Source of the DNA: a virus
Lineage: Duplodnaviria > Heunggongvirae > Uroviricota > Caudoviricetes
Reading direction: 5' to 3' (one strand)
DNA length: 34,665 nucleotides
Virus record (IMG/VR): IMGVR_UViG_2698536302_000011
Location: 1-34,665 of that record
Shown: positions 1 through 34,665 of the stretch, one piece after another
Position numbering within the stretch: the stretch's first letter is position 1
Layout of the letters: every line of letters starts with the position of its first letter
The notes under the pieces: generated by a model
Databases searched by the model: none
Told to the model about the DNA's origin: nothing
What the model saw: only the letters and a program-made list of their open reading frames with translations
Program-made: the position numbers and the translations under genes

Positions 1-1119
1 TCAAATAACCAACTTAACCCATTCCTGACCTCGAGTATCGTTATAGCGATCGGTGGTTGCCTGGACTTTATGTCCTAGTAATGTTTTTGTATCGATACCC
101 TGTGCACGGTACAACCGTTCTGATAGAGAGCGTTGTTCATGAAATGTTGGCGGAGTTTTTCCTGCTGGTGGAATTATCCCAGCCAGATCCCGTGCTTTGG
201 CAAAGTAGTCGCTCAGGTTGTCTTTACTCATCGGCTTCGGTTGTTTCTGGTGCCGACTATGGATTAGATATGGACTTAATATTCTGTCTCGGCACCCATC
301 AATAACTTCTTTTAACGTTATCCCAATGGCATCACAGCGTAGTGTAAGCGGTAACGCCAGACGCATTCCGGTTTTTCCCTGGGTGATATGCAAGTGTTCG
401 TTCCACACATCTGAAAAACGCATGTGGCAAATGTCATCACGGCGCTGACCAGTAACAATCGCAAGAAGCATTGCGTTACGGATAAAGTGTTTTTCAGGCG
501 TTGCATTGTAAATTTTTTGCCAGTCTTCCATGGTGAGCCTGGCTCTGGTTACTTTAGGGATCGGTTTACGGGTAGCCTCCGGAGGATTCCATCCAGGAGG
601 AACTTCCCCTGCATGCTGTGCTTCTTTATAAATATCAACCCATAATCCACGATTTACTCTCGCTGTGCTGACCATGTCTTTATCCAGCCACTCATCCAGT
701 ATTAATGCAAAGTCTCTTACTTCCAGTTCTTTCAATGGGTGGTTTCCCAGACGGGAAACCAGGTATGCAGCCATTCGAGTTTTTTCTTTGTGAGTTGTAG
801 CTGCAATATCTCCATTTTTCAGTCGCGCGTCCTGTATTTTCAGATATCGATCAACCCATGCCTTTAATCTGATGCCCCGACGTTTTGTTGCTGACGGACT
901 TTCATCAATTTTGCGCATGAAATATTCAGCTTCTGCTGCAGCTATTCGCTGATTGGCTGTGGAAGCGATTTTTTCTGCTTTGCCTTTGTCTGTTCCGAGA
1001 CCGTGAAATTTTCCAGTCACAGGGTTTTTATACTGGTAGTAAACCCTGCCAGTTCTGCGATCAAACTTTTCGTAAAGACCGGTTACGTCAGTGCTGTTTT
1101 TTCGTGGCCTCGGTGACAT
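1..1119 (-). CDS. int: Tyrosine site-specific integrase (lambda Int-like)
   Basis: 372-aa ORF; C-terminal catalytic region resembles lambda Int (HxxR...PTFHELRSL-like 'PPTFHEQRSLSERLY', 'LLGHK', 'RYNDTRGQEW'); stop TGA at 1-3; prophage-end position with xis overlapping its start. Confidence 0.9.
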   Translation of the reverse strand: MSPRPRKNSTDVTGLYEKFDRRTGRVYYQYKNPVTGKFHGLGTDKGKAEKIASTANQRIAAAEAEYFMRKIDESPSATKRRGIRLKAWVDRYLKIQDARLKNGDIAATTHKEKTRMAAYLVSRLGNHPLKELEVRDFALILDEWLDKDMVSTARVNRGLWVDIYKEAQHAGEVPPGWNPPEATRKPIPKVTRARLTMEDWQKIYNATPEKHFIRNAMLLAIVTGQRRDDICHMRFSDVWNEHLHITQGKTGMRLALPLTLRCDAIGITLKEVIDGCRDRILSPYLIHSRHQKQPKPMSKDNLSDYFAKARDLAGIIPPAGKTPPTFHEQRSLSERLYRAQGIDTKTLLGHKVQATTDRYNDTRGQEWVKLVI

Positions 1120-1357
1120 GAGTTAAAATCTCCTTCAGTGCATCATCATCGCCAGTATGAATTTCCGGCGCAATTCCCGTTTCACCAGGTCCAACAAATA
1201 CTGCCCGGCGATCTATCAGCCAACGCCCACGAATTTTTTGTGGTCTTGGAACGATGTATCCTAGTTTTCCGTATTTCACCAGGGTAGTGTTTGTTATTGG
1301 GAGACTGAACCGTTTTGGTTTCCACTCGTCAAGCGTTATCAGGTACTGTTCGCTCAT
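1088..1357 (-). CDS. xis: Excisionase-like protein (Xis), overlapping the int start
   Basis: Small basic ORF immediately upstream of and overlapping int as in lambda; ATG at 1357 preceded by GGAG; the ORF track extends to a GTG at 1366. Confidence 0.6.
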   Translation of the reverse strand: MSEQYLITLDEWKPKRFSLPITNTTLVKYGKLGYIVPRPQKIRGRWLIDRRAVFVGPGETGIAPEIHTGDDDALKEILTHVTEATKKQH

Positions 1358-1418
1358 GGCTATCACTCCGGAACACGCCAGTTGCAGAATACCAACGACA
1401 ACTGGCGACGGTTGAACA

Positions 1419-3890
1419 TTAAAAATCAGCCTGACTCGGGATCAGTTTTTGCCAGATAGCTGAAACGTATTTTGCCTGGTAACGAGCGTCATCAAGTGCA
1501 TTATGGCGCTCACCTTCGAATGGGATAGCAGTTCTGGCATCGAAGTCTATGGCTTTCCCCAGCTCAACGATTGTGCGTACATCGCGATCGTTGTAGTAAC
1601 GCCACGGGTAGGGGATCCCCTGCCGCTCGTATGAACGGCGCAAAATCGTGTTGTCGAAGTTGGCTCCATTTCCCCAGACCTGAACAAAAAATTCACCGGA
1701 GTTTTCGTCGATAAATTCCCGCAATTGTAACAGTGCATCATCTAACGGGATTTCATCGGTCATAATGGCAGATTGCGCCTCGCGTGATTGCTTAAGCCAC
1801 CATTTAATGGTGTCACGATCAATGACTCCGCCAGCAGTTTCCAGATCGATAGTCTTACTAAATTCCGGTCCCATATCTCCGGTTTGCGGATCGAAAAATA
1901 TTGCACCTATTGAGATAATCGGGGCATCAGGATTTTTTCCCATGGTTTCAAGGTCGATCATTAGATGGTCACACGTCCTGCTGGTGGATGTGATAACGCG
2001 ATGACCGTTCACCGTAATTAAGGGATCTGCCGTCTCGCCAGTTTCACTATCGCTGGCGTGATCCTGAGCGCTGCCAGCATTCTCCTTGTGTGGGTGTTCA
2101 GCGCCTTCCATTTTCTCCGAATCGTCTTCCTGAACTTCAACCTGGTTCTTGTCATCGAATGTTTCCTGGTATGTTGCGTCGCCCATCACCGCACCACAAT
2201 CAGGGCAGTTGCCACCACCGCTCTGACCGCAGGCGGTGCAGATTTTTTCCGGTTCCTGTTGCACTACTGGTTCAGGTTGTTTCGTTTCTGGCTCGTTTTG
2301 TTGCGTATTTGGGCTGTTTTGTTCCGCTTTCTGGTCGTTCTGTTCCGTTTCTTGCTGGTTCTGGTTCACAGTATCGCGGGTCTGGATCCCCTTAACCCAT
2401 TTCGGATCATTCGGGTCGCTAATCCCTTCAATAAATTCACCACGTGATGCAGCAAGCAACTTATCGGCGTCAGGCTGGCTGATATTGGCTGCCTGCATAA
2501 TTTTGTTTACTTCGTCAGCGGTAACTTTTACCGGTTCTGGCTGTGCGGTCGTGTCAGATGCACCAGTATTTTGTTGTGAACCTGAGTATGTACTGTTTTT
2601 GCGGGCGAAATATTCTTCTTTCGTGATTTCAGTAGCCCCGGCAGCCAGCGCCTTATCCAGACCAGAAAGTTTGTTTGCGCGACCGTATTTTTCGCCATCC
2701 TTGTCGGTGAAGAGGAAGTAGAACGGCCCCTCACGCTCTACAGATGGTTCGACTTCCACTTTGCATTCGGTTTTTTCGTTGTCCGGAATTGCCGTTTCCA
2801 CTGCATCAGTTTCTGGTACTGGCGACGAGAGAGTATCAGTTGCGCTCTGATTTGTTCCTTCATCTTCAAACACGCCCTTTGTAGTCAGGTATTCAGTAAT
2901 GTATTTGTTCAGTGCCACAGGGTCTTTGTGAATGTCGATCGGACGTTCACGGACAAGGCCAAAAATAGTCTGGCGGTCGTAGCGAAGGGCATCAGGCTGT
3001 TTGCGCATTGATGCCGAGATACGCTTCCAGTCTTCGCGGTCGTTGTCGATAACTTCATTTTTTGCCCAGCGATGAATGCTGCCGTCAATGTTTCCGGCAT
3101 CCACATCACCAGGCCAGAGAGCGTAGGCCAGTTCGTCATCCAGTGTTTTCCATGTCTGCTTGTATTCGCGATGAGTGGCAGCAATGACCGGGCTGATTTT
3201 TCCTGTTGAACTTTCAGTGTTCTGTTGATTGGCTCTGGCGCGGGCGAGATCAACAACAGACGTGTATTTTCCGGTTCCCTTGCGTTCACCTTCGCGACGT
3301 TTTTTCCAGATGCGCATCTCTGCCTGAATTTCGGGCCATTTAGCTCCAGGCTTACATTTATGCTTAACCCACCCGATGGCATGCAACTTAAGTTCCGGAT
3401 ACATGGCGTTAACTTCTGGCATTTTCATCAACGCTTCAACGATATGTCCGTCGAATGTTGCCATGTCTTCCTGCAACAGTTCCTGTGCACTAATCACCAT
3501 ATCAACGGTGATGTTTTCACATGTGTCGAACTTAACCATGACAGCGTTCTGTACTTCAGGGGCCAGCTTGTCAAAAGTGACGTTCATCGGATTTGATTCA
3601 GTCTCAACCGGGACAAAGGAAGCTGACTCCTCATCCCAGCGGTTTTCCCGCATATATTCAGCATCCCAGGAATCGAGGGCAGGGCGGGGTATACCGGGTT
3701 TATCCTCGCAGACAAGAAATTTATAAGCGCAGTCCTGAGCAGCCGGATATTGCTCCAGGAATTGCCAGGTAAATTTGGCACGGGCGCGGCGTTCGTCACC
3801 GGCTTCAATGGCAGTGGCTACAGCAACTGCACCTTCTTCCTTTATTGCCTGTTCGTCCGGAATGGCGGCGCAAATAAAGACTTTACTCAT
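1419..3890 (-). CDS. RecE-like (exonuclease VIII family) N-terminal region fused to a DnaQ-like DEDDh 3'-5' exonuclease domain
   Basis: 823-aa ORF; 'DKLLAASRGEFIEGISDPNDPKWVKGIQTRD' matches my memory of Rac RecE; C-terminal ~180 aa carries DEDDh motifs ('MIDLETMG', 'WGNGANFD', 'HNALDDARYQAKY'); CxxC-x8-CxxC zinc ribbon 'CTACGQSGGGNCPDCG'; GAGG RBS upstream of the ATG at 3890. Confidence 0.7.
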   Translation of the reverse strand: MSKVFICAAIPDEQAIKEEGAVAVATAIEAGDERRARAKFTWQFLEQYPAAQDCAYKFLVCEDKPGIPRPALDSWDAEYMRENRWDEESASFVPVETESNPMNVTFDKLAPEVQNAVMVKFDTCENITVDMVISAQELLQEDMATFDGHIVEALMKMPEVNAMYPELKLHAIGWVKHKCKPGAKWPEIQAEMRIWKKRREGERKGTGKYTSVVDLARARANQQNTESSTGKISPVIAATHREYKQTWKTLDDELAYALWPGDVDAGNIDGSIHRWAKNEVIDNDREDWKRISASMRKQPDALRYDRQTIFGLVRERPIDIHKDPVALNKYITEYLTTKGVFEDEGTNQSATDTLSSPVPETDAVETAIPDNEKTECKVEVEPSVEREGPFYFLFTDKDGEKYGRANKLSGLDKALAAGATEITKEEYFARKNSTYSGSQQNTGASDTTAQPEPVKVTADEVNKIMQAANISQPDADKLLAASRGEFIEGISDPNDPKWVKGIQTRDTVNQNQQETEQNDQKAEQNSPNTQQNEPETKQPEPVVQQEPEKICTACGQSGGGNCPDCGAVMGDATYQETFDDKNQVEVQEDDSEKMEGAEHPHKENAGSAQDHASDSETGETADPLITVNGHRVITSTSRTCDHLMIDLETMGKNPDAPIISIGAIFFDPQTGDMGPEFSKTIDLETAGGVIDRDTIKWWLKQSREAQSAIMTDEIPLDDALLQLREFIDENSGEFFVQVWGNGANFDNTILRRSYERQGIPYPWRYYNDRDVRTIVELGKAIDFDARTAIPFEGERHNALDDARYQAKYVSAIWQKLIPSQADF

Positions 3891-4013
3891 TTTGTTTTAA
3901 CCTCATGACAGATTTAAGGATGAACAAATCCCTGCCATTGCTGGCATATAAGAATCAAATCTGATGTATTCATTAAGCTGAATGTCGTATTGTGGCAGTT
4001 ATTTTATTACTGC

Positions 4014-4235
4014 TCACCATGACTCTGCTTTTACAGGTAAACCATCACGACCAAGGAAGACTTTAATCATGGTTTCCTTAATACAGTGTTGTGTGGAAAA
4101 ATCACGAATATAGAGCCGTTGTTTTTTAATGTTGTTTACCGAAGCAATATATGTTCTTCCTTTATGAATAACATAATCACCGGGAGTCACGCACTGACGA
4201 GGAATCTCATCAGTTCCGAAGTGATGAGCAATCAT
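4014..4235 (-). CDS. kilR: KilR-like cell-division inhibitor (Rac prophage Kil family)
   Basis: '[32 protein letters not shown]...[16 protein letters not shown]' matches Rac KilR as I recall it; internal ATG at 4235 has GGAG 8 nt upstream (ORF track starts at 4247). Confidence 0.7.
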
Positions 4236-4801
4236 AATTATCTCCATTTTTACAAATGAACTTTGTTGATGCGGTGCCTGGTGCCTCCAGGTGACGTTAA
4301 CCAGTTAACAATTAACGCCGGATACAGAGAACCCACCCATAACACTGTTTTTGGTTTTAACTGTTCCGCGTGCGCTCAGCCGCATTCACCGCATCACAAA
4401 ACTCACTTTAAAAAGGGCGGCAGACCAGTCACGGAGTAAAACTGATACCGCCAAACGTCACCAGAAAATTGATAACAGAGGGCGTTGCAGCGGGGTTGTC
4501 ACTTAAGCGTATGGTCAACCTGACAACCCGGTGTCCTCAACGGGGAAGGAATAACCCCGCCATACTTACCGCCGCGCCATTTCGCGGAGTGCCACAACCG
4601 GAAGCGCACGGTCGACGAAAATTTAACGACAGGCTATCTATGAACCAGCTACCTCGCCGTGCGCTTTCGCGTTATGGTCTGACTTTTCAGGGAAATATCC
4701 TTTCAGTAAACTGTCAGTGCCGGATGCTCACCCGTGTCCGGCGCACGCACTCCACCTCACCCGTGGAGAACTCCTTAATCACCAACCCTCAGGAGGGTGA
4801 A

Positions 4802-5077
4802 ATGTCGACTGAAAATGATGAAATCATTAACTCCCTGATACGCCAGATTAATAATTTTGATAAAGCATTGCAGCATGCTGCGGCGCGTAGTGATATAACT
4901 CTTTTAGCAATTTCATTTCTTGCATCTGTAATGGATAAAAATGAAGTCGTACGACAGAGTCTTGTTGATTATATCGACTCGCTTCAACCAGGCACTTTCA
5001 ATCATGAGAGCTTCAATCATGAGAAAGAGCATGTTAAATCTGTAATTAATTCTCTTGTTTTGAATCAAAAGAATTAA
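4802..5077 (+). CDS. Hypothetical protein
   Basis: ATG at 4802 with AGGAGG 7 nt upstream; ~91 aa; the upstream part of the track ORF (from 4469) is Arg-rich and looks non-coding. Convergent with and overlapping the 3' end of 5046-5375. Confidence 0.45.
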   Translation: MSTENDEIINSLIRQINNFDKALQHAAARSDITLLAISFLASVMDKNEVVRQSLVDYIDSLQPGTFNHESFNHEKEHVKSVINSLVLNQKN

Positions 5078-5375
5078 TGCTTTTTGTTGCAAGGTAATTT
5101 TCAAGGGGTTCTATTCGAATCCCTTTCTTTTTCATTAACAAGCCAAACCCCTTATCAATGATGTCCATTAGATCCAGGAAGTATTTTTCATGTAAATCCA
5201 GGTTATCAGAGAGCTGCTTCTCTTCGTACAGACCGATAAAGGCACGACGCACGTTACCGGATATAGTATCGATGGTTTCTTTTTCTACGGTACTCAGGTC
5301 AAGAGTCGCCAGTTGGGAACGAACTATATTCGCTGCCATTTCCTGGAATTGCATTGGTAAATCTTTAAATTCCAT
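5046..5375 (-). CDS. Hypothetical early-region protein
   Basis: 109-aa ORF with GAGG upstream of the ATG; leftward orientation consistent with a PL-type early operon; no recognisable domain. Confidence 0.45.
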   Translation of the reverse strand: MEFKDLPMQFQEMAANIVRSQLATLDLSTVEKETIDTISGNVRRAFIGLYEEKQLSDNLDLHEKYFLDLMDIIDKGFGLLMKKKGIRIEPLENYLATKSINSFDSKQEN

Positions 5376-5397
5376 TATTAGCCTCGTTGGTTAGCTA

Positions 5398-5616
5398 TTA
5401 ACGCGGGCATGTAATCATTCTGGCAATGCTTAATGCCGCTGCTTTTTCCAGCCTGGTGATATCCTGCTCCAGAGCGGACAGATTTTCAGCCTGCTTAGCC
5501 TTGGCTTCATTGGCCCATTTCAGATCCTGCGCTGCATTAATTTTCTGGCGCATCCACTCATAAAGTTCATCATCGGTATAGTCTGGCGCGATGATGACGG
5601 GTTCTCGTTTCTGCAT
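5398..5616 (-). CDS. Hypothetical small coiled-coil protein
   Basis: 72-aa ORF in the leftward early operon; charged, helix-rich composition. Confidence 0.4.
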   Translation of the reverse strand: MQKREPVIIAPDYTDDELYEWMRQKINAAQDLKWANEAKAKQAENLSALEQDITRLEKAAALSIARMITCPR

Positions 5617-5918
5617 ACTGATTCCTCGCGGTGCTGTTTCCCCTTAACGCCGGGGTAGCGGAACAAAAACCTGCTGCATAGTTATTAAAGTTGAACCCTG
5701 CCGTCATGTTCTTACGCCTCGGGCTGGCTACTTAACCCCTGACCACTGCCGGGTAACTCGAAGTATTGCCCTGCATTCTGTGGGGTGGAGTGAGGGAATG
5801 AATGAAGTTTAGAAAAATGAACTTTACAGGTCAATGTTTTTTTATCAAAACATTTTAAGCAGGCAGCTGTTAAGCCATCACCACGATGGCATACAGTTAA
5901 TCAAATAGATGAGGTTGG

Positions 5919-6557
5919 TTAAATATCTTGTTGAATTTTAAAGCATACGCCCAATACGCAAGATAGATCATCCAGCATAATTGAAGGGTAGCGAGGATTC
6001 GTGGGGACTAAAAGAATATCCGGCCCTTCTATCTCCAGTTTACGAATGACAGGTGTTGTGGTCCCTTTGGGTAAGGCAAGGACAATATTTCCTGGTTGTA
6101 CGGTTCGATCGGGATCAACAAAAACTGTTGAACCATTTGGGATGGAAACTCCCCCACCAGATGTTGACATACTGTCACTCTCTAGAACAACTGCAAAGGT
6201 ATTGGCCGGGATTTCTCCGACAAGCTGCACACAAGAGGTTATTGAGGAATTTTTCATATAATCACTCCAGCTTGCTGCCTGCTGAAGTGATAGTAGCGGA
6301 ACCGTTTTTATCGGCGGTAAAGATAGATCAAGCGAATCACCTGTATTTAACTCTCCTCCATTAAGAAGCCAATTTTCGTTTACTTTCAATATCTTTGCCA
6401 GTGAACTTATGTAACGCGAGGACGGCGCTCCTCCACCGTTCATCCATTGACTTACGGAGCCTTTTGATGCGCCAGTGGCATTGACAAGGTCTTTGCCTTT
6501 CAGGTTTAGCGCATGCATACGTTGGGTTATGCGTTCAGATATTGTTTGCTTGCTCAT
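5919..6557 (-). CDS. CI-like prophage repressor (XRE-type HTH + S24/LexA-like autopeptidase)
   Basis: 212 aa; N-terminal HTH ('LKGKDLVNATGASKGSVSQWMNG'); C-terminal S24 fold with a putative Ser/Lys dyad ('VLESDSMS', 'PVIRKLE'); divergent from a Cro-like gene. Confidence 0.85.
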   Translation of the reverse strand: MSKQTISERITQRMHALNLKGKDLVNATGASKGSVSQWMNGGGAPSSRYISSLAKILKVNENWLLNGGELNTGDSLDLSLPPIKTVPLLSLQQAASWSDYMKNSSITSCVQLVGEIPANTFAVVLESDSMSTSGGGVSIPNGSTVFVDPDRTVQPGNIVLALPKGTTTPVIRKLEIEGPDILLVPTNPRYPSIMLDDLSCVLGVCFKIQQDI

Positions 6558-6648
6558 GTTTTGATTTTAAAACACAGATGGTTTTGTTTCTTGACTTTCT
6601 TTGGTTTTGATTATTAAACTTTTGGCGTTCAGTTTTATGGAGCGACTC
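6558..6648. promoter_or_regulatory. Divergent repressor/cro promoter-operator region
   Basis: 91-bp AT-rich spacer between divergent repressor and cro-like genes; two near-identical 13-mers TTGATTTTAAAAC / TTGATTATTAAAC ~46 bp apart; TTGACT -35-like hexamer followed by a TA-rich -10 candidate reading rightward. Confidence 0.45.
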
Positions 6649-6879
6649 ATGAAAAAATCAGAAGTATTAGGCTATTTTGGCGGAGTTGTTAAAACAGCCG
6701 CAGCTCTAGGAACGTCAAAAACCACAGTCAGCATGTGGGGGGAAGAGGTTCCGTGGAAATGGGCGTTGCTAATTCAGGCAGTCACTGCCGGGGCGCTCAA
6801 ATATGAGTTACACATACCGACGGTTGTCATTCCCGGTTCTGATCATAATCCGCCTTCTAACCAAGGGGGGGATTCATGA
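6649..6879 (+). CDS. Cro-like small HTH regulator (YdaS-like)
   Basis: Small ORF divergent from the repressor; 'GGVVKTAAALGTSKTTVSMW' HTH; ATG at 6649 with GGAG 7 nt upstream (alternative ATG at 6637). Confidence 0.6.
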   Translation: MKKSEVLGYFGGVVKTAAALGTSKTTVSMWGEEVPWKWALLIQAVTAGALKYELHIPTVVIPGSDHNPPSNQGGDS

Positions 6880-7301
6880 AAATCAAGCATGAACACATCC
6901 GCATGGCGATGAATGCCTGGGCGCGTCCTGATGGCGAAAAAGTTCCAGCAGCTGGAATAACCCAGGCTTATTTTGAGTTGGGTATGACGTTCCCAGAACT
7001 GTATGACGACAGCCATCCGGAAGCCCTGGCTCGCAATACCCAGAAAATTTTCCGCTGGATAGAGAAAGACACCCCTGATGCAGTTGAAAAAATTCAGGCG
7101 TTGTTACCAGCGATCGAAAAGGCAATGCCACCTTTGCTGGTGGCCAGAATGCGCAGCCACAGTTCAGCTTATTTTCGGGAGCTGGTGGAGACGCGGGAGC
7201 GACTGGTGAGAGACGCTGATGATTTTGTCGCAGTGGCAATCGCCGGTTTCAATCAGATGAACCGTGGTGGCCCGGCAGGAAATGCTGTGGCAGTGCATTG
7301 A
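6876..7301 (+). CDS. YdaT-like protein (occupies the CII position)
   Basis: 141-aa ORF overlapping the cro-like stop (start/stop coupling); synteny matches the Rac ydaS-ydaT arrangement; family assignment from memory only. Confidence 0.45.
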   Translation: MKIKHEHIRMAMNAWARPDGEKVPAAGITQAYFELGMTFPELYDDSHPEALARNTQKIFRWIEKDTPDAVEKIQALLPAIEKAMPPLLVARMRSHSSAYFRELVETRERLVRDADDFVAVAIAGFNQMNRGGPAGNAVAVH

Positions 7302-7366
7302 GTGATAATAGCCATATCGAATCACTTCCGGCAACTCGTGAGTAAAAAGATTCGGTATCAGAAGAG

Positions 7367-8420
7367 GTGAGTATGGCTAACGCCTGGCTCAGATTATGGC
7401 ATGACATGCCAAATGACCCTAAGTGGCGAACAATTGCCAGGGTGTCAGGGCAGTCAATTGCAACAGTGATGGCAGTGTATATCCACCTCCTGGTGAGCGC
7501 GTCACGAAATGTCACGCGAGGTCACATTGATGTCACGACAGAAGATTTGGCAAGTGCGCTCGACGTGACAGAAGAGGTAATTGATTCAATTTTGCAGACG
7601 ATGCAGGGGCGGGTACTTGATGGTGATTTAATCACTGGATGGGAAAAACGCCAGGTGCTTAAAGAGGACAACGGCAATATTTCGCAAACCGCAAAATCTC
7701 CTGCAGAGCGCAAGAGGGCGCAGCGAGAGAGGGAAAGAAAGCGGGAACAAAATGGCGATTGTCACGGCGCGTCACGAAATGTCACGCACATGTCACGACG
7801 AGTCACGACAGATANAAGAAGATCAAAACACTATGGTCCATGGCGTAAAAAACGCCACGAACCAGGCAGGGGATGTTCAGACCGTCAATCTTGGTCAGCC
7901 AGCAGGCACGACACCGGAAGCCGATTCAGCGTATGCGCTGAAAGCCGATTCGGGCGCTGTGCAGCAGGTGATGACCGCAAGGCCGGAGCAATCACACCAA
8001 CTGCAGCAGCCTGAAGCCGATTCCGCCATTCAGCGGGAAGCCGATCGGGTAGTCCCGGAAAACACCGGGCAGCCTGTGAGACGAGTGGATTATCCGGATG
8101 TGTTCGAACAGGTCTGGCGGGAATACCCGTTGCGTGCTGGGGCAAACCCGAAGAAATCCGCTTTCAGTGCCTGGAAGGCCAGATTACGCGAGGGGGTGTC
8201 ACCAGAGGCCATGCTGGATGGCGTGAGGCGTTACGCAAGATACCTTGCGGCTACCGGGAAAACGGGAACGGAATTTGTTCAGCGAGCGACGACGTTTTTT
8301 GGGCCGGACCGGAATTTTGAAAACCCCTGGTTGCTCCCGGTAAGCGGCACGAACAACCAGCGTTGTGTGAATCATATTTCTGAACCGGATACCGAAATTC
8401 CACCGGGCTTCAGGGGGTAA
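7367..8420 (+). CDS. Replication-initiator-like protein (O-like / YdaU-type) with internal iterons; apparent frameshift at ambiguous base 7815
   Basis: Two overlapping track ORFs (7367-8014 and 7752-8420) in different frames; the frame switch coincides with the N at 7815 right after the second GTCACG cluster; gene sits in the replication position downstream of the cro/CII-like genes. Confidence 0.5.
7497..7544. repeat. Iteron cluster 1: four GTCAC(G/A) repeats at ~10-11 bp spacing
   Basis: gtcacg at ~7501, 7511, 7532 and gtcaca at ~7521; 18-mer cgtcacgaaatgtcacgc shared with cluster 2. Confidence 0.6.
7761..7808. repeat. Iteron cluster 2: five GTCACG repeats at ~10-11 bp spacing
   Basis: gtcacg at ~7761, 7771, 7781, 7792, 7802; followed by the ambiguous base at 7815. 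Confidence 0.6.
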
Positions 8421-8460
8421 GTGTTGATTTCTGGTCATGAGGTAATTTTCAGGAGGACTT

Positions 8461-8883
8461 GTGGCAAAAGTTTTTACACAAGAAGAGCGGGAAAAAATTA
8501 AAGGGCAGGTTGTTGAACTCGTACGCCAGAGTGGGCGCGAGACGTTACGACAACTGGAAACTAAAACTGGGGCAACAAGATATCTGATGAGCGTTCTGGC
8601 CAGAGAGCTGGTTGCCAGTGGCGATGTATACAACTCTGGTTACGGGTTATTCCCGTCTGAACAGGCGCGTAAGGACTGGCAAAATGCCCGTAAAAAGCTC
8701 TCAAGGGCAAAGCTGAAGAAACCATCTGCGGTTGATCCGGACCTTATCTGGTCATTACCTGACGGAGAAATACGTCGCTACGACAGGCGTCAGAACATAA
8801 TCTGTCGCGAGTGCCGGAAGAGTGAGGTTATGCAGCGAGTGCTGGCGTTTTATCAGGGTAATTTTCAGGAGGTGATGGCGTGA
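8461..8883 (+). CDS. Hypothetical protein (replication/nin-region position)
   Basis: 140 aa; GTG start preceded by AGGAGG; C-terminal CxxC-like 'CRECRK'; no confident family. Confidence 0.45.
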   Translation: MAKVFTQEEREKIKGQVVELVRQSGRETLRQLETKTGATRYLMSVLARELVASGDVYNSGYGLFPSEQARKDWQNARKKLSRAKLKKPSAVDPDLIWSLPDGEIRRYDRRQNIICRECRKSEVMQRVLAFYQGNFQEVMA

Positions 8884-9176
8884 GAGTGAGAGTCTATATC
8901 GCCGGTCCAATGACCGGGTATAAAAATTTCAACCGTGAGGCGTTTCACAATGCGGAAGAGGAACTGAAACGGGAAGGGCATACCGTTTTAAATCCGGCTG
9001 TGCTTCCGGATGGGCTGACACAGCCGCACTACATGGATATTTGCATGGCAATGATTCGTTGTGTGGATGCGATTTACATGCTGAAAGGCTGGCAGCGGTC
9101 AGCAGGTGCTAAGGCAGAACTGGCGCTGGCGGAGAAACTGGGGCATGCAGTTATTTTCCAGGAGGAGGTACAGTGA
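8880..9176 (+). CDS. DUF4406 / nucleoside 2-deoxyribosyltransferase-like fold protein
   Basis: 98 aa; N-terminal 'VYIAGPMTG...NFN' signature typical of that fold; GTG start after AGGAGG, overlapping the upstream stop. Confidence 0.5.
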   Translation: MRVRVYIAGPMTGYKNFNREAFHNAEEELKREGHTVLNPAVLPDGLTQPHYMDICMAMIRCVDAIYMLKGWQRSAGAKAELALAEKLGHAVIFQEEVQ

Positions 9177-9448
9177 ATATCGACGCAACAATGACGATTG
9201 GTACGGCCCTCAATACGGGGCTGGCGCTTCTTGGTTGGTGCTACATCATGTTCTGCTCATGGCGGTGGCTGTCACTGATGTTACTGAAAGAATGGAATAA
9301 ACGCTGTAAACAGACGCAGCGGCAGAAGGCAATGAATGCGTTTTTTGAGACCTTCGATATTGACAGTATAGAACCAGGAGAGCCAGCTCGCGTGATTAGC
9401 AGAGGTGACGTTGTAATTCTTGTATACCGGAGTGAAGAGAAAGCATAA
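9173..9448 (+). CDS. Small membrane protein (one predicted TM helix)
   Basis: 91 aa; hydrophobic segment 'LALLGWCYIMFCSWRWLSLMLL'; GTG start after GGAGGAGG; translationally coupled to the upstream gene. Confidence 0.4.
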   Translation: MNIDATMTIGTALNTGLALLGWCYIMFCSWRWLSLMLLKEWNKRCKQTQRQKAMNAFFETFDIDSIEPGEPARVISRGDVVILVYRSEEKA

Positions 9449-9550
9449 TCCAAATCTGAATAATTAAATCCAGCACTGTAAATAAAATTTAATCCTTAAC
9501 CGGAGGGATTTCTGCACCCTCAGAACATCAGGAGGCCGCCCGAAAGGGCG

Positions 9551-10087
9551 GTGGAGATAATAATGGAAATAACTAAAGAACGATTATTGGAAATAGCAAA
9601 TCTTAGTGAAAGGGCATTAAGTGATGGGAGGATTATTTCTCCTGATGCTTATGAATCAGTTACAAGTATAGAAATAATAACGATGGCCAGGATGCTTCTT
9701 GGTTGCCTCAAAAAAGAATATAAAAAAAAGGTGGATAGCAATGCTAATATATATGATATTTTGGACAGTTGGGGGGCTTGGGCTGCAGCTGGAAATAGTT
9801 CTATCAACTGGCAGCAAGTGGCTGATAAATATAAAGATGTAGTACCTCATGGTAAGAAATTACGCCGTCAGTGTGGCAACGATGAAGGTCGTATGATTGA
9901 TACCTGCATGTTGAAGCTTAAACAATATAGAATAGATGACTATGAGTTAATTATCGCTCATTTTGTTATAGGTATATCTTTGCGTACAATAGCACGAAGG
10001 TACAAATGTTCAGATGGAACAATAAGAAAGAATATACAACTTACAATGGGAGTATTGTTAGGATTGTCTTTTTATGTGCAATTATAG
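9551..10087 (+). CDS. Q82-type antitermination protein homolog
   Basis: C-terminal ~110 aa align to the phage 82 / DLP12 QuuD family as recalled ('WGAWAA', 'QCGNDEGRMIDTCMLKLK', 'DDYELIIAHFVIGISLRTIARRYKCSDGTIRKNIQ'); ~70-aa N-terminal extension; a shorter start at M45 (~9683) is possible; lies in low-GC DNA. Confidence 0.5.
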   Translation: MEIIMEITKERLLEIANLSERALSDGRIISPDAYESVTSIEIITMARMLLGCLKKEYKKKVDSNANIYDILDSWGAWAAAGNSSINWQQVADKYKDVVPHGKKLRRQCGNDEGRMIDTCMLKLKQYRIDDYELIIAHFVIGISLRTIARRYKCSDGTIRKNIQLTMGVLLGLSFYVQL

Positions 10088-10092
10088 ATATA

Positions 10093-10572
10093 TCACATGA
10101 GCCTTGTTATGTCTTTTAGACGCGACCAGGTAGTATAAAATTTTTTAAATGTAATAAGCAGGAAAAAAATTCCCACTTGGAGTAATAGTTGGGCATATGT
10201 GTGCTCGTCGGCATCTTTTACTAGTGGGAATTTAAACTTTAGTGTATCAGGGAAAAATAATAAAATGATAAAAATAATACAAACTGATAGTAACCATCCC
10301 ATAGTGGAGTGCATTTCTTCGGTCAGTTTTTTCAAATAACCAGTTTTTCCTATATTTCTAATTAGCGTATTATCTCTAGCTGAAGCAATCAAGGTAAGCG
10401 AACCTAAAACAAAGCCAAATAATATCCCAGAAAATGTAGAAACGGCCGAAGCGATTGGCTGAATTTGTGCAAAATTTAGCTTTGCAGAAAGAGGCCATGC
10501 GATGATACAAAAAACAACAGAGGCTAAATTATAACCATAACTGTACAAAGTTATCAATTTCCCCTTTTTCAT
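10093..10572 (-). CDS. Small four-TM membrane protein; candidate RexB-like effector
   Basis: 159 aa with four hydrophobic helices; immediately downstream of the 304-aa gene (16-bp gap) in low-GC DNA; segment after TM2 'LIASARDNTLIRNIGKTGY' resembles lambda RexB 'LIGSRTRRLAKIREYGY' as I recall it. Confidence 0.45.
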   Translation of the reverse strand: MKKGKLITLYSYGYNLASVVFCIIAWPLSAKLNFAQIQPIASAVSTFSGILFGFVLGSLTLIASARDNTLIRNIGKTGYLKKLTEEMHSTMGWLLSVCIIFIILLFFPDTLKFKFPLVKDADEHTYAQLLLQVGIFFLLITFKKFYTTWSRLKDITRLM

Positions 10573-10587
10573 ACCATCGCTCCAAAA

Positions 10588-11502
10588 TTAATCAACTCTT
10601 TGATTGGCTACTCCAAAGTATGCCTTCAATTCATCATCTTTACTATCTTTTGCAAGAGTTAAGGCGCTCCAAATGCTGCCAACTAATGGATACCTACCTC
10701 CAAGTTCAACATCTGTGTAGTAGACTAATTTGTCTGCTACAAGATCGATAGGATGCTGTACACCGGTCTCAATGTCTTGGGTTTCTAGTTTAAGTTTTTC
10801 AACCTCAAAAGTCTCTAGTGTTTCTTTAAAGGCTCTTTTTAGTTGAGAACCTAGATAGCGAGATTCAGGATCTTCAGAACGACTATCCCCACGTAATGTA
10901 AGATTTACTTTGGCAGAATTAGTACCATTTAGAGTGGCTATCAATGCATTGTTGAAGTTATGTTCAACATCCTCATATAGTTGCACATTCTTTGGCCGAG
11001 CGATACCGATTTCTAGAGTTTTGATTCGAACTTCATTACGCATCAACCACTTTAAACTACTGGTCTGAATGATGGGATTAACAGTTGTATTTTGTGAACT
11101 GTTGGAAAGATATTTACTTAATAGCAACCAGCCATAACAGAGTCTGTTTCGTTGAATTATTAAAACTGAGTCTTGGGTATAAAAATGAAAATAAGCTTTT
11201 TCTAATAAGTTTTCATTGATTTCAAGTTTAATTTCTCTTTCTTCACCTCCGGCTACAGCAACATGAGGGAGATTATTGGTTCTGTGTTTTCCTATAACTC
11301 CCCTGAAACCATAGTCGGTTCTTTCCATGAAGCGCATTTCAACTAGTTTATTTCCTATTTTACGTACAGTTTTGTCTCGGCCTTCGCTGTATGACTCAAA
11401 AATTTTTGAAAAAACAGCTTCAGGTGAATTAACTCCTGCATTTGTATCAGTGCTTATAGTGTGACATTGATAAAAATCGAAGAAAAAGCGCTTGCTAGCC
11501 AT
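10588..11502 (-). CDS. Soluble ~300-aa protein of unknown family; candidate RexA-like sensor
   Basis: 304 aa, no TM segment; first gene of a two-gene leftward operon with the four-TM protein; size and order mirror rexA-rexB; no primary-sequence match I can assert. Confidence 0.4.
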   Translation of the reverse strand: MASKRFFFDFYQCHTISTDTNAGVNSPEAVFSKIFESYSEGRDKTVRKIGNKLVEMRFMERTDYGFRGVIGKHRTNNLPHVAVAGGEEREIKLEINENLLEKAYFHFYTQDSVLIIQRNRLCYGWLLLSKYLSNSSQNTTVNPIIQTSSLKWLMRNEVRIKTLEIGIARPKNVQLYEDVEHNFNNALIATLNGTNSAKVNLTLRGDSRSEDPESRYLGSQLKRAFKETLETFEVEKLKLETQDIETGVQHPIDLVADKLVYYTDVELGGRYPLVGSIWSALTLAKDSKDDELKAYFGVANQRVD

Positions 11503-11950
11503 TGCAAAAATTTCCTGTAAAAAATAATTACATACTTAAGATACTACAAAGAATAATGCGTACGCAAAATTTTTTGTTGAGTAGAATATGTTCGCGGGGT
11601 ATTTTTCGTTAAGATATAATTACCATGGTAACTTTTGCGTTGGTAATGCATTATGTGGTGGAGAAAAAGAGAGAGTCTTATCTTTAAATTATCGCCAGCC
11701 TATATGACTATATGAGTAGTATTTAGATGGGAAATTGTTGAGTTATTGAAAGGAACCATAACCTTTATGTAAAATTACTGCGGGTGCTTGAGGTTATCTG
11801 TCTCAGGCATGCCACCAAAAGGCAGATAGAGAAAAGCCCCAGTTAACGTTACGCGTCCTGCAAGACGTTTAACATTAATCTGAGGCTCAATCTATGAACG
11901 GCAAATCTAGGTTAGCCTCTTACGTGCCGAAAGGCAAGGAGAAGCAGGCT

Positions 11951-12106
11951 ATGAAGCAGCAAAAGGCGATGTTAATCGCCCTGATCGTCATCTGTTTAAC
12001 CGTCATAGTGACGGCACTGGTAACGAGGAAAGACCTCTGCGAGGTACGAATCCGAACCGGCCAGACGGAGGTCGCTGTCTTCACAGCTTACGAACCTGAG
12101 GAGTAA
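11951..12106 (+). CDS. hok: Hok/Gef-family type I toxin
   Basis: 51 aa 'MKQQKAMLIALIVICLTVIVTALVTRKDLCEVRIRTGQTEVAVFTAYEPEE' aligns to Hok ('...[25 protein letters not shown]'); the track ORF extends in frame upstream to 11894 (possible mok-like leader). Confidence 0.85.
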   Translation: MKQQKAMLIALIVICLTVIVTALVTRKDLCEVRIRTGQTEVAVFTAYEPEE

Positions 12107-12173
12107 GAGACCAGGTGAGGGAGAAATCCCTCGCCACCTCTGATGAGTCAGGCATCCTCAACGCACCCGCACT

Positions 12174-12201
12174 TAACCCGCTTCGGCGGGTTTTGTTTTT
12201 T
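12174..12201 (+). terminator. Rho-independent terminator after hok
   Basis: CCCGC-TTCG-GCGGG hairpin followed by TTTTGTTTTTT. Confidence 0.6.
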
Positions 12202-12273
12202 CCTGGCATTCTGGTTTACAATTCGCACGCCAGCCTGAACAACTGGCACCTGCTGCGCCAGCAGAGACAACCG

Positions 12274-12546
12274 ATGGCGCACAAAACCAAATTTCACAAT
12301 TCTGATACCGCCCTTGCCATCCGGCATGGGCGGCGTTCACACGCATTTAAAACCGACTGGTACCAACACCCACCATGTACTGAAGAACAGGCCGAATGGC
12401 TAATTCATAACTACCGCAGACGCGGATACGAGATTAAGAAAGCCCTCAGCCTCGATTATCGTCACTGGATAATCTATGTCAGGCTCCCTTATTCCGAACG
12501 CCCACCGCGTCCGTCCCGCACATTCCAGCAACGCATCTGGAGGTAA
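12274..12546 (+). CDS. Hypothetical nin-region protein
   Basis: ~90 aa from the internal ATG downstream of the hok terminator; basic protein; the track ORF begins at 12115 but its upstream portion spans the terminator. Confidence 0.4.
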   Translation: MAHKTKFHNSDTALAIRHGRRSHAFKTDWYQHPPCTEEQAEWLIHNYRRRGYEIKKALSLDYRHWIIYVRLPYSERPPRPSRTFQQRIWR

Positions 12547-12547
12547 C

Positions 12548-13603
12548 GTGCGGGTATTACTTCGACCTGTTCCGGTACCGGAACTTGGGCTGGTGGTGCT
12601 AAAACCGGGCCGTGAATCCATGCAGGTATTTCATAACCCTCGAGTTCTGGTGGAGCCGGAACCGAAAAGCATGCGCGGTCTGCCGTCCGGAGTCGTTCCT
12701 GCTGTTCGCCAGCCGCTGGCGGAGGATAAATCATTACTGCCATTTTTCAGCGATGAGCGGGTGATTCGTGCTGCTGGTGGTGCTGGTGCATTGTCTGACT
12801 GGCTGTTACGCCACGTTAAATCCTGCCAGTGGCCTCATGGTGACTACCATCACAGTGAAACCGTCATACATCGTTACGGTACCGGCGCGATGGTGTTGTG
12901 CTGGCACTGCGACAACCAGCTGCGTAACCAGACTTCCGAATCACTCGGGCAGCTTGCTCACCAAAACCTGTCAGCATGGATGATTGATGTCATCCGCCAC
13001 GCAATGAATGGCACGCAGGAGCGGGAATTATCGCTGGCTGAATTATCCTGGTGGGCAACCATAAATAACGTAGCGGACGCACTACCGGAGACGGTGTTAC
13101 GTCGTTCACTGGGATTACGCGCGGAAAAAATTCGCTCAGTATACCGCGAGAGCGACATCGTGCCGGGAGAGCAGACCGCCACCAGCATGCTGAAGCAGCG
13201 CACAAAAAATATTGCGCTACTGCCTCACGCCCACCAGCAAAACCCGCCACAGGAAAAGACGGTGGTAAGCATTGCCGTTGATCCGGAGTCACCGGCTCAG
13301 TATCTCCAGCGCCAGAAACCACGACGGGAAGAGATGCCTGTATACACGCGTTGGGTAAAAACGCAGAAATGCATGACGTGTGGTAATCAGGCAGATGATC
13401 CGCATCACATCATTGGTCATGGACTGGGAGGGATGGGAACAAAGGCTGATGATTTGTTTGTTATTCCGCTGTGCCGTAAATGCCATAGCGAACTACACGC
13501 CGGGGTAAAAGATTTTGAAGAAAAACACGGCAGCCAGCTGTTGTTGCTGATTCGTTTTTTAATGCACGCGAGAAATTCGGGTGTCCTGAAGTGGAAAGCA
13601 TGA
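12548..13603 (+). CDS. DUF968-like prophage protein (Cys/His-rich C-terminal motif)
   Basis: C-terminal 'CMTCGNQADDPHHIIGHGLGGMGTKADDLFVIPLCRKCHSELHAG'; GTG at 12548 preceded by GGAGG and abutting the upstream stop (track ORF from 12476); located just upstream of rusA. Confidence 0.5.
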   Translation: MRVLLRPVPVPELGLVVLKPGRESMQVFHNPRVLVEPEPKSMRGLPSGVVPAVRQPLAEDKSLLPFFSDERVIRAAGGAGALSDWLLRHVKSCQWPHGDYHHSETVIHRYGTGAMVLCWHCDNQLRNQTSESLGQLAHQNLSAWMIDVIRHAMNGTQERELSLAELSWWATINNVADALPETVLRRSLGLRAEKIRSVYRESDIVPGEQTATSMLKQRTKNIALLPHAHQQNPPQEKTVVSIAVDPESPAQYLQRQKPRREEMPVYTRWVKTQKCMTCGNQADDPHHIIGHGLGGMGTKADDLFVIPLCRKCHSELHAGVKDFEEKHGSQLLLLIRFLMHARNSGVLKWKA

Positions 13604-13969
13604 ATGACTGAACGCATAGAATTTGTTTTGCCTTACCCGCCAACGGTGAACACTTACTGGCGACGTCGTGGCAGCACATATTTTGTATCAAAAGCCGGTG
13701 AGCGTTATCGCCGTGATGTGGCGCTTATTGTTCGCCAGCAGCGGCTGAAATTAAACCTGTCCGGAAGGCTGGCGATAAAGATTATTGCAGAGCCACCGGA
13801 TAAACGTCGTCGTGACCTGGACAATATCCTGAAAGCACCACTGGATGCGCTGACGCATGCCGGACTACTCATAGACGACGAGCAGTTTGATGAAATCAAT
13901 ATTGTGCGCGGTCAGCGCGTTCCTGGGGGGCGGCTGGGCGTGAAGATTTACAAAATTGAGAGTGAGTGA
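13604..13969 (+). CDS. rusA: RusA-family Holliday junction resolvase
   Basis: 121 aa; 'VLPYPPTVNTYWRRRG...', 'PDKRRRDLDNILKAPLDALTHAGLLIDDEQ' match the RusA family. Confidence 0.85.
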   Translation: MTERIEFVLPYPPTVNTYWRRRGSTYFVSKAGERYRRDVALIVRQQRLKLNLSGRLAIKIIAEPPDKRRRDLDNILKAPLDALTHAGLLIDDEQFDEINIVRGQRVPGGRLGVKIYKIESE

Positions 13970-14520
13970 TCGTAAATATGATATACCCGGAAATTACAGG
14001 CAAAAGCGGCGAGCATTTACGTCTAAAAACGCTGGAAGCCGTCTGGATCCAGGGGAAATTACGGATGTGGGGGCGTTGGTCGTATATAGGTGGTGGCAAA
14101 CCAGGAAATATGTTCAATCAGTTGCTGGCATCCAAAAAACTGACAAAAACCGCAATCAATGAAGCCCTGCGTAGAATCAGGGAGTCAGGGATTGATAAAC
14201 CAGAGCTGGAAGCATTCTTGCGAGAGATGATCGCTGGCAGACAGAAGAGCTGGTTGTCTCACTGTACTGATGCAGAGGCGTTACGCATTGATGGGGTGAT
14301 AAGTAAAGCGCTTGCACGTTATCCTGGATTGATTGATATCCTGCGGCAAAGGTACGAAGGGCGGGGGATGAGTAAACGCAAAATGGCTGAATTGTTGAAT
14401 GAGGTGCACCCGGAATGGTGTTTTAGTACATGCGAAAAGCGAATTGCTAATTGGTTAGCTGTTGCTGAATATGCGCTATACATCCCTATGCGAGAATCGT
14501 TTGCTCAAAAAATGTCTTGA
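13966..14520 (+). CDS. Putative late-gene regulator in the Q position (family uncertain)
   Basis: 184 aa directly after rusA; followed by the same terminator + small-ORF + methyltransferase unit that follows the lambda-Q-type fragment in the paralogous copy; no confident motif match. Confidence 0.35.
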   Translation: MIVNMIYPEITGKSGEHLRLKTLEAVWIQGKLRMWGRWSYIGGGKPGNMFNQLLASKKLTKTAINEALRRIRESGIDKPELEAFLREMIAGRQKSWLSHCTDAEALRIDGVISKALARYPGLIDILRQRYEGRGMSKRKMAELLNEVHPEWCFSTCEKRIANWLAVAEYALYIPMRESFAQKMS

Positions 14521-14604
14521 TTTTTTACGCATAAACTGTTTCAATCCAGCTACGCTTCGCAAAGCTATACCGCGAGGCGAATAGCAGACATGGACACCTG
14601 AAAG

Positions 14605-14628
14605 AACCCGCTTTATGCGGGTTTTTTT
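14605..14628 (+). terminator. Rho-independent terminator
   Basis: ACCCGC-TTTAT-GCGGGT hairpin plus T7 run. Confidence 0.6.
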
Positions 14629-14658
14629 GTGCCCGAAAAGCGGTACAGGACGTTAAAT

Positions 14659-15169
14659 GCGCTGGTGGTTGCGAATGCCGGTCTTTCAGCTTGCTGGCTT
14701 TTTCGACAAGAGGTATTGGTATGTCACGTTAACCGGAAAAGGGAAAAAGGCATGCTAAAACAGCAGGATATGACCGAAACCGCCAGAGTGGTGTTTAATG
14801 AATTAAGCATCACCGAACCGGCGACCGTCGGGGAAATTGCGCAGAATACTTACCTTTCACGCGAACGCTGCCAGTTAATACTGACTCAGCTTGTTATGGC
14901 GGGTCTGGCAGATTATCAGTTCGGTTGTTACAGACGCCTTCCGCAGTGAAGGCTTTTTAATTTGTGGTAATGGGCGGCTGGTGGGTGTTAGCGGCACCTG
15001 CCAGCCATCTGCTCATGCGTTGGGGTCACAAGCAAACCTCAGGCCCATCTGCTTTGCGCAAAAGCGGTATGAGCCTATCAGAGAAGTGCTTATTGATCTA
15101 TGATTAATACTGTAAAAATATCCAGTTGTGAGTTAATCAACGCTGATTGCCTGGAGTTTATCCAGACCT
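14659..15169 (+). repeat. Direct repeat unit A (small ORF + 5' end of the methyltransferase gene)
   Basis: Near-identical to 15722-16232 (period ~1063 bp); ends at the ambiguous base 15170; its methyltransferase-start sequence is identical to that at 16297 onward. Confidence 0.7.
14752..14949 (+). CDS. Small winged-helix-like protein (repeat copy 1)
   Basis: 65 aa 'MLKQQDMTETARVVFNELSITEPATVGEIAQNTYLSRERCQLILTQLVMAGLADY...'; near-identical copy at 15814-16011. Confidence 0.45.
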   Translation: MLKQQDMTETARVVFNELSITEPATVGEIAQNTYLSRERCQLILTQLVMAGLADYQFGCYRRLPQ

Positions 15170-15170
15170 N

Positions 15171-15589
15171 TCCAGTATCCGGATGGTAAGCCGCCGGTAT
15201 GGGCAAAGTGTACGAAAGGTGTGTATCCGTCTTACTGGGAAGAATGGAAAAAAGTCAGGGAGGTGGTAAAAGTTGCCTGTCCGGAGTGTGGCGGAAAGGG
15301 TGAGGTTTCCACCGCCTGTAAGGATTGCCGTGGGCGTGGTGTCGCCATTCATCGTGAAGAGTCGGTAAAACGTGGTATGCCTGTTATCAGAGACTGCCAG
15401 CGTTGTGGTGGTCGTGGCTATGAAAGACTACCATCAACGGAGGCATTTAATGCTATATGCGAGGTGACAAACCAGATAACACGCGCGTCATGGGAAAAAA
15501 CAGTTAAGAAATTTTATGATGCGCTGGTGACCCGGTTTGATATTGAAGAAGCATGGGCTGAGCGGCAGTTAAAAAAGGTAACTAGGTAA
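15171..15589 (+). pseudogene. Lambda-Q-type antiterminator, C-terminal part only (5' truncated at the N junction)
   Basis: 'CPECGGKGE...CKDCRGRGVA...CQRCGGRGYERLPSTEAFNAICEVTNQITRASWEKTVKKFYDALV' aligns to the C-terminal half of lambda Q; the reading frame is open back to the N at 15170 where unrelated sequence begins; no N-terminal half is present. Confidence 0.55.
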
Positions 15590-15669
15590 CAAGGTTGATT
15601 TTTCCGGAATCTGTGGTAAATTCGTCATAACGATGGGCGTTTTATGCCTGACGTTAGAAGAGTTTCTAC

Positions 15670-15694
15670 AACCCGCCGCCGAGCGGGTTTTTTA
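15670..15694 (+). terminator. Rho-independent terminator
   Basis: ACCCGCCGCCGAGCGGGT hairpin followed by a T run. Confidence 0.55.
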
Positions 15695-15721
15695 TGACTG
15701 AAATCGCGTCAGTACAGTAAA

Positions 15722-16261
15722 CGCGCTGGTGGCGGTGAATACCTGTCTTTCAGCTTGCTGGCTTTTTCGACAAGAGTTATTGGTGTGTCACGTTAACCGG
15801 AAAAGGAAAAGACATGCTAAAACAGCAGGATATGACAGAAACCGCCAGAGTGGTGTTTAATGAATTAAGCGTTACCGAACCGGCGACAGTCGGGGAGATA
15901 GCGCAGAATACTTACCTTTCACGCGAACGCTGCCAGTTAATACTGACTCAGCTTGTTATGGCGGGTCTGGCAGATTATCAGTTCGGTTGTTACAGACGCC
16001 TTCCGCAGTGAAGGCTTTTTAATTTGTGGTAATGGGCGGCTGGTGGGTGTTAGCGGCACCTGCCAGCCATCTGCTCATGCGTTGGGGTCACAAGCAAACC
16101 TCAGGCCCATCTGCTTTGCGCAAAAGCGGTATGAGCCTATCAGAGAAGTGCTTATTGATCTATGATTAATACTGTAAAAATATCCAGTTGTGAGTTAATC
16201 AACGCCGACTGCCTGGAATTTATCCGGTCGTTACCCGAAAATTCTGTTGACCTGATAGTCA
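15722..16261 (+). repeat. Direct repeat unit B (variant paralogous copy), running into the N gap
   Basis: Same unit as 14659-15169 with scattered substitutions; its methyltransferase 5' end differs at several positions from the copy at 16297. Confidence 0.7.
15814..16011 (+). CDS. Small winged-helix-like protein (repeat copy 2)
   Basis: 65 aa; differs from copy 1 by I->V in 'NELSVTEP'. Confidence 0.4.
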   Translation: MLKQQDMTETARVVFNELSVTEPATVGEIAQNTYLSRERCQLILTQLVMAGLADYQFGCYRRLPQ

Positions 16262-16287
16262 NNNNNNNNNNNNNNNNNNNNNNNNNN
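16262..16287. other. Assembly gap (run of 26 N)
   Basis: Contiguous n characters; the flanks overlap redundantly, both containing the methyltransferase 5' end. Confidence 0.95.
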
Positions 16288-16296
16288 TAATGATCC

Positions 16297-17346
16297 ATGC
16301 TTAATACTGTAAAAATATCCAGTTGTGAGTTAATCAACGCTGATTGCCTGGAGTTTATCCAGACCTTACCGGAAAACTCTGTCGATCTGATAGTCACAGA
16401 CCCGCCATACTTTAAAGTGAAGCCCGAGGGCTGGGATAACCAGTGGGAGGGCGACGATGATTACCTGAAATGGCTGGACCAGTGTCTGGCGCAGTTCTGG
16501 CGGGTACTGAAGCCTGCCGGAAGTCTTTACCTGTTCTGTGGTCATCGCCTGGCATCTGACACCGAAATCATGATGCGTGAGCGCTTTAATGTGCTGAACC
16601 ACATTATCTGGGCGAAGCCGTCCGGACGCTGGAACGGGTGCAATAAGGAAAGTCTGCGGGCGTATTTTCCGGCAACAGAGCGCATTCTGTTTGCAGAACA
16701 TTATCAGGGACCGTATCGCCCGAAAGATGATGGCTATGTGGAGCAGGGGCGCGAGCTAAAACAGCACGTCATGGCCCCGCTGATTTCTTACTTTCGTGAT
16801 GCGCGTAAATCACTGGGAATAACGTCAAAACAGATAGCGGAAGCCACCGGAAAGAAAAACATGGCTTCGCACTGGTTTGGTGCCAGTCAGTGGCAGTTAC
16901 CGAACGAGGGTGATTACAATAAATTGCAGGCGTTGTTTGCGCGTGTTGCGGCAGAAAAACATCAGCGCGGGGAACTGGAAAAGCCACACCACCAGCTGGT
17001 CAGCACATACAGTGAGCTGAACCGGCAGTATACGGAACTGCTGAGTGAATATAAAAATTTGCGGCGGTATTTCGGTGTGACGGCGCAGGTTCCGTACACC
17101 GATGTCTGGACGCATAAACCGGTGCAGTACTATCCAGGGAAACATCCGTGCGAAAAACCGGCAGAAATGCTGCAGCAGATAATCAACGCGAGCAGTCGTC
17201 CGGGAGACCTGGTTGCAGATTTTTTTATGGGTTCAGGTTCAACGGTAAAAGCGGCGATGGCACTGGGGCGTTGTGCGATTGGTGTTGAGCTGGAGACCGG
17301 ACGTTTTGAACAGACAGTCAGGGAAGTTCAGGATTTAATCGTTTGA
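16297..17346 (+). CDS. DNA N6-adenine/N4-cytosine methyltransferase (beta-class; DPPY before FxGxG)
   Basis: 349 aa; motif IV 'DLIVTDPPY' near the N-terminus and motif I 'DFFMGSGST' near the C-terminus. Confidence 0.85.
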   Translation: MLNTVKISSCELINADCLEFIQTLPENSVDLIVTDPPYFKVKPEGWDNQWEGDDDYLKWLDQCLAQFWRVLKPAGSLYLFCGHRLASDTEIMMRERFNVLNHIIWAKPSGRWNGCNKESLRAYFPATERILFAEHYQGPYRPKDDGYVEQGRELKQHVMAPLISYFRDARKSLGITSKQIAEATGKKNMASHWFGASQWQLPNEGDYNKLQALFARVAAEKHQRGELEKPHHQLVSTYSELNRQYTELLSEYKNLRRYFGVTAQVPYTDVWTHKPVQYYPGKHPCEKPAEMLQQIINASSRPGDLVADFFMGSGSTVKAAMALGRCAIGVELETGRFEQTVREVQDLIV

Positions 17347-17395
17347 AACGGATGAGATTGCAGAATTAATTACGCACCATTATTATTCTGCTCCC

Positions 17396-17471
17396 GGCCC
17401 TTTAGCTCAGTGGTGAGAGCGAGCGACTCATAATCGCCAGGTCGCTGGTTCAAATCCAGCAAGGGCCACCA
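17396..17471 (+). tRNA. tRNA with CAU anticodon (Met or lysidine-modified Ile2)
   Basis: Cloverleaf folded by hand: acceptor GGCCCTT/AAGGGCC, D-arm GCTC...GAGC, anticodon loop CTCATAA, T-arm GCTGG-TTCAAAT-CCAGC, encoded CCA. Confidence 0.85.
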
Positions 17472-17478
17472 TCACATA

Positions 17479-17555
17479 CCGCCATTAGCTCATCAGGATA
17501 GAGCGCCAGCCTTCGAAGCTGGTTGCGCGGGGTTCGAGTCCTCGATGGCGGTCCA
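17479..17555 (+). tRNA. tRNA-Arg (anticodon UCG)
   Basis: Acceptor CCGCCAT/ATGGCGG, anticodon loop CTTCGAA, T-loop TTCGAGT, encoded CCA. Confidence 0.85.
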
Positions 17556-17568
17556 TTATCTGTACCCT

Positions 17569-17645
17569 GCGTTGTTAGCTCAGCCGGACAGAGCAATTGC
17601 CTTCTAAGCAATCGGTCACTGGTTCGAATCCAGTACAACGCGCCA
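17569..17645 (+). tRNA. tRNA-Arg (anticodon UCU)
   Basis: Acceptor GCGTTGT/ACAACGC, anticodon loop CTTCTAA, T-loop TTCGAAT, encoded CCA. Confidence 0.85.
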
Positions 17646-17658
17646 CGCTTATTTTTCC

Positions 17659-17683
17659 AGGCTCGCTTCGGCGGGCCTTTTTC
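17659..17683 (+). terminator. Rho-independent terminator after the tRNA cluster
   Basis: AGGCTCGC-TTCG-GCGGGCCT hairpin followed by TTTTT. Confidence 0.55.
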
Positions 17684-18129
17684 ATATCCGCGCCCGTTAT
17701 GAAGCGCCACCGCGTTCTGCTAATGCTGAAGCCCTTCGTCAGCTGACTGATGTTGCAGATACTGATGATACTGTGAATGTGCTGTGTCTGTGTCTGGATA
17801 TCGCTGACCAGGACGGTATCGGTCAGGAAGAAGAAGCGCAACTGAAGAAAATTGCGCAGGCGCTGCAGTTGCCGCTGGAGCAGTACCTGTGAAAAGTGCG
17901 CGCCTTGTGCTGGCTGTCATCCTGTTGTTTCTGGTAGTGATGGTGGATTTCACCGGACGACTGATGTCAGTGCTGGCAGATGGTGTGCTGGTGGCGATGG
18001 CGCTGATCGTGCTCCGGCCTTTACTGCGTAAATCTGAATAACATCACACAAAAGGCATCTGCGGGTGCCTTTGACGGGGTGTTTTTTTACGGGTCGCTGG
18101 TGGCCCTTTTTTTATTTTCAGGAGGAAGT

Positions 18130-18522
18130 ATGTCTGAACCCTTATCCGGTTCCGGCACGGCTGCGGCGCTGGGTGGCGCGACGGTATTCGGGCTGTTTAC
18201 CGGGATGGATTTCGGGATTGTGTTTGGCGCGTTCGCCGGGGCGTTATTTGTGGCAACGATGCCGCAGTCACTTTCAGTCTGGCGCGTGGTGGCGCATTTT
18301 CTGGTGTCGTTTATTGTCGGCGTGCTGGGAGCGCGTGTGCTGTCAGCCTGGATTGCATCAAAAACAGGGTATGACGGTACATCAGCAGATGCGCTTTGCG
18401 CGGTGCTGGTCTCGGTGGTGTCGGTGAAGATTCTCTCGTTCATCCACCAGCAGGATATTGCATCGCTGGTGTCCGGTGTGTTCTCCCGCCTGCGGGGTGG
18501 AGGAGGCGGCAATGTTAAGTAA
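18130..18522 (+). CDS. Putative holin (multi-TM membrane protein)
   Basis: ~130 aa from the ATG at 18130 (GGAGGAAG RBS); several hydrophobic helices; first gene of the lysis-position cassette; C-terminal Gly/Arg-rich tail. Confidence 0.55.
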   Translation: MSEPLSGSGTAAALGGATVFGLFTGMDFGIVFGAFAGALFVATMPQSLSVWRVVAHFLVSFIVGVLGARVLSAWIASKTGYDGTSADALCAVLVSVVSVKILSFIHQQDIASLVSGVFSRLRGGGGGNVK

Positions 18523-18787
18523 CCTTCCCGGATTGCTGAATGTGGCGTTATGCACGGTTATCGTGCTGACGCTCTTTTTTTATCGTCGCCGTGATTCCAG
18601 ACATAAACCGCTGGTGTCATGGCTGGCCTGGCTGCTGATGCTGCTGTATGCCTTTGCGCCCCTCAGCTATCTGTGTGGTCGCCCGTTAGCAACGGGCTGG
18701 CTGGAAGTGTTTTTTAACCTGCTGTTCTGCGTGCTGGTGATACACGCACGCGGGAACGTCACAAAAATCTTTCCATTGTTGAGGTGA
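18512..18787 (+). CDS. Second lysis-cassette membrane protein (holin/antiholin-like, ~3 TM)
   Basis: ~91 aa from the ATG at 18512 preceded by GGAGGAGG; overlaps the upstream gene end; hydrophobic helices 'LLNVALCTVIVLTLFF', 'LVSWLAWLLMLLYAF', 'FFNLLFCVLVI'. Confidence 0.5.
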   Translation: MLSNLPGLLNVALCTVIVLTLFFYRRRDSRHKPLVSWLAWLLMLLYAFAPLSYLCGRPLATGWLEVFFNLLFCVLVIHARGNVTKIFPLLR

Positions 18788-18789
18788 AT

Positions 18790-19167
18790 ATGCCGGGTAA
18801 ATTCAGATTCAGCCGTCGCAGTGAAAAAAATCTGGAGGGTGTCAAACCACAGCTGGTTGCTGTAGTTCGCCGTGCGCTGGAGCTGACGGAGGTTGATTTC
18901 GGTATTACGGAAGGCCTGCGCAGTAAGTATCGCCAGAAACAGCTGGTTGCGGAAGGGAAAAGCCAGACCATGAACAGCCGCCACCTGACCGGTGATGCGG
19001 TGGATGTTGTGGCCTACATCGGCAGCCAGGTGTCATGGGAGTGGCCTCTGTACGAGAAAATCGCACAGGCATTTAAGCAGGCTGCCGCAGAGCTGGGGAT
19101 CGCTATCGAATGGGGCGGGGACTGGAAAACGCTGAAAGACGGACCTCACTTTCAGCTGAAGCGATAA
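18790..19167 (+). CDS. Endolysin, peptidase M15 family (L-alanyl-D-glutamate peptidase-like)
   Basis: 126 aa; 'SRHLTGDAVD' and 'DGPHFQ' match the zinc-binding H-x(6)-D ... H pattern of M15/VanY-type peptidases; ATG at 18790 after GAGGTGA. Confidence 0.65.
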   Translation: MPGKFRFSRRSEKNLEGVKPQLVAVVRRALELTEVDFGITEGLRSKYRQKQLVAEGKSQTMNSRHLTGDAVDVVAYIGSQVSWEWPLYEKIAQAFKQAAAELGIAIEWGGDWKTLKDGPHFQLKR

Positions 19168-19178
19168 GTAAAACAAAA

Positions 19179-19208
19179 CCCCGGCTGGGGGAACAGTCCG
19201 GGGTTTTT
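19179..19208 (+). terminator. Rho-independent terminator after the endolysin
   Basis: CCCCGG...CCGGGG hairpin followed by TTTTT. Confidence 0.6.
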
Positions 19209-19441
19209 AGTTTTCACGTCAAAGGGGAAATTGTGATTAGTGAGTACGGAGAAAATCCTCGTGGGAAAGTATAAAAGATTCTTTTTGAGGTTGTCCATTA
19301 TGAAAGGTATTGAAATGGAAACTCCCGCGAGCCTTGATTTGACAAGGGCTGCGGCCTTTGCAATTCGCCTTGTGGCGGTCGCTGTTCTGATTTGGGCTGT
19401 GCGTTGGTGGTGATATGGCGCGAAAACACTGGACACACAGA

Positions 19442-19597
19442 ATGCCGCGAACGGCGGTGAAACGGGCACTGGTAGCGATACTGGTGCCTTTTTTATTGGT
19501 GGGGTGCGTCAGCCTGGATAAGGCGCGCCAGCTTTTCGATACCGCGTCTCAGGTCTGTGAAATTGTCGACGGTGTTCGGCAGTGTCTGCAGAACTGA
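19442..19597 (+). CDS. Small lipoprotein (possible outer-membrane spanin-like or other small lipoprotein)
   Basis: 'MPRTAVKRALVAILVPFLLVGC' has a signal-peptide n/h region and an LVGC lipobox; mature part ~30 aa with two Cys; preceded by a 37-codon hydrophobic mini-ORF (~19300-19413). Confidence 0.4.
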   Translation: MPRTAVKRALVAILVPFLLVGCVSLDKARQLFDTASQVCEIVDGVRQCLQN

Positions 19598-19768
19598 TCG
19601 CCTGTAAGAGCAGAATATTTTGCTGAAAAATGAAGGGTGCGTCAGCGTCCGGAAAGCATGAAATTCTGTGTTTGTGGCTACTCAATAAAATAAATTCTTT
19701 CTGTCGCCGCGAATACTCAAATGTTGATCAGTGCCCGGTGCGGCGACGGGCTTCGATATCAGGAGACG

Positions 19769-20164
19769 ATGATGGAAAAAACAGAAAACAAACCGATTGT
19801 AATTGGTGCTGATGCTGCTCCGTTTAAGTTTGAGTTGTCTCAACTGGTGGAGATGCGTATCAGTGATGAATGGGGTGAGGTTAAAGCCCGCGCGCAGTAT
19901 GCGGATGGCGAAAACCAGTACTTGATCCACTACAAAGCAGCTGATGGTCGCGCCACGACGGAGTGGTTTGGTGAGTCAATGCTGGAAGCAACAGAAGATG
20001 ATCGTCATCCGGGTTGTCCGGTATTTGCCGGTATGAAATTACCGGAAGGTGCAGTTGAACTGCAGCCGGGTGAGGTGTTCGTAATGACAGACATCATTGA
20101 TGGTAAACCGCAGTATTCGCGTATTGAAATGAATAGTAAGAGTGCTCGCCTGATTCGTGAGTAA
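19769..20164 (+). CDS. Hypothetical protein
   Basis: ~131 aa from 'MMEKTENKPIV...'; AGGAG upstream; no recognised family. Confidence 0.45.
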   Translation: MMEKTENKPIVIGADAAPFKFELSQLVEMRISDEWGEVKARAQYADGENQYLIHYKAADGRATTEWFGESMLEATEDDRHPGCPVFAGMKLPEGAVELQPGEVFVMTDIIDGKPQYSRIEMNSKSARLIRE

Positions 20165-20560
20165 CAGGCATTACAGCAGCCCTTCACTCTAAGGGGTTGC
20201 TGTAATGTGAGAAATAAAAAACCGGTCACAGGGAGCAGCTACACAGAAGCGGCCGGCGAAGACCGCCAATACCACCCATGCATTGATGCAACATACTAAT
20301 GACAATAGCCGCTATTGATGTAAATGCAATGTTATGCATCGACGAAAATAAAAAACCGGCAGGGGAAATCCATTGAAGATTTGCCGGTGGCAAAAGAGGG
20401 CCATGTTTTTAACCTTAGTCGCAGAGTTACGGAGTGCAACTACGAATGCTGCCGGTATATGGCTGAATGGCGTTTCAATGATGTACGTCATCTTATCTGT
20501 AAATGTTAATGACAAACGCTCTCATTTGTGCGGGTCCTTCCGGTGGGGTGGCCTGCCACG

Positions 20561-20572
20561 GGGCGGGAGCGT
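20561..20572. other. cos site (cosN-like cohesive-end sequence)
   Basis: '...gtgcgggtccttccggtg...cacg|GGGCGGGAGCGT|cgcgg...' parallels the lambda right-end / cosN / left-end arrangement ('...ttacg|GGGCGGCGACCT|cgcgggttttcgc...'); ~175 bp upstream of the small terminase gene. Confidence 0.6.
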
Positions 20573-20746
20573 CGCGGAAAAAGGCTAGTTTTTGAAATTT
20601 TATTCGTCATCACCACCACTGTAATAGATTGATATTACAGTGGTTTTATTTTTATGGTGTCGATTTTGATTGTTTTTTGTTCATCACTAACACCGTTTGC
20701 CTAAAGTTGTTCGCGAGATGCATGTTTAAAACATTCTGGAGCGGGT

Positions 20747-21241
20747 ATGGATCGAGAGTTAAAAAATCTGACGCTGAATATCAGTCAACTGGCGGCACTG
20801 TCAGGTGTACATCGCCAGACTGCTGCGGCAAGGCTGCAAAATCTACCCGTTGCAGGGGGGCATGAAAGCAACCTCAAGCTTTATCGGGTGGTTGATATTG
20901 TGTCGGCATTTCTGGCATTGCCACCGCCGGTTGCAGAAGGCGAAATGGACGCGCATGAGCGCAAAGCCTGGTATCAGTCTGAACGTGAGCGTCTTAAGTT
21001 CGAACAGGAAACGGCACAACTCATTCCGGCCAGTGATGTCAGACGGGAGTTTGCCATCTGGGCAAAAGCGGTCGTGCAGGTGCTGGAGACATTACCGGAT
21101 ATTCTGGAACGTGACTGCGGTCTGCAGCCTGCCGCTGTGAGCCGTGTTCAGTCCATTATTGATGATCTGCGCGATCAGATAGCCCTGCGGGTGACTGAAG
21201 CAGGTGCGGATGATGAGGAGGAATTACAGCAGGAGGAGTAA
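20747..21241 (+). CDS. nu1: Terminase small subunit (lambda Nu1-like)
   Basis: 164 aa; N-terminal HTH ('LTLNISQLAALSGVHRQT'); immediately upstream of and 1-nt overlapping the large terminase gene; acidic C-terminus. Confidence 0.75.
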   Translation: MDRELKNLTLNISQLAALSGVHRQTAAARLQNLPVAGGHESNLKLYRVVDIVSAFLALPPPVAEGEMDAHERKAWYQSERERLKFEQETAQLIPASDVRREFAIWAKAVVQVLETLPDILERDCGLQPAAVSRVQSIIDDLRDQIALRVTEAGADDEEELQQEE

Positions 21242-23343
21242 TGCTGAATCAGGAAACCGCAAAGGCAGCACGAACCGATTCAGGTTATATCCTTCGCGCA
21301 CCGAGACGAATGCGGGTTGCTGATGCCGTTGCTCAGTATATGCGGGTGCCCATGGGGGCAGGGAACTCAGTCCCGTGGGATCCGCTGGTGGCACCGTATG
21401 TTATTGAGCCGATGAACTGCCTGGCCTCGCGTGAATACGACGCAGTGATATTTGTTGGCCCGGCACGAACCGGCAAGACTATCGGCCTGATTGACGGCTG
21501 GGTGATTTACAACGTGATTTGCGATCCTGCTGATATGCTGATCATTCAGATGACGGAGGAAAAAGCCCGCGAACACTCCAAAAAACGACTCGCCAGAACG
21601 TTTCGCGTCAGCCCGGAAGTGGTCAGTCGCCTGAGTCCGAACAAAAATGACAACAACGTTTATGACAGAACATTCCTTGCTGGTAACTACCTGAAAATCG
21701 GCTGGCCGTCAGTCAATATCATGTCCTCATCAGATTATAAATGCGTCGCGCTGACGGATTATGACCGTTTTCCGGAAGATATTGATGGCGAGGGGGATGC
21801 TTTCTCTCTTGCCTCAAAACGTACCACCACATTTATGTCCAGCGGTATGACGTTGGTGGAGAGTTCCCCCGGCAGGGATGTGAAGGATGTGAAATGGCGA
21901 CGGACTTCACCGCATGAGGCTCCACCAACCACGGGGATCCTGTCGCTCTATAACCGTGGTGATCGCCGTCGCTGGTACTGGCCCTGTCCACACTGTGGTG
22001 AGTATTTTCAGCCCTGCGGCGATGTGGTTGCTGGTTTCCGTGATATTGCCGATCCCGTGCTGGCAAGTGAGGCGGCTTATATTCAGTGTCCTTCCTGTTC
22101 AGGACGGATTATGCCTGAACAAAAACGTGAGCTGAACGGACGTGGGGTCTGGTTGCGGGATGGTGAATCCATCAATGCGGATGGCAGTCGTTATGGTGAT
22201 CCCCGACGCTCACGTATTGCGTCATTCTGGATGGAGGGTCCGGCAGCTGCTTACCAGACACTCTCGCAACTCGTTTACAAACTGCTTACTGCAGAACAGG
22301 AATACGAGACAACCGGAAGTGAAGAAACACTCAGGGCGGTTATCAATACCGACTGGGGATTACCTTATCTTCCCCGCGCCAGCATGGAGCAACGAAAAAG
22401 TGAACTGCTTGAGCAGCGGGCAGAGCCAGTTCTTTCCCGCAGTGTGCCGGATGGCGTTAATTTCCTTGTGGCGACAGTGGATGTGCAGGCGGGACGTCAT
22501 CGCCGTTTTGTGGTTCAGGTAACGGGCTATGGCAGCCGTGGCGAACGCTGGATTATTGATCGTTACAACATCACGCAGTCATTGCGCGGTGACAGCGACG
22601 GGGAGAGCCAGCGAATTGATCCGGCCAGCTATCCGGAAGACTGGGATGTCCTGCTGACGGATGTTTTTCATAAAAGCTGGCCGCTGGCCTCCAATCCTTC
22701 TCAACAAATGCGACTGATGGCAATGGCGGTGGACTCCGGCGGTGAAGACGGGGTCACTGATAATGCCTATAAATTCTGGCGTCGTTGCCGTCGTGATGGC
22801 CTTGGTAAACGTATTTACCTGTTTAAGGGCGACAGCATCCGGCGCGCAAAACTGATCACCCGTACATTCCCTGATAACACCGGACGAACGGGCCGACGGG
22901 CGCAGGCCGCAGGTGATGTGCCGCTCTGGCTTCTTCAGACGGATGCACTGAAAGACCGGGTGAATAACGCGTTATGGCGTGACTCGCCAGGTCCAGGCTA
23001 TGTGCATTTCCCTGACTGGCTGGGGAGCTGGTTTTACGACGAACTGACGTATGAAGAGCGGAGCAGTGACGGGAAATGGAGTAAGCCGGGTCGCGGTGCC
23101 AACGAAGCTTTTGACCTGATGGTGTATGCCGAGGCTCTGGTCATTCTGCATGGATACGAAAAGATCCGCTGGCCGGATGCACCGGAGTGGGCGAGCCGGG
23201 AAACCTGGCTGGAGTGTGTCCAGGACAGTACTGAACCGTCATCCTCACCGGAACCGGTATCCACGCCTGTTAAAAAACAAAAACGGAAGAAAACAGTAAC
23301 TGACGATGTTAACCCCTGGCTGACTTCCGGAGGATGGTTATGA
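21241..23343 (+). CDS. A: Terminase large subunit (lambda gpA-like)
   Basis: 700 aa; Walker-A-like 'VGPARTGKT'; 'WYWPCPHCGEYFQP'; followed by W-like and portal genes. Confidence 0.9.
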   Translation: MLNQETAKAARTDSGYILRAPRRMRVADAVAQYMRVPMGAGNSVPWDPLVAPYVIEPMNCLASREYDAVIFVGPARTGKTIGLIDGWVIYNVICDPADMLIIQMTEEKAREHSKKRLARTFRVSPEVVSRLSPNKNDNNVYDRTFLAGNYLKIGWPSVNIMSSSDYKCVALTDYDRFPEDIDGEGDAFSLASKRTTTFMSSGMTLVESSPGRDVKDVKWRRTSPHEAPPTTGILSLYNRGDRRRWYWPCPHCGEYFQPCGDVVAGFRDIADPVLASEAAYIQCPSCSGRIMPEQKRELNGRGVWLRDGESINADGSRYGDPRRSRIASFWMEGPAAAYQTLSQLVYKLLTAEQEYETTGSEETLRAVINTDWGLPYLPRASMEQRKSELLEQRAEPVLSRSVPDGVNFLVATVDVQAGRHRRFVVQVTGYGSRGERWIIDRYNITQSLRGDSDGESQRIDPASYPEDWDVLLTDVFHKSWPLASNPSQQMRLMAMAVDSGGEDGVTDNAYKFWRRCRRDGLGKRIYLFKGDSIRRAKLITRTFPDNTGRTGRRAQAAGDVPLWLLQTDALKDRVNNALWRDSPGPGYVHFPDWLGSWFYDELTYEERSSDGKWSKPGRGANEAFDLMVYAEALVILHGYEKIRWPDAPEWASRETWLECVQDSTEPSSSPEPVSTPVKKQKRKKTVTDDVNPWLTSGGWL

Positions 23344-23552
23344 ACCAGAATGATATCGAAGCCATGATTCAGCGTTATACGGAAGCTGAAATGGCGGTGC
23401 TGGACGGAAAATCCGTCACTTTTAATGGTCAGCAGATGACCATGGAAAACTTATCTGAGATCCGGCAGGGACGGCAGGAGTGGGAGCGCCGCCTTGCGGC
23501 TCTGATTACACGACGACGGGGGCATCCCGGGTACCGGCTGGCGAGGTTCTGA
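23340..23552 (+). CDS. W: Head-tail joining protein (lambda gpW-like)
   Basis: ~70 aa; pattern similar to lambda W; ATG at 23340 after GGAGG, overlapping the terminase stop. Confidence 0.65.
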   Translation: MNQNDIEAMIQRYTEAEMAVLDGKSVTFNGQQMTMENLSEIRQGRQEWERRLAALITRRRGHPGYRLARF

Positions 23553-25060
23553 TGGCAATTCTTGATGATGTGATTGGCGTTTTTTCACCAGGATGGAAAG
23601 CGGCAAGGCTGCGTTCCCGGGCGGTGATCCAGGCTTATGAGGCCGTAAAAACGACACGGACACACAAAGCCCGGCGGGAAAACCGAACTGCCGACCAGTT
23701 AAGCCAGTACGGGGCCGTGTCGTTACGTGAGCAGGCCCGTTACCTTGATAACAACCACGATCTGGTTATTGGTGTATTTGACAAGCTGGAAGAACGGGTG
23801 GTGGGGAAAAACGGGATTATTGTCGAGCCACATCCGGTATTACGCAATGGGGCCATTGCCCGTGATCTGGCAGCGGAGATACGCACCCGATGGAGTGAAT
23901 GGTCTGTCAGTCCGGAAGTCACCGGGCAGTTTACCCGTCCGATGCTGGAACGTCTGATGCTGCGTACCTGGCTGCGCGATGGTGAGGTGTTTGCCCAGAT
24001 GGTTTCCGGGCGCATAAACAGCCTGACGCCTTCTGCCGGTGTTCATTTCTGGCTGGAGGCGCTCGAGCCGGACTTTATTCCCATGACCAGTGATGAGAGC
24101 AACAGGCTGAATCAGGGCGTGTTTGTTGATGACTGGGGGCGTCCCGAAAAATATCTGGTGTATAAAAGCCGTCCCGTATCCGGGCGGCAGATGGAAACCA
24201 AAGAAGTGGATGCAGAGCGAATGCTGCATCTTAAATTTGTTCGCCGTCTGCACCAGATGCGCGGGACGTCTTTGTTGTCCGGTGTGCTGATCCGCCTCAG
24301 TGCCCTGAAAGAGTATGAAGATTCTGAGCTGACTGCAGCAAGGATCGCCGCTGCTCTGGGGATGTACATCCGGAAAGGCGACGGGCAGAGCTATGAACCG
24401 GATGGTAATGGCAGCAAGGAGAATGAACGCGAGCTTACCATTCAGCCAGGCATTATTTACGACGATCTGAAACCCGGCGAAGAAATCGGAATGGTGAAGT
24501 CGGATCGTCCCAATCCTAACCTTGAAACTTTTCGTAATGGTCAGTTGCGTGCCGTGGCGGCGGGCAGTCGTCTGAGTTTTTCCAGTACGGCACGCAACTA
24601 TAACGGCACTTACAGCGCCCAGCGTCAGGAGCTGGTTGAATCCACTGATGGCTACCTGATCCTGCAGGACTGGTTTATTGGTGCCGTCACCCGCCCGATG
24701 TATCGTGCCTGGCTGAAACAGGCTGTGGCATCCGGTGTTATCAGGCTACCCCGCGATCTTGATCGTTCTTCACTGTATACCGCGGTGTATTCCGGACCGG
24801 TGATGCCGTGGATTGACCCTGTTAAGGAGGCTGAGGCCTGGAAAATTCAGATTCGTGGTGGAGCGGCGACAGAATCAGACTGGGTACGTGCAGGTGGTCG
24901 TAATCCGGATGATGTCAAACGTCGGCGCAAGGCCGAAATTGATGAAAACCGCAAGCTGGATCTGGTATTTGATACCGATCCGGCCAGTGATAAAGGAGGC
25001 AGCAGTGCCGCAACGAAACGACAGGAGCCGCAGCACACCGACGACCAGTCCGAAGAATAA
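23552..25060 (+). CDS. B: Portal protein (lambda gpB-like)
   Basis: ~502 aa; ATG overlaps the W stop (TGATG); position between W and the capsid protease gene. Confidence 0.8.
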   Translation: MAILDDVIGVFSPGWKAARLRSRAVIQAYEAVKTTRTHKARRENRTADQLSQYGAVSLREQARYLDNNHDLVIGVFDKLEERVVGKNGIIVEPHPVLRNGAIARDLAAEIRTRWSEWSVSPEVTGQFTRPMLERLMLRTWLRDGEVFAQMVSGRINSLTPSAGVHFWLEALEPDFIPMTSDESNRLNQGVFVDDWGRPEKYLVYKSRPVSGRQMETKEVDAERMLHLKFVRRLHQMRGTSLLSGVLIRLSALKEYEDSELTAARIAAALGMYIRKGDGQSYEPDGNGSKENERELTIQPGIIYDDLKPGEEIGMVKSDRPNPNLETFRNGQLRAVAAGSRLSFSSTARNYNGTYSAQRQELVESTDGYLILQDWFIGAVTRPMYRAWLKQAVASGVIRLPRDLDRSSLYTAVYSGPVMPWIDPVKEAEAWKIQIRGGAATESDWVRAGGRNPDDVKRRRKAEIDENRKLDLVFDTDPASDKGGSSAATKRQEPQHTDDQSEE

Positions 25061-25073
25061 TTCCTGGTTCAGG

Positions 25074-27032
25074 ATGCAGGCAGGTCACCAGAGTGACGCG
25101 GATATTTATATTTATGACGAGATTGGTTTCTGGGGTGTTACAGCGAAGCAGTTTATCAGTGATCTGAATGCACTGGGCGATATCACCCACATTAATCTCC
25201 ATATTAATTCACCGGGTGGCGATGTCTTTGAAGGCATCGCCATTTTTAATGCACTGAAAACACATGGTGCGTCCATTACCGTTTATGTCGACGGTGTGGC
25301 GGCGTCAATGGCGTCGGTCATTGCGATGGTGGGAAACCCGGTCATTATGCCGGAAAACTCCTTCATGATGATTCATAAACCATTTGGCTTTACGGGCGGT
25401 GATGCGGAGGACATGCGCACCTATGCCGACCTGCTCGATAAAGTTGAGGCGGTTCTCTTACCCGCTTATGCACAGAAAACCGGGAAAACCACCGATGAAA
25501 TTGCTGCCATGCTGGCGGATGAGACCTGGATGTCCGGAGCCGAATGTCTGGCTCATGGATTTGCTGACCAGGTGACGCCAGCGGTTAAGGCAATGGCATG
25601 TATTCAGTCAAAACGTACAGAGGAATTTAAAAAGATGCCGGAATCTATTCGAAACATGATTACTCCGCCACGTAACAGTGCTCCACGCGTACCGGATGAT
25701 GAACCAGCAGCACCCCGGACGCCAGTGCAGGCAGCAGCACCCGTGGTGGATGAAAACAGCATCCGTGCGCAGGTACTGGCAGAGCAAAAAGCGCGTGTAA
25801 ACGGTATTAATGATCTGTTTGCCATGTTTGGCGGGCGTTATCAGGCGCTGCAGGCTCAGTGCCTTGCCGATCCTGAGTGTTCGCTGGAGCAGGCCCGCGA
25901 GAAGCTGTTGAACGAGATGGGGCGAGAGTCCACGCCATCCAATAAAAATACCCCGGCTCATATTTATGCCGGTAACGGTAATTTTGTGGGGGACGGGATC
26001 CGCCAGGCGCTGATGGCGCGTGCCGGATTTGAAAAAACCGAACGTGATAATGTCTACAACGGGATGACCCTGCGTGAATATGCCCGTATGTCACTGACTG
26101 AACGGGGTATTGGGGTTTCCAGTTATAACCCGATGCAGATGGTCGGTGCGGCGTTCACTCACAGTACGTCTGACTTCGGTAATATTCTGCTGGATGTTGC
26201 GAACAAAGCCATTCTGCAGGGCTGGGAAGATGCTCCTGAAACCTATGAACAGTGGACGCGGAAAGGTCAGTTGTCTGATTTTAAAATTGCCCATCGTGTG
26301 GGTATGGGGGGCTTCAGTGCTCTGCGTCAGGTACGTGAAGGGGCGGAATATAAATACGTCACCACCGGAGATAAACAGGCCACTATTGCACTGGCGACCT
26401 ATGGCGAGCTGTTCAGTATCACCCGTCAGGCCATTATCAATGATGATCTGAATATGCTGACCGATGTCCCGATGAAACTGGGCCGTGCGGCGAAATCCAC
26501 TATTGCCGATCTGGTTTATGCCATTCTGACGTCTAACCCGAAAATCTCCACAGATAATGTAAGTCTGTTCGATAAAGCGAAACATGCAAACGTACTGGAG
26601 AGCACTGCAATGGACGTGGCATCGCTGGATAAAGCCCGCCAGTTGATGCGCGTTCAGAAAGAGGGGGAGCGTCATCTGAATATTCGTCCTGCGTTCGTAC
26701 TGGTACCGACGGCGATGGAGTCTGTTGCTAACCAGGTCATTCGCTCCTCAAGTGTCAAGGGGGCTGACATTAACGCCGGTATTATTAACCCGGTGAAAGA
26801 TTTTGCGACCGTTATTGCAGAGCCTCGTCTTGATGATAACAGCCAGACCACCTTCTACCTGGCTGCGTCAAAAGGCTCCGATACAATTGAAGTGGCTTAT
26901 CTCAACGGTGTGGATACGCCATATATTGATCAGATGGAGGGCTTCAGTGTGGATGGCGTGACAACGAAAGTGCGTATTGACGCCGGTGTCGCGCCAGTTG
27001 ATCACCGCGGTCTGGTGAAATGTACGGCGTAA
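25074..27032 (+). CDS. Fused prohead protease (ClpP-like) - scaffold/linker - major capsid protein
   Basis: N-terminal ~200 aa ClpP/S14-like ('IYIYDEIGFWGV...INSPGGDVFEGIAIFNALK...GVAASMASVIAMVG'); Pro/Ala-rich linker; C-terminal ~400 aa capsid-like; single uninterrupted frame of ~652 aa from the ATG at 25074. Confidence 0.7.
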   Translation: MQAGHQSDADIYIYDEIGFWGVTAKQFISDLNALGDITHINLHINSPGGDVFEGIAIFNALKTHGASITVYVDGVAASMASVIAMVGNPVIMPENSFMMIHKPFGFTGGDAEDMRTYADLLDKVEAVLLPAYAQKTGKTTDEIAAMLADETWMSGAECLAHGFADQVTPAVKAMACIQSKRTEEFKKMPESIRNMITPPRNSAPRVPDDEPAAPRTPVQAAAPVVDENSIRAQVLAEQKARVNGINDLFAMFGGRYQALQAQCLADPECSLEQAREKLLNEMGRESTPSNKNTPAHIYAGNGNFVGDGIRQALMARAGFEKTERDNVYNGMTLREYARMSLTERGIGVSSYNPMQMVGAAFTHSTSDFGNILLDVANKAILQGWEDAPETYEQWTRKGQLSDFKIAHRVGMGGFSALRQVREGAEYKYVTTGDKQATIALATYGELFSITRQAIINDDLNMLTDVPMKLGRAAKSTIADLVYAILTSNPKISTDNVSLFDKAKHANVLESTAMDVASLDKARQLMRVQKEGERHLNIRPAFVLVPTAMESVANQVIRSSSVKGADINAGIINPVKDFATVIAEPRLDDNSQTTFYLAASKGSDTIEVAYLNGVDTPYIDQMEGFSVDGVTTKVRIDAGVAPVDHRGLVKCTA

Positions 27033-27055
27033 ACGTCGCAGACAACAACTCTGAT

Positions 27056-27075
27056 GGCCCGTAAGGGCTTTTTTT
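27056..27075 (+). terminator. Rho-independent terminator after the capsid gene
   Basis: GGCCC-GTAA-GGGC hairpin followed by TTTTTTT. Confidence 0.55.
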
Positions 27076-27118
27076 GTACCTGAAATCAGCCCCTGAACGG
27101 GGCTGTGCGGAGACAGTT

Positions 27119-27442
27119 ATGGCAAAGAATTTTGTAGAAGAAGGAAAAACGGTGGCGATTGTTGCCAGTGCAGCCATCAGCAGCGGAGATCTGGTGCAGG
27201 TGGGTGATGTTTTTGCGGTGGCGCTGACCGATATTCCACAGGGTGAAACAGGCGACGGCATGACCGAAGGTGTGTTTATGCTGCCTAAGCTGAAAACGGA
27301 TGACATGAAAACGGGTAAGAAGGTTTATCTGAAGTCCGGAAAAGTTCAGCTGACTAACAGCGGCTCTGATCCGCTGGTCGGGGTTGTCTGGGCAGATGCC
27401 GGAACCAGTGCAGAAGAAGTGCCGGTAAAACTCAATGTCTGA
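27119..27442 (+). CDS. Small head protein (DUF2190-like; possible decoration or head-completion protein)
   Basis: ~107 aa from 'MAKNFVEEGKTV...'; located right after the capsid gene. Confidence 0.4.
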   Translation: MAKNFVEEGKTVAIVASAAISSGDLVQVGDVFAVALTDIPQGETGDGMTEGVFMLPKLKTDDMKTGKKVYLKSGKVQLTNSGSDPLVGVVWADAGTSAEEVPVKLNV

Positions 27443-27710
27443 TCCCTTTTCCCGGCTGGCAGCGCGTATGGATGCGATCACGGTCAGAAAGATGGGAAAG
27501 ACAGCCTCGATTAATGATGTCGATATGACTGTGATCCCGGGAGAAACACTGGCAGAGCTGAATGCTCTGTCCGGACCTGCGGTCTCTCTGGTGGTGTTTT
27601 CTTCGGGATACCGCCCACGGCGCGGGGATCGCGTTGTTTATGACGGACAACAATGGACGGTCACACGGCATGAACGCTTTAACGGTAAGCCAATGATCTT
27701 TATTGAGTAA
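27435..27710 (+). CDS. Head-tail connector protein (FII-position)
   Basis: 91 aa; overlaps the upstream stop; sits between the head genes and the Z-like gene. Confidence 0.4.
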   Translation: MSDPFSRLAARMDAITVRKMGKTASINDVDMTVIPGETLAELNALSGPAVSLVVFSSGYRPRRGDRVVYDGQQWTVTRHERFNGKPMIFIE

Positions 27711-27721
27711 AGAGGTGTGGG

Positions 27722-28300
27722 ATGAAGGGGCTTGAGAACGCCATCCGCAATCTGAACAGCCTTGATACCCGTATGGTGCCACAGGCCAGCGCATGGGCGA
27801 TAAACCGTGTGGCACAGAAAGCGGTCTCGGTTGCCACCCGGCAGGTTGCCGGGAATACCGTTGCGGGAGATAACCAGGTGAAAGGGATCCCCCTGAAACT
27901 GGTACGTCAGCGTGTCCGGGTGTTTAAAGCCAGTCCATCAGGAAAAATGACGGCCAGGATCCGCGTTAACCGGGGCAATCTGCCCGCCATTAAGCTGGGG
28001 ACAGCCCGGGTCAGACAGGCCCGGCGTGGTGGAAAACTGCAGTACCGTGGCAGTGTGCTGAAGGTGGGTAAATATCTTTTCCGGGATGCGTTTATTCAGC
28101 AACTGGCGAATGGTCGCTGGCATGTGATGCGGCGTATTGATGGCAAAAATCGTTACCCCATTGATGTGGTGAAAATCCCGCTTTCCGGACCGCTGACACA
28201 GGCATTTGAAGATGCCCGCGACCGCATCATTGCTGCGGAAATGCCGAAACAGCTGGGGTATGCACTGAAACAACAACTGAGGTTATGGCTGACCCGATGA
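27722..28300 (+). CDS. Z: Tail completion protein (lambda gpZ-like)
   Basis: 192 aa (same length as lambda Z); 'NRGNLPAIKLG', 'NGRWHVMRRIDGKNRYPIDVVKIP'; directly upstream of U. Confidence 0.65.
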   Translation: MKGLENAIRNLNSLDTRMVPQASAWAINRVAQKAVSVATRQVAGNTVAGDNQVKGIPLKLVRQRVRVFKASPSGKMTARIRVNRGNLPAIKLGTARVRQARRGGKLQYRGSVLKVGKYLFRDAFIQQLANGRWHVMRRIDGKNRYPIDVVKIPLSGPLTQAFEDARDRIIAAEMPKQLGYALKQQLRLWLTR

Positions 28301-28698
28301 ACCGACATACACAAATCCGCCAGGCCGTACTGGCACGCCTTCGGGAACAGTGTGGAGGCAGCGCCACGTTTTTTGACGGGCTTCCGGCATTTATTGATGC
28401 GCAGGAACTGCCTGCCGTGGCGGTGTGGCTGAGTGATGCTCAGTACACCGGAAAAATGACGGATGAAGATGACTGGCAGGCTGTTCTGCATATTGCTGTC
28501 TTCATCCGGGCACAGGCACCGGATTCAGAGCTGGATATGTGGATGGAGAGCACCATTTTCCCGGCTCTGAATGATATACCGGCACTTTCCGGACTCATCG
28601 ACACCCTGATCCCTCTCGGTTTTAACTATCAACGTGATAATGAGATGGCCACCTGGGCGATGGCGGAAATCACGTACCAGATCACGTACACGAATTAA
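28297..28698 (+). CDS. U: Tail terminator protein (lambda gpU-like)
   Basis: 'ATFFDGLPAFIDAQELPAVAVWLSDAQYTG...AVLHIAVFIRAQAPDSELDMWMESTIFPALNDIPALSGLI' aligns to lambda U; ATG at 28297 overlaps the Z stop. Confidence 0.85.
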   Translation: MNRHTQIRQAVLARLREQCGGSATFFDGLPAFIDAQELPAVAVWLSDAQYTGKMTDEDDWQAVLHIAVFIRAQAPDSELDMWMESTIFPALNDIPALSGLIDTLIPLGFNYQRDNEMATWAMAEITYQITYTN

Positions 28699-28703
28699 AG
28701 GAG

Positions 28704-29453
28704 GTGGCAATGACCACACCAAATCCACTGGCAAAAACGAAAGGTGCGGGAACGACGTTCTGGATGTACACCGGCAAGGGCGATGCGTTTGCGAACCCTT
28801 TATCGGACACTGACTGGCTGCGTCTTGCGATGGTGAAGGATCTGCAACCTGGCGAAATGACCGCTGATGCAGAAGATGACACTTATCTCGATGATGAAGA
28901 TGCAGACTGGAAAACGACAACCCAGGGGCAGAAATCCGTCGGTGATACTTCGGCGACGCTGGCCTGGCGTCCGGGTGACAGCGGACAGAAAAAACTGGTT
29001 CAGTTGTTCGACTCCGGTGAAGTCTGCGCGTTTCGTATCAAATATCCCAACGGCACTGTTGATGTTTTCCGTGGCTGGCTGAGCTCACTGGGTAAAACCA
29101 TTGCCTCAAAAGACGTGATGACCCGCACAGTGAAAATCAGCGGTGTGGGGCGTCCGTATCTGGCAGAGGAAGGCACTGAAACAGTGAGCGTTACCGGGCT
29201 GACGGTGGCACCGGCATCTGCCAGTGTAAAAGTGGGAGCAACCACCACGCTGACCTTTACAGTAAAACCTGACGGAGCCAGTGACAAAGCGATCAGTGTG
29301 CATTCGTCAGATCCACAGACTGCCACGGTGACCCTGAACGGGCTTGTGGCCACGGTGAAAGGCGTGAAGCAGGGCAGTGTCAGCATTGTGGGCATGACCG
29401 CTGACGGGAATTTTGTGGCTGTGGCTGCGGTGACTGTCAGCGCAGCAGGTTAA
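28704..29453 (+). CDS. V: Major tail protein (lambda gpV-like) with C-terminal Ig-like domain
   Basis: 'KGAGTTFWMYTGKGDAFANPLSDTDW...DDTYLDDEDADW...NGTVDVFRGWLSSLGK' aligns to lambda V; C-terminal Big_2-like region. Confidence 0.9.
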   Translation: MAMTTPNPLAKTKGAGTTFWMYTGKGDAFANPLSDTDWLRLAMVKDLQPGEMTADAEDDTYLDDEDADWKTTTQGQKSVGDTSATLAWRPGDSGQKKLVQLFDSGEVCAFRIKYPNGTVDVFRGWLSSLGKTIASKDVMTRTVKISGVGRPYLAEEGTETVSVTGLTVAPASASVKVGATTTLTFTVKPDGASDKAISVHSSDPQTATVTLNGLVATVKGVKQGSVSIVGMTADGNFVAVAAVTVSAAG

Positions 29454-29472
29454 CAGGACGATACTCATCATT

Positions 29473-29496
29473 TGCCCCGGTTATTCGGGGCTTTTT
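29473..29496 (+). terminator. Rho-independent terminator-like hairpin between V and G
   Basis: GCCCCGG-TTATT-CGGGGC followed by TTTTTT. Confidence 0.5.
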
Positions 29497-29510
29497 TGCA
29501 GGTGGAGAAC

Positions 29511-29900
29511 ATGATGTTTCTGAAACAGGACACGTTTAATTATGAAAAACAGTCCGTGGTGCTCAGTGAGCTGTCCGGGCTGCAGAGAATTGAATATCTG
29601 ACGTTTGTTCAGCAGCGAACGGCAAAGTTTGATGCCGGGGAGGGAGAACTGCCGGAGGCTGAACGACAGATTGCTTTTCTGCGGATGGGGATGGATATCA
29701 ATGCCTGGCTGGTTTCCCGCTCACTGTGGAATGCGGAACAGTCTCAGGATGTTGAGACGCTTTACGCATCCGTTATTACAACATGGTCGTATGATGCCCT
29801 GGGTGCGGGGGCAGAGATGGTTCTGTCGCTGAGCGGTATGGGAGCCATTGAGAATGCCGGGGATTTGGAGCATGAGGTGCTGACGCCGGAAAAGTCCTGA
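29511..29900 (+). CDS. G: Tail assembly chaperone (lambda gpG-like)
   Basis: 'MMFLKQDTFNYEKQSVVLSELSGLQRIEYL' resembles the lambda G N-terminus ('MFLKTESFEHNGVTVTLSELSALQRIEHL'); GGTGGAG RBS. Confidence 0.8.
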   Translation: MMFLKQDTFNYEKQSVVLSELSGLQRIEYLTFVQQRTAKFDAGEGELPEAERQIAFLRMGMDINAWLVSRSLWNAEQSQDVETLYASVITTWSYDALGAGAEMVLSLSGMGAIENAGDLEHEVLTPEKS

Positions 29901-29908
29901 CGCGGGAA

Positions 29909-30238
29909 ATGCAGTTTGTCATGCGGCTTGCCCGGGAGTTCCGGCGGGCAGACTGGCGGCGGATGCTGTCGGAAATGTCGGCCACTGAGCTTGGTGAGTG
30001 GGGTGATTATTTCCAGATGCAGAGCTTCAGTGATGTGTGGATGGATGCGCAGTTTGCCTCGCTGAAGGCATTGATCGTGAGAATGGTGTCCGGCAGCAGT
30101 GATGCTGCGGTGGCTGATTTCAGCCTTTTACCGGAAGAGAACGGGATACCGGAGCGAACGGACGAAGAACTGATGCATCTTGGGGAAGGTATTTCCGGAG
30201 GTGTGCGTTATGGACCAGATAGCCAACCTGGTCATTGA
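29909..30238 (+). CDS. T: gpT-like segment (expected to be expressed as a G-T fusion by -1 programmed frameshift)
   Basis: ORF lies in the -1 frame relative to G and stays open across the G stop; position between G and the tape-measure gene as in lambda. Confidence 0.55.
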   Translation: MQFVMRLAREFRRADWRRMLSEMSATELGEWGDYFQMQSFSDVWMDAQFASLKALIVRMVSGSSDAAVADFSLLPEENGIPERTDEELMHLGEGISGGVRYGPDSQPGH

Positions 30239-33200
30239 TTTGGGGATTGATGCGGCAGAGTTTAAAAATGAAATTCCCCGTATCAAAAACCTTCTGAATG
30301 GTGCAGCCAGCGATGCAGAACGGTCTTCTGCCCGTATGCAGCGTTTTATGGAGCGTCAGACTCAGGCCGCCCGGCAGACAACGCAGGCGGCTTCTTCGGC
30401 TGCAACAGCCGCATCCGTCCATGCGCAGACGGTGGAGAAGAACGCACAGGCTCATGAACGCATGGCCCGCGAGGTGGAGAAAACCCGCCAGCGCATGGAG
30501 GCGCTGAGCCAGAAAATGCGCGAGGAACAGGCGCAGGCCATGGCTCTGGCGGAGGCTCAGGATAAAGCGGCTGCTGCGTTTTATCGTCAGATTGACAGTG
30601 TGAAACAGGCCAGTGCGGGGCTGCAGGAATTACAGCGTATTCAGCAGCAGATCCGACAGGCCAGAAACAGTGGCGGGATTGGTCAGCAGGATTATCTGGC
30701 GCTGATTTCTGAGGTTACTGCGAAAACCCGTGTTCTTACACAGGCTGAGGAAGAGGCTACCCGGCAGAAAGTGGCGTTTATCCGTCAGCTTAAAGAGCAG
30801 GCAACCCGCCAGAATCTTTCTTCTTCTGAGTTGCTTCGTGCTAAGGCTGCCCAACTGGGGGTAAGCAGTGCTGCAGAAGTGTATATCCGCAAAATGGAGC
30901 AGGCAGGAAAAGCCACGCATTCGCTGGGTCTGAAAAGTGCAGCGGCCCGTCAGGAGATAGGCGTTCTGATAGGTGAACTGGCCCGCGGCAATTTAGGGGC
31001 GCTGAGGGGATCCGGGATAACGCTGGCTAACCGTGCCGGGTGGATAGACACACTGATGTCACCGAAAGGCATGATGCTTGGCGGGGTTATTGGCGGTATT
31101 GCCGCGGCTGTCTATGGTCTGGGTAAAGCCTGGTATGACGGTCAGAAGGAGGGGGAAGAATTTAACCGCCAGCTGTCGCTGACGGGGCATTATGCCGGAG
31201 TCACTGCCGGGCAGCTGTGGACGCTCAGTCGTGCTATTTCCGGGAATGGTATCACGCAACATGCTGCAGCCGGTGCGCTGGCTCAGGTGGTGGGGAGTGG
31301 TGCATTTCGTGGAAACGATATCGGTATGGTAGCGAGAGCTGCCGCACAGATGGAGCGATCGGTTGGCCAGTCGGTCAGCGATACCATAAATCAGTTTAAG
31401 CGGCTGAAGGATGATCCTGTAAATGCCGCGAAGGCTCTGGACAATGAGCTGCATTTTCTTACTGCCACTCAGCTTGAGCAGATACGTGTCCTTGGGGATC
31501 AGGGACGGTCCAGTGATGCTGCACGGATAGCCATGTCTGCACTGGCAGAGGAAACCGGTCGGCGTACTGCGGATATTGATAATAACCTCAATGCGCTTGG
31601 CAGTACGCTGAAGTATCTGTCTGATTTGTGGAGTCGTTTCTGGGATGCGGCCATGAATATTGGTCGTGAAGACTCGCTGGATGAACAGATTGCCGCTTTA
31701 CAGGAGAAAGTGTCGCGGGCGAAAAGACTCCCCTGGACGGCATCATCTTCTCAGGTTGAATACGATCAGCAGCGTCTTAACGATCTTCAGGAGAAAAAAC
31801 GCCAGAAGGATTTGCAGGATGCAAAAGAGCAGGCAGAGCGGAATTATCAGGAGCAACAGAAACGACGTAATGCTGAAAATGCTGCACTGAACCGGATGAA
31901 TGAAACGGAAGCAGCACGACATCAGCGTGAAATTGCGCGTATTAATTCCATGCAGTACGCCGATCAGGCTGTCAGGGATGCAGCGATACAACGTGAAAAT
32001 GAACGTTACGAGAAAGCCCTGGCATCCGGTAAGAAAAAAACACGCGAAACCCGTAATGATGAGGCCACCAGGTTATTGCTGCAGTACAGTCAGCAACTGG
32101 CACAGGTGGAAGGACAGATTGCTGCTGCAAGACAGTCAGCAGGCATTGCCACTGAAAAGATGACAGAAGCGCATAAACAGCTTCTGGCTCTGCAGCAGCG
32201 CATCAGCGATCTGGACGGGAAAAAACTGACGGCAGATGAAAAGAGTGTGCTGGCCCGTAAAGATGAACTGATTCAGGCACTGATGCTGCTGGATGTAAAA
32301 CAGCAGGAGCTTCAGAAACAGACGGCACTCAACGATCTGAAGAAAAAAACAATTCAGCTGACCAGTCAACTGGCTGAAGAAGAGCGCGCTCAGCGTCAGC
32401 AACATGACCTGGATATCGCCACGGTGGGTATGGGTGATCAGCAGCGGCAGCGATATCAGGTACAACTGAGTCTTCGCCAGAAATACCAGCAACAGCTGGA
32501 GCAGTTGAGGCGGGATAGTGAGCAGAAAGGGACATATAACACGGATGACTACAGAAAGGCCGAGCAGGCGCTGACGGAGAGCCTGAACCGACAACTGAAT
32601 GAGAATCGCCGTTACTGGCAACAGCTTGAAATTGCTCAGGGTGACTGGAAAAACGGAGTCCTGCGTGCACTCCAGAATGTCACTGAGAATGCGGATAACA
32701 CAGCCGGGACAGTGGAACAGTTGTTCACGTCTGCGTTCAGTAGCATGAGTGACTGGCTGGCGACATTCTGTACTACAGGCAAACTCAATTTCAAATCCTT
32801 CACCTCTTCTGTGCTGTCAGATATGTCCAGAATCATGGCTCAGATAGCTTTAATGAAAGCGGTAAAAGGCATTGCTTCCGCGCTGCCTTTTGATTTTGTA
32901 GCCAATGCTGATGGCGGTGTTTATCAGTCGGCTGATTTGAGTCGCTACAGTGGCACGGTGGTTAACCGTCCGACGTTTTTTGCTTTTGCAAAAGGCGCGG
33001 GTGTGATGGGGGAAGCTGGACCTGAAGCCATTCTGCCACTGCGTCGTGGTGCTGACGGTAAGCTGGGGGTTGTGGCGGATATTGGTGGTTCAGGTATGGC
33101 GATGTTTGCCCCGCAGTACAACATCGAGATCAATAACGATGGCACGAACGGGCAGATAGGTCCGGCTGCCCTGAAGGTGGTTTATGACCTTGGGAAAAAA

Positions 33201-33266
33201 GCGGCAGCGGACTTTATGCAACAGCAGGCCCGTGATGGTGGTCGGTTAAGTGGAGCATATCGGTAA
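30210..33266 (+). CDS. H: Tail tape measure protein (lambda gpH-like)
   Basis: ~1018 aa; long Gln/Ala-rich coiled-coil regions; ATG at 30210 with GGAGG upstream (track ORF starts at TTG 30180); position before M. Confidence 0.85.
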   Translation: MDQIANLVIDLGIDAAEFKNEIPRIKNLLNGAASDAERSSARMQRFMERQTQAARQTTQAASSAATAASVHAQTVEKNAQAHERMAREVEKTRQRMEALSQKMREEQAQAMALAEAQDKAAAAFYRQIDSVKQASAGLQELQRIQQQIRQARNSGGIGQQDYLALISEVTAKTRVLTQAEEEATRQKVAFIRQLKEQATRQNLSSSELLRAKAAQLGVSSAAEVYIRKMEQAGKATHSLGLKSAAARQEIGVLIGELARGNLGALRGSGITLANRAGWIDTLMSPKGMMLGGVIGGIAAAVYGLGKAWYDGQKEGEEFNRQLSLTGHYAGVTAGQLWTLSRAISGNGITQHAAAGALAQVVGSGAFRGNDIGMVARAAAQMERSVGQSVSDTINQFKRLKDDPVNAAKALDNELHFLTATQLEQIRVLGDQGRSSDAARIAMSALAEETGRRTADIDNNLNALGSTLKYLSDLWSRFWDAAMNIGREDSLDEQIAALQEKVSRAKRLPWTASSSQVEYDQQRLNDLQEKKRQKDLQDAKEQAERNYQEQQKRRNAENAALNRMNETEAARHQREIARINSMQYADQAVRDAAIQRENERYEKALASGKKKTRETRNDEATRLLLQYSQQLAQVEGQIAAARQSAGIATEKMTEAHKQLLALQQRISDLDGKKLTADEKSVLARKDELIQALMLLDVKQQELQKQTALNDLKKKTIQLTSQLAEEERAQRQQHDLDIATVGMGDQQRQRYQVQLSLRQKYQQQLEQLRRDSEQKGTYNTDDYRKAEQALTESLNRQLNENRRYWQQLEIAQGDWKNGVLRALQNVTENADNTAGTVEQLFTSAFSSMSDWLATFCTTGKLNFKSFTSSVLSDMSRIMAQIALMKAVKGIASALPFDFVANADGGVYQSADLSRYSGTVVNRPTFFAFAKGAGVMGEAGPEAILPLRRGADGKLGVVADIGGSGMAMFAPQYNIEINNDGTNGQIGPAALKVVYDLGKKAAADFMQQQARDGGRLSGAYR

Positions 33267-33595
33267 TGGAGACGTTTCACTGGAAAGTGCGCCCGGATAT
33301 GAATGTGGTATCAGAGCCGAAAGTGGTGACAGTGAAGCTGGGCGATGGTTATGAACAGCGTCGTGCGGCGGGACTGAATAACCAGTTGTCGACTTACAGC
33401 GTGACGATACGTGTTCGTAAATGTGAACACCCATCTTTGAAAGCCTTTCTGGAACGGCACGGTGGCGTCCGCGCATTTCAGTGGATGCCACCTTATGACT
33501 GGAAGCCGATCACGGTGGTTTGTCGTAAATGGTCGGCAAGCGTGGGGGCGCTGTGGGTAACCATAACGGCAGATTTTGAACAGGTCGTGGCATAG
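33266..33595 (+). CDS. M: Minor tail protein (lambda gpM-like)
   Basis: 109 aa; 'FHWKVRPDM...KLGDGYEQRRAAGLNNQLSTYSVT...FLERHGGVRAFQWMPPYDW' aligns to lambda M. Confidence 0.85.
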   Translation: METFHWKVRPDMNVVSEPKVVTVKLGDGYEQRRAAGLNNQLSTYSVTIRVRKCEHPSLKAFLERHGGVRAFQWMPPYDWKPITVVCRKWSASVGALWVTITADFEQVVA

Positions 33596-33604
33596 GAGGC
33601 TCTG

Positions 33605-34303
33605 ATGCAGGATATTCCACAGGAAACACATCATGAGACGACACGCCTTACTCAGTCAGCCCAGGTGGTGCTCTGGGAAATCGATCTGACAGAGGTCGGT
33701 GGTGAACGTTATTTTTTCTGTAATGAGCAGAACGAAAAAGGTGAGCCGGTCACCTGGCAGGGGCGGCAGTATCAGGCATACCCCATTCAGGGGACGGGAT
33801 TTGAACTGAACGGTAAGGGCAGTGCTGCCCGTCCGACACTGACGGTCTCTAACCTGCACGGCATGGTCACCGGGATGGCGGAAGACCTGCAGAGTCTGGT
33901 CGGCGGAACGGTGGTCAGGCGTAAGGTTTACGCCCGTTTTCTGGATGCGGTGAACTTCGTCAACGGAAACAGCGACGCCGATCCGGAGCAGGAGGTGATC
34001 AGCCGCTGGCGCATCGAGCAGTGTAGCGAACTGAGTGCGGTTAGTGCCTCCTTTGTGCTCTCCACACCGACGGAAACGGATGGTGCTGTTTTTCCGGGGC
34101 GCATCATGCTGGCCAACACCTGCACCTGGACCTATCGCGGTGATGAGTGCGGTTATCACGGTCCGGCTGTCGCTGATGAATATGACCAGCCGACGTCCGA
34201 TATCACGAAGGATAAATGCAGCAAATGCCTGAGTGGTTGTAAGTTTCGCAATAACGTCGGCAACTTTGGCGGCTTCCTTTCCATTAACAAACTTTCGCAG
34301 TAA
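33605..34303 (+). CDS. L: Minor tail protein (lambda gpL-like)
   Basis: 232 aa (same length as lambda L); C-terminal Cys cluster 'CTWTYRGDECGY...CSKCLSGC'. Confidence 0.85.
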   Translation: MQDIPQETHHETTRLTQSAQVVLWEIDLTEVGGERYFFCNEQNEKGEPVTWQGRQYQAYPIQGTGFELNGKGSAARPTLTVSNLHGMVTGMAEDLQSLVGGTVVRRKVYARFLDAVNFVNGNSDADPEQEVISRWRIEQCSELSAVSASFVLSTPTETDGAVFPGRIMLANTCTWTYRGDECGYHGPAVADEYDQPTSDITKDKCSKCLSGCKFRNNVGNFGGFLSINKLSQ

Positions 34304-34308
34304 ATCCC

Positions 34309-34665
34309 ATGACAGAGACAGAATCAGCGATTCTGGCGCACGCCCGGCGATGTGCGCCAGCGGAATCGTGCGGCTTCGTGGTGAGAACGCCGGAGGGGGA
34401 AAGATATTTTCCCTGCGTGAATATCTCCGGTGAGCCGGAGGCGTATTTCCGGATGTCGCCGGAGGACTGGCTGCGGGCAGAGATGCAGGGTGAGATTGTG
34501 GCGCTGGTCCACAGCCACCCCGGTGGTCTGCCCTGGCTGAGTGAGGCTGACAGGCGGCTGCAGGTGCAGAGCGATTTGCCTTGGTGGCTGGTCTGCCGGG
34601 GTGAGATTCATAAATTCCGCAGTGTGCCGCATCTTACCGGGCGGCGCTTTGAGCACGGGGTGACG
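34309..34665 (+). CDS. K: Tail assembly protein (lambda gpK-like), 3' end truncated by the window
   Basis: ATG at 34309; 'AESCGFVV...GEIVALVHSHPGG' (JAB/MPN-like HxH region) as in lambda K; runs off the window end. Confidence 0.75.
   Translation, partial: MTETESAILAHARRCAPAESCGFVVRTPEGERYFPCVNISGEPEAYFRMSPEDWLRAEMQGEIVALVHSHPGGLPWLSEADRRLQVQSDLPWWLVCRGEIHKFRSVPHLTGRRFEHGVT

Follow-up and report, generated by a model that had tools for sequence, protein, structure and literature searches.

Organization of the locus

The analysed DNA, a stretch of 34,665 nucleotides from a virus of the class Caudoviricetes (IMG/VR record IMGVR_UViG_2698536302_000011) that we call the window, carries an initiator gene with cI, cro and cII-like genes upstream and genes for DUF977 and DUF4406 proteins downstream. 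Within the initiator gene lie two clusters of GTCAC(G/A) repeats, followed by an AT-rich tract and a single ambiguous base. The features are listed below, with positions counted from the first letter of the window.

7373-7814, + strand: 5' part of the initiator gene (codons 1-147), encoding the winged helix of the N-terminal domain, a basic helix and the first part of the linker
7497-7540, + strand: iteron cluster 1, four direct GTCAC(G/A) copies, coding for winged-helix residues 44-56, the loop/S1 segment
7564-7569, - strand: inverted iteron core, CGTGAC on the + strand, 27 nt past the end of cluster 1
7761-7807, + strand: iteron cluster 2, five direct GTCACG copies in the linker-coding part, the proposed origin-proximal array
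7808-7833, + strand: purine-rich remnant of an AT-rich tract, a proposed DNA unwinding element (DUE), whose bulk is missing from the window
7815, no strand: single N, most likely in place of 12-48 nt of a 12-nt tandem repeat and the source of the apparent frame switch
7818-8420, + strand: 3' part of the initiator gene, read in the frame of ORF 7752-8420 and coding for the C-terminal domain
7834-7864, no strand: imperfect palindrome with 13-bp arms, TGGTCCATGGCGT-AAAAA-ACGCCACGAACCA, after the AT tract
8352-8417, + strand: C-terminal tail NNQRCVNHISEPDTEIPPGFRG, resembling the last 22 residues of host DnaT

The gene encodes a probable winged-helix replisome organizer

Although a sequence-only reading of this DNA had described the gene as O-like, its product does not match Phage_rep_O. 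Searches with the full protein returned no Pfam family at E ≤ 0.01; relaxing the threshold to E ≤ 10 brought up only Phage_rep_org_N together with an HTH family. The match to Phage_rep_org_N (PF09681) was below threshold (15.6 bits against a cut-off of 23.3, E = 0.016) and covered profile positions 1-119 of 121. PHROG replisome-organizer families were matched weakly (E = 4e-6 and 2e-4), PHROG 3729 ("replication initiation protein") was also matched, and the PGAP name of the protein is "phage replisome organizer". A structure model of the N-domain showed a winged helix close to the DnaD N-terminal domain (DnaD-NTD); Foldseek gave no significant match. The gene probably encodes a winged-helix, DnaD-NTD-like phage replisome organizer and is not a homolog of lambda O.

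The end of the protein is nearly identical to that of E. coli DnaT, primosomal protein I (..VNxxSEPDxxIPPGFRG). The tail aligns with positions 156-179 of NCBIfam NF002770, and 15-16 of its 22 residues are identical to those in PDB entries 6aep, 2ru8 and 9zbt. The likeness is limited to these last 22 residues: the rest of the C-domain has no detectable similarity to DnaT, and BLASTP found none between the C-domain and the DnaT-type C-domain of the relative L006. DnaT also differs in having no sequence-specific origin-binding domain. Relatives that share the N-domain carry a true DnaT single-stranded DNA-binding domain (Pfam PF17948, E = 1e-17). In this window the initiator gene is not followed by a gene for a helicase or a loader, and the prophage could in principle be replication-defective; a lambda-P-like gene is present in L006 and a DnaC-like gene in the relative L005.

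GTCACG repeats are DNA-level signals

The sequence-only reading had reported nine copies of GTCAC(G/A) in two clusters at 10-11 bp spacing, and the motif positions bear this out. Direct copies start at 7501, 7511, 7521 (GTCACA) and 7532 in the first cluster (spacing of 10, 10 and 11 nt) and at 7761, 7771, 7781, 7792 and 7802 in the second (10, 10, 11 and 10 nt), spanning 7501-7537 and 7761-7807. A tenth, inverted copy at 7564-7569 had been missed. The exact repeat common to both clusters is longer than the 18-mer given earlier, extending over 21 nt (GCGCGTCACGAAATGTCACGC, at 7497 and 7767).

GTCACG is not enriched in the window as a whole (19 matches against 14.3 expected); nine of the 19 matches are packed into 307 nt. 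The 320-nt stretch around them holds 10 copies of the motif compared with a window mean of 0.68, and no other stretch of that length is comparable. In the intact homologous ORF, GTCAC occurs 10 times as against 3.28 ± 1.40 in shuffles that preserved both the protein and the codon usage, an approximately threefold excess that none of 20,000 shuffles reached. Codons with their third base inside a core were identical in 7/7 cases across four taxa (E. coli, Aeromonas, P. aeruginosa and a metagenomic phage), compared with 9/52 elsewhere in the domain (Fisher P = 3e-5). The GTGAC of the inverted copy is likewise kept in the E. coli, Aeromonas, P. aeruginosa and metagenomic relatives, with the same Val codon, GTG, in all four. 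Thus, the GTCACG repeats are signals at the level of DNA.

We considered whether the repeats might instead reflect a need of the protein (VT, SR or CH peptides, or a metal site) or low-complexity drift, with no function as DNA. The loop residues encoded by cluster 1, SRNVTRGH..VT, are indeed very well conserved among 113 cluster representatives and include an invariant Arg-Gly. However, the G of the motif falls at codon positions 1, 2 and 3, and therefore there is no amino-acid repeat; a single hexamer is read in three frames and yields different peptides. A spacing of 10-11 nt is not divisible by 3, synonymous positions within the cores are invariant, the enrichment persists with the protein sequence fixed, and other lineages switch the motif in both clusters jointly. 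A purely protein-level origin of the pattern is thus hardly credible, and the peptide segments encoded by the iterons should not be taken as protein motifs. Cluster 2 encodes residues 129-147, a low-confidence (disordered) region of the model.

Two other kinds of site were sought. There are no DnaA boxes between 7300 and 8460, and their count in the whole window is at chance level. GTCAC copies at 4428, 4457 and 4498 were considered as a second array and rejected: they are not periodic, two of them lie inside the DicF RNA gene, and the group overlaps or adjoins that gene.

The two-cluster layout accompanies the N-domain

The initiator gene was matched in 2530 of 5426 complete E. coli genomes (almost half), and its N-domain family comprises >2300 cluster representatives at 50% identity. 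A comparison with intact homologs had been suggested earlier. Two clusters of the commonest hexamer, at gene nt 100-215 and 290-480, were present in 53 of 57 distinct IMG/VR loci, and in 49 of the 57 the two-cluster pattern exceeded synonymous shuffles at P ≤ 0.01. On inspection by hand, two clusters were seen in 11 of 13 loci, down to 37% protein identity; two distant cyanophage members had no significant repeats. Cluster 1 lies at nt 122-183 of the gene across the family, and the distance between clusters ranges from 181 to 271 nt. In L006, two extra iterons in cluster 1 form a 21-nt in-frame insertion that adds seven amino acids.

The iteron sequence depends on the lineage (GTCACG, CGAACGC, GTAACGC or GCAACG), and each gene carries the same motif in both of its clusters, so that a change of motif always concerns both together. 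O157-type prophages have the same C-domain (93-97% DNA identity) on an unrelated N-domain, with the junction at the putative origin; this unrelated N-domain brings AAGGGGCTT in the same two-cluster layout. The motif therefore switches with the N-domain while the C-domain and the neighbouring genes remain unchanged. Because the motif covaries with the N-domain lineage, we infer that the initiator itself binds the iterons and that the origin fires from them.

The sites might alternatively serve another protein, such as the product of the cII/YdaT-like or DUF977 neighbour, a repressor or a host factor. The acidic character of the putative recognition helix of the winged helix (residues 67-77) could be taken in favour of this. 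Against it, phages of Pseudomonas, Aeromonas and Ralstonia and metagenomic phages have the N-domain together with the two-cluster layout among other neighbouring genes, with no YdaT or DUF977, and a change of N-domain brings a change of motif on a constant background of C-domain and neighbours. We therefore regard a different reader of the sites as very unlikely. Class-specific positions of the initiator outside the iteron-coded loop were found at residues 31, 65, 67 and 100-115, which is only suggestive of a role in specificity.

The N probably marks a gap over an in-frame tandem repeat

The N at 7815 is real, and as previously noted it coincides with a switch of frame between two mechanical ORFs, 7367-8014 and 7752-8420. 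Intact relatives have ACAGATAAAGAT in one to four copies at this point, followed by CAAGAAGATCAAAACACTATGG. When the window was aligned to intact genes, the N and a 23-column gap stood opposite AAGATACAGATAAAGATACAGATC. In place of the single N, intact relatives have 24-48 nt, in frame in every case. Repeat-number alleles were in frame in 70 of 70 relatives analysed, with length differences in multiples of 6, and complete genomes had 190-208 nt for the 161-nt query, also in frame. The two flanks of the N are otherwise ~99% identical to intact genes. The sole disruption found was the N placeholder opposite the tandem repeat, and no indel of a length other than a multiple of 3 was seen with called bases.

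An independent contig, L099, which differs at 17 of 1394 nt, has the identical N junction; a junction with a real base in place of the N was absent from the genome contigs searched. Because the N stands for an in-frame variable-number tandem repeat (VNTR) and is repeated in an independent contig, the frameshift is best explained as an assembly artefact. The window contains further Ns at 15170 and 16262-16287, which flank an obvious (triplicated) misassembly.

The sequence-only reading had left the choice between a frameshifted pseudogene and a sequencing error at a repeat. In the former case, a decaying prophage would carry a real deletion of 23 nt (or 11 or 35 nt) together with an ambiguous base. 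The reading frame does switch at the N, truncated or frameshifted versions of the gene are known in public protein sets, and a helicase loader gene is missing after the initiator gene, all of which would fit decay. However, when a 6- or 12-nt repeat slips, the length lost is a multiple of 6, as the uniformly in-frame relatives and complete genomes illustrate, and the junction GACAGATA-N-AAGAAGATC corresponds to no unit deletion. The lack of this junction with a real base, the same N in a second, non-identical contig (as expected of a pipeline artefact), the position of the remaining Ns in misassembled DNA and the near identity of the flanks also speak against a pseudogene, which we consider quite unlikely. 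What stood of the earlier choice is an assembly gap at a repeat, the repeat being the ACAGATAAAGAT tract and not the iteron array. Most likely, the N is a scaffold or consensus gap over the tandem repeat, outside the iterons, and the gene is intact in the organism.

Assembly gaps, and false "pseudogenes" in annotation, can arise in this gene from the tandem repeat of the putative unwinding tract. "Partial" database proteins were examined as a sign of breaks at the repeat and dismissed, as their ends were scattered and mostly fell in multi-copy mosaic modules.

An AT-rich tract follows cluster 2

The earlier suggestion to search downstream of the iterons for an AT-rich element or DUE led to a purine-rich AT tract directly 3' of cluster 2, a position that it occupies in every lineage examined. 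In L004, the tract is the least stable 40-mer of the region from cro to DUF977 (-42.4 kcal/mol compared with a mean of -56.1, sd 3.8) and is 71% A+T and 71% purine on the coding strand. Its repeat, ACAGATAAAGAT, is a 12-nt in-frame VNTR that also encodes a DKDT linker.

The imperfect palindrome at 7834-7864 was considered as an element like that of lambda ori. Hairpins at this place in 13 family members were no better than those in control windows of the same genes, and therefore the palindrome is not claimed as a part of the origin.

A proposed origin inside the initiator gene

We consider it probable (about 0.77) that a lambdoid E. coli prophage has its replication origin here, inside its own initiator gene, and that the N is a gap in a gene that is likely intact. 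The idea that the repeats are origin iterons within an initiator gene, already put forward in the sequence-only reading, gains strong support from sequence comparison; the layout differs from that of lambda, as two clusters of one-turn repeats are present here. A literature search retrieved no paper describing the origin of this initiator gene. The likely cis elements can now be named: the pair of iteron arrays, the inverted copy and the AT-rich VNTR.

The initiator is a two-domain protein, with a winged helix of the replisome-organizer/DnaD-NTD type at its N terminus and a C-terminal domain that can be exchanged. In the proposed mechanism, its monomers would line up along one face of the DNA helix over the one-turn GTCACG iterons, occupying five sites in cluster 2 and four direct sites plus the inverted one in cluster 1. 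The resulting oligomer, which might bridge the clusters ~260 bp apart, would strain and open the adjacent purine-rich AT tract with its ACAGATAAAGAT repeat. The range of inter-cluster distances in the family rules out a fixed helical phasing, and therefore no such phasing backs a looping model. The C-terminal domain would then connect to the host helicase machinery, in keeping with the missing loader gene in the window and a tail that copies the DnaT C terminus. Cluster 2 and the AT tract would form the origin proper, and cluster 1 would have an auxiliary or control function. The repeats, their conservation as DNA, their covariation with the initiator lineage, the minimum of duplex stability and the domain architecture are observed, and binding, unwinding, recruitment of the helicase and the part played by each cluster are predictions of the model. 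A bolder version seems unlikely to us, in which the origin has two parts arranged as in neither lambda nor SPP1, so far as described, and the initiator, with its DnaT-like tail, loads the host helicase via the restart primosome without a phage loader.

Comparison with known origins

By analogy, the feature belongs to a well-known kind, of which lambda ori within O and oriL within SPP1 gene 38 are examples. Lambda and Stx phages have their origin midway along O, in the linker that joins the DNA-binding N-domain to the C-domain recruiting the helicase (PMC7466680), and a similar location is proposed here. Direct repeats followed by an AT-rich tract are found in both cases, with the sites being predicted and the tract mostly hidden by the N in our window. 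In both, changes in the number of iterons add residues without loss of the reading frame (13 in Stx O for two extra iterons, PMC7466680, and seven in L006), and the domains are exchanged by recombination at the origin. The differences from lambda begin with the initiator, which does not match the Pfam family Phage_rep_O. Lambda has a single cluster of four 19-bp iterons with an internal dyad, while the repeats here are 10-11 nt apart with a 6-8 nt core and no dyad; a second cluster lies ~260 nt upstream, inside the sequence coding for the DNA-binding domain, and no P-type loader gene follows directly downstream.

SPP1 G38P is likewise called a replisome organizer. Its origin, oriL, with iterons (AB boxes) and an adjacent AT-rich DUE, is located in its own gene, and the protein has a further binding region of repeats at a distance (PMC5737612, PMC6316719). 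That region, oriR, lies kilobases away and outside gene 38, whereas the second cluster here is in the same gene, and no GTCAC cluster resembling oriR was found elsewhere in the window. The sequence relationship with G38P is marginal (15.6 bits against the 23.3 cut-off), and SPP1 has its own loader and helicase (G39P and G40P) beside gene 38, both missing from this prophage. In the P335 lactococcal phages, the organizers Rep2009 of Tuc2009 and ORF13 of TP901-1 bind direct repeats in their own genes that act as ori (PMC8965321); their hosts are Gram-positive.

Could the iterons be binding sites of the initiator without being an origin? They might serve autoregulation, act as a transcriptional roadblock or control copy number by handcuffing, with replication starting elsewhere. 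The clusters lie inside the transcribed initiator gene, so that binding could attenuate its own expression, and the presence of two clusters at a distance brings to mind the control arrays that iteron plasmids carry. In P1 (incC/incA) and F (incB/incC), two separated arrays of the initiator repeat exist, one at an AT-rich region and the other auxiliary. The likeness to our locus is an analogy only: the plasmid arrays flank the rep gene, and the plasmid Rep is a WH1-WH2 protein of the Rep_3 type, a family for which no Pfam or NCBIfam match was obtained here. Read in reverse complement, TGTCAC is also similar to a -35 hexamer, and on the minus strand a weak promoter-like site overlaps cluster 2. 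However, promoter-like sites were not above chance (2 compared with 0.7 ± 0.8 in shuffles), and the internal promoter was discarded. Moreover, cluster 2 is always followed directly by the least stable, strand-asymmetric AT tract, the classical signature of iterons plus DUE, and the window offers no other GTCAC cluster, the copies at 4428-4498 being aperiodic and at the DicF RNA gene. The equivalent arrangement is a proven origin in lambda, SPP1 and the lactococcal phages (PMC7466680, PMC5737612, PMC8965321). We therefore judge sites without origin function to be unlikely and prefer an origin within the initiator gene.

Such an origin would provide a basis for experiments on the replication modules of non-lambda prophages, including the O157-type relatives L005 and L007, which have the same C-domain. 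The upstream array is encoded in the winged-helix loop/S1 segment around the invariant Arg-Gly, and therefore a change of iteron rewrites residues of the DNA-binding domain. If this loop helps to recognise the iterons, as the bolder and unlikely version above would have it, the site and its reader would evolve as one physical unit. Coupled evolution of this kind could explain the clean lineage switches among GTCACG, CGAACGC, GTAACGC and GCAACG in both clusters.

An iteron array inside the initiator gene

The replication initiator gene (7373-8420, +) carries nine direct copies of GTCAC(G/A) in the region 7497-7815, eight of them GTCACG and one GTCACA. When starts and spacings were recounted, the two-cluster arrangement at 10-11 nt described in the sequence-only reading was borne out, and we found a tenth, inverted copy.

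7501, 7511, 7521, 7532 (+): GTCAC starts of iteron cluster 1 (spacings 10, 10, 11 nt)
7761, 7771, 7781, 7792, 7802 (+): GTCAC starts of iteron cluster 2 (spacings 10, 10, 11, 10 nt)
7564-7569 (inverted): tenth iteron copy, CGTGAC

The clusters do share an exact repeat (GCGCGTCACGAAATGTCACGC, at 7497 and 7767), which is 21 nt long rather than the 18 nt claimed earlier. GTCACG was not enriched over the whole window (19 observed versus 14.3 expected), and 9 of the 19 matches are packed within 307 nt. The rest of the window was examined for a further GTCAC cluster, and the idea was dropped; two of the GTCAC copies outside the predicted origin fall in DicF RNA.

Depending on the copy, the G of the motif occupies codon position 1, 2, or 3. 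In the intact homologous ORF, GTCAC occurs 10 times as compared to 3.28 +/- 1.40 in synonymous-codon reshuffles, none of which (0 of 20000) reached 10. Because of the three codon phases and this excess, the GTCAC repeat is a DNA signal, not a by-product of the encoded protein. Synonymous sites were then compared among four taxa with ~70% protein identity and differing base composition, scoring codons of conserved amino acids whose third base lies inside a GTCAC or GTGAC core against the rest of the domain. All seven core codons, including one under the inverted copy, were identical, versus 9 of 52 elsewhere (Fisher P = 3e-5). With synonymous sites conserved in addition to the phase and shuffle results, a purely protein-level repeat is excluded.

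Iteron motifs covary with the N-terminal domain

An E. coli relative (L006) combines an N-domain of 87% identity with a C-domain of the DnaT type and has a lambda-P-like neighbor. It carries GTCAC as 6 + 5, and the two extra iterons, inserted in frame as 21 nt, add 7 residues to a protein loop. O157-type prophages have the C-domain of the window and an unrelated N-domain. No GTCAC was found in their version of the gene, which instead has one cluster of AAGGGGCTT iterons at gene nt 172-199 and another at 444-466, the iterons following each other at ~11 nt with one gap of 16 nt. This array is followed by a GAACAG tandem (EQEQ) and then by downstream sequence as in the window.

Iteron arrays of seven divergent family members (member; motif; copies per cluster)
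Aeromonas phage pAEv1818; GTCAC; 4 + 3
P. aeruginosa prophage-like contig L092; GTCACG; 4 + 4
AT-rich metagenomic phage L091; GTCAC; 4 + 4
Metagenomic phage L088; GTAACGCA; 2 + 4
Metagenomic phage L089; GCGAACGC; 3 + 4
Metagenomic phage L090; CGAACGC; 3-4 + 5
Ralstonia phage Firinga (37% identity); GCAACG; 4-5 + 4

The seven divergent members have a spacing of 10-11 nt and one motif per gene in both clusters, with cluster 1 at gene nt 122-183 and cluster 2 at ~nt 330-450. In a larger sample of 57 distinct IMG/VR loci, retrieved with a protein of class B (the lineage with CGAACGC iterons) and scored for the commonest hexamer of each locus, that hexamer formed both clusters in 53 loci and exceeded synonymous shuffles at P <= 0.01 in 49. 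The repeats were not significant in two distant cyanophage members. Taken together, the mosaics, the divergent members, the 57 loci, and the synonymous sites show purifying selection on the DNA motif, two clusters that change in concert, and a motif that covaries with the N-domain and not with the C-domain or neighbor genes. Sites for some other protein are unlikely, as the layout tracks the N-domain into phages with differing neighbor genes.

The frame switch lies in a tandem repeat next to the iterons

Both the N at 7815 and the shift in reading frame from ORF 7367-8014 to ORF 7752-8420 proved real; they had been ascribed to either a pseudogene or a sequencing error at a repeat. The gene shares 95.5-97.3% identity with the intact 1071-nt genes of Escherichia phages Tritos, Evi, and vB_EcoS-689R5; for a gene of 1083 nt in E. 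coli 33F4 the figure is 99.2%. In the alignment, which the sequence-only reading had called for, collinearity with the intact genes breaks only once, where the N stands opposite 24 nt (AAGATACAGATAAAGATACAGATC), a tandem repeat of the 12-nt unit ACAGATAAAGAT coding for DKDT. Among 70 relatives, this repeat is present in 2 (43 loci), 3 (14 loci), or 4 copies or as 6-nt variants, always keeping the frame, and iteron counts of 4 + 5 are unchanged in almost all; a one-copy allele is also on record. Complete genomes matched the 161-nt query over 190-208 nt, placing 30-48 nt at the N position. Any repeat allele collapsed to one N yields the observed frame shift.

A true pseudogene, with a frame that is really broken, is unlikely given that the alleles of all 70 relatives are in frame and that the junction corresponds to no slippage deletion, which would take out multiples of 6. 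Moreover, the species-representative genome collection lacked the junction, whichever base was allowed in place of the N, and the one IMG/VR match to the junction (L099, IMGVR_UViG_2693429733_000009, 764-801) has the N at the same position (GACAGATA-N-AAGAAGATC, as in the window). The two contigs differ at 17 of 1394 nt, and the recurrence of one placeholder in non-identical assemblies implicates the assembly pipeline rather than biology; tandem-repeat collapse looks systematic in one such pipeline. Further Ns (15170 and 16262-16287) border the 5' end of a DNA methyltransferase gene (ctgtaaaaatatccagttgtgagttaatcaacg...), present three times (~15110, ~16175, and ~16302; window 15100-16360) in a stretch of 1901 nt as compared to ~1398 nt in complete E. 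coli genomes. This triplication is a scaffolding or gap-filling artefact, and thus the window derives from a scaffolded draft with junction artefacts. We conclude that the frameshift is in all probability an assembly artefact, which favors the error alternative but places it in the 12-nt tandem repeat adjoining the iterons and not within the iterons. The repeat can thus be flagged as a recurrent source of false pseudogenes.

Several database proteins (P0001, P0009, P0015, P0026, and P0030) switch frame just before cluster 2, near an A-run in GAACAAAATGG, and their translation then continues across iterons and tandem repeat as ...MAIVTARHEMSRTCHDESRQIKIQIKIQIKKIKTLWSMA. They represent either sequencing errors or real pseudogenes of other assemblies.

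An AT-rich tract adjoins cluster 2

Immediately after the final iteron of cluster 2, every lineage has a purine-rich, AT-rich, low-complexity tract, such as (C/T)AGATAAAGA..., GAAGAG repeats, or GAACAG repeats, that doubles as the code for a charged linker (DKDT, EEEE, or EQEQ). Across the region from cro to DUF977 in E. coli 33F4, no 40-mer has a weaker duplex than this tract (-42.4 kcal/mol; mean -56.1 kcal/mol, sd 3.8). Its A+T content is 71%, as is the purine content of its coding strand. In the window, this portion is what the N replaces; thus, the downstream search for an AT-rich unwinding element proposed earlier succeeds in E. coli 33F4 but would fail on the window alone. Regulatory sites with no role in initiation are the less likely reading, as they would sit poorly with a tract that is never missing.

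In a class-B relative (L105, IMGVR_UViG_3300018050_000876), the tract holds 12 tandem ACAGAT units, so the repeat can grow well past the 1-4 twelve-nt units of E. coli. The predicted origin is also a recombination joint, located in or just after the tract (window 7826-7833, CACTATGG; L006 and the O157-type loci L005 and L007). The joints seen link the C-domain to an unrelated N-domain (O157-type) and the N-domain to a DnaT-type C-domain (other E. coli).

7834-7864: imperfect palindrome TGGTCCATGGCGT-AAAAA-ACGCCACGAACCA, directly after the AT-rich tract, at the place of lambda's ori palindrome

A lambda-like ori palindrome was dropped, as family hairpins there were no better than control windows; DnaA boxes were tested and likewise dropped.

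A predicted origin in the linker-coding region

Taken as a whole, these elements most likely form an iteron origin plus a DNA unwinding element, written into the stretch of the initiator gene that codes for the linker. The family-wide layout, synonymous conservation, and adjoining AT-rich tract thus support the earlier proposal of origin iterons inside the gene. Initiator monomers would occupy successive one-turn iterons on one helix face and oligomerize, the oligomer would open the neighboring AT-rich tract, and the C-terminal domain would bring in the helicase machinery.

An origin within the initiator gene is established in lambda and Stx phages, with ori in mid-O and additional iterons lengthening O (PMC7466680), in SPP1, where G38P binds oriL (AB boxes and DUE) inside gene 38 (PMC5737612, PMC6316719), and in the lactococcal phages Tuc2009 and TP901-1 (PMC8965321). 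The likeness to lambda drawn earlier holds for this layout but needs qualification, the main departure being cluster 1, inside the winged-helix coding sequence. Cluster 1 codes for the loop/S1 segment (residues 44-56) around an invariant Arg-Gly; as for the element that would read the DNA, helix 67-77 is acidic, and class-specific residues beyond the iteron-coded loop group at 100-115. Cluster 1 may be an auxiliary or control array, by analogy with iteron plasmids, or a looping partner; the variable distance between clusters (181-271 nt) argues against a phased loop. The iteron-origin-in-initiator principle is textbook; this family, with its bipartite, lineage-specific arrays, appears to be undescribed, and a study of the non-lambda replication modules found in Stx phages makes no mention of iterons or origins.

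The initiator protein and its neighborhood

The genes around the initiator are a lambdoid immunity and replication module.

5919-6557 (-): S24/LexA-type repressor
Between the repressor and the CII-like gene: Cro-like gene
6876-7301: CII-like/YdaT-family gene
Within 8461-9176, after the initiator: DUF977 (Ren-like) and DUF4406 (nucleoside 2-deoxyribosyltransferase-like) genes

The intact protein matched PHROG 3729 "replication initiation protein" (E = 1e-257) and is named "phage replisome organizer" by PGAP. Pfam returned nothing at E <= 0.01, and the N-domain alone aligned full-length with Phage_rep_org_N at 15.6 bits, below the cut-off of 23.3. Homology to lambda O was therefore rejected, and with it the earlier label "O-like." Among 5426 complete E. 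coli genomes, 2530 contain a match to the gene, and the N-domain family comprises 2320 cluster representatives (50% identity, E <= 1e-3). The repeats and the tract give testable cis elements for a prophage replication module that is very common.

No helicase or loader gene was found after the initiator (8461-9176). Relatives sharing the C-domain have a DnaC-like ATPase gene at the DUF977/DUF4406 position; in relatives whose C-domain is of the DnaT type, a P-like gene is present. The last 22 residues (8352-8417, NNQRCVNHISEPDTEIPPGFRG) match the extreme C terminus of DnaT from the host E. coli (residues 158-179; PDB 6aep, 2ru8, 9zbt) at 15-16 of 22 positions, the remainder of the C-domain being unrelated to DnaT. 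This tail may mimic a host primosome contact and suggests use of host DnaC/DnaB or the restart primosome, a route that is speculative because DnaT's own way of recruiting DnaB/DnaC has yet to be worked out (PMC13377028).

In several distant metagenomic homologs (P0042, P0060, P0073, P0098, and P0105), an HNH endonuclease domain (PF01844, PF14279) follows the N-domain from residue ~105-120, replacing the linker and cluster-2 region; an HNH gene could have been fused or inserted at the origin position. Rfam features were also detected in the window.

4415-4466 (-): DicF antisense RNA
11782-11956 (+): sok antitoxin RNA
17396-17642 (+): three tRNA genes

By these RNA features, the element resembles a prophage of the Qin/DicF type.

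Follow-up and report, generated by a model that had tools for sequence, protein, structure and literature searches.

Which role can be assigned to a gene of the Q antiterminator family that lies in the early region of a prophage with another gene at the Q position? The question is raised by an ORF on the plus strand, at positions 9551-10087, of a viral sequence of 34,665 nucleotides (IMGVR_UViG_2698536302_000011:1-34665; this whole stretch is called the window below). An earlier interpretation made from the DNA alone (the sequence-only reading) described it as an orphan homolog of Q82-type antiterminators and offered three options, namely a remnant moved with a low-GC island, a regulator with a different target, and a decoy. 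In textbook Q cassettes, the late promoter is located directly 3' of the Q gene.

Position of the gene in the prophage

By its gene content, the window is a lambdoid prophage of the Rac/Qin-like kind. Its 5' part contains, in this order, an integrase, an exonuclease, a repressor, YdaS/YdaT, replication genes, DUF977, DUF4406 and DUF4752, followed by the gene under study. On the 3' side come two backward genes, hok/sok, DUF968, RusA, DUF1133, a methylase, and the lysis and structural genes. The distance of about 8 kb to the lysis genes noted earlier is correct.

The presence of a separate gene at the Q position could be confirmed as well. It occupies positions 13978-14520 on the plus strand (a longer start is at 13966), matches DUF1133 with E 6e-103 and is a distant relative of PF06530 (weak match, E 1.9e-6). 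Directly 3' of it is its own promoter/terminator block (14516-14628, plus strand), with the motif CTACGCTTCGCAAAG at 14550-14564. Further downstream, a lambda-type Q is represented by its C-terminal half (15221-15589, plus strand; PF03589, E 6.5e-32), which precedes a lambda-like late promoter, a AACGATGGG pause motif and a terminator (15595-15693, plus strand). The segment with this fragment is bounded by N bases (15170 and 16262-16287), has a duplication of about 580 bp at its flanks, and may be an assembly join.

The long-form Q gene and its product

The ORF is real and has two possible starts, an ATG at 9563, which is preceded by GGAG 7 nt upstream and yields a protein of 174 amino acids (9563-10087), and a GTG at 9551, which yields 178 amino acids. 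RefSeq annotates an identical E. coli locus from the ATG under the name 'antiterminator Q family protein', and hence the gene, as a gene, is already annotated by homology. The GC content of the gene is 0.35 compared to 0.50 in the flanks, in agreement with the low-GC island described earlier.

Residues 66-172 match PF06530 (E 2.8e-30; 105 bits, the curated cut-off being 26), showing that the similarity is genuine, and the protein also matches phrog_79 (E 2.5e-32). Using phmmer, residues 70-151 were aligned with residues 19-101 of the Q21 chains 6jnx and 6p18 (E 1e-3). PF06323 is absent among the profile matches at E<=1, and PF03589, the Q-lambda family, gave no match for the ORF. According to Yin and co-workers, PF06530 is the Q21 family and PF06323 the Q82 family (PMC9388147). 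Thus, of the homology proposed for the C-terminal two thirds, the QuuD-type part stands (33% identity with QuuD over 107 amino acids) and the Q82-type part does not.

The homologs fall into two groups, long forms of 170-185 amino acids and short forms of 111-126 amino acids; the respective proteins are referred to as long Q and short Q. The short forms align to residues 62-168 of the long Q with 53-62% identity (58% for the closest relatives). In the window, the Q domain (PF06530) is encoded at 9746-10066 on the plus strand and carries the putative helix-turn-helix motifs SLR and DGTIRK, which are common to the late-Q relatives. An alignment of this domain from 22 long and 22 short forms has 18 invariant and 23 nearly invariant columns. 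SLR aligns with S93-K94-H95 of Q21, the DNA-contact residues of which have been described (PMC6606751), and the DGTIRK helix is found conserved in the short Qs as well. In Q21, the N-terminal part of the Q domain forms a ring at the RNA exit channel (PMC6606751). Weak matches of the long Q to helix-turn-helix and ECF-sigma profiles were also found. An AlphaFold2 model based on a 44-sequence alignment is too poor (pLDDT 54 overall and below 50 in the N-terminal module) to bear out the sigma-region-4-like helix-turn-helix with which proteins of the Q21 family read the Q-binding element, a point that weighs against the reading in terms of the cargo promoter described below.

The N-terminal extension of about 60 amino acids (9563-9745, plus strand) is absent from the late-Q relatives. 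It resembles phrog_3323, a family of unknown function (E 4e-16), and nothing matched it in a Pfam search. Only two further relatives came out of an exhaustive search, the N-terminal parts of the unrelated phage proteins P0130 and P0133; two compositional repeat proteins returned by the same search were discarded, and a word-indexed search yielded just fragments of the long-Q gene itself. The module was not found by TBLASTN as a separate upstream ORF in short-Q phages, and a comparison with the DUF7167 gene, which replaces it in a related prophage (see below), found nothing. The start methionine of the short Qs corresponds to asparagine in 22 of 22 long forms, which suggests that the long protein is the likely product.

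Distribution of homologs and pattern of selection

Long forms, with 65-97% identity, were found in E. coli and Salmonella only; no deposited phage genome with a long form was found. A 197-aa 'long' form in Rosenbergiella turned out to be an ORF-calling artefact overlapping a methylase gene. In SfII, mEp460 and several Stx1a/Stx2a phages (for example, Stx1_499 and Stx2a_1447), no Q other than a short Q was found, and short-Q loci are also present in prophages of at least 11 genera, with no second Q nearby. A second Q, of the DUF1133 or the lambda type, is located 3' of the long-Q cassette wherever the sequence extends far enough, and the long Q co-occurs with the two types equally. Related prophages with the gene before the late operon, which the sequence-only reading would have taken as a sign of local rearrangement, exist for the short forms, with the same kind of backward cargo genes in between; the long form was never seen at the late-operon position in about 40 loci.

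We calculated dN/dS for eight long-Q genes by the Nei-Gojobori method. The ratio is 0.26 overall, 0.35 for codons 1-60, 0.28 for codons 61-100 and 0.16 for codons 101-165, indicating that the entire protein is under purifying selection. The segment that forms the ring in Q21 is thus still selected (0.28) and is not obviously needed for pure DNA binding, which is an observation against a function confined to the cargo promoter. Most copies are intact and are distributed over E. coli and Salmonella with at least six cargo types; frameshifted copies (L057-L059) and fragments (P0121-P0128) also exist. A remnant, one of the options offered earlier, is disfavored by ratios of 0.16-0.35 over the whole gene. 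The synonymous rate climbs toward the cargo (dS 0.20, 0.40 and 1.42), and, as judged from these comparisons, the 3' half of the gene moves together with the cargo.

Boundaries of the cassette

Comparisons with related prophages delimit an exchangeable low-GC cassette of 2.2 kb (9553-11764), which comprises the long Q, the two backward genes (the cargo) and a conserved site. In a related prophage lacking the cassette (L127), homology to the window ends at 9552 and restarts at 11765, at the -10 element of the hok promoter; its slot is filled by small plus-strand genes (DUF7167 and others) and contains no GCGTACGC. In a prophage with a different cargo (L002), homology breaks at 10057 and restarts at 11766. 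The GC content is 0.31-0.36 throughout the cassette versus 0.50 outside. A long-Q and a short-Q locus (L039 and L060) give one uninterrupted alignment with 74% identity, which starts at codon 62 of the long Q and spans the whole cargo. By these alignments, the long Q, the cargo and the site are a single exchangeable unit, which goes back to the late-control unit of short-Q phages, with the N-terminal module added. The gene has therefore moved with the island in a stronger sense than had been proposed, as part of one discrete low-GC cassette together with the cargo and the site motif, and 'orphan' is not an appropriate description of a member of such a Q-cargo-site cassette.

The cassette is preceded by a 63-nt leader (9490-9552, plus strand) with a GAAA-tetraloop hairpin at 9535-9552, which belongs to the prophage backbone and lies outside the cassette. 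The leader is kept in every context of the long-Q gene and is shared by L127, and its predicted fold is not significantly better than that of shuffled sequence (z -1.5). Copies with >=98% identity occur in about 2,300 E. coli genomes, most of which lack the long Q; at the megablast level, a query of leader plus gene was covered by at least 80% in only 68 genomes. Genomes with related prophages that have the leader but not the long Q show that the gene is dispensable for this prophage type. An 'empty site', in which the 3' end of Q would be joined to the hok flank, was found in none of 5,426 E. coli genomes, because other small genes fill the slot in prophages without the cassette.

The hok/sok locus (11746-12201, plus strand) always comes next after the long-Q cassette and consists of a promoter (11746-11775), the sok/hok leader (11782-11956), the hok CDS (11951-12106) and a strong intrinsic terminator (12175-12201), all on the plus strand. 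The distance from the site to hok is 270-400 nt in all long-Q loci but one, and nin-type genes come after the hok terminator. The idea that the hok terminator is a displaced late terminator came from the likeness of CTTAACCCGC...GCGGGTTTT to the short-Q terminator and was abandoned: in plasmid hok loci the homology ends before the terminator, yet no homology reaches beyond the hairpin, which makes this idea speculation. An isrK-like match is weak (24 bits at a threshold of 50) and led only to the comparison with AntQ given below.

Cargo genes

The cargo gene adjacent to Q (cargo gene 2; 10093-10572, minus strand) encodes a membrane protein of 159 amino acids (phrog_8552), and cargo gene 1 (10588-11502, minus strand) encodes a DUF6731 protein of 304 amino acids (PF20505, E 2.2e-12; phrog_7651). 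Cargo gene 2 is convergent with Q, the stop codons being 5 nt apart. As these two stop codons leave no room for a terminator, transcripts of the cargo would run antisense into Q; no plus-strand terminator is predicted within the cargo of the window. The module convergent with Q had been called RexAB-like. Convergence holds, and the resemblance to RexAB amounts to a weak match of cargo gene 2 to the RexB profile of PADLOC (E 0.0015) and to gene order and sizes similar to those of rexA-rexB. The DUF6731 protein matched nothing in PADLOC or among PDB sequences.

Several types of cargo in the Q loci have a match among known or candidate defence systems, and the types found include PD-Lambda-5 A/B, an NsnA/PD-T4-2-like protein, PDC-M53 A/B and PDC-S33. 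Pairs of a protein of about 300 amino acids and a membrane protein of about 180 amino acids also recur in several kinds, and one cargo family was found behind both long and short Qs.

A conserved site beyond the cargo

In functional short-Q phages, one to three backward genes come directly after the stop codon of Q; beyond them lie a non-coding region and then the late genes, which are stx, a methylase plus tRNAs, or a holin. The 12-mer GCGTACGCAAAA is invariant in the region 3' of the cargo and is found at the same place in long-Q loci with other cargo; its sole copy in the window is at 11558-11569. In 36 distinct short-Q contexts, it is part of a plus-strand block conserved at >=90%, with TAACGCGTACGCAAAA, about seven variable bases and TA...TGtTAAGAGTgGT; about 25 nt past the block there is a GC-rich hairpin with a run of T. 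The order is thus site, TATTGT/TATCGT, 7 nt, TAAGAG, terminator, and we treat this arrangement as the probable late promoter cassette of the clade. The conserved blocks are what is established here, each assignment of a -35, a -10, a start or a pause hexamer being tentative.

The window contains the core of this motif as a 13-bp site, TGCGTACGCAAAA, at 11557-11569, beyond the cargo and 1.47 kb downstream of Q, and so the earlier statement that there is no qut-like context downstream does not hold. The site includes the 10-bp palindrome TGCGTACGCA and, within it, the palindrome GCGTACGC (11558-11565). In nine distinct long-Q contexts, TGCGTACGCAAAA is invariant and is the sole conserved block of the region. 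At the flanking position, all long-Q loci have T, which makes the 10-bp palindrome TGCGTACGCA perfect; the short-Q loci have C, with a single Erwinia locus as the exception.

We analyzed two samples of Q loci for the presence of GCGTACGC. From viral contigs 80 loci were fetched, 76 of them with enough downstream sequence, and in all 76 the octamer occurs exactly once downstream of Q, at a distance of 1.3-3.8 kb, and is absent from about 6 kb upstream of Q. In the second sample, with one genome per species (21 loci from Enterobacter, Klebsiella, Raoultella, Shigella, Buttiauxella, Citrobacter, Rosenbergiella, Erwinia, Lonsdalea, Providencia and Pseudocitrobacter), the motif lies downstream of Q in all 20 loci with enough sequence. 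Together, the order Q, backward cargo, GCGTACGC is observed in 96 of 96 such loci, which are mutually related but have about 39 different cargo-side sequences, the expected number of occurrences of an 8-mer being an estimated 0.09 or so per 6 kb. Rosenbergiella shows Q, backward cargo and site ahead of holin, endolysin, spanin and terminase, in this order.

The TA...TGtTAAGAGTgGT block and the terminator following the site are not conserved in the nine long-Q contexts, and no terminator is present near the site of the window; one long-Q type (L043) retains TATTGT-6 nt-TAGGAG, which is near the short-Q block. A -10-like hexamer, TAGAAT (11582-11587, plus strand), is located 12 nt past the site of the window and is a candidate for a rightward promoter or a pause element. 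It is not conserved across long-Q loci, which have no -10-like element at a fixed spacing from the site. No rightward promoter in the vicinity of the site came out of a consensus promoter scan, which likewise fails to detect the late promoter of a functional Stx2a phage.

A putative promoter of the cargo

A putative leftward promoter of the cargo (11538-11567, minus strand) is formed by a -35 hexamer TTGCGT (11567-11562), a spacer of 18 nt and a -10 hexamer TATCTT (11543-11538). The -35 hexamer falls inside the conserved site. Of 39 cargo-side sequence types, 32 have the minus-strand pattern TTGCGT-16..18-TAnnnT, namely 27 of 33 with a short Q and five of six with a long Q, and the stretch holding TAnnnT is cargo-specific and otherwise unrelated DNA. 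Transcription of the cargo genes thus seems to depend on a promoter with its -35 inside the Q site. Three observations weigh against this promoter being the target of the long Q: conservation of the site could partly reflect the -35 role alone, cargo of the NA37 type has no good leftward -10, and the gene is dispensable and occurs in frameshifted copies.

Possible functions of the long Q

We tentatively favor, at slightly less than even confidence, a cassette-linked regulator acting at the 13-bp site, most likely on the cargo promoter. The long-Q protein is the putative ligand of this site; we infer its DNA binding, as well as repression and any antitermination, from the comparisons described above. 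The source unit would be the one found in mEp460, SfII and some Stx phages, in which Q is parted from its presumed own promoter by backward cargo, often defence genes, and the DNA site of Q would also supply the -35 of the cargo promoter. This unit seems to have been placed here within the early rightward operon, upstream of hok and DUF1133. Upon induction, the long Q would be produced from early rightward transcription and would contact the site via its conserved helix-turn-helix. The main effect would most likely be on the leftward cargo promoter, shutting off cargo transcription that would otherwise proceed antisense into the Q gene; this shut-off would also relieve antisense transcription into the long-Q gene itself. 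Loading onto the rightward RNA polymerase in the manner of a Q protein would be a possible second effect. Since the late promoter/pause/terminator block was lost and the site overlapping the -35 was kept, an effect on the cargo promoter is the one we favor. Among the three options offered earlier, a different target is accordingly the best supported, the likely target being the 13-bp site and not the late promoter after DUF1133.

The main alternative is a two-step relay, which seems to us rather unlikely. The long Q would be a working antiterminator that loads at a rightward promoter by the site (for example, at TAGAAT), and the modified RNA polymerase would pass the hok terminator (12175-12201) into DUF968-RusA-DUF1133, so that early expression would get past the backward cargo and reach the late Q. 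Purifying selection on the whole Q domain, including the segment of the exit-channel ring of Q21, would fit such an activity, as would the fact that the closest relatives are late Qs acting at the same motif and that L043 keeps TATTGT-6 nt-TAGGAG. In all loci checked, hok, the terminator and the second Q come after the cassette, and the silence of the promoter scanner is uninformative given its failure on the Stx2a late promoter. However, TA...TGtTAAGAGTgGT, so well conserved in the 36 short-Q contexts, is not conserved in the nine long-Q contexts, and neither a -10-like element at a fixed distance nor a terminator near the site is seen. Moreover, relatives that lack the cassette, and with it any long Q, share the hok terminator and the genes downstream, and early transcription may cross the cargo anyway, no plus-strand terminator being predicted there.

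It is still less likely that the gene is a functionless passenger, that is, a late-Q gene brought into the early region by Q-cargo recombination and serving only as a homology arm for the exchange of cargo. Its dispensability in about 2,300 genomes with related prophages and the frameshifted copies would be consistent with this, and the steep rise of dS toward the cargo, with a nearly identical 5' half, fits a recombination anchor. A passenger does not, however, account well for a dN/dS of 0.16 in the most diverged part (dS 1.4), for copies that are mostly intact across E. coli and Salmonella and at least six cargo types, or for a 13-bp site conserved among otherwise unrelated sequence.

The decoy option, in the form of exclusion of other phages, we consider improbable. 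The long Q would then be part of the defence cargo and would occupy, or prematurely fire, the late promoters of incoming phages with the same site (SfII, mEp460 and Stx-type phages). The recognition helix and the core site are indeed common to the long Q and those phages, the gene adjoins candidate defence cargo, and AntQ of Gifsy-1, when over-produced, is toxic and has a global effect on termination (PMC4825925). Expression in the lysogen is doubtful, though, since no promoter moves with the gene and the leader is backbone of the early operon; cargo transcription would be antisense to the long Q, and the base flanking the core differs, being T in all long-Q loci and C in nearly all short-Q loci.

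That the long Q is the true late antiterminator of the prophage, working at the promoter after DUF1133 (14516-14628), is highly implausible: although CTACGCTTCGCAAAG aligns there with the short-Q site and the terminator and the DNA beyond it share homology with their counterparts in short-Q phages, the promoter-proximal part is unlike the short-Q type, a search of the window found its single copy of GCGTACGC elsewhere, DUF1133, itself a distant PF06530 relative, is directly upstream of that promoter, and the long Q accompanies lambda-type Qs equally.

Action of the long Q at the site and the cargo promoter may be a special case of a switch that operates across the clade; this generalization is possible, but we hold it with considerable reserve. 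Q and its site would bracket swappable defence cargo across Enterobacterales, and one contact would flip the unit. In lysogeny the cargo would be on and Q silenced by antisense transcription; in lytic growth the cargo would be off and rightward transcription on. The long form would be a re-use of the unit in the early operon, with Q turned into a repressor or into the first tier of a two-Q cascade.

A large clade, Shiga-toxin phages included, has variable cargo between Q and its site. If the site serves both the late and the cargo promoters, this would provide a simple rule by which prophages silence their own defence genes when lytic, would mark a defence hotspot, and would bear on the Q-dependent expression of Shiga toxin in short-Q Stx phages. 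In that case, the long form would be a natural experiment showing what is left of Q and its site once the antitermination target is removed. In a limited literature search we found no description of the long-form subfamily, of the placement of a long Q upstream of a second Q, of the Q-cargo-site architecture with the site as the cargo -35, or of such a defence hotspot.

Comparison with known systems

The Q protein of phage 21 (6P18, 6JNX) shares PF06530 and sequence similarity (E 1e-3) with the long Q, but has 162 amino acids and a long loop within its helix-turn-helix. Its site consists of two direct TGAGCA repeats immediately 3' of Q, with no intervening cargo (PMC6606751). In the annotated genome of phage 21, pR' has a -35 TTGACA, the subsites ATTGAGCA and AATGAGCA, a -10 AACACT, the start and a TAAGCT pause element, with a terminator no more than 50 nt away. 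This layout (site, -10, start, pause TAAG.., nearby terminator) resembles the block of the short-Q relatives. Compared to the full Q21 cassette, the long-Q cassette has the site core only, the late promoter/pause block and the terminator not being conserved.

QuuD (YbcQ) of the E. coli K-12 prophage DLP12 also belongs to PF06530 and, like the long Q, precedes a backward gene (nmpC) before the lysis genes, but it has 127 amino acids, lacks the N-terminal module and occupies the late-Q position. AntQ, the Q-like protein of Gifsy-1 that perturbs termination globally when over-produced, sits at the normal late-Q position, unlike the long Q. The Q protein of phage 82 (PF06323) represents a separate, non-homologous family (PMC9388147) and shares just the general role of a lambdoid Q.

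Closest to the window are the short Qs of SfII, mEp460 and the Stx1a/Stx2a phages, which have the same helix-turn-helix motifs; in their loci, as in the window, the cargo begins immediately past the stop codon and is followed by a single GCGTACGC...AAAA overlapping a leftward -35. In contrast to them, the protein of the window has an N-terminal module of 60 amino acids and is not the only Q of its prophage, its gene is part of the early region, where hok takes the place of late genes downstream, and the site stands without the conserved promoter/pause block and terminator.

Left edge and cargo of the variable slot

The left edge of the variable slot is marked by a 63-nt intergenic leader (9490-9552), which contains a hairpin with a GAAA tetraloop (CCGCCC-GAAA-GGGCGG). 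Among 5,426 complete E. coli genomes, approximately 2,300 carry the leader at an identity of at least 98%, always in unannotated DNA of related prophages; when its fold was compared with that of shuffled sequence, the stability was not significantly higher.

Many of the cargo islands, that is, the backward-facing genes between Q and its downstream site, consist of a protein of about 270-345 aa followed by a multi-pass membrane protein of about 160-200 aa. The islands with this layout that were considered belong to the related Q loci L060, L103, L039/L016, L066, L096, L101, L043 and L073. These two-protein pairs fall into at least four sequence families, PDC-M53 being the only one present in PADLOC, and the pair in the window, formed by the DUF6731 protein and the 159-aa membrane protein, is laid out in the same way.

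Candidate regulatory elements downstream of the cargo

In the cargo type found in the window, the stretch from the conserved site to the hok promoter includes an extra segment of about 130 nt. Within it lies a perfect 12-bp palindrome, TTACCATGGTAA (11620-11631), closely preceded by a perfect TATAAT. The stretch directly past hok, including the terminator (12115-12196), matches the Salmonella Gifsy-1 small RNA IsrK below threshold (24 bits, the gathering score being 50), with both hairpins aligned. In Gifsy-1, the Q-like gene antQ lies upstream and IsrK downstream.

The promoter following the DUF1133 gene contains CTACGCTTCGCAAAG (14550-14564), a sequence that can be aligned with the AACGCGTACGCAAAA site found in short-Q phages. 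The DUF1133 type and the short-Q type are also homologous (88-89%) in their terminators and in the DNA that follows. This similarity suggests that DUF1133 proteins may use a related site.

Duplicated segment

N bases occur at three places in the window (7815, 15170 and 16262-16287), and a segment of about 580 bp, 93% identical to the matching stretch of a reference locus, is present twice (14617-15169 and 15683-16261). Between the two copies lies a lambda-type Q gene fragment that encodes a C-terminal part of the protein and is accompanied by a lambda-like late promoter and a terminator of its own. The region does not have the look of clean prophage sequence; it resembles an assembly join, or else a repeat that is collapsed or mosaic.

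Comparison with DLP12

In the E. coli K-12 prophage DLP12 (locus L104, 1957-5614), quuD is followed by the backward-facing porin gene nmpC, which is split by IS5, and then by the lysis genes. DLP12 quuD, a more distant member of PF06530, shares the order of Q, backward cargo and late genes.

What the first reader, a model, noticed from the sequence alone, without database searches (positions are those of the whole stretch)
10093..11502. Candidate two-gene abortive-infection/exclusion module with RexA/RexB-like architecture in a low-GC island
A 304-aa soluble protein of no recognisable family is followed 16 bp downstream on the same strand by a 159-aa protein with four hydrophobic helices. This size, order and topology mirror lambda rexA (279 aa) and rexB (144 aa, four-TM channel). 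The post-TM2 segment 'LIASARDNTLIRNIGKTGY' resembles RexB 'LIGSRTRRLAKIREYGY' as I recall it, but that recollection is unverified. Unlike lambda, the pair is not next to the repressor. It sits in visibly AT-rich DNA (~9.5-11.9 kb) inserted between the replication and nin regions, which is typical of a horizontally acquired defence moron. The 304-aa component may be a novel sensor.
Basis: partly seen in the sequence, partly recalled or inferred. Interest (0 to 1): 0.8.

Follow-up and report, generated by a model that had tools for sequence, protein, structure and literature searches.

The report
Diverged Rex-like phage-exclusion gene pair
An E. coli prophage carries a two-gene cassette, a cytoplasmic protein predicted to fold like lambda RexA and a four-helix membrane protein distantly related to RexB, which is most likely an unrecognised relative of the classic lambda Rex abortive-infection system and suggests a function for Pfam family DUF6731.

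Summary
Two minus-strand genes, 304 aa at 11502..10588 and 159 aa at 10572..10093, lie 15 nt apart in a 35% GC cassette (about 9601-11764) of an E. coli lambdoid prophage.

- **Small protein (B).** It is a predicted N-in/C-in four-helix membrane protein. Its family matches RexB models weakly but consistently.
- **Conservation.** The A-then-B pair is kept in all 8 distant genomes examined and in 3 of 4 far more divergent cases.
- **Context.** It occurs in prophage cargo slots and in a defence island. In Pseudomonas phage AUS531phi it lies directly after the cI repressor gene, as rexAB does in lambda.

The best explanation is a Rex-type sensor plus membrane-effector abortive-infection module. 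It is a new, sequence-diverged member of a known kind. No experiment supports it, and I found no paper linking DUF6731 to Rex.

The parts
10588..11502 (-). Gene A: 304-aa cytoplasmic protein, Pfam DUF6731, predicted RexA-like fold (putative sensor / DNA-binding component)
10093..10572 (-). Gene B: 159-aa four-helix inner-membrane protein, distant RexB relative (putative effector)
   Evidence: ORF. phrog_8552 E 2e-68. PADLOC RexB E 0.0015 for this protein, and 24 of 27 family members hit it, best 5e-6. hhalign against the RexB family gives P 5e-5 with controls. AF2 model has four long helices, pLDDT 78.6. N-in/C-in by the positive-inside rule.
10333..10395 (-). Codons 60-80 of B (TLIASARDNTLIRNIGKTGYL): end of TM2 plus the conserved cytoplasmic TM2-TM3 loop, the segment that aligns with lambda RexB LTFLIGSRTRRLAKIREYGYM
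   Evidence: Most conserved stretch of the family (ASAKDNTLI.N..KTGYL). It aligns to RexB, with G49/G50 and G78-Y79/G78-Y79 conserved in both families. In Sbash gp31, substitutions in the equivalent central cytoplasmic loop abolish defence (PMC6426596).
10573..10587 (-). 15-nt A-B spacer with a GGAG ribosome-binding site, implying one operon
   Evidence: Sequence. Spacers of 1-6 nt or overlaps occur in 8 of 8 orthologous loci. Lambda rexA-rexB is also 15 nt.
11503..11764 (-). Cassette-specific AT-rich region upstream of gene A; the promoter presumably lies here but was not identified
   Evidence: Homology to the empty-site prophage resumes at 11765. Homology to the Klebsiella copy stops at the A start codon, 11503. 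Only weak sigma-70-like matches of 8-9 out of 12.
9601..11764 (.). Low-GC variable cassette (35.4% GC) carrying the Q-family gene, B and A in the slot between the DUF4752 gene and the hok/sok locus
   Evidence: Boundaries from alignment with prophage L002, which carries a different gene in this slot. GC values. Full cassette present in only 19 of 5426 complete E. coli genomes.
9551..10087 (+). Q-family antiterminator gene, convergent with B (5 nt between stop codons); a linked neighbour, not shown to be functionally part of the system
   Evidence: Pfam Phage_antitermQ E 3e-30. The block from the Q 3' part through B to A (9740-11503) is 73% identical in DNA to Klebsiella prophages, where Q overlaps the 3' end of B.

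Best explanation
The pair is a highly diverged Rex-type two-component abortive-infection (phage exclusion) module carried as prophage cargo.

Gene A encodes a cytoplasmic protein with the RexA/RdgC-like fold. By analogy with lambda RexA and its characterised relatives, it would act as a dimeric, non-specific DNA-binding sensor. It would respond to a product or a DNA-protein intermediate of an infecting phage.

Gene B encodes an N-in/C-in four-helix inner-membrane protein related to RexB. When activated by A, probably through its strongly conserved cytoplasmic TM2-TM3 loop, B would oligomerise into a channel or pore. That would depolarise or permeabilise the membrane, lower ATP and arrest growth, so the superinfecting phage could not complete its cycle.

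**Shown here:** the genes, their conservation as a pair, the fold match of A to RexA, the statistical similarity of B to RexB, and the mobile, defence-associated contexts.

**Inferred:** dimerisation, DNA binding, the A-B interaction, channel activity and any anti-phage phenotype.
For: **A component**
- Pfam DUF6731.
- Template-free AF2 model. Lambda RexA 8TWQ is the top hit among 350,542 PDB chains by Foldseek (E 1e-6, prob 1.00, alignment spanning the full length).

**B component**
- 24 of 27 family members hit PADLOC RexB.
- 81 of 150 proteins retrieved by the B-family profile from 1.8 billion representatives hit PADLOC RexB (best 6e-8), and 4 hit Pfam RexB (best 9e-7). No other family comes close.
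- hhalign of the broad B profile against the RexB family gives score 32.2, P 5e-5. Block-permuted controls gave mean 16.5, sd 3.3, max 26.3 (0 of 60 reached the real score). The reversed control gave 14.8.
- The aligned region is TM2 plus the cytoplasmic loop. That loop is functionally essential in Sbash gp31.

**Pairing**
- A then B, same strand, with tight or overlapping junctions in 8 of 8 genomes: Photobacterium, Aeromonas, Pseudoalteromonas (two), a Saprospiraceae MAG, Endozoicomonas, Marinobacterium and Geomonas.
- The same pairing holds for 3 of 4 informative distant B-like proteins.

**Context**
- Between Q and the holin gene in Klebsiella prophages.
- Next to the integrase at a Vibrio prophage end.
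- Beside AAA_15/21+HNH, Mrr/NA-iREase and NERD genes in Endozoicomonas.
- Directly after the S24 CI repressor gene in Pseudomonas phage AUS531phi.
- Patchy distribution: 19 of 5426 E. coli genomes, and low GC.
Against: - No sequence-level similarity of A to RexA by any test: BLASTP, profile against PDB sequences, 0 of 37 members hitting Pfam or PADLOC RexA at E <= 1, and hhalign P 0.07-0.7.
- The window's own B protein does not reach any curated threshold: PADLOC RexB E 0.0015, and no Pfam RexB hit at E <= 1.
- The narrow-profile hhalign was weak (P 0.039).
- The B fold search in BFVD gave no hit at E <= 1e-3, and lambda RexB was not in the top 50.
- No promoter or terminator was identified.
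- The pair is not in the immunity region of this prophage, so expression in the lysogen is unproven.
- No experimental data exist for any DUF6731 protein that I could find.
Confidence: 0.65

Rival explanations
1. Rex-like by descent but with Butters-type inverted logic. The cytoplasmic A protein would be the toxic or antiviral effector. The membrane protein B would only sequester or restrain it until infection releases it.
For: Mycobacteriophage Butters gp30/gp31 is reported to work this way (summarised in PMC12894663). The homology evidence does not distinguish between the two logics.
Against: Four of the five described Rex-like systems use the membrane protein as effector. The most conserved part of B is a cytoplasmic loop next to TM2 that is shared with RexB. 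In Sbash gp31, a B-effector system, this loop is essential.
Confidence: 0.1
2. A prophage life-cycle module rather than a defence system. The RexA-fold protein would bind DNA to bias the lysis-lysogeny switch, as lambda RexA can do independently of RexB. B would play an accessory membrane role. The linkage to the Q antiterminator gene would reflect regulation of late transcription.
For: Lambda RexA modulates the bistable switch independently of RexB (PMC11077077 abstract). The Q(3')-B-A block moves as a unit between E. coli and Klebsiella prophages, with B and Q convergent or overlapping.
Against: The same pair occurs outside prophage regulatory regions: in an Endozoicomonas island of nuclease and ATPase defence-type genes, and next to an integrase in Vibrio with no Q gene. 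The strict A+B coupling argues that the membrane partner is integral to the function.
Confidence: 0.1
3. The resemblance to Rex is superficial. A would be a generic RdgC/CENP-N-like alpha/beta DNA-binding protein, and B an unrelated small membrane protein. Together they could form, for example, a superinfection-exclusion (injection-blocking) or addiction/toxin-antitoxin-like cassette.
For: No sequence signal links A to RexA. The A model has moderate confidence and a low global TM-score. Small helical membrane proteins give low-information matches. A hok/sok addiction locus is immediately adjacent.
Confidence: 0.12

Closest known systems
Bacteriophage lambda RexA/RexB exclusion system (Pfam PF15969 / PF15968; PDB 8TWQ)
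   Same: - Two genes in the order A then B on one strand, with a 15-nt spacer in both.
- Similar sizes: 304/159 aa against 279/144 aa.
- A has the RexA fold as its best PDB match.
- B is a four-helix membrane protein. It shares the TM2 and cytoplasmic-loop signature G...T...GY with RexB.
- Both are prophage-borne.
   Different: - A has no detectable sequence similarity to RexA, and the two are separate Pfam families (DUF6731 against RexA).
- B is below the curated RexB thresholds.
- In this prophage the pair is not next to cI. It lies antisense in a cargo slot beside a Q-family gene.
- The family also occurs in non-phage islands and outside Enterobacteria.
- No phenotype is known.
Pseudomonas putida prophage P1 RexABpp (PP_5643/PP_5644; Sci Rep 2026, PMC12894663)
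   Same: - That system was shown experimentally to need both genes for defence and to damage membranes when A is over-expressed.
- It is the best functional precedent for this inference.
   Different: - I could not retrieve the PP_5643/5644 sequences, so membership of the same family is untested.
- The termini deduced from published primers (MHRTATFV... and ...VYNKQSRLMV) do not resemble the DUF6731 consensus termini.
- HHpred linked PP_5643 to RexA at the sequence level. My shallower profiles could not do this for DUF6731.
Actinobacteriophage Rex-like systems: Sbash gp30/gp31, CarolAnn gp44/gp43, Butters gp30/gp31
   Same: - Each has a cytoplasmic RexA-like protein plus a four-TM partner, and each is prophage-expressed heterotypic defence.
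- Sbash gp31 has a conserved central cytoplasmic loop essential for defence, matching the position of the conserved loop in B.
- An uncharacterised 165-aa Sbash protein ranked 5th in the B fold search (TM 0.54, E 0.39).
   Different: - They come from a different host phylum, with no sequence similarity tested here.
- The identity of the Sbash fold hit with gp31 is not verified.
- Butters uses inverted logic, with A as the effector.
RdgC and the CENP-N / CENP-L / Chl4 / Iml3 fold
   Different: The scores are much lower than for RexA. These proteins have no membrane partner and no phage-defence role.
PADLOC candidate system PDC-M18 (component B)
   Same: 5 of 27 B-family members weakly match PDC-M18B (best E 0.006).
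   Different: The matches are far weaker and rarer than those to RexB. A matches no PDC-M18 component.

Membership tests
Lambda Rex system, strict sense (Pfam RexA PF15969 + RexB PF15968) | Large subunit matches the RexA sequence profile | tested here: not met
   No RexA hit for the window protein, or for any of 37 family members, in Pfam or PADLOC at E <= 1. BLASTP E > 5. Profile against PDB sequences found no RexA. hhalign P 0.07-0.7.
Lambda Rex system, strict sense (Pfam RexA PF15969 + RexB PF15968) | Small subunit matches the RexB sequence profile above the curated threshold | tested here: not met
   No Pfam RexB hit at E <= 1 for the window protein. The PADLOC RexB hit is only E 0.0015, 16.9 bits. 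True RexB homologues score E 1e-26 to 1e-82.
Rex-type systems, broad sense (RexA-fold protein + RexB-like four-TM partner) | Large subunit adopts the RexA two-domain fold | tested here: met
   [not shown]
Rex-type systems, broad sense (RexA-fold protein + RexB-like four-TM partner) | Small subunit is a four-TM inner-membrane protein with cytoplasmic termini and a conserved central cytoplasmic loop | tested here: met
   Hydropathy and the AF2 model show four helices. K+R distribution is 13 inside against 4 outside. The loop ASAKDNTLI.N..KTGYL is the most conserved segment.
Rex-type systems, broad sense (RexA-fold protein + RexB-like four-TM partner) | Small subunit is homologous to RexB | tested here: inconclusive
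   Consistent but sub-threshold. 24 of 27 and 81 of 150 relatives hit PADLOC RexB (best 6e-8), and 4 of 150 hit Pfam RexB. hhalign P 5e-5, prob 67%, above all 60 permuted controls. The narrow-profile hhalign gave P 0.039, and the fold search was uninformative.
Rex-type systems, broad sense (RexA-fold protein + RexB-like four-TM partner) | Gene order A then B in one tightly spaced operon, conserved across relatives | tested here: met
   15-nt spacer in the window. 8 of 8 distant loci. Klebsiella, Endozoicomonas and Vibrio loci. 3 of 4 divergent cases. Co-transcription itself was not tested.
Rex-type systems, broad sense (RexA-fold protein + RexB-like four-TM partner) | Located in the immunity region downstream of the repressor and expressed in the lysogen | tested here: not met
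   In the window the pair is about 4 kb from the LexA/CI-like gene, on the opposite side of the replication genes. The feature is met in the relative from Pseudomonas phage AUS531phi, where the order is CI, then A, then B. It is not universal among accepted Rex-like systems. Expression was not testable.
Rex-type systems, broad sense (RexA-fold protein + RexB-like four-TM partner) | Both genes required for exclusion of superinfecting phages; A over-expression triggers B-dependent membrane depolarisation or growth arrest | not testable with these tools
   This needs plaque assays, deletion mutants and membrane-potential assays, as done for RexABpp.
Rex-type systems, broad sense (RexA-fold protein + RexB-like four-TM partner) | A is a homodimer that binds DNA non-specifically | not tested
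It needs SEC-MALS and EMSA, as in PMC11077077.
Pfam DUF6731 (PF20505) | Full-length match above the Pfam gathering score | tested here: met
   47.6 bits against a cut-off of 27, E 2e-12, residues 1-268 on profile positions 1-269 of 295. 37 of 37 family members match. RefSeq uses the same name.

The most novel reading that the evidence does not exclude
DUF6731 proteins and their RexB-like partners form a large branch of the Rex superfamily that has not been recognised as such. The branch spans Gammaproteobacteria, Bacteroidota and Desulfobacterota.

- The B-family profile finds 153 clusters (at 50% identity) of B-like proteins.
- PADLOC-DB v2.0.0 (2023) has no model matching the A component.
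- The G...T...(K/R)xxG(Y/H) signature in TM2 and the cytoplasmic loop is shared with lambda RexB. It would be the ancestral docking or gating site for the A partner.

This would give a comparative handle on the still-unresolved RexA-to-RexB activation step.

A more speculative extension concerns the fixed convergent linkage to the Q antiterminator gene. Late transcription of the prophage might run antisense through the pair, switching the suicide module off during the prophage's own lytic growth.
Probability: 0.45. Interest if true: 0.65.

Novelty: new member of a known kind. Interest (0 to 1): 0.55.

Why it matters
Lambda Rex is the oldest known abortive-infection system, yet how RexA senses infection and activates RexB remains unresolved. 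A 2026 paper (PMC12894663) states that only five Rex-like systems have been described.

Assigning DUF6731 and its membrane partner to this class would have three consequences:
- It would give a functional hypothesis for a Pfam family of unknown function and for two PHROG families.
- It would extend Rex-type systems to many Gram-negative lineages and to non-prophage defence islands.
- It would point to a short cytoplasmic-loop signature, conserved between very distant RexB-like proteins, as a concrete target for mutagenesis.

It also flags a gap in defence-system annotation. PADLOC-DB v2.0.0 (2023) does not recognise the A component at all.

For this E. coli prophage in particular, which is found in human stool isolates, it predicts a phage-resistance trait. 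That is relevant to phage susceptibility typing.

Tried and rejected
- **Pairwise BLASTP** of both proteins against lambda RexA and RexB: nothing.
- **A-family profiles against all PDB sequences:** no RexA hit.
- **hhalign of A-family profiles against a four-sequence RexA alignment:** three attempts, including a profile broadened with the Pseudomonas-type DUF6731 proteins, gave P 0.07-0.7. Both profiles are shallow (Neff 2-3.5) and had no secondary-structure input, so this is a weak negative.
- **Narrow B against RexB hhalign:** P 0.039. It became significant only after broadening the B profile.
- **B fold search:** afdb50 was unavailable. BFVD gave no hit at E <= 1e-3, and lambda RexB was absent from the top 50.
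- **Recovering P. putida PP_5643/5644:** I used primer-derived exact sequences to test whether RexApp is a DUF6731 protein.
- **Promoter and terminator scans:** no convincing signal for the pair. The 11/12 promoter-like match at 10557-10528 lies inside the B coding region. The total number of matches (11) is close to the shuffle expectation of 8.9.
- **Literature:** no paper mentions DUF6731, WP_000157319 or WP_000715488.
- **Rejected readings:**
  - Housekeeping function, given the patchy distribution (19 of 5426 genomes), low GC and mobile contexts.
  - Holin, given the opposite strand to the lysis genes and the strict pairing with a 300-aa cytoplasmic protein.
  - PDC-M18 membership, since only sporadic weak B hits were found and no A hit.
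Full report
**1. The observation**

The window is a lambdoid prophage of E. coli. It starts at the integrase gene next to potC/potD in near-identical genomes.

The two ORFs are present. A is 304 aa at 11502..10588 and B is 159 aa at 10572..10093. Both lie on the minus strand, opposite to the surrounding early and late genes. They are separated by 15 nt, not 16. Lambda rexA-rexB has the same 15-nt spacing. Both have Shine-Dalgarno sequences.

Comparison with a related prophage that has another gene in this slot places the cassette boundaries at about 9601 and 11764. The cassette is 35.4% GC against 51.1% elsewhere. It sits after the replication-region genes (YdaT, DUF977, DUF4406, DUF4752). On the other side it precedes a hok/sok locus (Rfam sok at 11782-11956), then DUF968, RusA and a DUF1133 antiterminator-like gene.

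It is convergent with B, with 5 nt between the stop codons. The full cassette is rare, occurring in 19 of 5426 complete E. coli genomes.

**2. The large protein (A)**

A is not family-less. It matches Pfam DUF6731 above threshold (E 2e-12) and phrog_7651. RefSeq calls it 'DUF6731 family protein'. It matches nothing in PADLOC-DB 2.0.0 or NCBIfam.

Forty-two 90%-identity clusters of homologues were found, from Klebsiella, Rahnella, Photobacterium, Vibrio, Shewanella, Endozoicomonas and Marinobacterium among others. They share 42 invariant columns.

An AF2 model built on this alignment without templates has moderate confidence: pLDDT 69.6 and pTM 0.62. It is good for residues 1-150 and 260-300 and poor for 150-260.

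- **Foldseek** against 350,542 PDB chains ranks lambda RexA (8TWQ chains B and A) first and second, at E 1e-6 and 6e-6 and probability 1.00. The alignments span the full length. The next hit is at E 3e-3.

The RexA structure paper reports structural homology between RexA and RdgC (PMC11077077). It describes RexA as a split globular domain (1-139 and 248-279) interrupted by an alpha/beta dimerisation domain (143-234). The model's order of elements fits this. A beta-rich N-terminal part runs to about residue 145. A strand/helix domain occupies about 147-250. A final strand and two C-terminal helices follow.

The low global TM-score (0.37-0.42) may reflect a different hinge angle and the poorly modelled inserted domain.

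At the sequence level I found no link to RexA by any route. The RexA relationship therefore rests on predicted structure alone.

**3. The small protein (B)**

B matches phrog_8552 and has no Pfam family. Hydropathy, the AF2 model (pLDDT 78.6, four long helices) and the positive-inside rule indicate a four-TM protein. The termini and the TM2-TM3 loop would be cytoplasmic.

The family (29 clusters) is most conserved from TM2 through that loop: QIQPIASA.STF.GILFGFV.AS.TL.ASAKDNTLI.N..KTGYL.

Statistical tests of the B-RexB relationship:
- The window protein hits PADLOC RexB at E 0.0015. 24 of 27 family members hit it, best 5e-6.
- A profile of the family searched against 1.84 billion representatives retrieved 153 proteins at E <= 1e-3, nearly all 135-160 aa.
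- Of the best 150, 81 hit PADLOC RexB at E <= 0.01 (best 6e-8) and 4 hit Pfam RexB (best 9e-7). No other family is recurrent.
- hhalign of the narrow family against a 22-sequence RexB alignment is weak (P 0.039).
- After broadening, hhalign gives score 32.2, P 5e-5 and probability 67% over 60 columns, covering TM1-TM2 and the loop.
- Controls that preserve composition and helix-sized blocks give mean 16.5, sd 3.3 and max 26.3 (0 of 60 reach the real score). The reversed alignment gives 14.8.
- In the alignment, the residues conserved in both families coincide: G49/G50, T60/T61 and G78-Y79/G78-Y79.

The fold search in BFVD was uninformative. I conclude that distant homology to RexB is probable but not proven.

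The Sbash study found that the central cytoplasmic loop of the RexB-like gp31 carries the invariant residues. Substitutions there (R70A, D73A) abolish defence (PMC6426596). This is the equivalent region.

**4. The pair and its contexts**

In all 8 species-representative genomes that encode an A homologue, a B-family gene follows on the same strand. The genomes are Photobacterium, Aeromonas, two Pseudoalteromonas, a Saprospiraceae MAG, Endozoicomonas, Marinobacterium and Geomonas, at 42-54% identity. The junction is 1-6 nt or an overlap.

Five much more divergent B-like proteins were sampled:
- Three are immediately downstream of a Pfam DUF6731 gene.
- One follows an unassigned 343-aa protein.
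- One contig was too short to tell.

Contexts:
- **Klebsiella prophages:** the pair lies between Q and the holin gene, convergent with Q. The DNA block from the Q 3' part through B to A is 73% identical to window 9740-11503.
- **Endozoicomonas:** an island with AAA_15/AAA_21+HNH, Mrr_cat/NA-iREase1 and NERD genes.
- **Vibrio europaeus:** beside the integrase at a prophage end.
- **Pseudomonas phage AUS531phi:** this is the only relative in 50,697 phage records. Here a DUF6731 gene (E 9e-13) and a B-family gene (E 2e-32 against the broad profile) lie directly downstream of the S24 CI repressor gene on the same strand. This is the lambda cI-rexA-rexB layout.

**5. Mechanism**

The most likely reading (confidence about 0.65) is a Rex-type abortive-infection module. 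A would be the cytoplasmic sensor with a RexA fold, presumably dimeric and DNA-binding. B would be the membrane effector, triggered through its cytoplasmic loop. Activation would cause depolarisation or permeabilisation and growth arrest, blocking the invading phage.

All mechanistic steps for the present pair are inferred. Rival readings:
- Butters-type inverted logic.
- A life-cycle regulator connected with Q.
- A merely superficial resemblance.

**6. Comparison and novelty**

The pair fails the strict sequence definitions of Pfam RexA and RexB. It meets the broader architectural definition used for the accepted Rex-like systems. The literature I could search describes five such systems. It contains no mention of DUF6731 or of these accessions.

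I could not obtain PP_5643/5644 to test whether RexABpp is itself a DUF6731 pair. The primer-derived termini do not look alike.

One source names a member of the A family 'DUF4747 domain-containing'. DUF4747 is the motif reported to be shared by Sbash gp30 and lambda RexA. However, the current Pfam gave no DUF4747 hit for any member, so this is only a lead.

I classify the finding as a new, sequence-diverged member of a known kind. It is of moderate interest because it would annotate a DUF family, widen the Rex superfamily and highlight a conserved loop signature for testing.

**7. Limits**

- The A model has moderate confidence.
- Profiles were shallow and lacked secondary-structure terms.
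- No multimer modelling was done.
- No promoter was found.
- There is no expression or phenotype evidence.

Noticed in passing
window 9551-10087 (+), with 9740-11503 as the shared block: A Q-family antiterminator gene lies inside the same low-GC cassette, convergent with gene B with 5 nt between the stop codons. The Q 3' part, B and A are shared as one block at 73% DNA identity with Klebsiella prophages, where Q overlaps the 3' end of B by 8 bp. The prophage also has a second antiterminator-like gene (DUF1133, about 13978-14520). Late transcription might run antisense through the pair.
   Followed up: partly
window 11782-12106 (+); terminator-like hairpin at 12175-12192: A hok/sok type I toxin-antitoxin locus (Rfam sok 108.7 bits; hokD-like ORF ending at 12106) starts right at the right boundary of the cassette. 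This slot therefore stacks two membrane-targeting modules.
   Followed up: partly
window 4415-4466 (-): A DicF antisense sRNA gene (Rfam 74.2 bits) lies in the early-left region. The near-identical reference prophage has dicB annotated in the corresponding region.
   Followed up: no
window 17396-17645 (+): A cluster of three tRNA genes, Met(CAT), Arg(TCG) and Arg(TCT), lies upstream of the lysis region. The closest annotated relative (CP025856) has Ile and Arg tRNAs here, so this part of the prophage is mosaic.
   Followed up: no
L022 (Pseudomonas phage AUS531phi, MN585195) 5659-6144: The B-family gene is annotated as 118 aa from a GTG at 5788 and lacks TM1. A longer ORF of up to 161 aa overlaps the end of the DUF6731 gene and restores a first hydrophobic helix. 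The deposited start is probably too far downstream.
   Followed up: partly
L024 1938-2969 (MAG contig JADFZH010000216): One distant RexB-like protein (P0239) is preceded by a 343-aa protein with no Pfam hit, rather than a DUF6731 protein, downstream of HTH_3 and outer-membrane-protein genes. This may be yet another A-type partner family.
   Followed up: no
window 10557-10528 (-): A near-consensus sigma-70 match (TTGATA, 18-nt spacer, TATAAT; 11 of 12) lies inside the first 45 nt of the B coding region. It is probably chance in AT-rich DNA, since 11 sites were found against 8.9 expected. It is loosely reminiscent of lambda pLIT inside rexA (from my own knowledge), but here it is downstream of the B start codon.
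   Followed up: no
protein P0013 (Photobacterium sanctipauli): UniRef names this DUF6731-family member 'DUF4747 domain-containing protein'. DUF4747 is the motif the Sbash paper reports as shared by Sbash gp30 and lambda RexA. The current Pfam scan gave no DUF4747 hit for any family member.
   Followed up: partly

What the first reader, a model, noticed from the sequence alone, without database searches (positions are those of the whole stretch)
11894..12205. Hok/Gef-type type I toxin gene in the prophage; antisense RNA expected but not located
The 51-aa product is a clear Hok homolog and is followed by a strong intrinsic terminator. Hok systems are controlled by a short antisense Sok RNA against the mRNA leader and by a leader reading frame (mok); here the upstream ORF is in the same frame as hok. 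The Sok-like promoter should lie on the minus strand around 11850-11960 but cannot be pinned down by eye.
Basis: partly seen in the sequence, partly recalled or inferred. Interest (0 to 1): 0.45.

Follow-up and report, generated by a model that had tools for sequence, protein, structure and literature searches.

The report
Complete hok/mok/sok toxin module in prophage

Summary
Window 11951-12106 (+) encodes a 51-aa Hok/Gef peptide (Pfam E=1e-23), 100% identical to E. coli K-12 HokD/RelF. An in-frame 70-codon mok ORF starts at 11894, and an intrinsic terminator lies at 12175-12202. The full module spans about 11746-12202: hok promoter, tac/ucb leader, mok, hok, fbi and terminator. I located Sok on the minus strand, running about 11902→11832 from a TTGCCT-17-TAACCT promoter (11937→11909). 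It matches the annotated 71-nt SokW of phage 933W at 62/71 positions and has identical promoter hexamers. Its hairpin shows covariation across 40 loci and is more stable on the antisense strand in 40/40. The Rfam 'sok' hit lies on the hok-sense strand: that model describes the hok mRNA leader, not Sok. In-frame mok is normal for this subfamily (mokC, mokW). The locus matches 4735/5426 complete E. coli genomes, and 2611 carry the full-length form. The 91%-identical hokW-sokW has been characterised experimentally. K-12's own hokD is a truncated remnant. Already known; low interest. Expression, toxicity and the role in this prophage are inferred, not shown.

The parts
11746..11775 (+). hok mRNA promoter, TTGAAA-18 nt-TAAAAT (10 of 12 consensus positions)
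   Evidence: It is the only sigma-70-like site the scan found in 11600-12400. Its -10 aligns with TAGAAT in 933W and Rac and TATAAT in K-12 hokC. It ends 7 nt before the first position of the Rfam leader model.
11782..12202 (+). Predicted full-length hok (mok-hok) mRNA, about 420 nt
   Evidence: The 5' end is taken from Rfam model position 1 and the 3' end from the terminator. The fold gives -168 kcal/mol, z=-6.9 against shuffles. Both ends are inferred, not mapped.
11782..11793 (+). tac (translational activator) element, GGGUGCUUGAGG
   Evidence: It pairs with the 3' fbi in the full-length MFE and centroid folds. It pairs with ucb in the Rfam consensus 5' hairpin. It is conserved in relatives.
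11836..11840 (+). ucb / anti-SD box, GCCCC
   Evidence: It pairs with the mok SD (GAGGC, 11882-11886) in the full-length fold. It pairs with tac in the Rfam leader structure. This is the alternative pairing described for R1 (PMC9841398).
11882..11885 (+). mok Shine-Dalgarno, GAGG, 8 nt before the mok ATG
   Evidence: Read directly from the sequence. Its complement GGCCTC is invariant in the 40-locus antisense alignment. GAGG is also the mok SD motif in R1 (PMC9841398).
11894..12106 (+). mok reading frame, 70 codons, in frame with hok and sharing its stop codon
   Evidence: ORF list. The ATG 57 nt upstream of the hok ATG has the same spacing as in mokC/hokC and mokW/hokW, and recurs in most relatives.
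11909..11937 (-). Sok promoter: -35 TTGCCT (11937->11932), 17-nt spacer, -10 TAACCT (11914->11909)
   Evidence: Both hexamers and the spacer are identical to those upstream of the annotated sokW in 933W. TTG of the -35 and TA...T of the -10 are conserved across 40 loci. Mutating the sokW -10 abolished antitoxin activity (PMC8621323). The consensus match is weak (7 of 12), so the generic scan missed it.
11832..11902 (-). Sok antisense RNA, about 71 nt: 5' GCCGUUCAUAGAUU tail, a 56-nt hairpin, then GGGGCUUUU
   Evidence: 62/71 identical to the annotated sokW. The +1 G at 11902 is invariant in 40 loci and coincides with the annotated 5' ends of SokW and SokC. The fold gives -32 kcal/mol, z=-6.2. 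Hairpin covariation: 54 compensatory cells against 14 expected, 0 of 500 shuffles. The hairpin is more stable on the antisense strand than on the sense strand in 40/40 loci. Exact ends are inferred.
11936..11941 (+). hok Shine-Dalgarno, AAGGAG, 9 nt before the hok ATG
   Evidence: Read directly from the sequence and conserved in all aligned loci. This is also where K-12 hokD homology begins.
11951..12106 (+). hok toxin gene, 51 aa, identical to K-12 HokD/RelF
   Evidence: Pfam PF01848 at E=1.2e-23. 100% identical to HokD b1562. RefSeq annotates the 99.8%-identical locus as hokD.
12156..12168 (+). fbi (fold-back inhibitory) element, CCUCAACGCACCC
   Evidence: It pairs with tac at -21.7 kcal/mol, 49 nt after the stop codon. 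The equivalent partner sits 45-56 nt after the stop in relatives, with matched changes in Pantoea and Citrobacter loci. It closes the full-length fold.
12175..12202 (+). Intrinsic terminator of the hok mRNA
   Evidence: Stem AACCCGC-TTCG-GCGGGTT followed by TTGTTTTTTC.

Best explanation
The locus is a complete, apparently undamaged hok/mok/sok type I toxin-antitoxin module of the hokD/hokW class. It sits in the nin-like region of a lambdoid prophage, between the replication genes and the late antiterminator. The proposed mechanism is inferred from the R1 and hokW paradigms, and every required sequence element was found here.

1. A promoter at 11746-11775 makes a stable mRNA of about 420 nt.
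2. The full-length mRNA is locked shut by pairing between its 5' tac (11782-11793) and its 3' fbi (12156-12168). In that form the ucb box (11836-11840) sequesters the mok SD (11882-11885).
3. Slow 3' trimming removes fbi. tac then pairs with ucb, and the mok ribosome-binding region is exposed.
4. Translation of mok (11894-) is needed for translation of the overlapping hok (11951-12106). Here mok is in frame with hok.
5. A short, unstable antisense RNA, Sok, is made from TTGCCT-17-TAACCT on the minus strand (about 11902->11832). Its single-stranded 5' tail covers the mok start codon and SD. It blocks mok and therefore hok translation, and the duplex is cleaved by RNase III.
6. When Sok synthesis stops, the stored mRNA is translated and the 51-aa Hok peptide inserts into the inner membrane and kills or lyses the cell. 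Possible triggers are prophage induction, loss of the element, or transcription shut-off.

For a prophage copy, the only experimentally supported role is helping lysis and phage release after induction, shown for hokW-sokW.
For: Shown here:
- The Hok peptide belongs to the family and is identical to HokD.
- The hok mRNA leader matches the Rfam covariance model over its full length, 108.7 bits.
- tac-fbi closure appears in the MFE and centroid folds and is conserved, with matched changes, in other genera.
- The mok SD pairs with ucb in the closed fold.
- mok starts 57 nt upstream of hok, as in mokC and mokW.
- The Sok gene has 62/71 identity to sokW, identical promoter hexamers and an invariant +1 G.
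- The Sok hairpin shows covariation, 96.7% of cells paired against 39-55% when partners are slid, and an invariant U-G pair that only works on the antisense strand.
- The hairpin is more stable on the antisense strand in 40/40 loci.
- The prophage context is established by 99.6% colinearity with an annotated prophage region.

From the literature:
- The R1 switch model (PMC9841398, PMC1635323).
- For hokW-sokW: toxicity, neutralisation by a 71-nt SokW, the effect of -10 mutants, partial dependence on RNase III and Hfq, loss of SokW and appearance of HokW after mitomycin C, and halved phage release without the locus (PMC8621323).
Against: - Nothing here shows transcription, processing or toxicity. 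All RNA ends are inferred by homology, and the sokW coordinates in AF125520 are themselves an annotation.
- The Sok promoter matches consensus poorly (7 of 12) and was not found by the generic scan. Its conservation is confounded by overlapping sense-strand elements.
- An MFE fold of an arbitrarily 3'-trimmed mRNA (11782-12155) did not give the textbook open form, so the refolding step is not demonstrated for this sequence.
- Intact chromosomal hokA, hokB and hokC loci failed to give post-segregational killing in earlier work (Pedersen & Gerdes 1999, as cited in 10.1101/2025.08.07.668861), so an intact sequence does not guarantee activity.
- hokW lies at a different position in its prophage, so its lysis-assist role may not carry over.
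Confidence: 0.93

Rival explanations
1. It is a decayed, Sok-less remnant like K-12 hokD, whose toxin gene survives without its own regulatory RNA and is silent or read through from upstream genes.
For: The peptide is 100% identical to K-12 HokD, and RefSeq names the gene hokD. K-12 hokD has no leader: its homology to the window covers only 11937-12200, and relE lies upstream in its place. Several chromosomal hok loci are reported to be inactive (10.1101/2025.08.07.668861, citing Pedersen & Gerdes 1999).
Against: The window has everything K-12 lacks: promoter, tac, ucb, mok SD and ATG, and the Sok promoter, body and terminator. No IS element or frameshift is present. The upstream neighbours are on the opposite strand, so read-through from them is not possible.
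Confidence: 0.04
2. The regulatory RNA is on the plus strand, as the Rfam 'sok' hit at 11782-11956 (+) would literally suggest, and there is no minus-strand gene.
For: RF01794, named 'sok antitoxin', hits the + strand at 108.7 bits.
Against: In three reference loci the same model lands on the hok-sense strand, opposite the annotated SokC, SokE and SokW. The model is 157 nt long, begins with the tac sequence and ends at the hok AUG. The hairpin is systematically more stable on the minus strand, and a U-G pair is invariant there.
Confidence: 0.01
3. The module is intact, but its main role is something other than assisting lysis at induction. The alternatives are prophage addiction (killing cells that lose the element), abortive infection or exclusion of other phages, or no host-level role at all (a selfish passenger).
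For: Plasmid hok/sok mediates post-segregational killing and has been implicated in phage defence (PMC8621323 introduction; 10.1101/2025.08.07.668861). hok genes are four-fold enriched in prophages (10.1101/2025.08.07.668861). The locus sits beside a minus-strand gene pair that may be an accessory cassette. The homology block begins and ends at the module's own promoter and terminator in many different contexts, as expected of a self-contained mobile cassette.
Against: No experimental evidence for these roles exists for prophage copies. The same preprint found no enrichment of hok near defence systems. The only direct experiment on a close relative points to lysis assistance (PMC8621323).
Confidence: 0.5

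Closest known systems
hokW-mokW-sokW of Stx2 phage 933W / Sakai prophage Sp5 (AF125520; PMC8621323)
   Same: About 91% DNA identity over the module. Same architecture, same in-frame mok with 57-nt offset, identical Sok promoter hexamers and spacer, and a long-hairpin Sok of about 71 nt with 62/71 identity. Also carried by a lambdoid prophage.
   Different: The Hok C-terminus differs (FTAYEPEE here, FVDYESEK in HokW). mok codons 2-5 differ, and so does the Sok 5' tail (GCCGUU here, GUUCAG in SokW). The upstream -35 region of the hok promoter is unrelated. hokW lies near the right end of its phage genome, whereas this copy lies in the nin-like region before DUF968/RusA/Q.
hokD (relF) of the E. 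coli K-12 Qin cryptic prophage
   Same: Identical 51-aa toxin. 97.7% DNA identity from the hok SD to the terminator. The downstream neighbour is the same kind of gene (DUF968/ydfU). DicF and dicB lie in the same prophage.
   Different: K-12 lacks the hok promoter, tac/ucb leader, mok start and the whole Sok gene, and relBE abuts the hok SD instead. The window therefore carries a complete version of the module, of which K-12 keeps only the 3' part.
hokC(gef)-mokC-sokC of the E. coli chromosome
   Same: Same element order. mok is in frame with hok and shares its stop codon. Sok overlaps the mok start by 9 nt. About 75% DNA identity and 118 bits to the same Rfam model.
   Different: SokC has a short hairpin (38 nt against 56 nt here) because it lacks the 18-nt insertion. 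The K-12 copy has IS186 just downstream. It is not prophage-borne.
hok/sok (parB) of plasmid R1, the paradigm
   Same: Same logic: tac/fbi lock, ucb/mok-SD switch, mok-hok coupling, and an antisense Sok with a single-stranded 5' tail plus a hairpin (PMC9841398, PMC1635323). All of these elements were found here.
   Different: The Hok protein is only distantly similar: HokW is 44% identical to R1 Hok (PMC8621323). R1 is plasmid-borne and has proven post-segregational killing. R1 Sok is 64 nt (PMC1635323). From my own recollection of the R1 sequence, not tested here, R1 mok is out of frame with hok.

Membership tests
hok/sok (Hok/Gef) type I toxin-antitoxin family | Small hydrophobic Hok/Gef peptide of about 50 aa | tested here: met
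   PF01848 at E=1.2e-23, covering profile positions 1-42 of 42. Identical to K-12 HokD.
hok/sok (Hok/Gef) type I toxin-antitoxin family | Conserved, structured hok mRNA leader running from +1 to the hok AUG | tested here: met
   Rfam RF01794 scores 108.7 bits against a gathering score of 59, matching model positions 1-157 of 157. The model was verified to be hok-sense in three annotated loci.
hok/sok (Hok/Gef) type I toxin-antitoxin family | Long-range tac-fbi pairing that closes the full-length mRNA | tested here: met
   The 12-bp tac/fbi stem appears in the MFE and centroid folds. The duplex energy is -21.7 kcal/mol at stop+49, with position and complementarity conserved and matched changes in two other genera. 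These are predicted structures only.
hok/sok (Hok/Gef) type I toxin-antitoxin family | mok leader ORF with its own SD, overlapping hok | tested here: met
   GAGG followed 8 nt later by ATG at 11894, giving a 70-codon ORF. The spacing is the same as in annotated mokC and mokW.
hok/sok (Hok/Gef) type I toxin-antitoxin family | ucb (anti-SD) able to pair alternately with the mok SD and with tac | tested here: met
   GCCCC (11836-11840) pairs with GAGGC (11882-11886), and with the tac arm in the Rfam consensus hairpin. Whether the switch actually happens was not shown: the trimmed-mRNA fold was inconclusive.
hok/sok (Hok/Gef) type I toxin-antitoxin family | Antisense Sok gene opposite the mok translation-initiation region: promoter, single-stranded 5' tail, hairpin and U-tract | tested here: met
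   as detailed under parts. This is sequence-level evidence only.
hok/sok (Hok/Gef) type I toxin-antitoxin family | Sok RNA is expressed, is unstable, and neutralises Hok | not testable with these tools
   Shown for the 91%-identical hokW-sokW (PMC8621323), not for this allele.
hok/sok (Hok/Gef) type I toxin-antitoxin family | Hok is toxic, through membrane depolarisation or lysis | not testable with these tools
   Over-expressed CDSs of the studied Hok homologues, a set that includes HokD, induced lysis, with HokB and R483 PndA as the exceptions (10.1101/2025.08.07.668861, citing Wilmaerts 2021). The peptide here is identical to HokD.
hok/sok (Hok/Gef) type I toxin-antitoxin family | 3' exonucleolytic processing to a translatable truncated mRNA, and RNase III cleavage of the Sok duplex | not testable with these tools
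   Described for R1 (PMC1635323, PMC9841398). For hokW, smaller RNAs were seen but not assigned (PMC8621323).
K-12-type hokD/relF locus (hok fused behind relBE, no mok or sok) | Absence of the hok leader, mok and sok, with relE immediately upstream | tested here: not met
   The window has a full leader and a Sok gene. K-12 homology covers only 11937-12200. 'hokD' describes the toxin allele correctly but not the locus architecture.

The most novel reading that the evidence does not exclude
The first ~6 nt of Sok (equivalent to mok codons 2-3, window 11897-11901) and the spacer between the mok SD and ATG are the only strongly variable positions among hokD/hokW-class loci that are otherwise at least 90% identical. 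In R1, the Sok 5' tail makes the initial contact with its target (PMC1635323). E. coli genomes carry a median of 2 and up to 10 matching places. The tail alleles could therefore act as a specificity code that keeps co-resident hok/sok paralogues from cross-protecting one another. Each prophage would then keep a private antitoxin, and this window would carry one such allele (GCCGUU), found in 30% of genomes. The plainer alternative is that these are simply the only positions in the overlap that are free of other constraints.
Probability: 0.3. Interest if true: 0.35.

Novelty: already known. Interest (0 to 1): 0.1.

Why it matters
It matters little as a discovery. The module is one of the oldest-known toxin-antitoxin systems. 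This exact class is annotated in phage 933W and has been characterised experimentally in Sp5. About 87% of complete E. coli genomes hold a match, and about 48% hold a full-length copy.

Three practical points are worth keeping:
- Genome annotation pipelines mark only the hok CDS here, so mok and Sok go unannotated.
- The Rfam family named 'sok' actually reports the hok mRNA leader on the sense strand, so a literal reading of that hit puts the antitoxin on the wrong strand.
- The K-12 reference 'hokD' is a truncated remnant, whereas prophages such as this one carry a complete version of the module and are the better material for studying what prophage hok/sok does.

Tried and rejected
- The generic sigma-70 scan over 11600-12400 found the hok promoter but no minus-strand promoter. 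The Sok promoter is too far from consensus (7 of 12), so it had to be placed by homology and conservation.
- Folding a 3'-trimmed mRNA (11782-12155) to reproduce the 'open' tac/ucb form gave a different long-range closure. The true processing site is unknown and MFE folds of ~370 nt are unreliable, so I dropped this as evidence either way.
- I considered whether the Rfam + strand hit means Sok is on the + strand, and rejected it.
- I considered whether the in-frame mok is unusual, and rejected it.
- I considered whether the window's Sok-tail allele is rare. It is not: 1627 genomes carry it.
- NCBIfam Hok models hit below their curated cut-offs (48.5 bits against 73). This reflects subfamily-specific models and is not evidence against membership, since Pfam and 100% identity to HokD settle that.
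- PADLOC has no model that hits Hok.
- I did not use structure prediction or the large protein searches. For a 51-aa peptide identical to a named protein they would add nothing.

Full report
**Observation**

The region 11500-12500 was read directly and its ORFs were listed. ORF 11951-12106 (+) encodes a 51-aa peptide that matches Pfam PF01848 (Hok/Gef) at E=1.2e-23 over the whole 42-position profile. It is 100% identical to E. coli K-12 HokD/RelF. An ATG at 11894, 57 nt upstream and in the same frame, opens a 70-codon ORF that ends at the same stop codon. A terminator stem at 12175-12192 followed by TTGTTTTTTC was the only terminator-like site found in 11600-12400. Its span omits the upstream third of the module.

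**Anatomy of the whole module**

- A sigma-70-like promoter, TTGAAA-18-TAAAAT, lies at 11746-11775. Its -10 aligns with the -10 of the hokW, Rac hok and hokC loci.
- Seven nucleotides further on, at 11782, the Rfam family RF01794 begins to match. It continues over its full 157 positions to the hok AUG, scoring 108.7 bits at E=5e-24.
- The predicted full-length mRNA (11782-12200) folds at -168 kcal/mol, z=-6.9. Its first 12 nt (GGGUGCUUGAGG, tac) pair with CCUCAACGCACCC at 12156-12168 (fbi) in both the MFE and centroid structures.
- In the same fold, GCCCC (11836-11840, ucb/anti-SD) pairs with the mok SD region GAGGC (11882-11886). In the Rfam consensus hairpin the same GCCCC pairs with tac.
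- These are the alternative pairings that define the closed and open forms of R1 hok mRNA (PMC9841398, PMC1635323).
- Across relatives, a tac-complementary box sits 45-56 nt after the hok stop. Matched substitutions occur in a Pantoea locus (GGGCGC with GCGCCC) and a Citrobacter locus (GAAG with CTTC).

**What the Rfam 'sok' hit means**

The hit is on the plus strand, which is the hok-sense strand. I ran the same library on three loci where Sok is annotated independently. These were K-12 sokC (+ in L003), K-12 sokE (- in L006) and 933W sokW (- in L007). In all three, RF01794 matched the strand opposite the annotated Sok, spanning the hok leader. RF01794 therefore models the hok mRNA leader. 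Its hit confirms the locus type but does not locate the antitoxin.

**Locating Sok**

- In 933W, sokW is 71 nt long and its 5' end lies 9 nt inside mokW. K-12 sokC likewise overlaps the mokC start by 9 nt.
- Transferring these coordinates by alignment gives window 11902->11832 on the minus strand. That stretch is 62/71 identical to sokW.
- The 48 nt upstream on the minus strand carry TTGCCT (11937->11932), a 17-nt spacer and TAACCT (11914->11909). All three are identical to 933W.
- The candidate RNA has a single-stranded 5' tail and a long hairpin followed by GGGGCUUUU. It folds at -32 kcal/mol, z=-6.2.

**Conservation test**

A protein-seeded scan of one genome per species returned 53 loci from Escherichia, Shigella, Kluyvera, Citrobacter, Pseudocitrobacter, Pantoea, Erwinia and Photorhabdus. 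Homology to the window typically starts at 11765-11785, at the module's own promoter and +1. An antisense-strand alignment of 40 distinct loci shows the following:

- TTG of the -35 and TA...T of the -10 are conserved.
- The G at the position of 11902 is invariant.
- CAT (complement of the mok ATG) is near-invariant and GGCCTC (complement of the mok SD) is invariant.
- A GGGGCTTT tail is conserved.

RNAalifold recovered the Sok hairpin without guidance, with five pairs showing double compensatory changes. With that helix specified, 96.7% of cells pair, against 39-55% when partners are slid by 1-3 columns. There are 54 compensatory cells against 14.2 expected, and 0 of 500 shuffles reach this.

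The sense strand could form the complementary hairpin, so I looked for strand asymmetry. One U-G pair is invariant and several G-U pairs are common on the antisense strand; on the sense strand these would be mismatches. The hairpin is more stable on the antisense strand in 40 of 40 loci, by 9 kcal/mol on average. The hokD/hokW class carries an 18-nt insertion that lengthens the hairpin to 56 nt, against 34-38 nt in hokC and Photorhabdus loci.

**mok frame**

K-12 mokC and hokC share a stop codon, as do 933W mokW and hokW. An in-frame ATG exactly 57 nt upstream of hok occurs in most of 47 distinct loci, including Photorhabdus, Pantoea and Citrobacter. Some relatives, such as phage Rac, have a 1-nt indel that puts mok in another frame. 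That fits the view that mok matters through its translation and not through its peptide.

**Context and distribution**

- Window 5637-15169 is 99.6% colinear with an annotated E. coli prophage region.
- In that region hokD lies after the repressor/Cro, replication-type genes and a Q-family gene.
- It is preceded by two minus-strand genes (a hypothetical protein and DUF6731).
- It is followed by DUF968, RusA, a DUF1133 Q-like protein, a DNA methyltransferase, tRNAs, lysis genes and terminase.
- DicF RNA (74 bits) and three tRNAs are in the window.
- The 561-nt query around the locus matches 4735 of 5426 complete E. coli genomes. 2611 of them hold a place covering at least 80% of it, with a median of 2 places per genome and a maximum of 10. 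It also matches 78 phage records, including Stx phages.
- RefSeq annotates only the hok CDS. No feature is annotated over the mok start and Sok region.
- K-12's own hokD shares only 11937-12200 with the window, and relE sits where the leader should be. K-12 therefore holds a truncated remnant, and the window holds a complete module.

**Mechanism and role**

The mechanism given under Best explanation is the R1 model (PMC9841398, PMC1635323), with every sequence element verified here. For the closest relative, Takada et al. (PMC8621323) showed the following:

- HokW is toxic.
- A 71-nt SokW made from its own promoter neutralises it, and -10 mutations abolish that protection.
- RNase III and Hfq contribute partly.
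- Mitomycin C causes rapid loss of SokW and RecA-dependent appearance of HokW.
- Deleting the locus halves Sp5 phage release.

A 2025-26 survey found hok four-fold enriched in prophages and noted that Sok and Mok boundaries are generally only predicted (10.1101/2025.08.07.668861). Which role applies to this copy is not decided by sequence. The candidates are lysis assistance, addiction, exclusion or none.

**Limits**

No transcript, processing event or toxicity was observed here. RNA ends are inferred by homology to annotations. Promoter conservation is confounded by overlapping sense-strand elements. The refolding of the processed mRNA could not be reproduced by a simple MFE fold.

**Verdict**

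The finding is real and correctly interpreted, and it is already known: a common hokD/hokW-type hok/mok/sok module. The value added here is the placement of Sok and its promoter, the full element map, and the caveat about the strand of the Rfam model.

Noticed in passing
window 11782-11956 (+); L003, L006, L007: The Rfam family RF01794, named 'sok antitoxin', matches the hok-sense strand in every locus tested, opposite the annotated SokC, SokE and SokW. It spans the hok mRNA from +1 to the hok AUG. Taken literally, its hits put the antitoxin on the wrong strand.
   Followed up: yes
window 11887-11901 (Sok +2 to +16; mok codons 2-3 and the SD-ATG spacer): Among nine loci that are at least 90% identical overall, variation is concentrated in the Sok 5' tail (1.0-2.0 bits at 11897-11901), while the promoter, anti-SD and hairpin are nearly invariant. 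This could be a specificity determinant between paralogues, or simply the only unconstrained positions. The window's allele occurs in 1627 of 5426 E. coli genomes.
   Followed up: partly
window 12088-12094 (TTACGAA across the Hok Tyr47 codon, TAC at 12089-12091): From my own knowledge, not tested here, UACG is the sequence context TadA recognises, as in the tRNA-Arg anticodon loop. A preprint reports TadA A-to-I recoding of Tyr to Cys in hokB and a similar phenomenon in hokC, hokD and hokE. Editing here would add a third cysteine near the C-terminus.
   Followed up: no
window 10588-11502 (-) and 10093-10572 (-): Immediately upstream of hok, on the opposite strand, lies a gene pair: a 304-aa DUF6731 protein followed by a 159-aa protein with several hydrophobic stretches (multi-pass membrane protein by eye). 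The second gives a weak PADLOC RexB hit (E=0.0015, 16.9 bits). The evidence is weak.
   Followed up: partly
window 4415-4466 (-): A full-length DicF antisense sRNA (Rfam RF00039, 74.2 bits). In the related annotated prophage dicB lies in the same region, as it does in K-12 Qin.
   Followed up: no
window 17396-17645 (+): A cluster of three prophage tRNA genes. ARAGORN calls them Met (CAT), Arg (TCG) and Arg (TCT). The related RefSeq prophage annotates only two tRNAs in this region, an Ile and an Arg. If the Ile corresponds to the CAT tRNA, it would be a lysidine-modified tRNA-Ile2. The window is less similar to that record here, about 96%.
   Followed up: no
window about 11851-11868; alignment A3 columns 83-100: hokD/hokW-class loci carry an 18-nt insertion, relative to hokC and Photorhabdus loci, that extends the Sok hairpin (and the complementary mRNA hairpin) from about 36 nt to 56 nt. 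It appears as an insertion in the Rfam alignment.
   Followed up: partly
L002 (K-12 1645119-1645274) compared with window 11937-12200: K-12 hokD keeps only the segment from the hok SD to the terminator. The hok promoter, leader, mok start and Sok gene are absent, and relE lies upstream in their place. The reference-strain 'hokD' is therefore a remnant of the complete module seen here.
   Followed up: yes
L023, L028; hit H57: Near-identical hokD-type sequences (96-100% protein identity) turn up on very short contigs (275-431 nt) labelled Acinetobacter idrijaensis and Xanthomonas pisi. A 95%-identical DNA match turns up in a record labelled Actinobacillus phage. These are most likely E. coli contamination or mislabelling, not true host range.
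   Followed up: no
window 11880-11925; RefSeq records H71-H78 and L001: RefSeq/PGAP annotates nothing over the mok start and Sok region, and only the hok CDS in the module. It also calls a probably spurious 59-aa minus-strand 'hypothetical protein' across the hok terminator (window 12148-12327).
   Followed up: partly

Follow-up and report, generated by a model that had tools for sequence, protein, structure and literature searches.

Apparent tandem of a late-regulation module in a lambdoid prophage scaffold as a very probable artefact of short-read assembly

The tandem arrangement between the putative late antiterminator gene and the methyltransferase gene of the window, the whole 34,665-nt stretch of DNA analysed here, very probably arose during short-read assembly and scaffolding and is not a feature of the genome, the support for this being in silico. 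The window is taken from scaffold CXBC01000001.1 of GCA_001260315.1, a short-read draft assembly that carries the label Shigella sonnei. The original prediction had read 15170–16287 as a piece of a paralogous prophage spliced in, and this reading stands: the outer flanks overlap, the repair is gap-free, and the junction is seen nowhere else. As a refinement, the artefact would also take in the 79 nt of duplicated overlap at 16288–16366. The parts involved are the following.

7815, no strand: second single-N scaffold join, compared with reference locus L004
14637–15169, plus strand: repeat copy 1, taken as genuine, with the 65-aa ORF (14752–14949) and the probable true 5′ end of the methyltransferase gene (15100–15169); repeat families D1–D3
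15170, no strand: single N at the scaffold join of left contig and foreign piece; methyltransferase homology ends and mid-Q homology begins exactly here
15171–16261, plus strand: foreign piece, apparently from a Q-lambda-type prophage; contiguous 98.3% match in closed genomes, PF03589, terminator
16262–16287, no strand: 26-N scaffold gap between foreign piece and right contig; its flanks overlap in homologous coordinates
16288–16366, plus strand: start of the right contig, duplicating 15091–15169 (79 nt, 76 identical); L001 4492–4570 is matched by both flanks
16297–17346, plus strand: N6/N4 DNA methyltransferase gene as written (349 aa, MLNTVK...), PF01555

A unit of about 0.53 kb occurs twice in the window, at 14637–15169 and 15701–16261, the copies being offset by 1062–1064 nt from start to start. 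Identity is 85% in family D3 (14637–14746 versus 15701–15810) and 98% in family D1 (14745–15044 versus 15807–16106), and the longest exact run is 305 nt (14839–15143 = 15901–16205). The similarity is far above chance. The repeat of about 0.5 kb described earlier is thus confirmed, except that each unit starts about 20 nt before the position given, directly after a terminator hairpin. Likewise, the "first ~30 codons" of the methyltransferase said to lie in the unit amount to 70 nt in copy 1 (15100–15169, 23 codons plus 1 nt) and 100 nt in copy 2 (16162–16261). The single N at 15170 and the 26 N at 16262–16287 were placed correctly; the only other N of the window, at 7815, was absent from that account. 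Relative to L004, the N at 7815 takes the place of three 12-nt units, about 35 nt, of a tandem repeat within the replisome-organizer gene, and so single Ns in this assembly mark joins between contigs. Single Ns as merely ambiguous bases were rejected on this ground and because the N at 15170 parts unrelated sequences.

Evidence on the join comes from the two outer flanks. The left flank, 13600–15169, which holds copy 1, matches nt 3001–4570 of the DUF1133 reference locus L001, and 16288–17400 matches L001 nt 4492–5604. These coordinates give the two contigs, left and right, an overlap of 79 nt. The left flank is gap-free against L001 and L006 at 99.6–99.8% identity. When the insert and the duplicated overlap are removed together (deletion of 15170–16366), the repaired locus of 2,604 nt aligns with six reference loci with 0 gaps at 99.0–99.6% identity. 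A longer repaired stretch of 9.3 kb matches all 9,050 nt of L037, which lies in a closed chromosome of 4.94 Mb, with 0 gaps at 99.6% identity. A search for a closed genome of the same or a demonstrably clonal isolate found none, the best references being 99.6–99.8% and not 100% identical.

The join itself is not encountered in the other genomes searched. Among 5,426 complete E. coli genomes, 0 cover at least 80% of a query spanning the junction (15105–15235), while each half of this query matches at 100% in separate genes. The junction at 15170 has 0 matches in 241 million metagenome records and 0 in the GTDB species representatives. On the other side, the last part of the foreign piece and the first part of the right contig share 109 homologous nt at 88% identity (family D2). 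With such an overlap, the 26 N cannot represent a stretch of collinear sequence that is missing.

Alternatively, the tandem could be real, if illegitimate recombination between two resident prophages had put the 3′ half of Q, the 65-aa ORF and the methyltransferase start into the 5′ end of the methyltransferase gene, with the Ns as low-quality positions. Lambdoid prophages often recombine, and natural mosaics occur in this same region; for instance, L002 joins a Q-lambda-type upstream variant to an A-type methyltransferase start, and several loci carry cargo between Q and the 65-aa ORF. If such an event had occurred, the prophage would have two late-operon entries in series under different control, owing to a truncated Q-lambda-type cassette that brings a promoter/terminator region of its own and a second copy of the 65-aa ORF. 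Nevertheless, two non-homologous junctions would be required, each falling exactly on an N or a run of N, and the second would have to fit within 26 nt despite the homology shared by its flanks. The overlap of the outer flanks, the absence of the junction from the complete genomes, metagenome contigs and GTDB representatives, and the restriction of the resulting methyltransferase protein to the source contig also speak against recombination, which is considered most improbable.

Returning to a scaffolding artefact, the origin of the foreign piece can be traced to a type of prophage, if not to an individual one. Its 1,091 nt (15171–16261) give a contiguous 98.3% match to the antitermination protein, hypothetical protein and DNA methyltransferase genes of other prophages. 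The piece holds the 3′ part of Q (15171–15589), a terminator hairpin (15670–15695), the second copy of the 65-aa ORF (15814–16011) and a B-type methyltransferase start (16162–16261). The Q fragment comprises the C-terminal 139 codons, from codon 135 of homologous genes of 273 codons (L003 3098–3919, with the match from 3501). It has no start codon, and the complete Q gene is not present in this piece of the window. The fragment scores 109.4 bits against PF03589 (cut-off 26.7, profile positions 1–87 of 87), the Q-lambda family (PMC9388147), in agreement with the label "lambda-Q-type" given before. The best full-length reference is L003 at 98.3%, and the Q part by itself is 99.2% identical to L005; a source identical at 100% was not found among the reference loci.

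The 5′ end of the methyltransferase gene would also reflect the false join. The product as written matches PF01555 with 152.4 bits (cut-off 26.7, profile positions 1–219 of 221). This protein (CSO10423.1/WP_052984746.1) is encoded on 1 contig only, the source. In contrast, the repaired protein, with the start of copy 1 and the body after the gap, is found exactly on 241 contigs, including chromosomes of 4.99 Mb. Judged from these comparisons of sequence, the true gene is 15100–15169 joined to 16367–17346 (MINTVK...). The methyltransferase start after the gap had been described as identical to copy 1; this is correct for 16301–16366, but positions 16290, 16296 and 16300 differ from both copies, and for that reason codon 2 reads Leu and not Ile. 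In the variant table the first 13 nt of the right contig (16288–16300) are the variant typical of Q-lambda-type loci. Since these 13 nt hold three mismatches to copy 1, the overlap model needs contamination of the contig end by reads of the paralogue.

The same 13 nt could be taken to mean that the assembly is indeed at fault but that the other path is true, in which the late region from 16288 belongs to the Q-lambda-type prophage, continuing from the foreign piece, and the DUF1133 contig on the left is misplaced. In agreement with this, 17400–34665 matches the late region of strain 203740 at 99.7% identity, and in that strain the region lies downstream of a Q of the Q-lambda type, the 65-aa ORF and the methyltransferase. 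However, the methyltransferase body after the gap is of the A type, with 99.25% identity to the DUF1133 locus L001 and about 90% to L003 and L002, which are Q-lambda-type loci, and L028 reaches 95.3% over 16288–19000 with mismatches from 16341, inside the methyltransferase gene. The foreign piece and the right contig are 88% identical where they overlap, against 76 of 79 nt for the left and right contigs. Moreover, it is the joining of left to right that yields the exact protein of the 241 contigs and runs without a gap over 9 kb of a closed genome having the DUF1133 locus and the same downstream genes. This path is regarded as highly unlikely and was rejected on the identity of the methyltransferase allele. 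The possibility that the late region (methyltransferase, tRNAs, lysis genes) hides a further chimera was likewise rejected, 16288–21000 being gap-free and 99.6% identical to strain IrN.

The false join may be accounted for by two paralogues whose contig ends look cross-wired. The isolate would carry at least two lambdoid prophages sharing a late-regulation module of antiterminator, promoter/terminator, 65-aa ORF and methyltransferase. They would differ in the antiterminator allele, one having DUF1133 (Q21-like) and the other a Q of the Q-lambda family. Beyond the terminator they would be 85–100% identical, including the exact run of 305 nt. The contigs would break within 100 nt of the start of the methyltransferase gene because the paralogues diverge again there after the near-identical stretch. 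The scaffold runs in the order left contig (to 15169), N, foreign piece, 26 N and right contig (from 16288). The foreign piece may have been a separate contig, or a gap-filling extension by reads of the wrong copy. Matches to the module occur in 3,806 of the 5,426 complete E. coli genomes, at up to 8–9 places per genome. In the closed genome 504838, a DUF1133 locus and a Q of the Q-lambda type are separated by about 470 kb. This genome was rejected as a template for both loci, as its Q locus is without the 65-aa ORF and the methyltransferase, and it illustrates co-occurrence only.

An origin of the join in a pipeline of Velvet, SSPACE and GapFiller would fit, as a conjecture. The Sanger pipeline paper (Page et al. 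2016, PMC5320598) describes SSPACE and GapFiller as greedy tools that "can lead to false joins"; it also reports 4–10 misassemblies per test genome and lists 299 S. sonnei assemblies. The present case resembles repeat-induced false joins in scaffolded short-read assemblies in that a small paralogous piece lies between Ns, the flanking contig ends overlap, and the breaks fall where near-identical, multi-copy prophage sequence diverges. Unlike a simple misplacement of a contig, it shows 13 cross-wired nt where the right contig begins.

The practical consequences are minor and concern the quality of the data. The public draft GCA_001260315.1 would hold a false insertion, which gives rise to a duplicate call of the 65-aa gene and an orphan Q fragment, and the protein record CSO10423.1/WP_052984746.1 would exist only through the chimeric contig end. 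Where drafts of this kind enter surveys of pangenomes, prophage types or Q alleles, a single prophage could be credited with a second antiterminator that is spurious. Biologically the case is unimportant, the underlying locus being a common and well-known lambdoid late-regulation module of known arrangement, with nothing biologically new.

As the alignments show it, the real locus consists of 13600–15169 followed by 16367 onward, with RusA, DUF1133, terminator, 65-aa ORF, methyltransferase, three tRNAs, and lysis and structural genes. Its remaining features in the window are these.

13604–13969, plus strand: RusA family Holliday-junction resolvase gene on the left contig; Pfam PF05866, E 4.9e-16; RusA in matching RefSeq loci
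13966–14520, plus strand: DUF1133 gene, Q21-family-like putative late antiterminator; PF06576, PF06530, phrog_753
14600–14632, plus strand: intrinsic-terminator-like hairpin with U run, 3′ of DUF1133; RNA fold −22.2 kcal/mol, z −6.6
17396–17645, plus strand: three phage tRNA genes (CAU, Ile in RefSeq; Arg-TCG; Arg-TCT); ARAGORN, Rfam

The proposed true order of 184-aa gene, terminator, small ORF and methyltransferase is borne out by relatives of the locus. At 10 of the 10 places where the identical 180-aa DUF1133 protein is encoded, the order is DUF1133, 65-aa ORF, methyltransferase, and the DUF1133 and methyltransferase starts are 1122 nt apart, which equals the spacing from 13978 to 15100 in the window. 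The gene measures 184 aa from a GTG, and gene callers start it at the ATG at 13978, giving 180 aa. It lies between rusA and the late-operon terminator, and its product scores 342 bits against PF06576 and, more weakly, 28.3 bits against PF06530, the Q21 family (Pfam cut-off 26), and matches phrog_753, "anti-termination protein Q-like". DUF1133 is a candidate Q21-like antiterminator, the function being putative. The hairpin at 14600–14632 occupies the position of tR′ and by this position would be the Q-dependent terminator. A scan of 14300–16400 for a consensus sigma-70 promoter found none, and the naming of these sites as PR′ and tR′ follows position only.

In the lambdoid late switch, a Q gene is followed by PR′, a Q-binding/pause site, tR′ and the late operon, and three unrelated Q families occupy the one position (PMC9388147). 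The real locus is similar, having a gene in the Q position directly after rusA, a strong terminator hairpin and then late genes, and the foreign piece has a Q-lambda-family allele and a terminator of its own. The two modules become homologous directly downstream of their terminators, in line with Q/qut cassettes that can be exchanged. DUF1133 differs in forming a Pfam family of its own, with a putative antitermination activity. The Q, small ORF, methyltransferase and tRNA (Ile/Arg/Arg) region of E. coli lambdoid prophages shows the same gene order with near-identical sequences. The region is presumably that of Stx-type and related prophages. In the window, holin and endolysin genes lie directly 3′ of the tRNAs and toxin genes are absent there; the tRNA layout after the methyltransferase is the same in L003, L028 and L029.

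The 65-aa ORF had been called a winged-helix protein, and the label is tentative, with support at the level of the fold only; the score against the TrmB profile, 18.4 bits, is below the Pfam cut-off of 25.6. The best AlphaFold2 model has a pLDDT of 91.5 and an H-H-H-E-E order (three helices and a beta hairpin), the other four models reaching 49–71. The top Foldseek matches of this model are wHTH domains (MarR/OhrR/IclR) with TM scores of 0.68–0.81 and E values of only about 2e-3. Relatives of the ORF are named TrmB family or DprA-like winged helix at NCBI.

Direct reading of 13900-17200, with its ORFs listed, gives the following arrangement:

13604-13969, + strand, RusA
13966-14520, + strand, 184-aa ORF (DUF1133)
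about 14600-14632, + strand, hairpin and U run
14752-14949, + strand, 65-aa ORF, copy 1
15100-15169, + strand, first 70 nt of the methyltransferase gene
15170, single N
15171-15589, + strand, start-less ORF fragment (Q-lambda family)
15670-15695, + strand, second hairpin and U run
15814-16011, + strand, 65-aa ORF, copy 2
16162-16261, + strand, methyltransferase start, 100 nt
16262-16287, 26 N
16297-17346, + strand, full methyltransferase ORF, 349 aa
17396-17645, + strand, three tRNAs

The repeat units and N gaps originally noticed at 14659-16380 are confirmed. Identity is 85% between 14637-14746 and 15701-15810 and 98% between 14745-15044 and 15807-16106, and a 305-nt run (14839-15143 = 15901-16205) is shared by both copies without mismatch. 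Apart from the Ns at 15170 and 16262-16287, the window holds an N only at 7815. The methyltransferase start is present a third time, in part, 3′ of the 26-N gap (repeat family D2). Each copy also has a terminator-like hairpin (GCCTTCCGCAGTGAAGGC, then TTTTTAATTT) across the stop codon of its 65-aa ORF, at 14936-14953 and 15998-16015, ahead of the methyltransferase.

The 184-aa ORF is identified as DUF1133 in a profile search (342 bits); it also matches PF06530, weakly but over threshold, and PHROG families named 'anti-termination protein Q-like'. The start-less fragment matches PF03589 across the full profile (109 bits) and corresponds to codons 135-273 of homologues 273 codons long. PMC9388147 assigns PF06530 to the Q21 family and PF03589 to the Q-lambda family, and places Q genes from different families at equivalent genome positions; the label 'lambda-Q-type' given earlier to the fragment is therefore correct. 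The 349-aa ORF is an N6/N4 DNA methyltransferase (PF01555). The 65-aa ORF belongs to phrog_331, a PHROG without assigned function, and its relatives are named 'TrmB family' or 'DprA-like winged helix' at NCBI. AlphaFold predicts three helices with a beta hairpin for it (best model at pLDDT 91.5, the remaining four at 49-71), a fold that superposes on MarR/OhrR/IclR wHTH domains with TM 0.7-0.8 at an E of only about 2e-3, so that a winged helix is plausible from the predicted fold.

The genome collection's index lists the 65-aa ORF in some 32,000 blocks. It is the first gene 3′ of the terminator behind all three Q families, and the stretch that separates it from Q serves as a cargo site. Among reference loci from other genomes, this stretch holds TfpB (L008), an AAA_15 ATPase (L013), GmrSD_N with HEPN (L015), a Ser/Thr kinase with a PP2C phosphatase (L029, L031), or three unannotated genes on the reverse strand (L035).

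Among 5,426 complete E. coli genomes searched with the 3.8-kb region, the best matches are loci only 2,604 nt long, in the order RusA, DUF1133, hypothetical protein, DNA methyltransferase and tRNA. In direct BLAST against the DUF1133-type locus L001, window 13600-15169 equals L001 3001-4570 and window 16288-17400 equals L001 4492-5604; the outer flanks thus share 79 nt of L001. The intervening 15171-16261 occurs as a single contiguous piece, at 98.3%, in other prophages, where its counterparts are annotated antitermination protein, hypothetical protein and DNA methyltransferase. A 131-nt query across the junction at 15170 was covered to at least 80% in none of the 5,426 genomes; its halves match at 100% in separate genes, those of the methyltransferase and the antitermination protein. 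The junction pattern with 0-3 free bases was likewise absent from 241 million metagenome records and from the GTDB species representatives. A repaired stretch of 9.3 kb, 11000-15169 joined to 16367-21500, matches the entire 9,050 nt of reference locus L037, from a closed chromosome, at 99.6% and without gaps; six references align with a shorter version of the repair, also gap-free. The scaffold is thus a left contig, an N, a paralogous piece, 26 N and a right contig, of which the outer two belong together. The flank overlap, the genomes searched and the gap-free repair support the original reading that 15170-16287 was inserted by the assembler, and the tandem feature is very probably an artefact in a public draft genome. 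A real tandem in a recombinant prophage is extremely unlikely, since it needs two illegitimate junctions, both exactly beneath Ns, the second confined to 26 nt although its flanks share 109 homologous nt.

The proteins lead to the same locus. The methyltransferase as written (MLNTVK...; CSO10423.1 / WP_052984746.1), a record assigned to Shigella sonnei, was found by exact look-up on one contig, CXBC01000001.1 (GCA_001260315.1; 97,826 nt), which carries the same Ns and in which the window occupies 63162-97826. The start of copy 1 with the post-gap body (MINTVK...) gives a protein found exactly on 241 contigs of up to 4.99 Mb. Leu2 of the deposited protein probably stems from a chimeric contig end, and MINTVK... 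is the natural protein. Closed chromosomes are among those that encode the repaired methyltransferase, in the layout of the source but with DUF1133 1197 nt nearer. The proposed true order, 184-aa gene, small ORF, methyltransferase, was seen in 10/10 places encoding the identical DUF1133 protein, each with 1122 nt from the DUF1133 start codon to that of the methyltransferase, equal to 13978 to 15100 in the window. The true locus is an ordinary lambdoid late-regulation region, already known.

Alternatively, the inserted piece could run on into the right contig, with the DUF1133 side misplaced. The late region is indeed 99.7% identical to one behind a Q-lambda-type Q in strain 203740. However, the post-gap methyltransferase body is of the allele that goes with DUF1133, with 99.25% identity to L001 against about 90% to L003 and L002, both of the Q-lambda type; mismatches to L028 start at 16341, within the methyltransferase, and joining the left and right contigs reproduces known proteins and loci, which makes this path very improbable. 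The right contig was also considered as an additional chimera; this was rejected, as 16288-21000 aligns to strain IrN gap-free at 99.6%.

For the artefact, a mechanism can be proposed. Many genomes carry several copies of the module, at up to 8-9 places. All three contig ends (15169, 16261, 16288) lie within -9 to +100 of the methyltransferase start, just past the 305-nt identical run, where the paralogues diverge. The isolate would carry one DUF1133-type and one Q-lambda-type prophage; the segment common to both would exceed short-read resolution, and a scaffolder or gap filler may have put the small piece into the wrong prophage. According to PMC5320598, the Sanger pipeline consists of Velvet + SSPACE + GapFiller, and greedy tools of the SSPACE/GapFiller type 'can lead to false joins'; the paper also gives a list of public S. 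sonnei assemblies, 299 in all. That this pipeline produced the join in GCA_001260315.1 is conjecture.

Directly 3′ of the gap, the 13 nt at 16288-16300, TAATGATCCATGC, which straddle the methyltransferase start, differ from copy 1 at three positions and are the variant of most Q-lambda-type reference loci, while the inserted piece bears the DUF1133-type variant at the equivalent site (16153-16165). Within the 305-nt run, this piece has 2 mismatches to L001 vs 10 to L003, its own best reference. Of the 21 reference loci containing the anchor sequence, none combines ATGATT at the start with CGCCGAC in the body as this piece does. This looks like paralogues cross-wired around a short common core with chimeric contig ends, as might happen if a collapsed node was written twice or a contig end extended with wrong-copy reads. 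The artefact verdict is unchanged by the swap.

A single N in this assembly marks a join that was left unresolved rather than an ambiguous base, because the N at 7815 sits exactly where about 35 nt are absent relative to L004, namely three 12-nt units (ACAGATAAAGAT) belonging to a tandem repeat in the phage replisome-organizer gene. The site (context 7700-7910) adjoins a run of GTCACG-type short repeats, and ORF calls are broken there (7367-8014 and 7752-8420).

The tRNAs at 17396-17645, 3′ of the methyltransferase, are CAU, Arg-TCG and Arg-TCT; the first is Met per ARAGORN and its homologue tRNA-Ile in RefSeq. Three are also present in L003, L028 and L029, and two, spaced differently, in the DUF1133-type L001 and L006; since number and spacing differ, the late region is mosaic relative to the latter two. 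Rfam matches are DicF sRNA (4415-4466, - strand, 74 bits) and sok antitoxin RNA (11782-11956, + strand, 109 bits), the latter part of a hok/sok-type module 5′ of a DUF968 gene, as in reference prophages (hokD). The window end at 34665 is the end of scaffold CXBC01000001.1, within the tail-gene region, and is presumably a further repeat-induced break among lambdoid prophages.

Follow-up and report, generated by a model that had tools for sequence, protein, structure and literature searches.

As a whole, the region from the Q gene to the lysis genes of the window (the entire 34,665-nucleotide stretch of DNA that we analyzed) is, with high confidence, best explained as the Q-dependent late-operon leader of an ordinary E. 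coli lambdoid prophage, organized in two modules. The first comprises a 65-aa ORF, a DNA methylase, a putative pT promoter, the ileZ–argN–argO tRNAs and a terminator, and is the module also found directly ahead of stx2AB in Stx2-converting phages; the second, in the position of stx in those phages, is a tciA–tciB pair, homologues of phage P1 tciAB. The cargo slot between the tRNA cluster and the lysis cassette spans 484 bp (17646–18129) and, judged from its alignments, is neither empty space nor stx debris. The broken-tciA/intact-tciB state that it displays is already known, being both present and annotated in public genomes. The first-pass annotation had proposed the order of Q-position genes, methylase, three tRNAs and lysis genes, and every element of that order is in place.

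The upstream part of the region contains the following features:

13966–14520, + strand: Q-like late antiterminator (DUF1133 family; Pfam, PHROG), directly upstream of the late-operon leader
14521–14628, + strand: putative pR′-type late promoter and short leader, GAACCCGCTTTATGCGGGTTTTTTT
about 14606–14628, + strand: putative tR′-like intrinsic terminator (hairpin and T-run) closing the leader
14752–14949, + strand: 65-aa winged-helix-like ORF, first copy, between Q and methylase (PHROG 331, E 2e-46)
14936–14953, + strand: terminator-like hairpin 3′ of the first 65-aa ORF copy
15170–16287, unstranded: extra block bounded by N positions and defined by these and direct repeats
15170, unstranded: single N at the start of the block
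15221–15589, unstranded: C-terminal half of a PF03589 Q gene, in the block
within 15170–16287, unstranded: second pR′/tR′-like leader
15814–16011, unstranded: 65-aa ORF, second copy, in the block
16162–16261, unstranded: 100 nt of methylase 5′ end, in the block
16262–16287, unstranded: run of 26 N at the end of the block

The Q-like gene matches Pfam DUF1133 (E 6e-103), Phage_antitermQ (28.3 bits against a cutoff of 26) and PHROG 753, 'anti-termination protein Q-like', and a DUF1133-type Q gene stands in the equivalent position in the enterotoxigenic (ETEC) strain H10407. An analogous pR′/terminator is annotated immediately 3′ of Q in Stx2 phage 06-3462, and an isrK-like Rfam match over 14554–14627 is weak and sub-threshold. 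The 65-aa ORF, whose matches to TrmB/MarR-type winged helix-turn-helix proteins are weak, corresponds to WP_000917767.1 at the equivalent position in E. coli genomes and is also found in Stx2 phages.

The block at 15170–16287 is probably a scaffolding artefact. The window clearly derives from a draft assembly scaffolded across Ns (7815, 15170 and 16262–16287), direct repeats pair 14637–15199 with 15701–16261, the methylase 5′ end occurs in three copies, and the Q fragment at 15221–15589 covers only positions 140–252 of a 253-position PHROG profile. The distance from RusA to the tRNAs is 2,304 bp in finished genomes versus 3,501 bp in the window, and no duplication of this type was seen among the finished genomes compared. 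The 99.7% match to the prophage of strain IrN (locus L001) begins exactly at 16288 and runs to 23200, the end of the fetched locus; upstream, IrN differs in carrying another Q gene and a Ser/Thr kinase and PP2C phosphatase pair. As the physical link from Q to the methylase and tRNAs crosses N-bounded joins, it is drawn from finished genomes such as H10407, where the gene order of the window is kept from DUF968 through the endolysin.

Downstream of these joins, the rest of the first module consists of:

16297–17346, + strand: DNA methyltransferase, beta-class N6/N4 family with a DPPY motif (PF01555, E 2e-44)
17358–17386, + strand: putative pT-like sigma-70 promoter ahead of the tRNA cluster (TTGCAG-17 nt-TATTAT)
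17396–17471, + strand: tRNA with CAU anticodon, ileZ-type, putative tRNA-Ile2 (ARAGORN; Rfam 72.5 bits)
17479–17555, + strand: tRNA-Arg (UCG), argN-type (ARAGORN; Rfam 56 bits)
17569–17645, + strand: tRNA-Arg (UCU), argO-type (ARAGORN; Rfam 70.1 bits)
17659–17683, + strand: intrinsic terminator closing the tRNA cluster (8-bp stem with 6 G-C pairs, T-run)

The DPPY motif is visible in the translation of the methylase, which is probably of the N6-adenine type by prediction from its sequence; the gene is ∼90% identical at the nucleotide level to the 'DNA methylase' of Stx2 phages. PADLOC matches it to MTase_II PDLC03265 (E 1e-159) and finds no partner restriction enzyme, and NCBIfam adenine-specific models match it only far below their cutoffs.

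The claim of CAU, UCG and UCU tRNAs was upheld by both ARAGORN and Rfam, with E values from 1e-9 to 3e-14 against a gathering score of 29 for the tRNA family RF00005, and all three genes encode CCA. The CAU tRNA is called Met by ARAGORN and tRNA-Ile by PGAP in identical genomes. Its acceptor stem has C4:G69 and C5:G68, the pairs that are TilS determinants, and it is identical to Stx2-phage ileZ at 76 of 76 positions, versus 65 of 76 for P1 trnI, which by its annotation shares 89% identity with E. coli ileX. The UCG tRNA matches Stx2-phage argN at 75/77 positions, and the UCU tRNA shares 76 matching positions with argO, whose annotated feature is 79 nt long; the middle tRNA of H10407 is strongly divergent and unannotated. 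The pT-like element scores below the threshold of a simple promoter scan and aligns with the 'pT; putative tRNA promoter' annotated in Stx2 phage 06-3462. The terminator marks the left edge of the cargo slot and is conserved: 06-3462 has it as an annotated terminator, the E. coli allele with intact tciA retains it, and so does phage pPE4, despite lacking the tRNAs.

A proposed check for rare AGA, CGA and AUA codons in the late genes was weakly borne out: AUA stands at about the usual host level and the Arg codons at roughly 1.5–2.5 times it. The real rare-codon enrichment lies in early and accessory genes, not in late genes. Rare-codon use in the late genes is no more than mildly raised, and a benefit of the tRNAs to these genes is putative.

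The likeness to Stx phages, first claimed on gene order, goes beyond it and holds by sequence: positions 15600–17700 are ∼90% identical over 95% of their length to ∼20 phage records, nearly all Stx2-converting and including phiP27 and Stx2a_1447. This homology runs no further than 17694, shortly after the terminator that follows the tRNAs; in those phages, stx2A starts at this point. From this point the window reads:

17684–17694, + strand: single remaining 11-bp repeat ATATCCGCGCC, the deletion junction (alignment with the intact allele)
17695–17892, + strand: tciA (TerB-family) remnant, codons 77–141 and stop, a pseudogene missing its N-terminal half, start and RBS
17889–18041, + strand: intact tciB-like DUF3927 gene (Pfam), 50 aa with two hydrophobic segments
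18050–18113, + strand: pair of terminator-like hairpins in tandem, lying 3′ of tciB and 5′ of the holin RBS
18130–19167, + strand: lysis cassette (Pfam and PHROG holin/endolysin families)
18130–18522, + strand: holin (Phage_holin_8)
18512–18787, + strand: second holin (Phage_holin_3_7), a 3TM holin
18790–19167, + strand: M15 endolysin (Peptidase_M15_4)

The three lysis gene starts are those given by PGAP in the identical IrN prophage. As the first-pass annotation had described, a slot of about 480 bp without stx contains the tail of an ORF lacking a start, ending in '...DQDGIGQEEEAQLKKIAQALQLPLEQYL' with its stop at 17892, and a hydrophobic mini-ORF of about 50 codons; no stx sequence is present in 17646–18129, which aligns with tciA and tciB instead. 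The mini-ORF is a conserved, intact small gene of the DUF3927/TciB-like type, which in part bears out what that annotation had itself named as evidence against its reading. The fragment is a pseudogene that aligns codon for codon with tciA and is unrelated to stx. Of the suggestion that the fragment is a remnant of displaced cargo, the remnant stands and the displacement does not: it is what is left of an alternative cargo cut by a 354-bp deletion, with nothing inserted.

This deletion can be read directly against the intact allele (locus L002), in which the 11-bp repeat occurs at 5385 and 5739, 354 bp apart, whereas the window retains one copy. On this alignment, tciA lost its start when a clean deletion removed the 354 bp from one 11-bp direct repeat to the other; this took the upstream region, the RBS, the start codon and the first 76 codons and left no insert at the junction. 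The mode would be replication slippage or microhomology-mediated deletion, typical for such repeats. When a 71-bp junction probe was run against 5,426 complete E. coli genomes, the identical junction was found in 22, including H10407; genomes at least 99% identical over the retained tciA-3′/tciB segment also number 22. These equal counts, which may be of the same genomes, are consistent with one ancestral event.

The remnant aligns to a TerB-family gene that encodes 141 aa in E. coli E400634 and in phage pPE4, and the intact slot protein is 85.8% identical to P1 TciA over 141 aa. The intact E400634 allele passes the Pfam TerB (PF05099) cutoff of 24.4 with 32.4 bits, while the remnant fails it with 14.2 bits. 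Four of its 65 residues differ from the intact allele, with four nonsynonymous and six synonymous codon differences, versus two and ten between two intact alleles; over very few sites, this suggests a relaxed-constraint signal. When the cargo was viewed as a possible moron, an insert with a promoter and a terminator of its own, terminator-like hairpins lay on its downstream side, and a simple scan of the intact allele detected no sigma-70-like promoter in the interval from the tRNA terminator to tciA; the 5′ UTR fold is unexceptional (z = −0.78). TciA would be dead here, and TciB alone could still be made.

It is possible, if doubtful, that the cassette is only half dead, with TciB still expressed from late or read-through transcripts, having a function of its own and hence remaining intact in all deletion carriers. 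The tciB gene scores 54.6 bits for DUF3927 against a Pfam cutoff of 25, has a GGAG 8 nt upstream of its GTG start, differs from its partner in the intact allele only by the conservative substitutions V18M and V40I, and encodes the same 'DUF3927 family protein' (WP_000833651.1) in IrN and H10407. With its own GGAG and GTG and such conservative changes, the cassette may not be entirely dead. However, the GTG of tciB shares nucleotides with the stop codon of tciA (GTGA), an arrangement pointing to translational coupling with a gene that has lost its own translation, and 7 of 50 residues differ between two intact alleles, so constraint is not strong. The deleted lineage is also young, since its carriers are at least 99% identical, and intactness may only reflect too little time to decay.

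A joint function of the neighboring genes seems unlikely to us, namely that tciA(–tciB) and tRNA clusters form a functional cassette and do not merely share a permissive slot, one speculative example being a joint defence during the lytic phase, with replacement tRNAs working alongside a TerB-type envelope protein against anticodon nucleases or colicins that cleave tRNA. The pair lies next to tRNA clusters in 6 of 11 sampled loci, and the tRNAs beside tciA are (putative) Ile2/Arg/Arg in the window, Asn/Thr and Ile2 in P1, Asn/Thr/Gly in JLK-2012, Ile2/Lys/Arg in Evi, Thr in a Klebsiella phage and Trp/Cys/Tyr/Gln/Asp in an Erwinia jumbo phage.

It is also unlikely that the truncated ORF is a real, shorter TerB-family protein, which would make the locus a functional mini-TciA plus TciB. 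PGAP annotates a 93-aa 'TerB family protein' (WP_050490208.1, window positions 17611–17892) in IrN and at least four other genomes, and the frame is indeed open upstream through the terminator into the tRNA. This annotated start, however, lies inside tRNA-Arg(UCU), and the ORF crosses the terminator hairpin; the remnant ORF has no in-frame ATG, GTG or TTG before 17773, and no Shine-Dalgarno-like sequence is visible upstream of that position. The sub-cutoff TerB score and the four lineage-specific amino-acid changes also speak against it, as does the PGAP call of the same sequence as a partial pseudogene in H10407, where RefSeq flags it 'incomplete; missing N-terminus'.

That the prophage is a former Stx phage, with the fragment left over after stx or other cargo was displaced, is very unlikely. 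The loss of stx from prophages is a known phenomenon, the left flank is ∼90% identical to Stx2 phages, and the break falls just where their stx region begins. Yet the fragment corresponds to tciA, not to stx or its flanks, intact alleles have tciA abutting the same terminator without stx-derived DNA between them, the loss is a plain internal deletion, and the right flank is unrelated to the nanS-p/S/R/Rz flank of Stx phages. Finally, the N joins of the draft could suggest that faulty assembly or scaffolding removed the 5′ end of tciA, but this can be set aside: the sequence around the junction is free of N, 22 finished genomes share the junction, which falls between direct repeats as expected of a biological deletion, and four finished genomes (IrN, Cn5, STS63-1-E and CKJ_1000_3.1) are 100% identical to the window over 17300–18200.

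Taking the region as a Q-dependent leader with a decayed tciAB cargo, its working can be sketched from its sequence and from lambda and Stx-phage precedent; the promoter, terminator and read-through logic is putative throughout. Terminator hairpins stand at three boundaries, namely the end of the leader, the 3′ side of the tRNAs and the 5′ side of the holin. Q-modified RNA polymerase from pR′ would read through all of them, and thus the whole string would be transcribed late. In the lysogen, likely only the tRNAs would be made, from pT, with the flanking terminators keeping transcription out of the lysis genes. The two hairpins before the holin (GGCATCTGCGGGTGCC followed by a T-run, and 18091–18106 with its own T-run) are both conserved in the intact allele and pPE4, and their insulating role is putative. 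The tRNAs would decode AUA, CGA/CGG and AGA/AGG. Intact TciAB would be an accessory, non-essential function of the lytic programme, probably acting at the membrane, given that resistance to tellurite, colicins and phages has been associated with systems of the TerB type. The searched literature holds no experimental test of a tellurite, colicin or phage-resistance role for TciA or TciB, neither protein has a PADLOC or NCBIfam match, and the tci gene names were given by homology (P1 annotation; PMC9603915).

The importance of the locus is little beyond housekeeping. It shows that the methylase/tRNA leader of Stx2 phages circulates with different, decayed cargo in non-toxigenic prophages, carried by ETEC and environmental E. 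coli, which gives context for the exchange of stx modules; the left flank alone is shared with Stx phages, and therefore a simple double crossover could not bring stx in. It also exposes an annotation inconsistency, since RefSeq genomes disagree on the remnant, some giving a 93-aa 'TerB family protein' whose start is in a tRNA, others a partial pseudogene. TciAB emerges as a widespread accessory pair heading lambdoid late operons, with a putative function.

Set side by side with Stx2 phages 06-3462 and Stx2a_1447, the gene orders show what is shared and what is not. The order Q, 65-aa ORF, methylase, pT, ileZ–argN–argO and terminator is common to the window and phiP27, Stx2a_1447/WGPS2 and 1720a-02, and the published order is rusA–Q–methylase–tRNA–stxAB–yjhS–lysis (PMC3491183, Fig. 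5); 933W-type phages have only a methylase stub. Unlike the Stx phages, the window has neither stxAB nor nanS-p/yjhS, its Q gene is of the DUF1133 type, and its lysis genes are Phage_holin_8, a 3TM holin and an M15 peptidase in place of S/R/Rz. In the matching E. coli prophage loci (L002 and L016), the annotation includes terminase and tail genes of the lambda type.

Several stx-less lambdoid phages have tciA(–tciB) in the interval from Q to the lysis genes, namely JLK-2012 (from O55:H7), PPyecE_EH1910, LMessi, Evi and Klebsiella phages 1 and 5 LV-2017. In these phages, tciA and a small ORF are the first cargo 3′ of Q, with or without tRNAs, and so take the position of stx. The small genes adjoining tciA are annotated 'TciB-like' in LMessi, P1 and JLK-2012. 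The tciA copies of the stx-less phages are intact, unlike that of the window, and those of JLK-2012, Evi and PPyecE_EH1910 are divergent (41–43% identity). Their tRNA sets vary (Asn/Thr/Gly; Ile2/Lys/Arg; Thr; none), and some carry nanS-p.

In P1, the tciA–tciB–tciC genes lie in the ban operon region, where, as in the intact slot allele, a small hydrophobic TciB-like/DUF3927 gene comes after tciA, its start overlapping the stop of tciA. As at the slot, tRNA genes adjoin tciAB in P1; they include one for a CAU tRNA-Ile2, of which the CAU tRNA of the window is a putative counterpart. However, the tRNAs flank tciAB in P1 and lie upstream in the window, the window tciA lacks its first 76 codons, unlike P1 tciA, and the setting is a lambdoid Q-dependent late operon as opposed to the C1-repressed ban operon region. 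The P1 tciABC genes are non-essential for plaque formation (PMC10695390), and one P1-like subgroup has lost them in about half of its members (PMC9603915). Located downstream of the C1-controlled ban promoters, they appear by position to belong to a lytic-phase operon.

The gene order proposed in the first-pass annotation for this region, in which Q-position genes are followed by a DNA methyltransferase, three tRNAs with CAU, UCG and UCU anticodons and then lysis genes, was borne out by tRNA scans and domain searches. ARAGORN found exactly three tRNA genes in the whole window, and all three scored well beyond the 29-bit gathering score of the Rfam tRNA model. The order is as follows.

Upstream of the methylase: DUF968, RusA and a DUF1133 Q-like antiterminator
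16297-17346: DNA methylase N6/N4 (PF01555, E 2e-44; DPPY motif)
17396-17471: tRNA, anticodon CAU (ARAGORN; Rfam 72.5 bits)
17479-17555: tRNA, anticodon UCG (ARAGORN; Rfam 56 bits)
17569-17645: tRNA, anticodon UCU (ARAGORN; Rfam 70.1 bits)
17646-18129: slot of 484 bp, with the tail of a start-less ORF and a 50-codon hydrophobic ORF, as first described
Downstream of the slot: two holins, then an M15 endolysin (domain types holin_8, 3TM holin and M15 peptidase)

Hairpins followed by T-runs lie at about 14606-14628, 14936-14953, 17659-17678 and 18050-18106, and the elements of the putative tRNA promoter pT (TTGCAG-17-TATTAT, 17358-17386), like the post-tRNA terminator, are conserved with Stx2 phages. 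A 65-aa ORF between Q and the methylase (14752-14949 and again at 15814-16011) has weak winged-helix (TrmB/MarR-like) similarity, is kept in Stx2 phages and has a terminator-like hairpin of its own after it.

The same annotation had likened this order to that of Stx-converting phages, in which stxAB occupies the slot, and for the left flank the likeness holds at the sequence level. A query of 15600-17700 matched ∼20 phages, nearly all Stx2-converting and including phiP27, Stx2a_1447/WGPS2 and 1720a-02, at ∼90% identity over 95% of its length, with the match stopping in every phage at query position 2095, or window 17694. When 17300-18200 was used, 291 phage records were recovered, again nearly all Stx2-converting, and these aligned only at query positions 2-395, which hold the 3′ end of the methylase gene, the tRNAs and the next 49 bp. 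The CAU tRNA is identical to Stx2-phage ileZ (76/76), and the other two tRNAs agree at 75/77 and 76 positions. The annotation of Stx2 phage 06-3462 runs through Q, the late promoter pR′, terminators, a methylase stub, pT, ileZ, argN, argO, a terminator, stx2AB, an IS, nanS-p and holin, and the order in Stx2a_1447 is Q, two reverse ORFs, the 65-aa ORF, a full methylase, tRNAs, stx2AB, nanS-p and holin; the published Stx-phage layout agrees (PMC3491183, Fig. 5). This identity, the tRNA matches, and the shared gene order, pT and terminator support the architectural reading for the left flank, and, judged on its sequence, the Stx-type leader is real. In contrast, the right flank of the slot (holin_8, 3TM holin, M15 peptidase) has no relationship to its counterpart in Stx phages (nanS-p/S/R/Rz).

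Within the slot, where homology to Stx phages ends at 17694, we find genes related to tciA and tciB. Complete E. coli genomes annotate the slot as 'tellurite resistance TerB family protein | DUF3927 family protein', and four of them are 100% identical to the window over 17300-18200. In other E. coli genomes the match is split in two pieces with a span of ∼1,253 bp vs 901, and E. coli E400634 has in its slot an intact TerB-family gene of 141 aa, with the DUF3927 gene after it; phage pPE4 also has the TerB-family/DUF3927 pair upstream of the same lysis genes. The intact slot protein is 85.8% identical to TciA of phage P1 (tblastn), and the small neighbour of tciA is annotated as 'TciB-like' in several phages. 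Aligned with the E400634 locus (L002), the window lacks 354 bp. The sequence ATATCCGCGCC occurs twice in this intact allele (L002 5385 and 5739) and as a single copy in the window (17684-17694). Lost with the 354 bp are 126 nt of upstream sequence, the RBS, the start codon and the first 76 codons of tciA; codons 77-141 survive at 17695-17892. Whereas the intact protein passes the Pfam TerB cutoff of 24.4 bits with 32.4, the surviving tail fails with 14.2. The fragment, first read as a possible remnant of displaced cargo, is indeed a gene remnant, and its source is tciA: it is a pseudogene produced by a 354-bp repeat-mediated deletion. The hydrophobic mini-ORF is an intact tciB-like gene, a DUF3927 member by Pfam (54.6 bits vs a cutoff of 25) that differs from its intact-allele partner only by V18M and V40I. 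Against the intact allele, 4 codons of the remnant differ nonsynonymously and 6 synonymously, compared with 2 and 10 over the same codons between two intact alleles, a weak hint of relaxed constraint.

A 71-bp probe with the junction at its centre matched 22 of 5,426 complete genomes over its full length, ETEC H10407 among them. The retained tciA-3′/tciB segment was found at ≥99% identity in 22 genomes as well, which may be the same ones; over this segment the identity of the intact alleles sampled reaches about 95% at most. This distribution of sequences indicates a single ancestral deletion passed on with the prophage rather than a recurrent hotspot. As for the segment that the window has lost, 164 genomes carry it at ≥80% coverage.

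RefSeq treats the remnant inconsistently. In H10407 it is a partial pseudogene labelled 'incomplete; missing N-terminus', while in the prophage of E. coli IrN PGAP calls a 93-aa 'TerB family protein' (L001 5312-5593, window 17611-17892) that starts inside tRNA-Arg(UCU) and whose frame crosses the terminator hairpin. The remnant frame has no canonical in-frame start codon before 17773, and we regard the 93-aa call as an annotation artefact.

By analogy with lambda and Stx phages, Q-modified polymerase from pR′ would read past the terminators, so that late transcription takes in the methylase, the tRNAs, tciAB and the lysis genes. In the lysogen the tRNAs would be driven by pT, with the terminators flanking the cargo preventing this transcription from reaching the lysis genes. 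The intact allele shows no sigma-70-like promoter ahead of tciA, which fits read-through expression better than a self-contained moron. The 126 nt deleted upstream of tciA fold no better than shuffles (z = −0.78), arguing against a structured 5′ UTR or riboswitch, and in and around the slot the tRNAs alone pass Rfam thresholds, with isrK-like and STnc100-like matches far below. Pas sRNAs adjoin holin operons in a setting of sialate esterase, holin and lysozyme (bioRxiv 10.64898/2026.05.13.724894), a context that differs from that of 18042-18129, and this candidate was set aside.

As for what the tRNAs serve, the late genes contain, per 1000 codons, 4.3 ATA, 3.2 AGA, 3.2 AGG, 6.1 CGA and 13.2 CGG. 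K-12 averages are about 4-5 AUA, 2 AGA, 1-1.5 AGG, 3.5 CGA and 5.5 CGG. Against these approximate K-12 values, which stand in for the host, AUA is not enriched in the late genes and Arg codons are only mildly raised; the rare-codon rationale for these genes was dropped, and there is only modest support for the tRNAs serving them. Early and accessory genes have 15.9 ATA, 8.7 AGA, 5.6 AGG and 8.5 CGA, and the rare-codon load that phage tRNAs could serve sits there rather than in the late genes. The ORF at 9551-10087 (+ strand) has by far the highest ATA density of the window, 14 of 178 codons (about 8%). A literature search on ileZ/argN/argO and tRNA or rare-codon use returned nothing useful.

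One part of the leader is probably a product of the assembly. N characters occur at 7815, 15170 and 16262-16287, the sequence of 14637-15199 recurs at 15701-16261, and there are three copies of the methylase 5′ end. Of a PF03589-type Q, the N-bounded block of about 1.1 kb carries only the C-terminal half, together with another leader, a further copy of the 65-aa ORF and 100 nt of methylase; the affected stretch overall is 14637-16396. The RusA-to-tRNA span is 2,304 bp in finished genomes vs 3,501 bp in the window, none of the finished genomes compared carries the duplication, and the IrN prophage matches at 99.7% from exactly 16288 onwards. The block is most likely a scaffolding artefact of the draft assembly, the simplest reading being that scaffolding placed a short contig, derived from a different prophage of this strain, into a repeat boundary. 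The single N at 7815 falls where two long overlapping ORFs in different frames (7367-8014 and 7752-8420) meet, and may mark a contig join or an ambiguous base that creates an apparent frameshift in an early-region gene.

Elsewhere in the window, two full-length RNAs were identified by Rfam.

4415-4466, − strand: DicF sRNA, early region (74.2 bits)
11782-11956, + strand: sok antitoxin RNA (108.7 bits)

The full-length sok RNA implies a hok/sok module; in H10407, hokD lies just upstream of the matching DUF968-RusA-DUF1133 block. The H10407 middle tRNA (Arg-UCG, L016 4401-4477) has about 17 clustered substitutions relative to the window between identical flanks. Some of these break the first acceptor-stem pairs, ARAGORN still calls the gene while PGAP does not annotate it, and its appearance suggests a recombination patch or a tRNA in decay. 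The IrN prophage, otherwise near-identical to the window, has a different Q gene, and between this and the 65-aa ORF lies a Ser/Thr protein kinase and PP2C phosphatase pair (L001 1926-3430), which marks a further position of variable cargo in this late leader. The whole region is an ordinary E. coli prophage region, already sequenced and annotated.

The tciAB genes recur close to phage tRNA clusters. Neither PADLOC nor NCBIfam returned a match for TciA/TciB as a defence system, and this assignment was dropped; sequence searches for solved-structure relatives of TciA gave chance-level matches only. In P1, tciA and tciB lie downstream of the C1-repressed ban promoters with tRNAs on both sides. 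The P1 tci genes are dispensable for plaque formation (PMC10695390) and absent from about half of one P1-like subgroup (PMC9603915). Of 11 loci sampled, 6 have tRNA genes no more than about 750 bp from the tciA homologue, with differing tRNA sets. Such loci in P1, JLK-2012, the Erwinia jumbo phage, Evi and locus L012 have unrelated genome architectures, among them the P1 ban operon region, a jumbo-phage tRNA island and lambdoid late leaders, and this closeness may well come from a permissive slot that both happen to use. Several lambdoid phages have tciA and a small downstream ORF as the leading cargo between Q, which tRNAs may or may not follow, and the lysis genes; tciA lies in the Q-to-lysis interval of JLK-2012 (O55:H7), PPyecE_EH1910, LMessi, Evi and Klebsiella phages 1 and 5 LV-2017. 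JLK-2012 and PPyecE_EH1910 also carry nanS-p, and therefore have the Stx-phage gene order with tciAB replacing stxAB.
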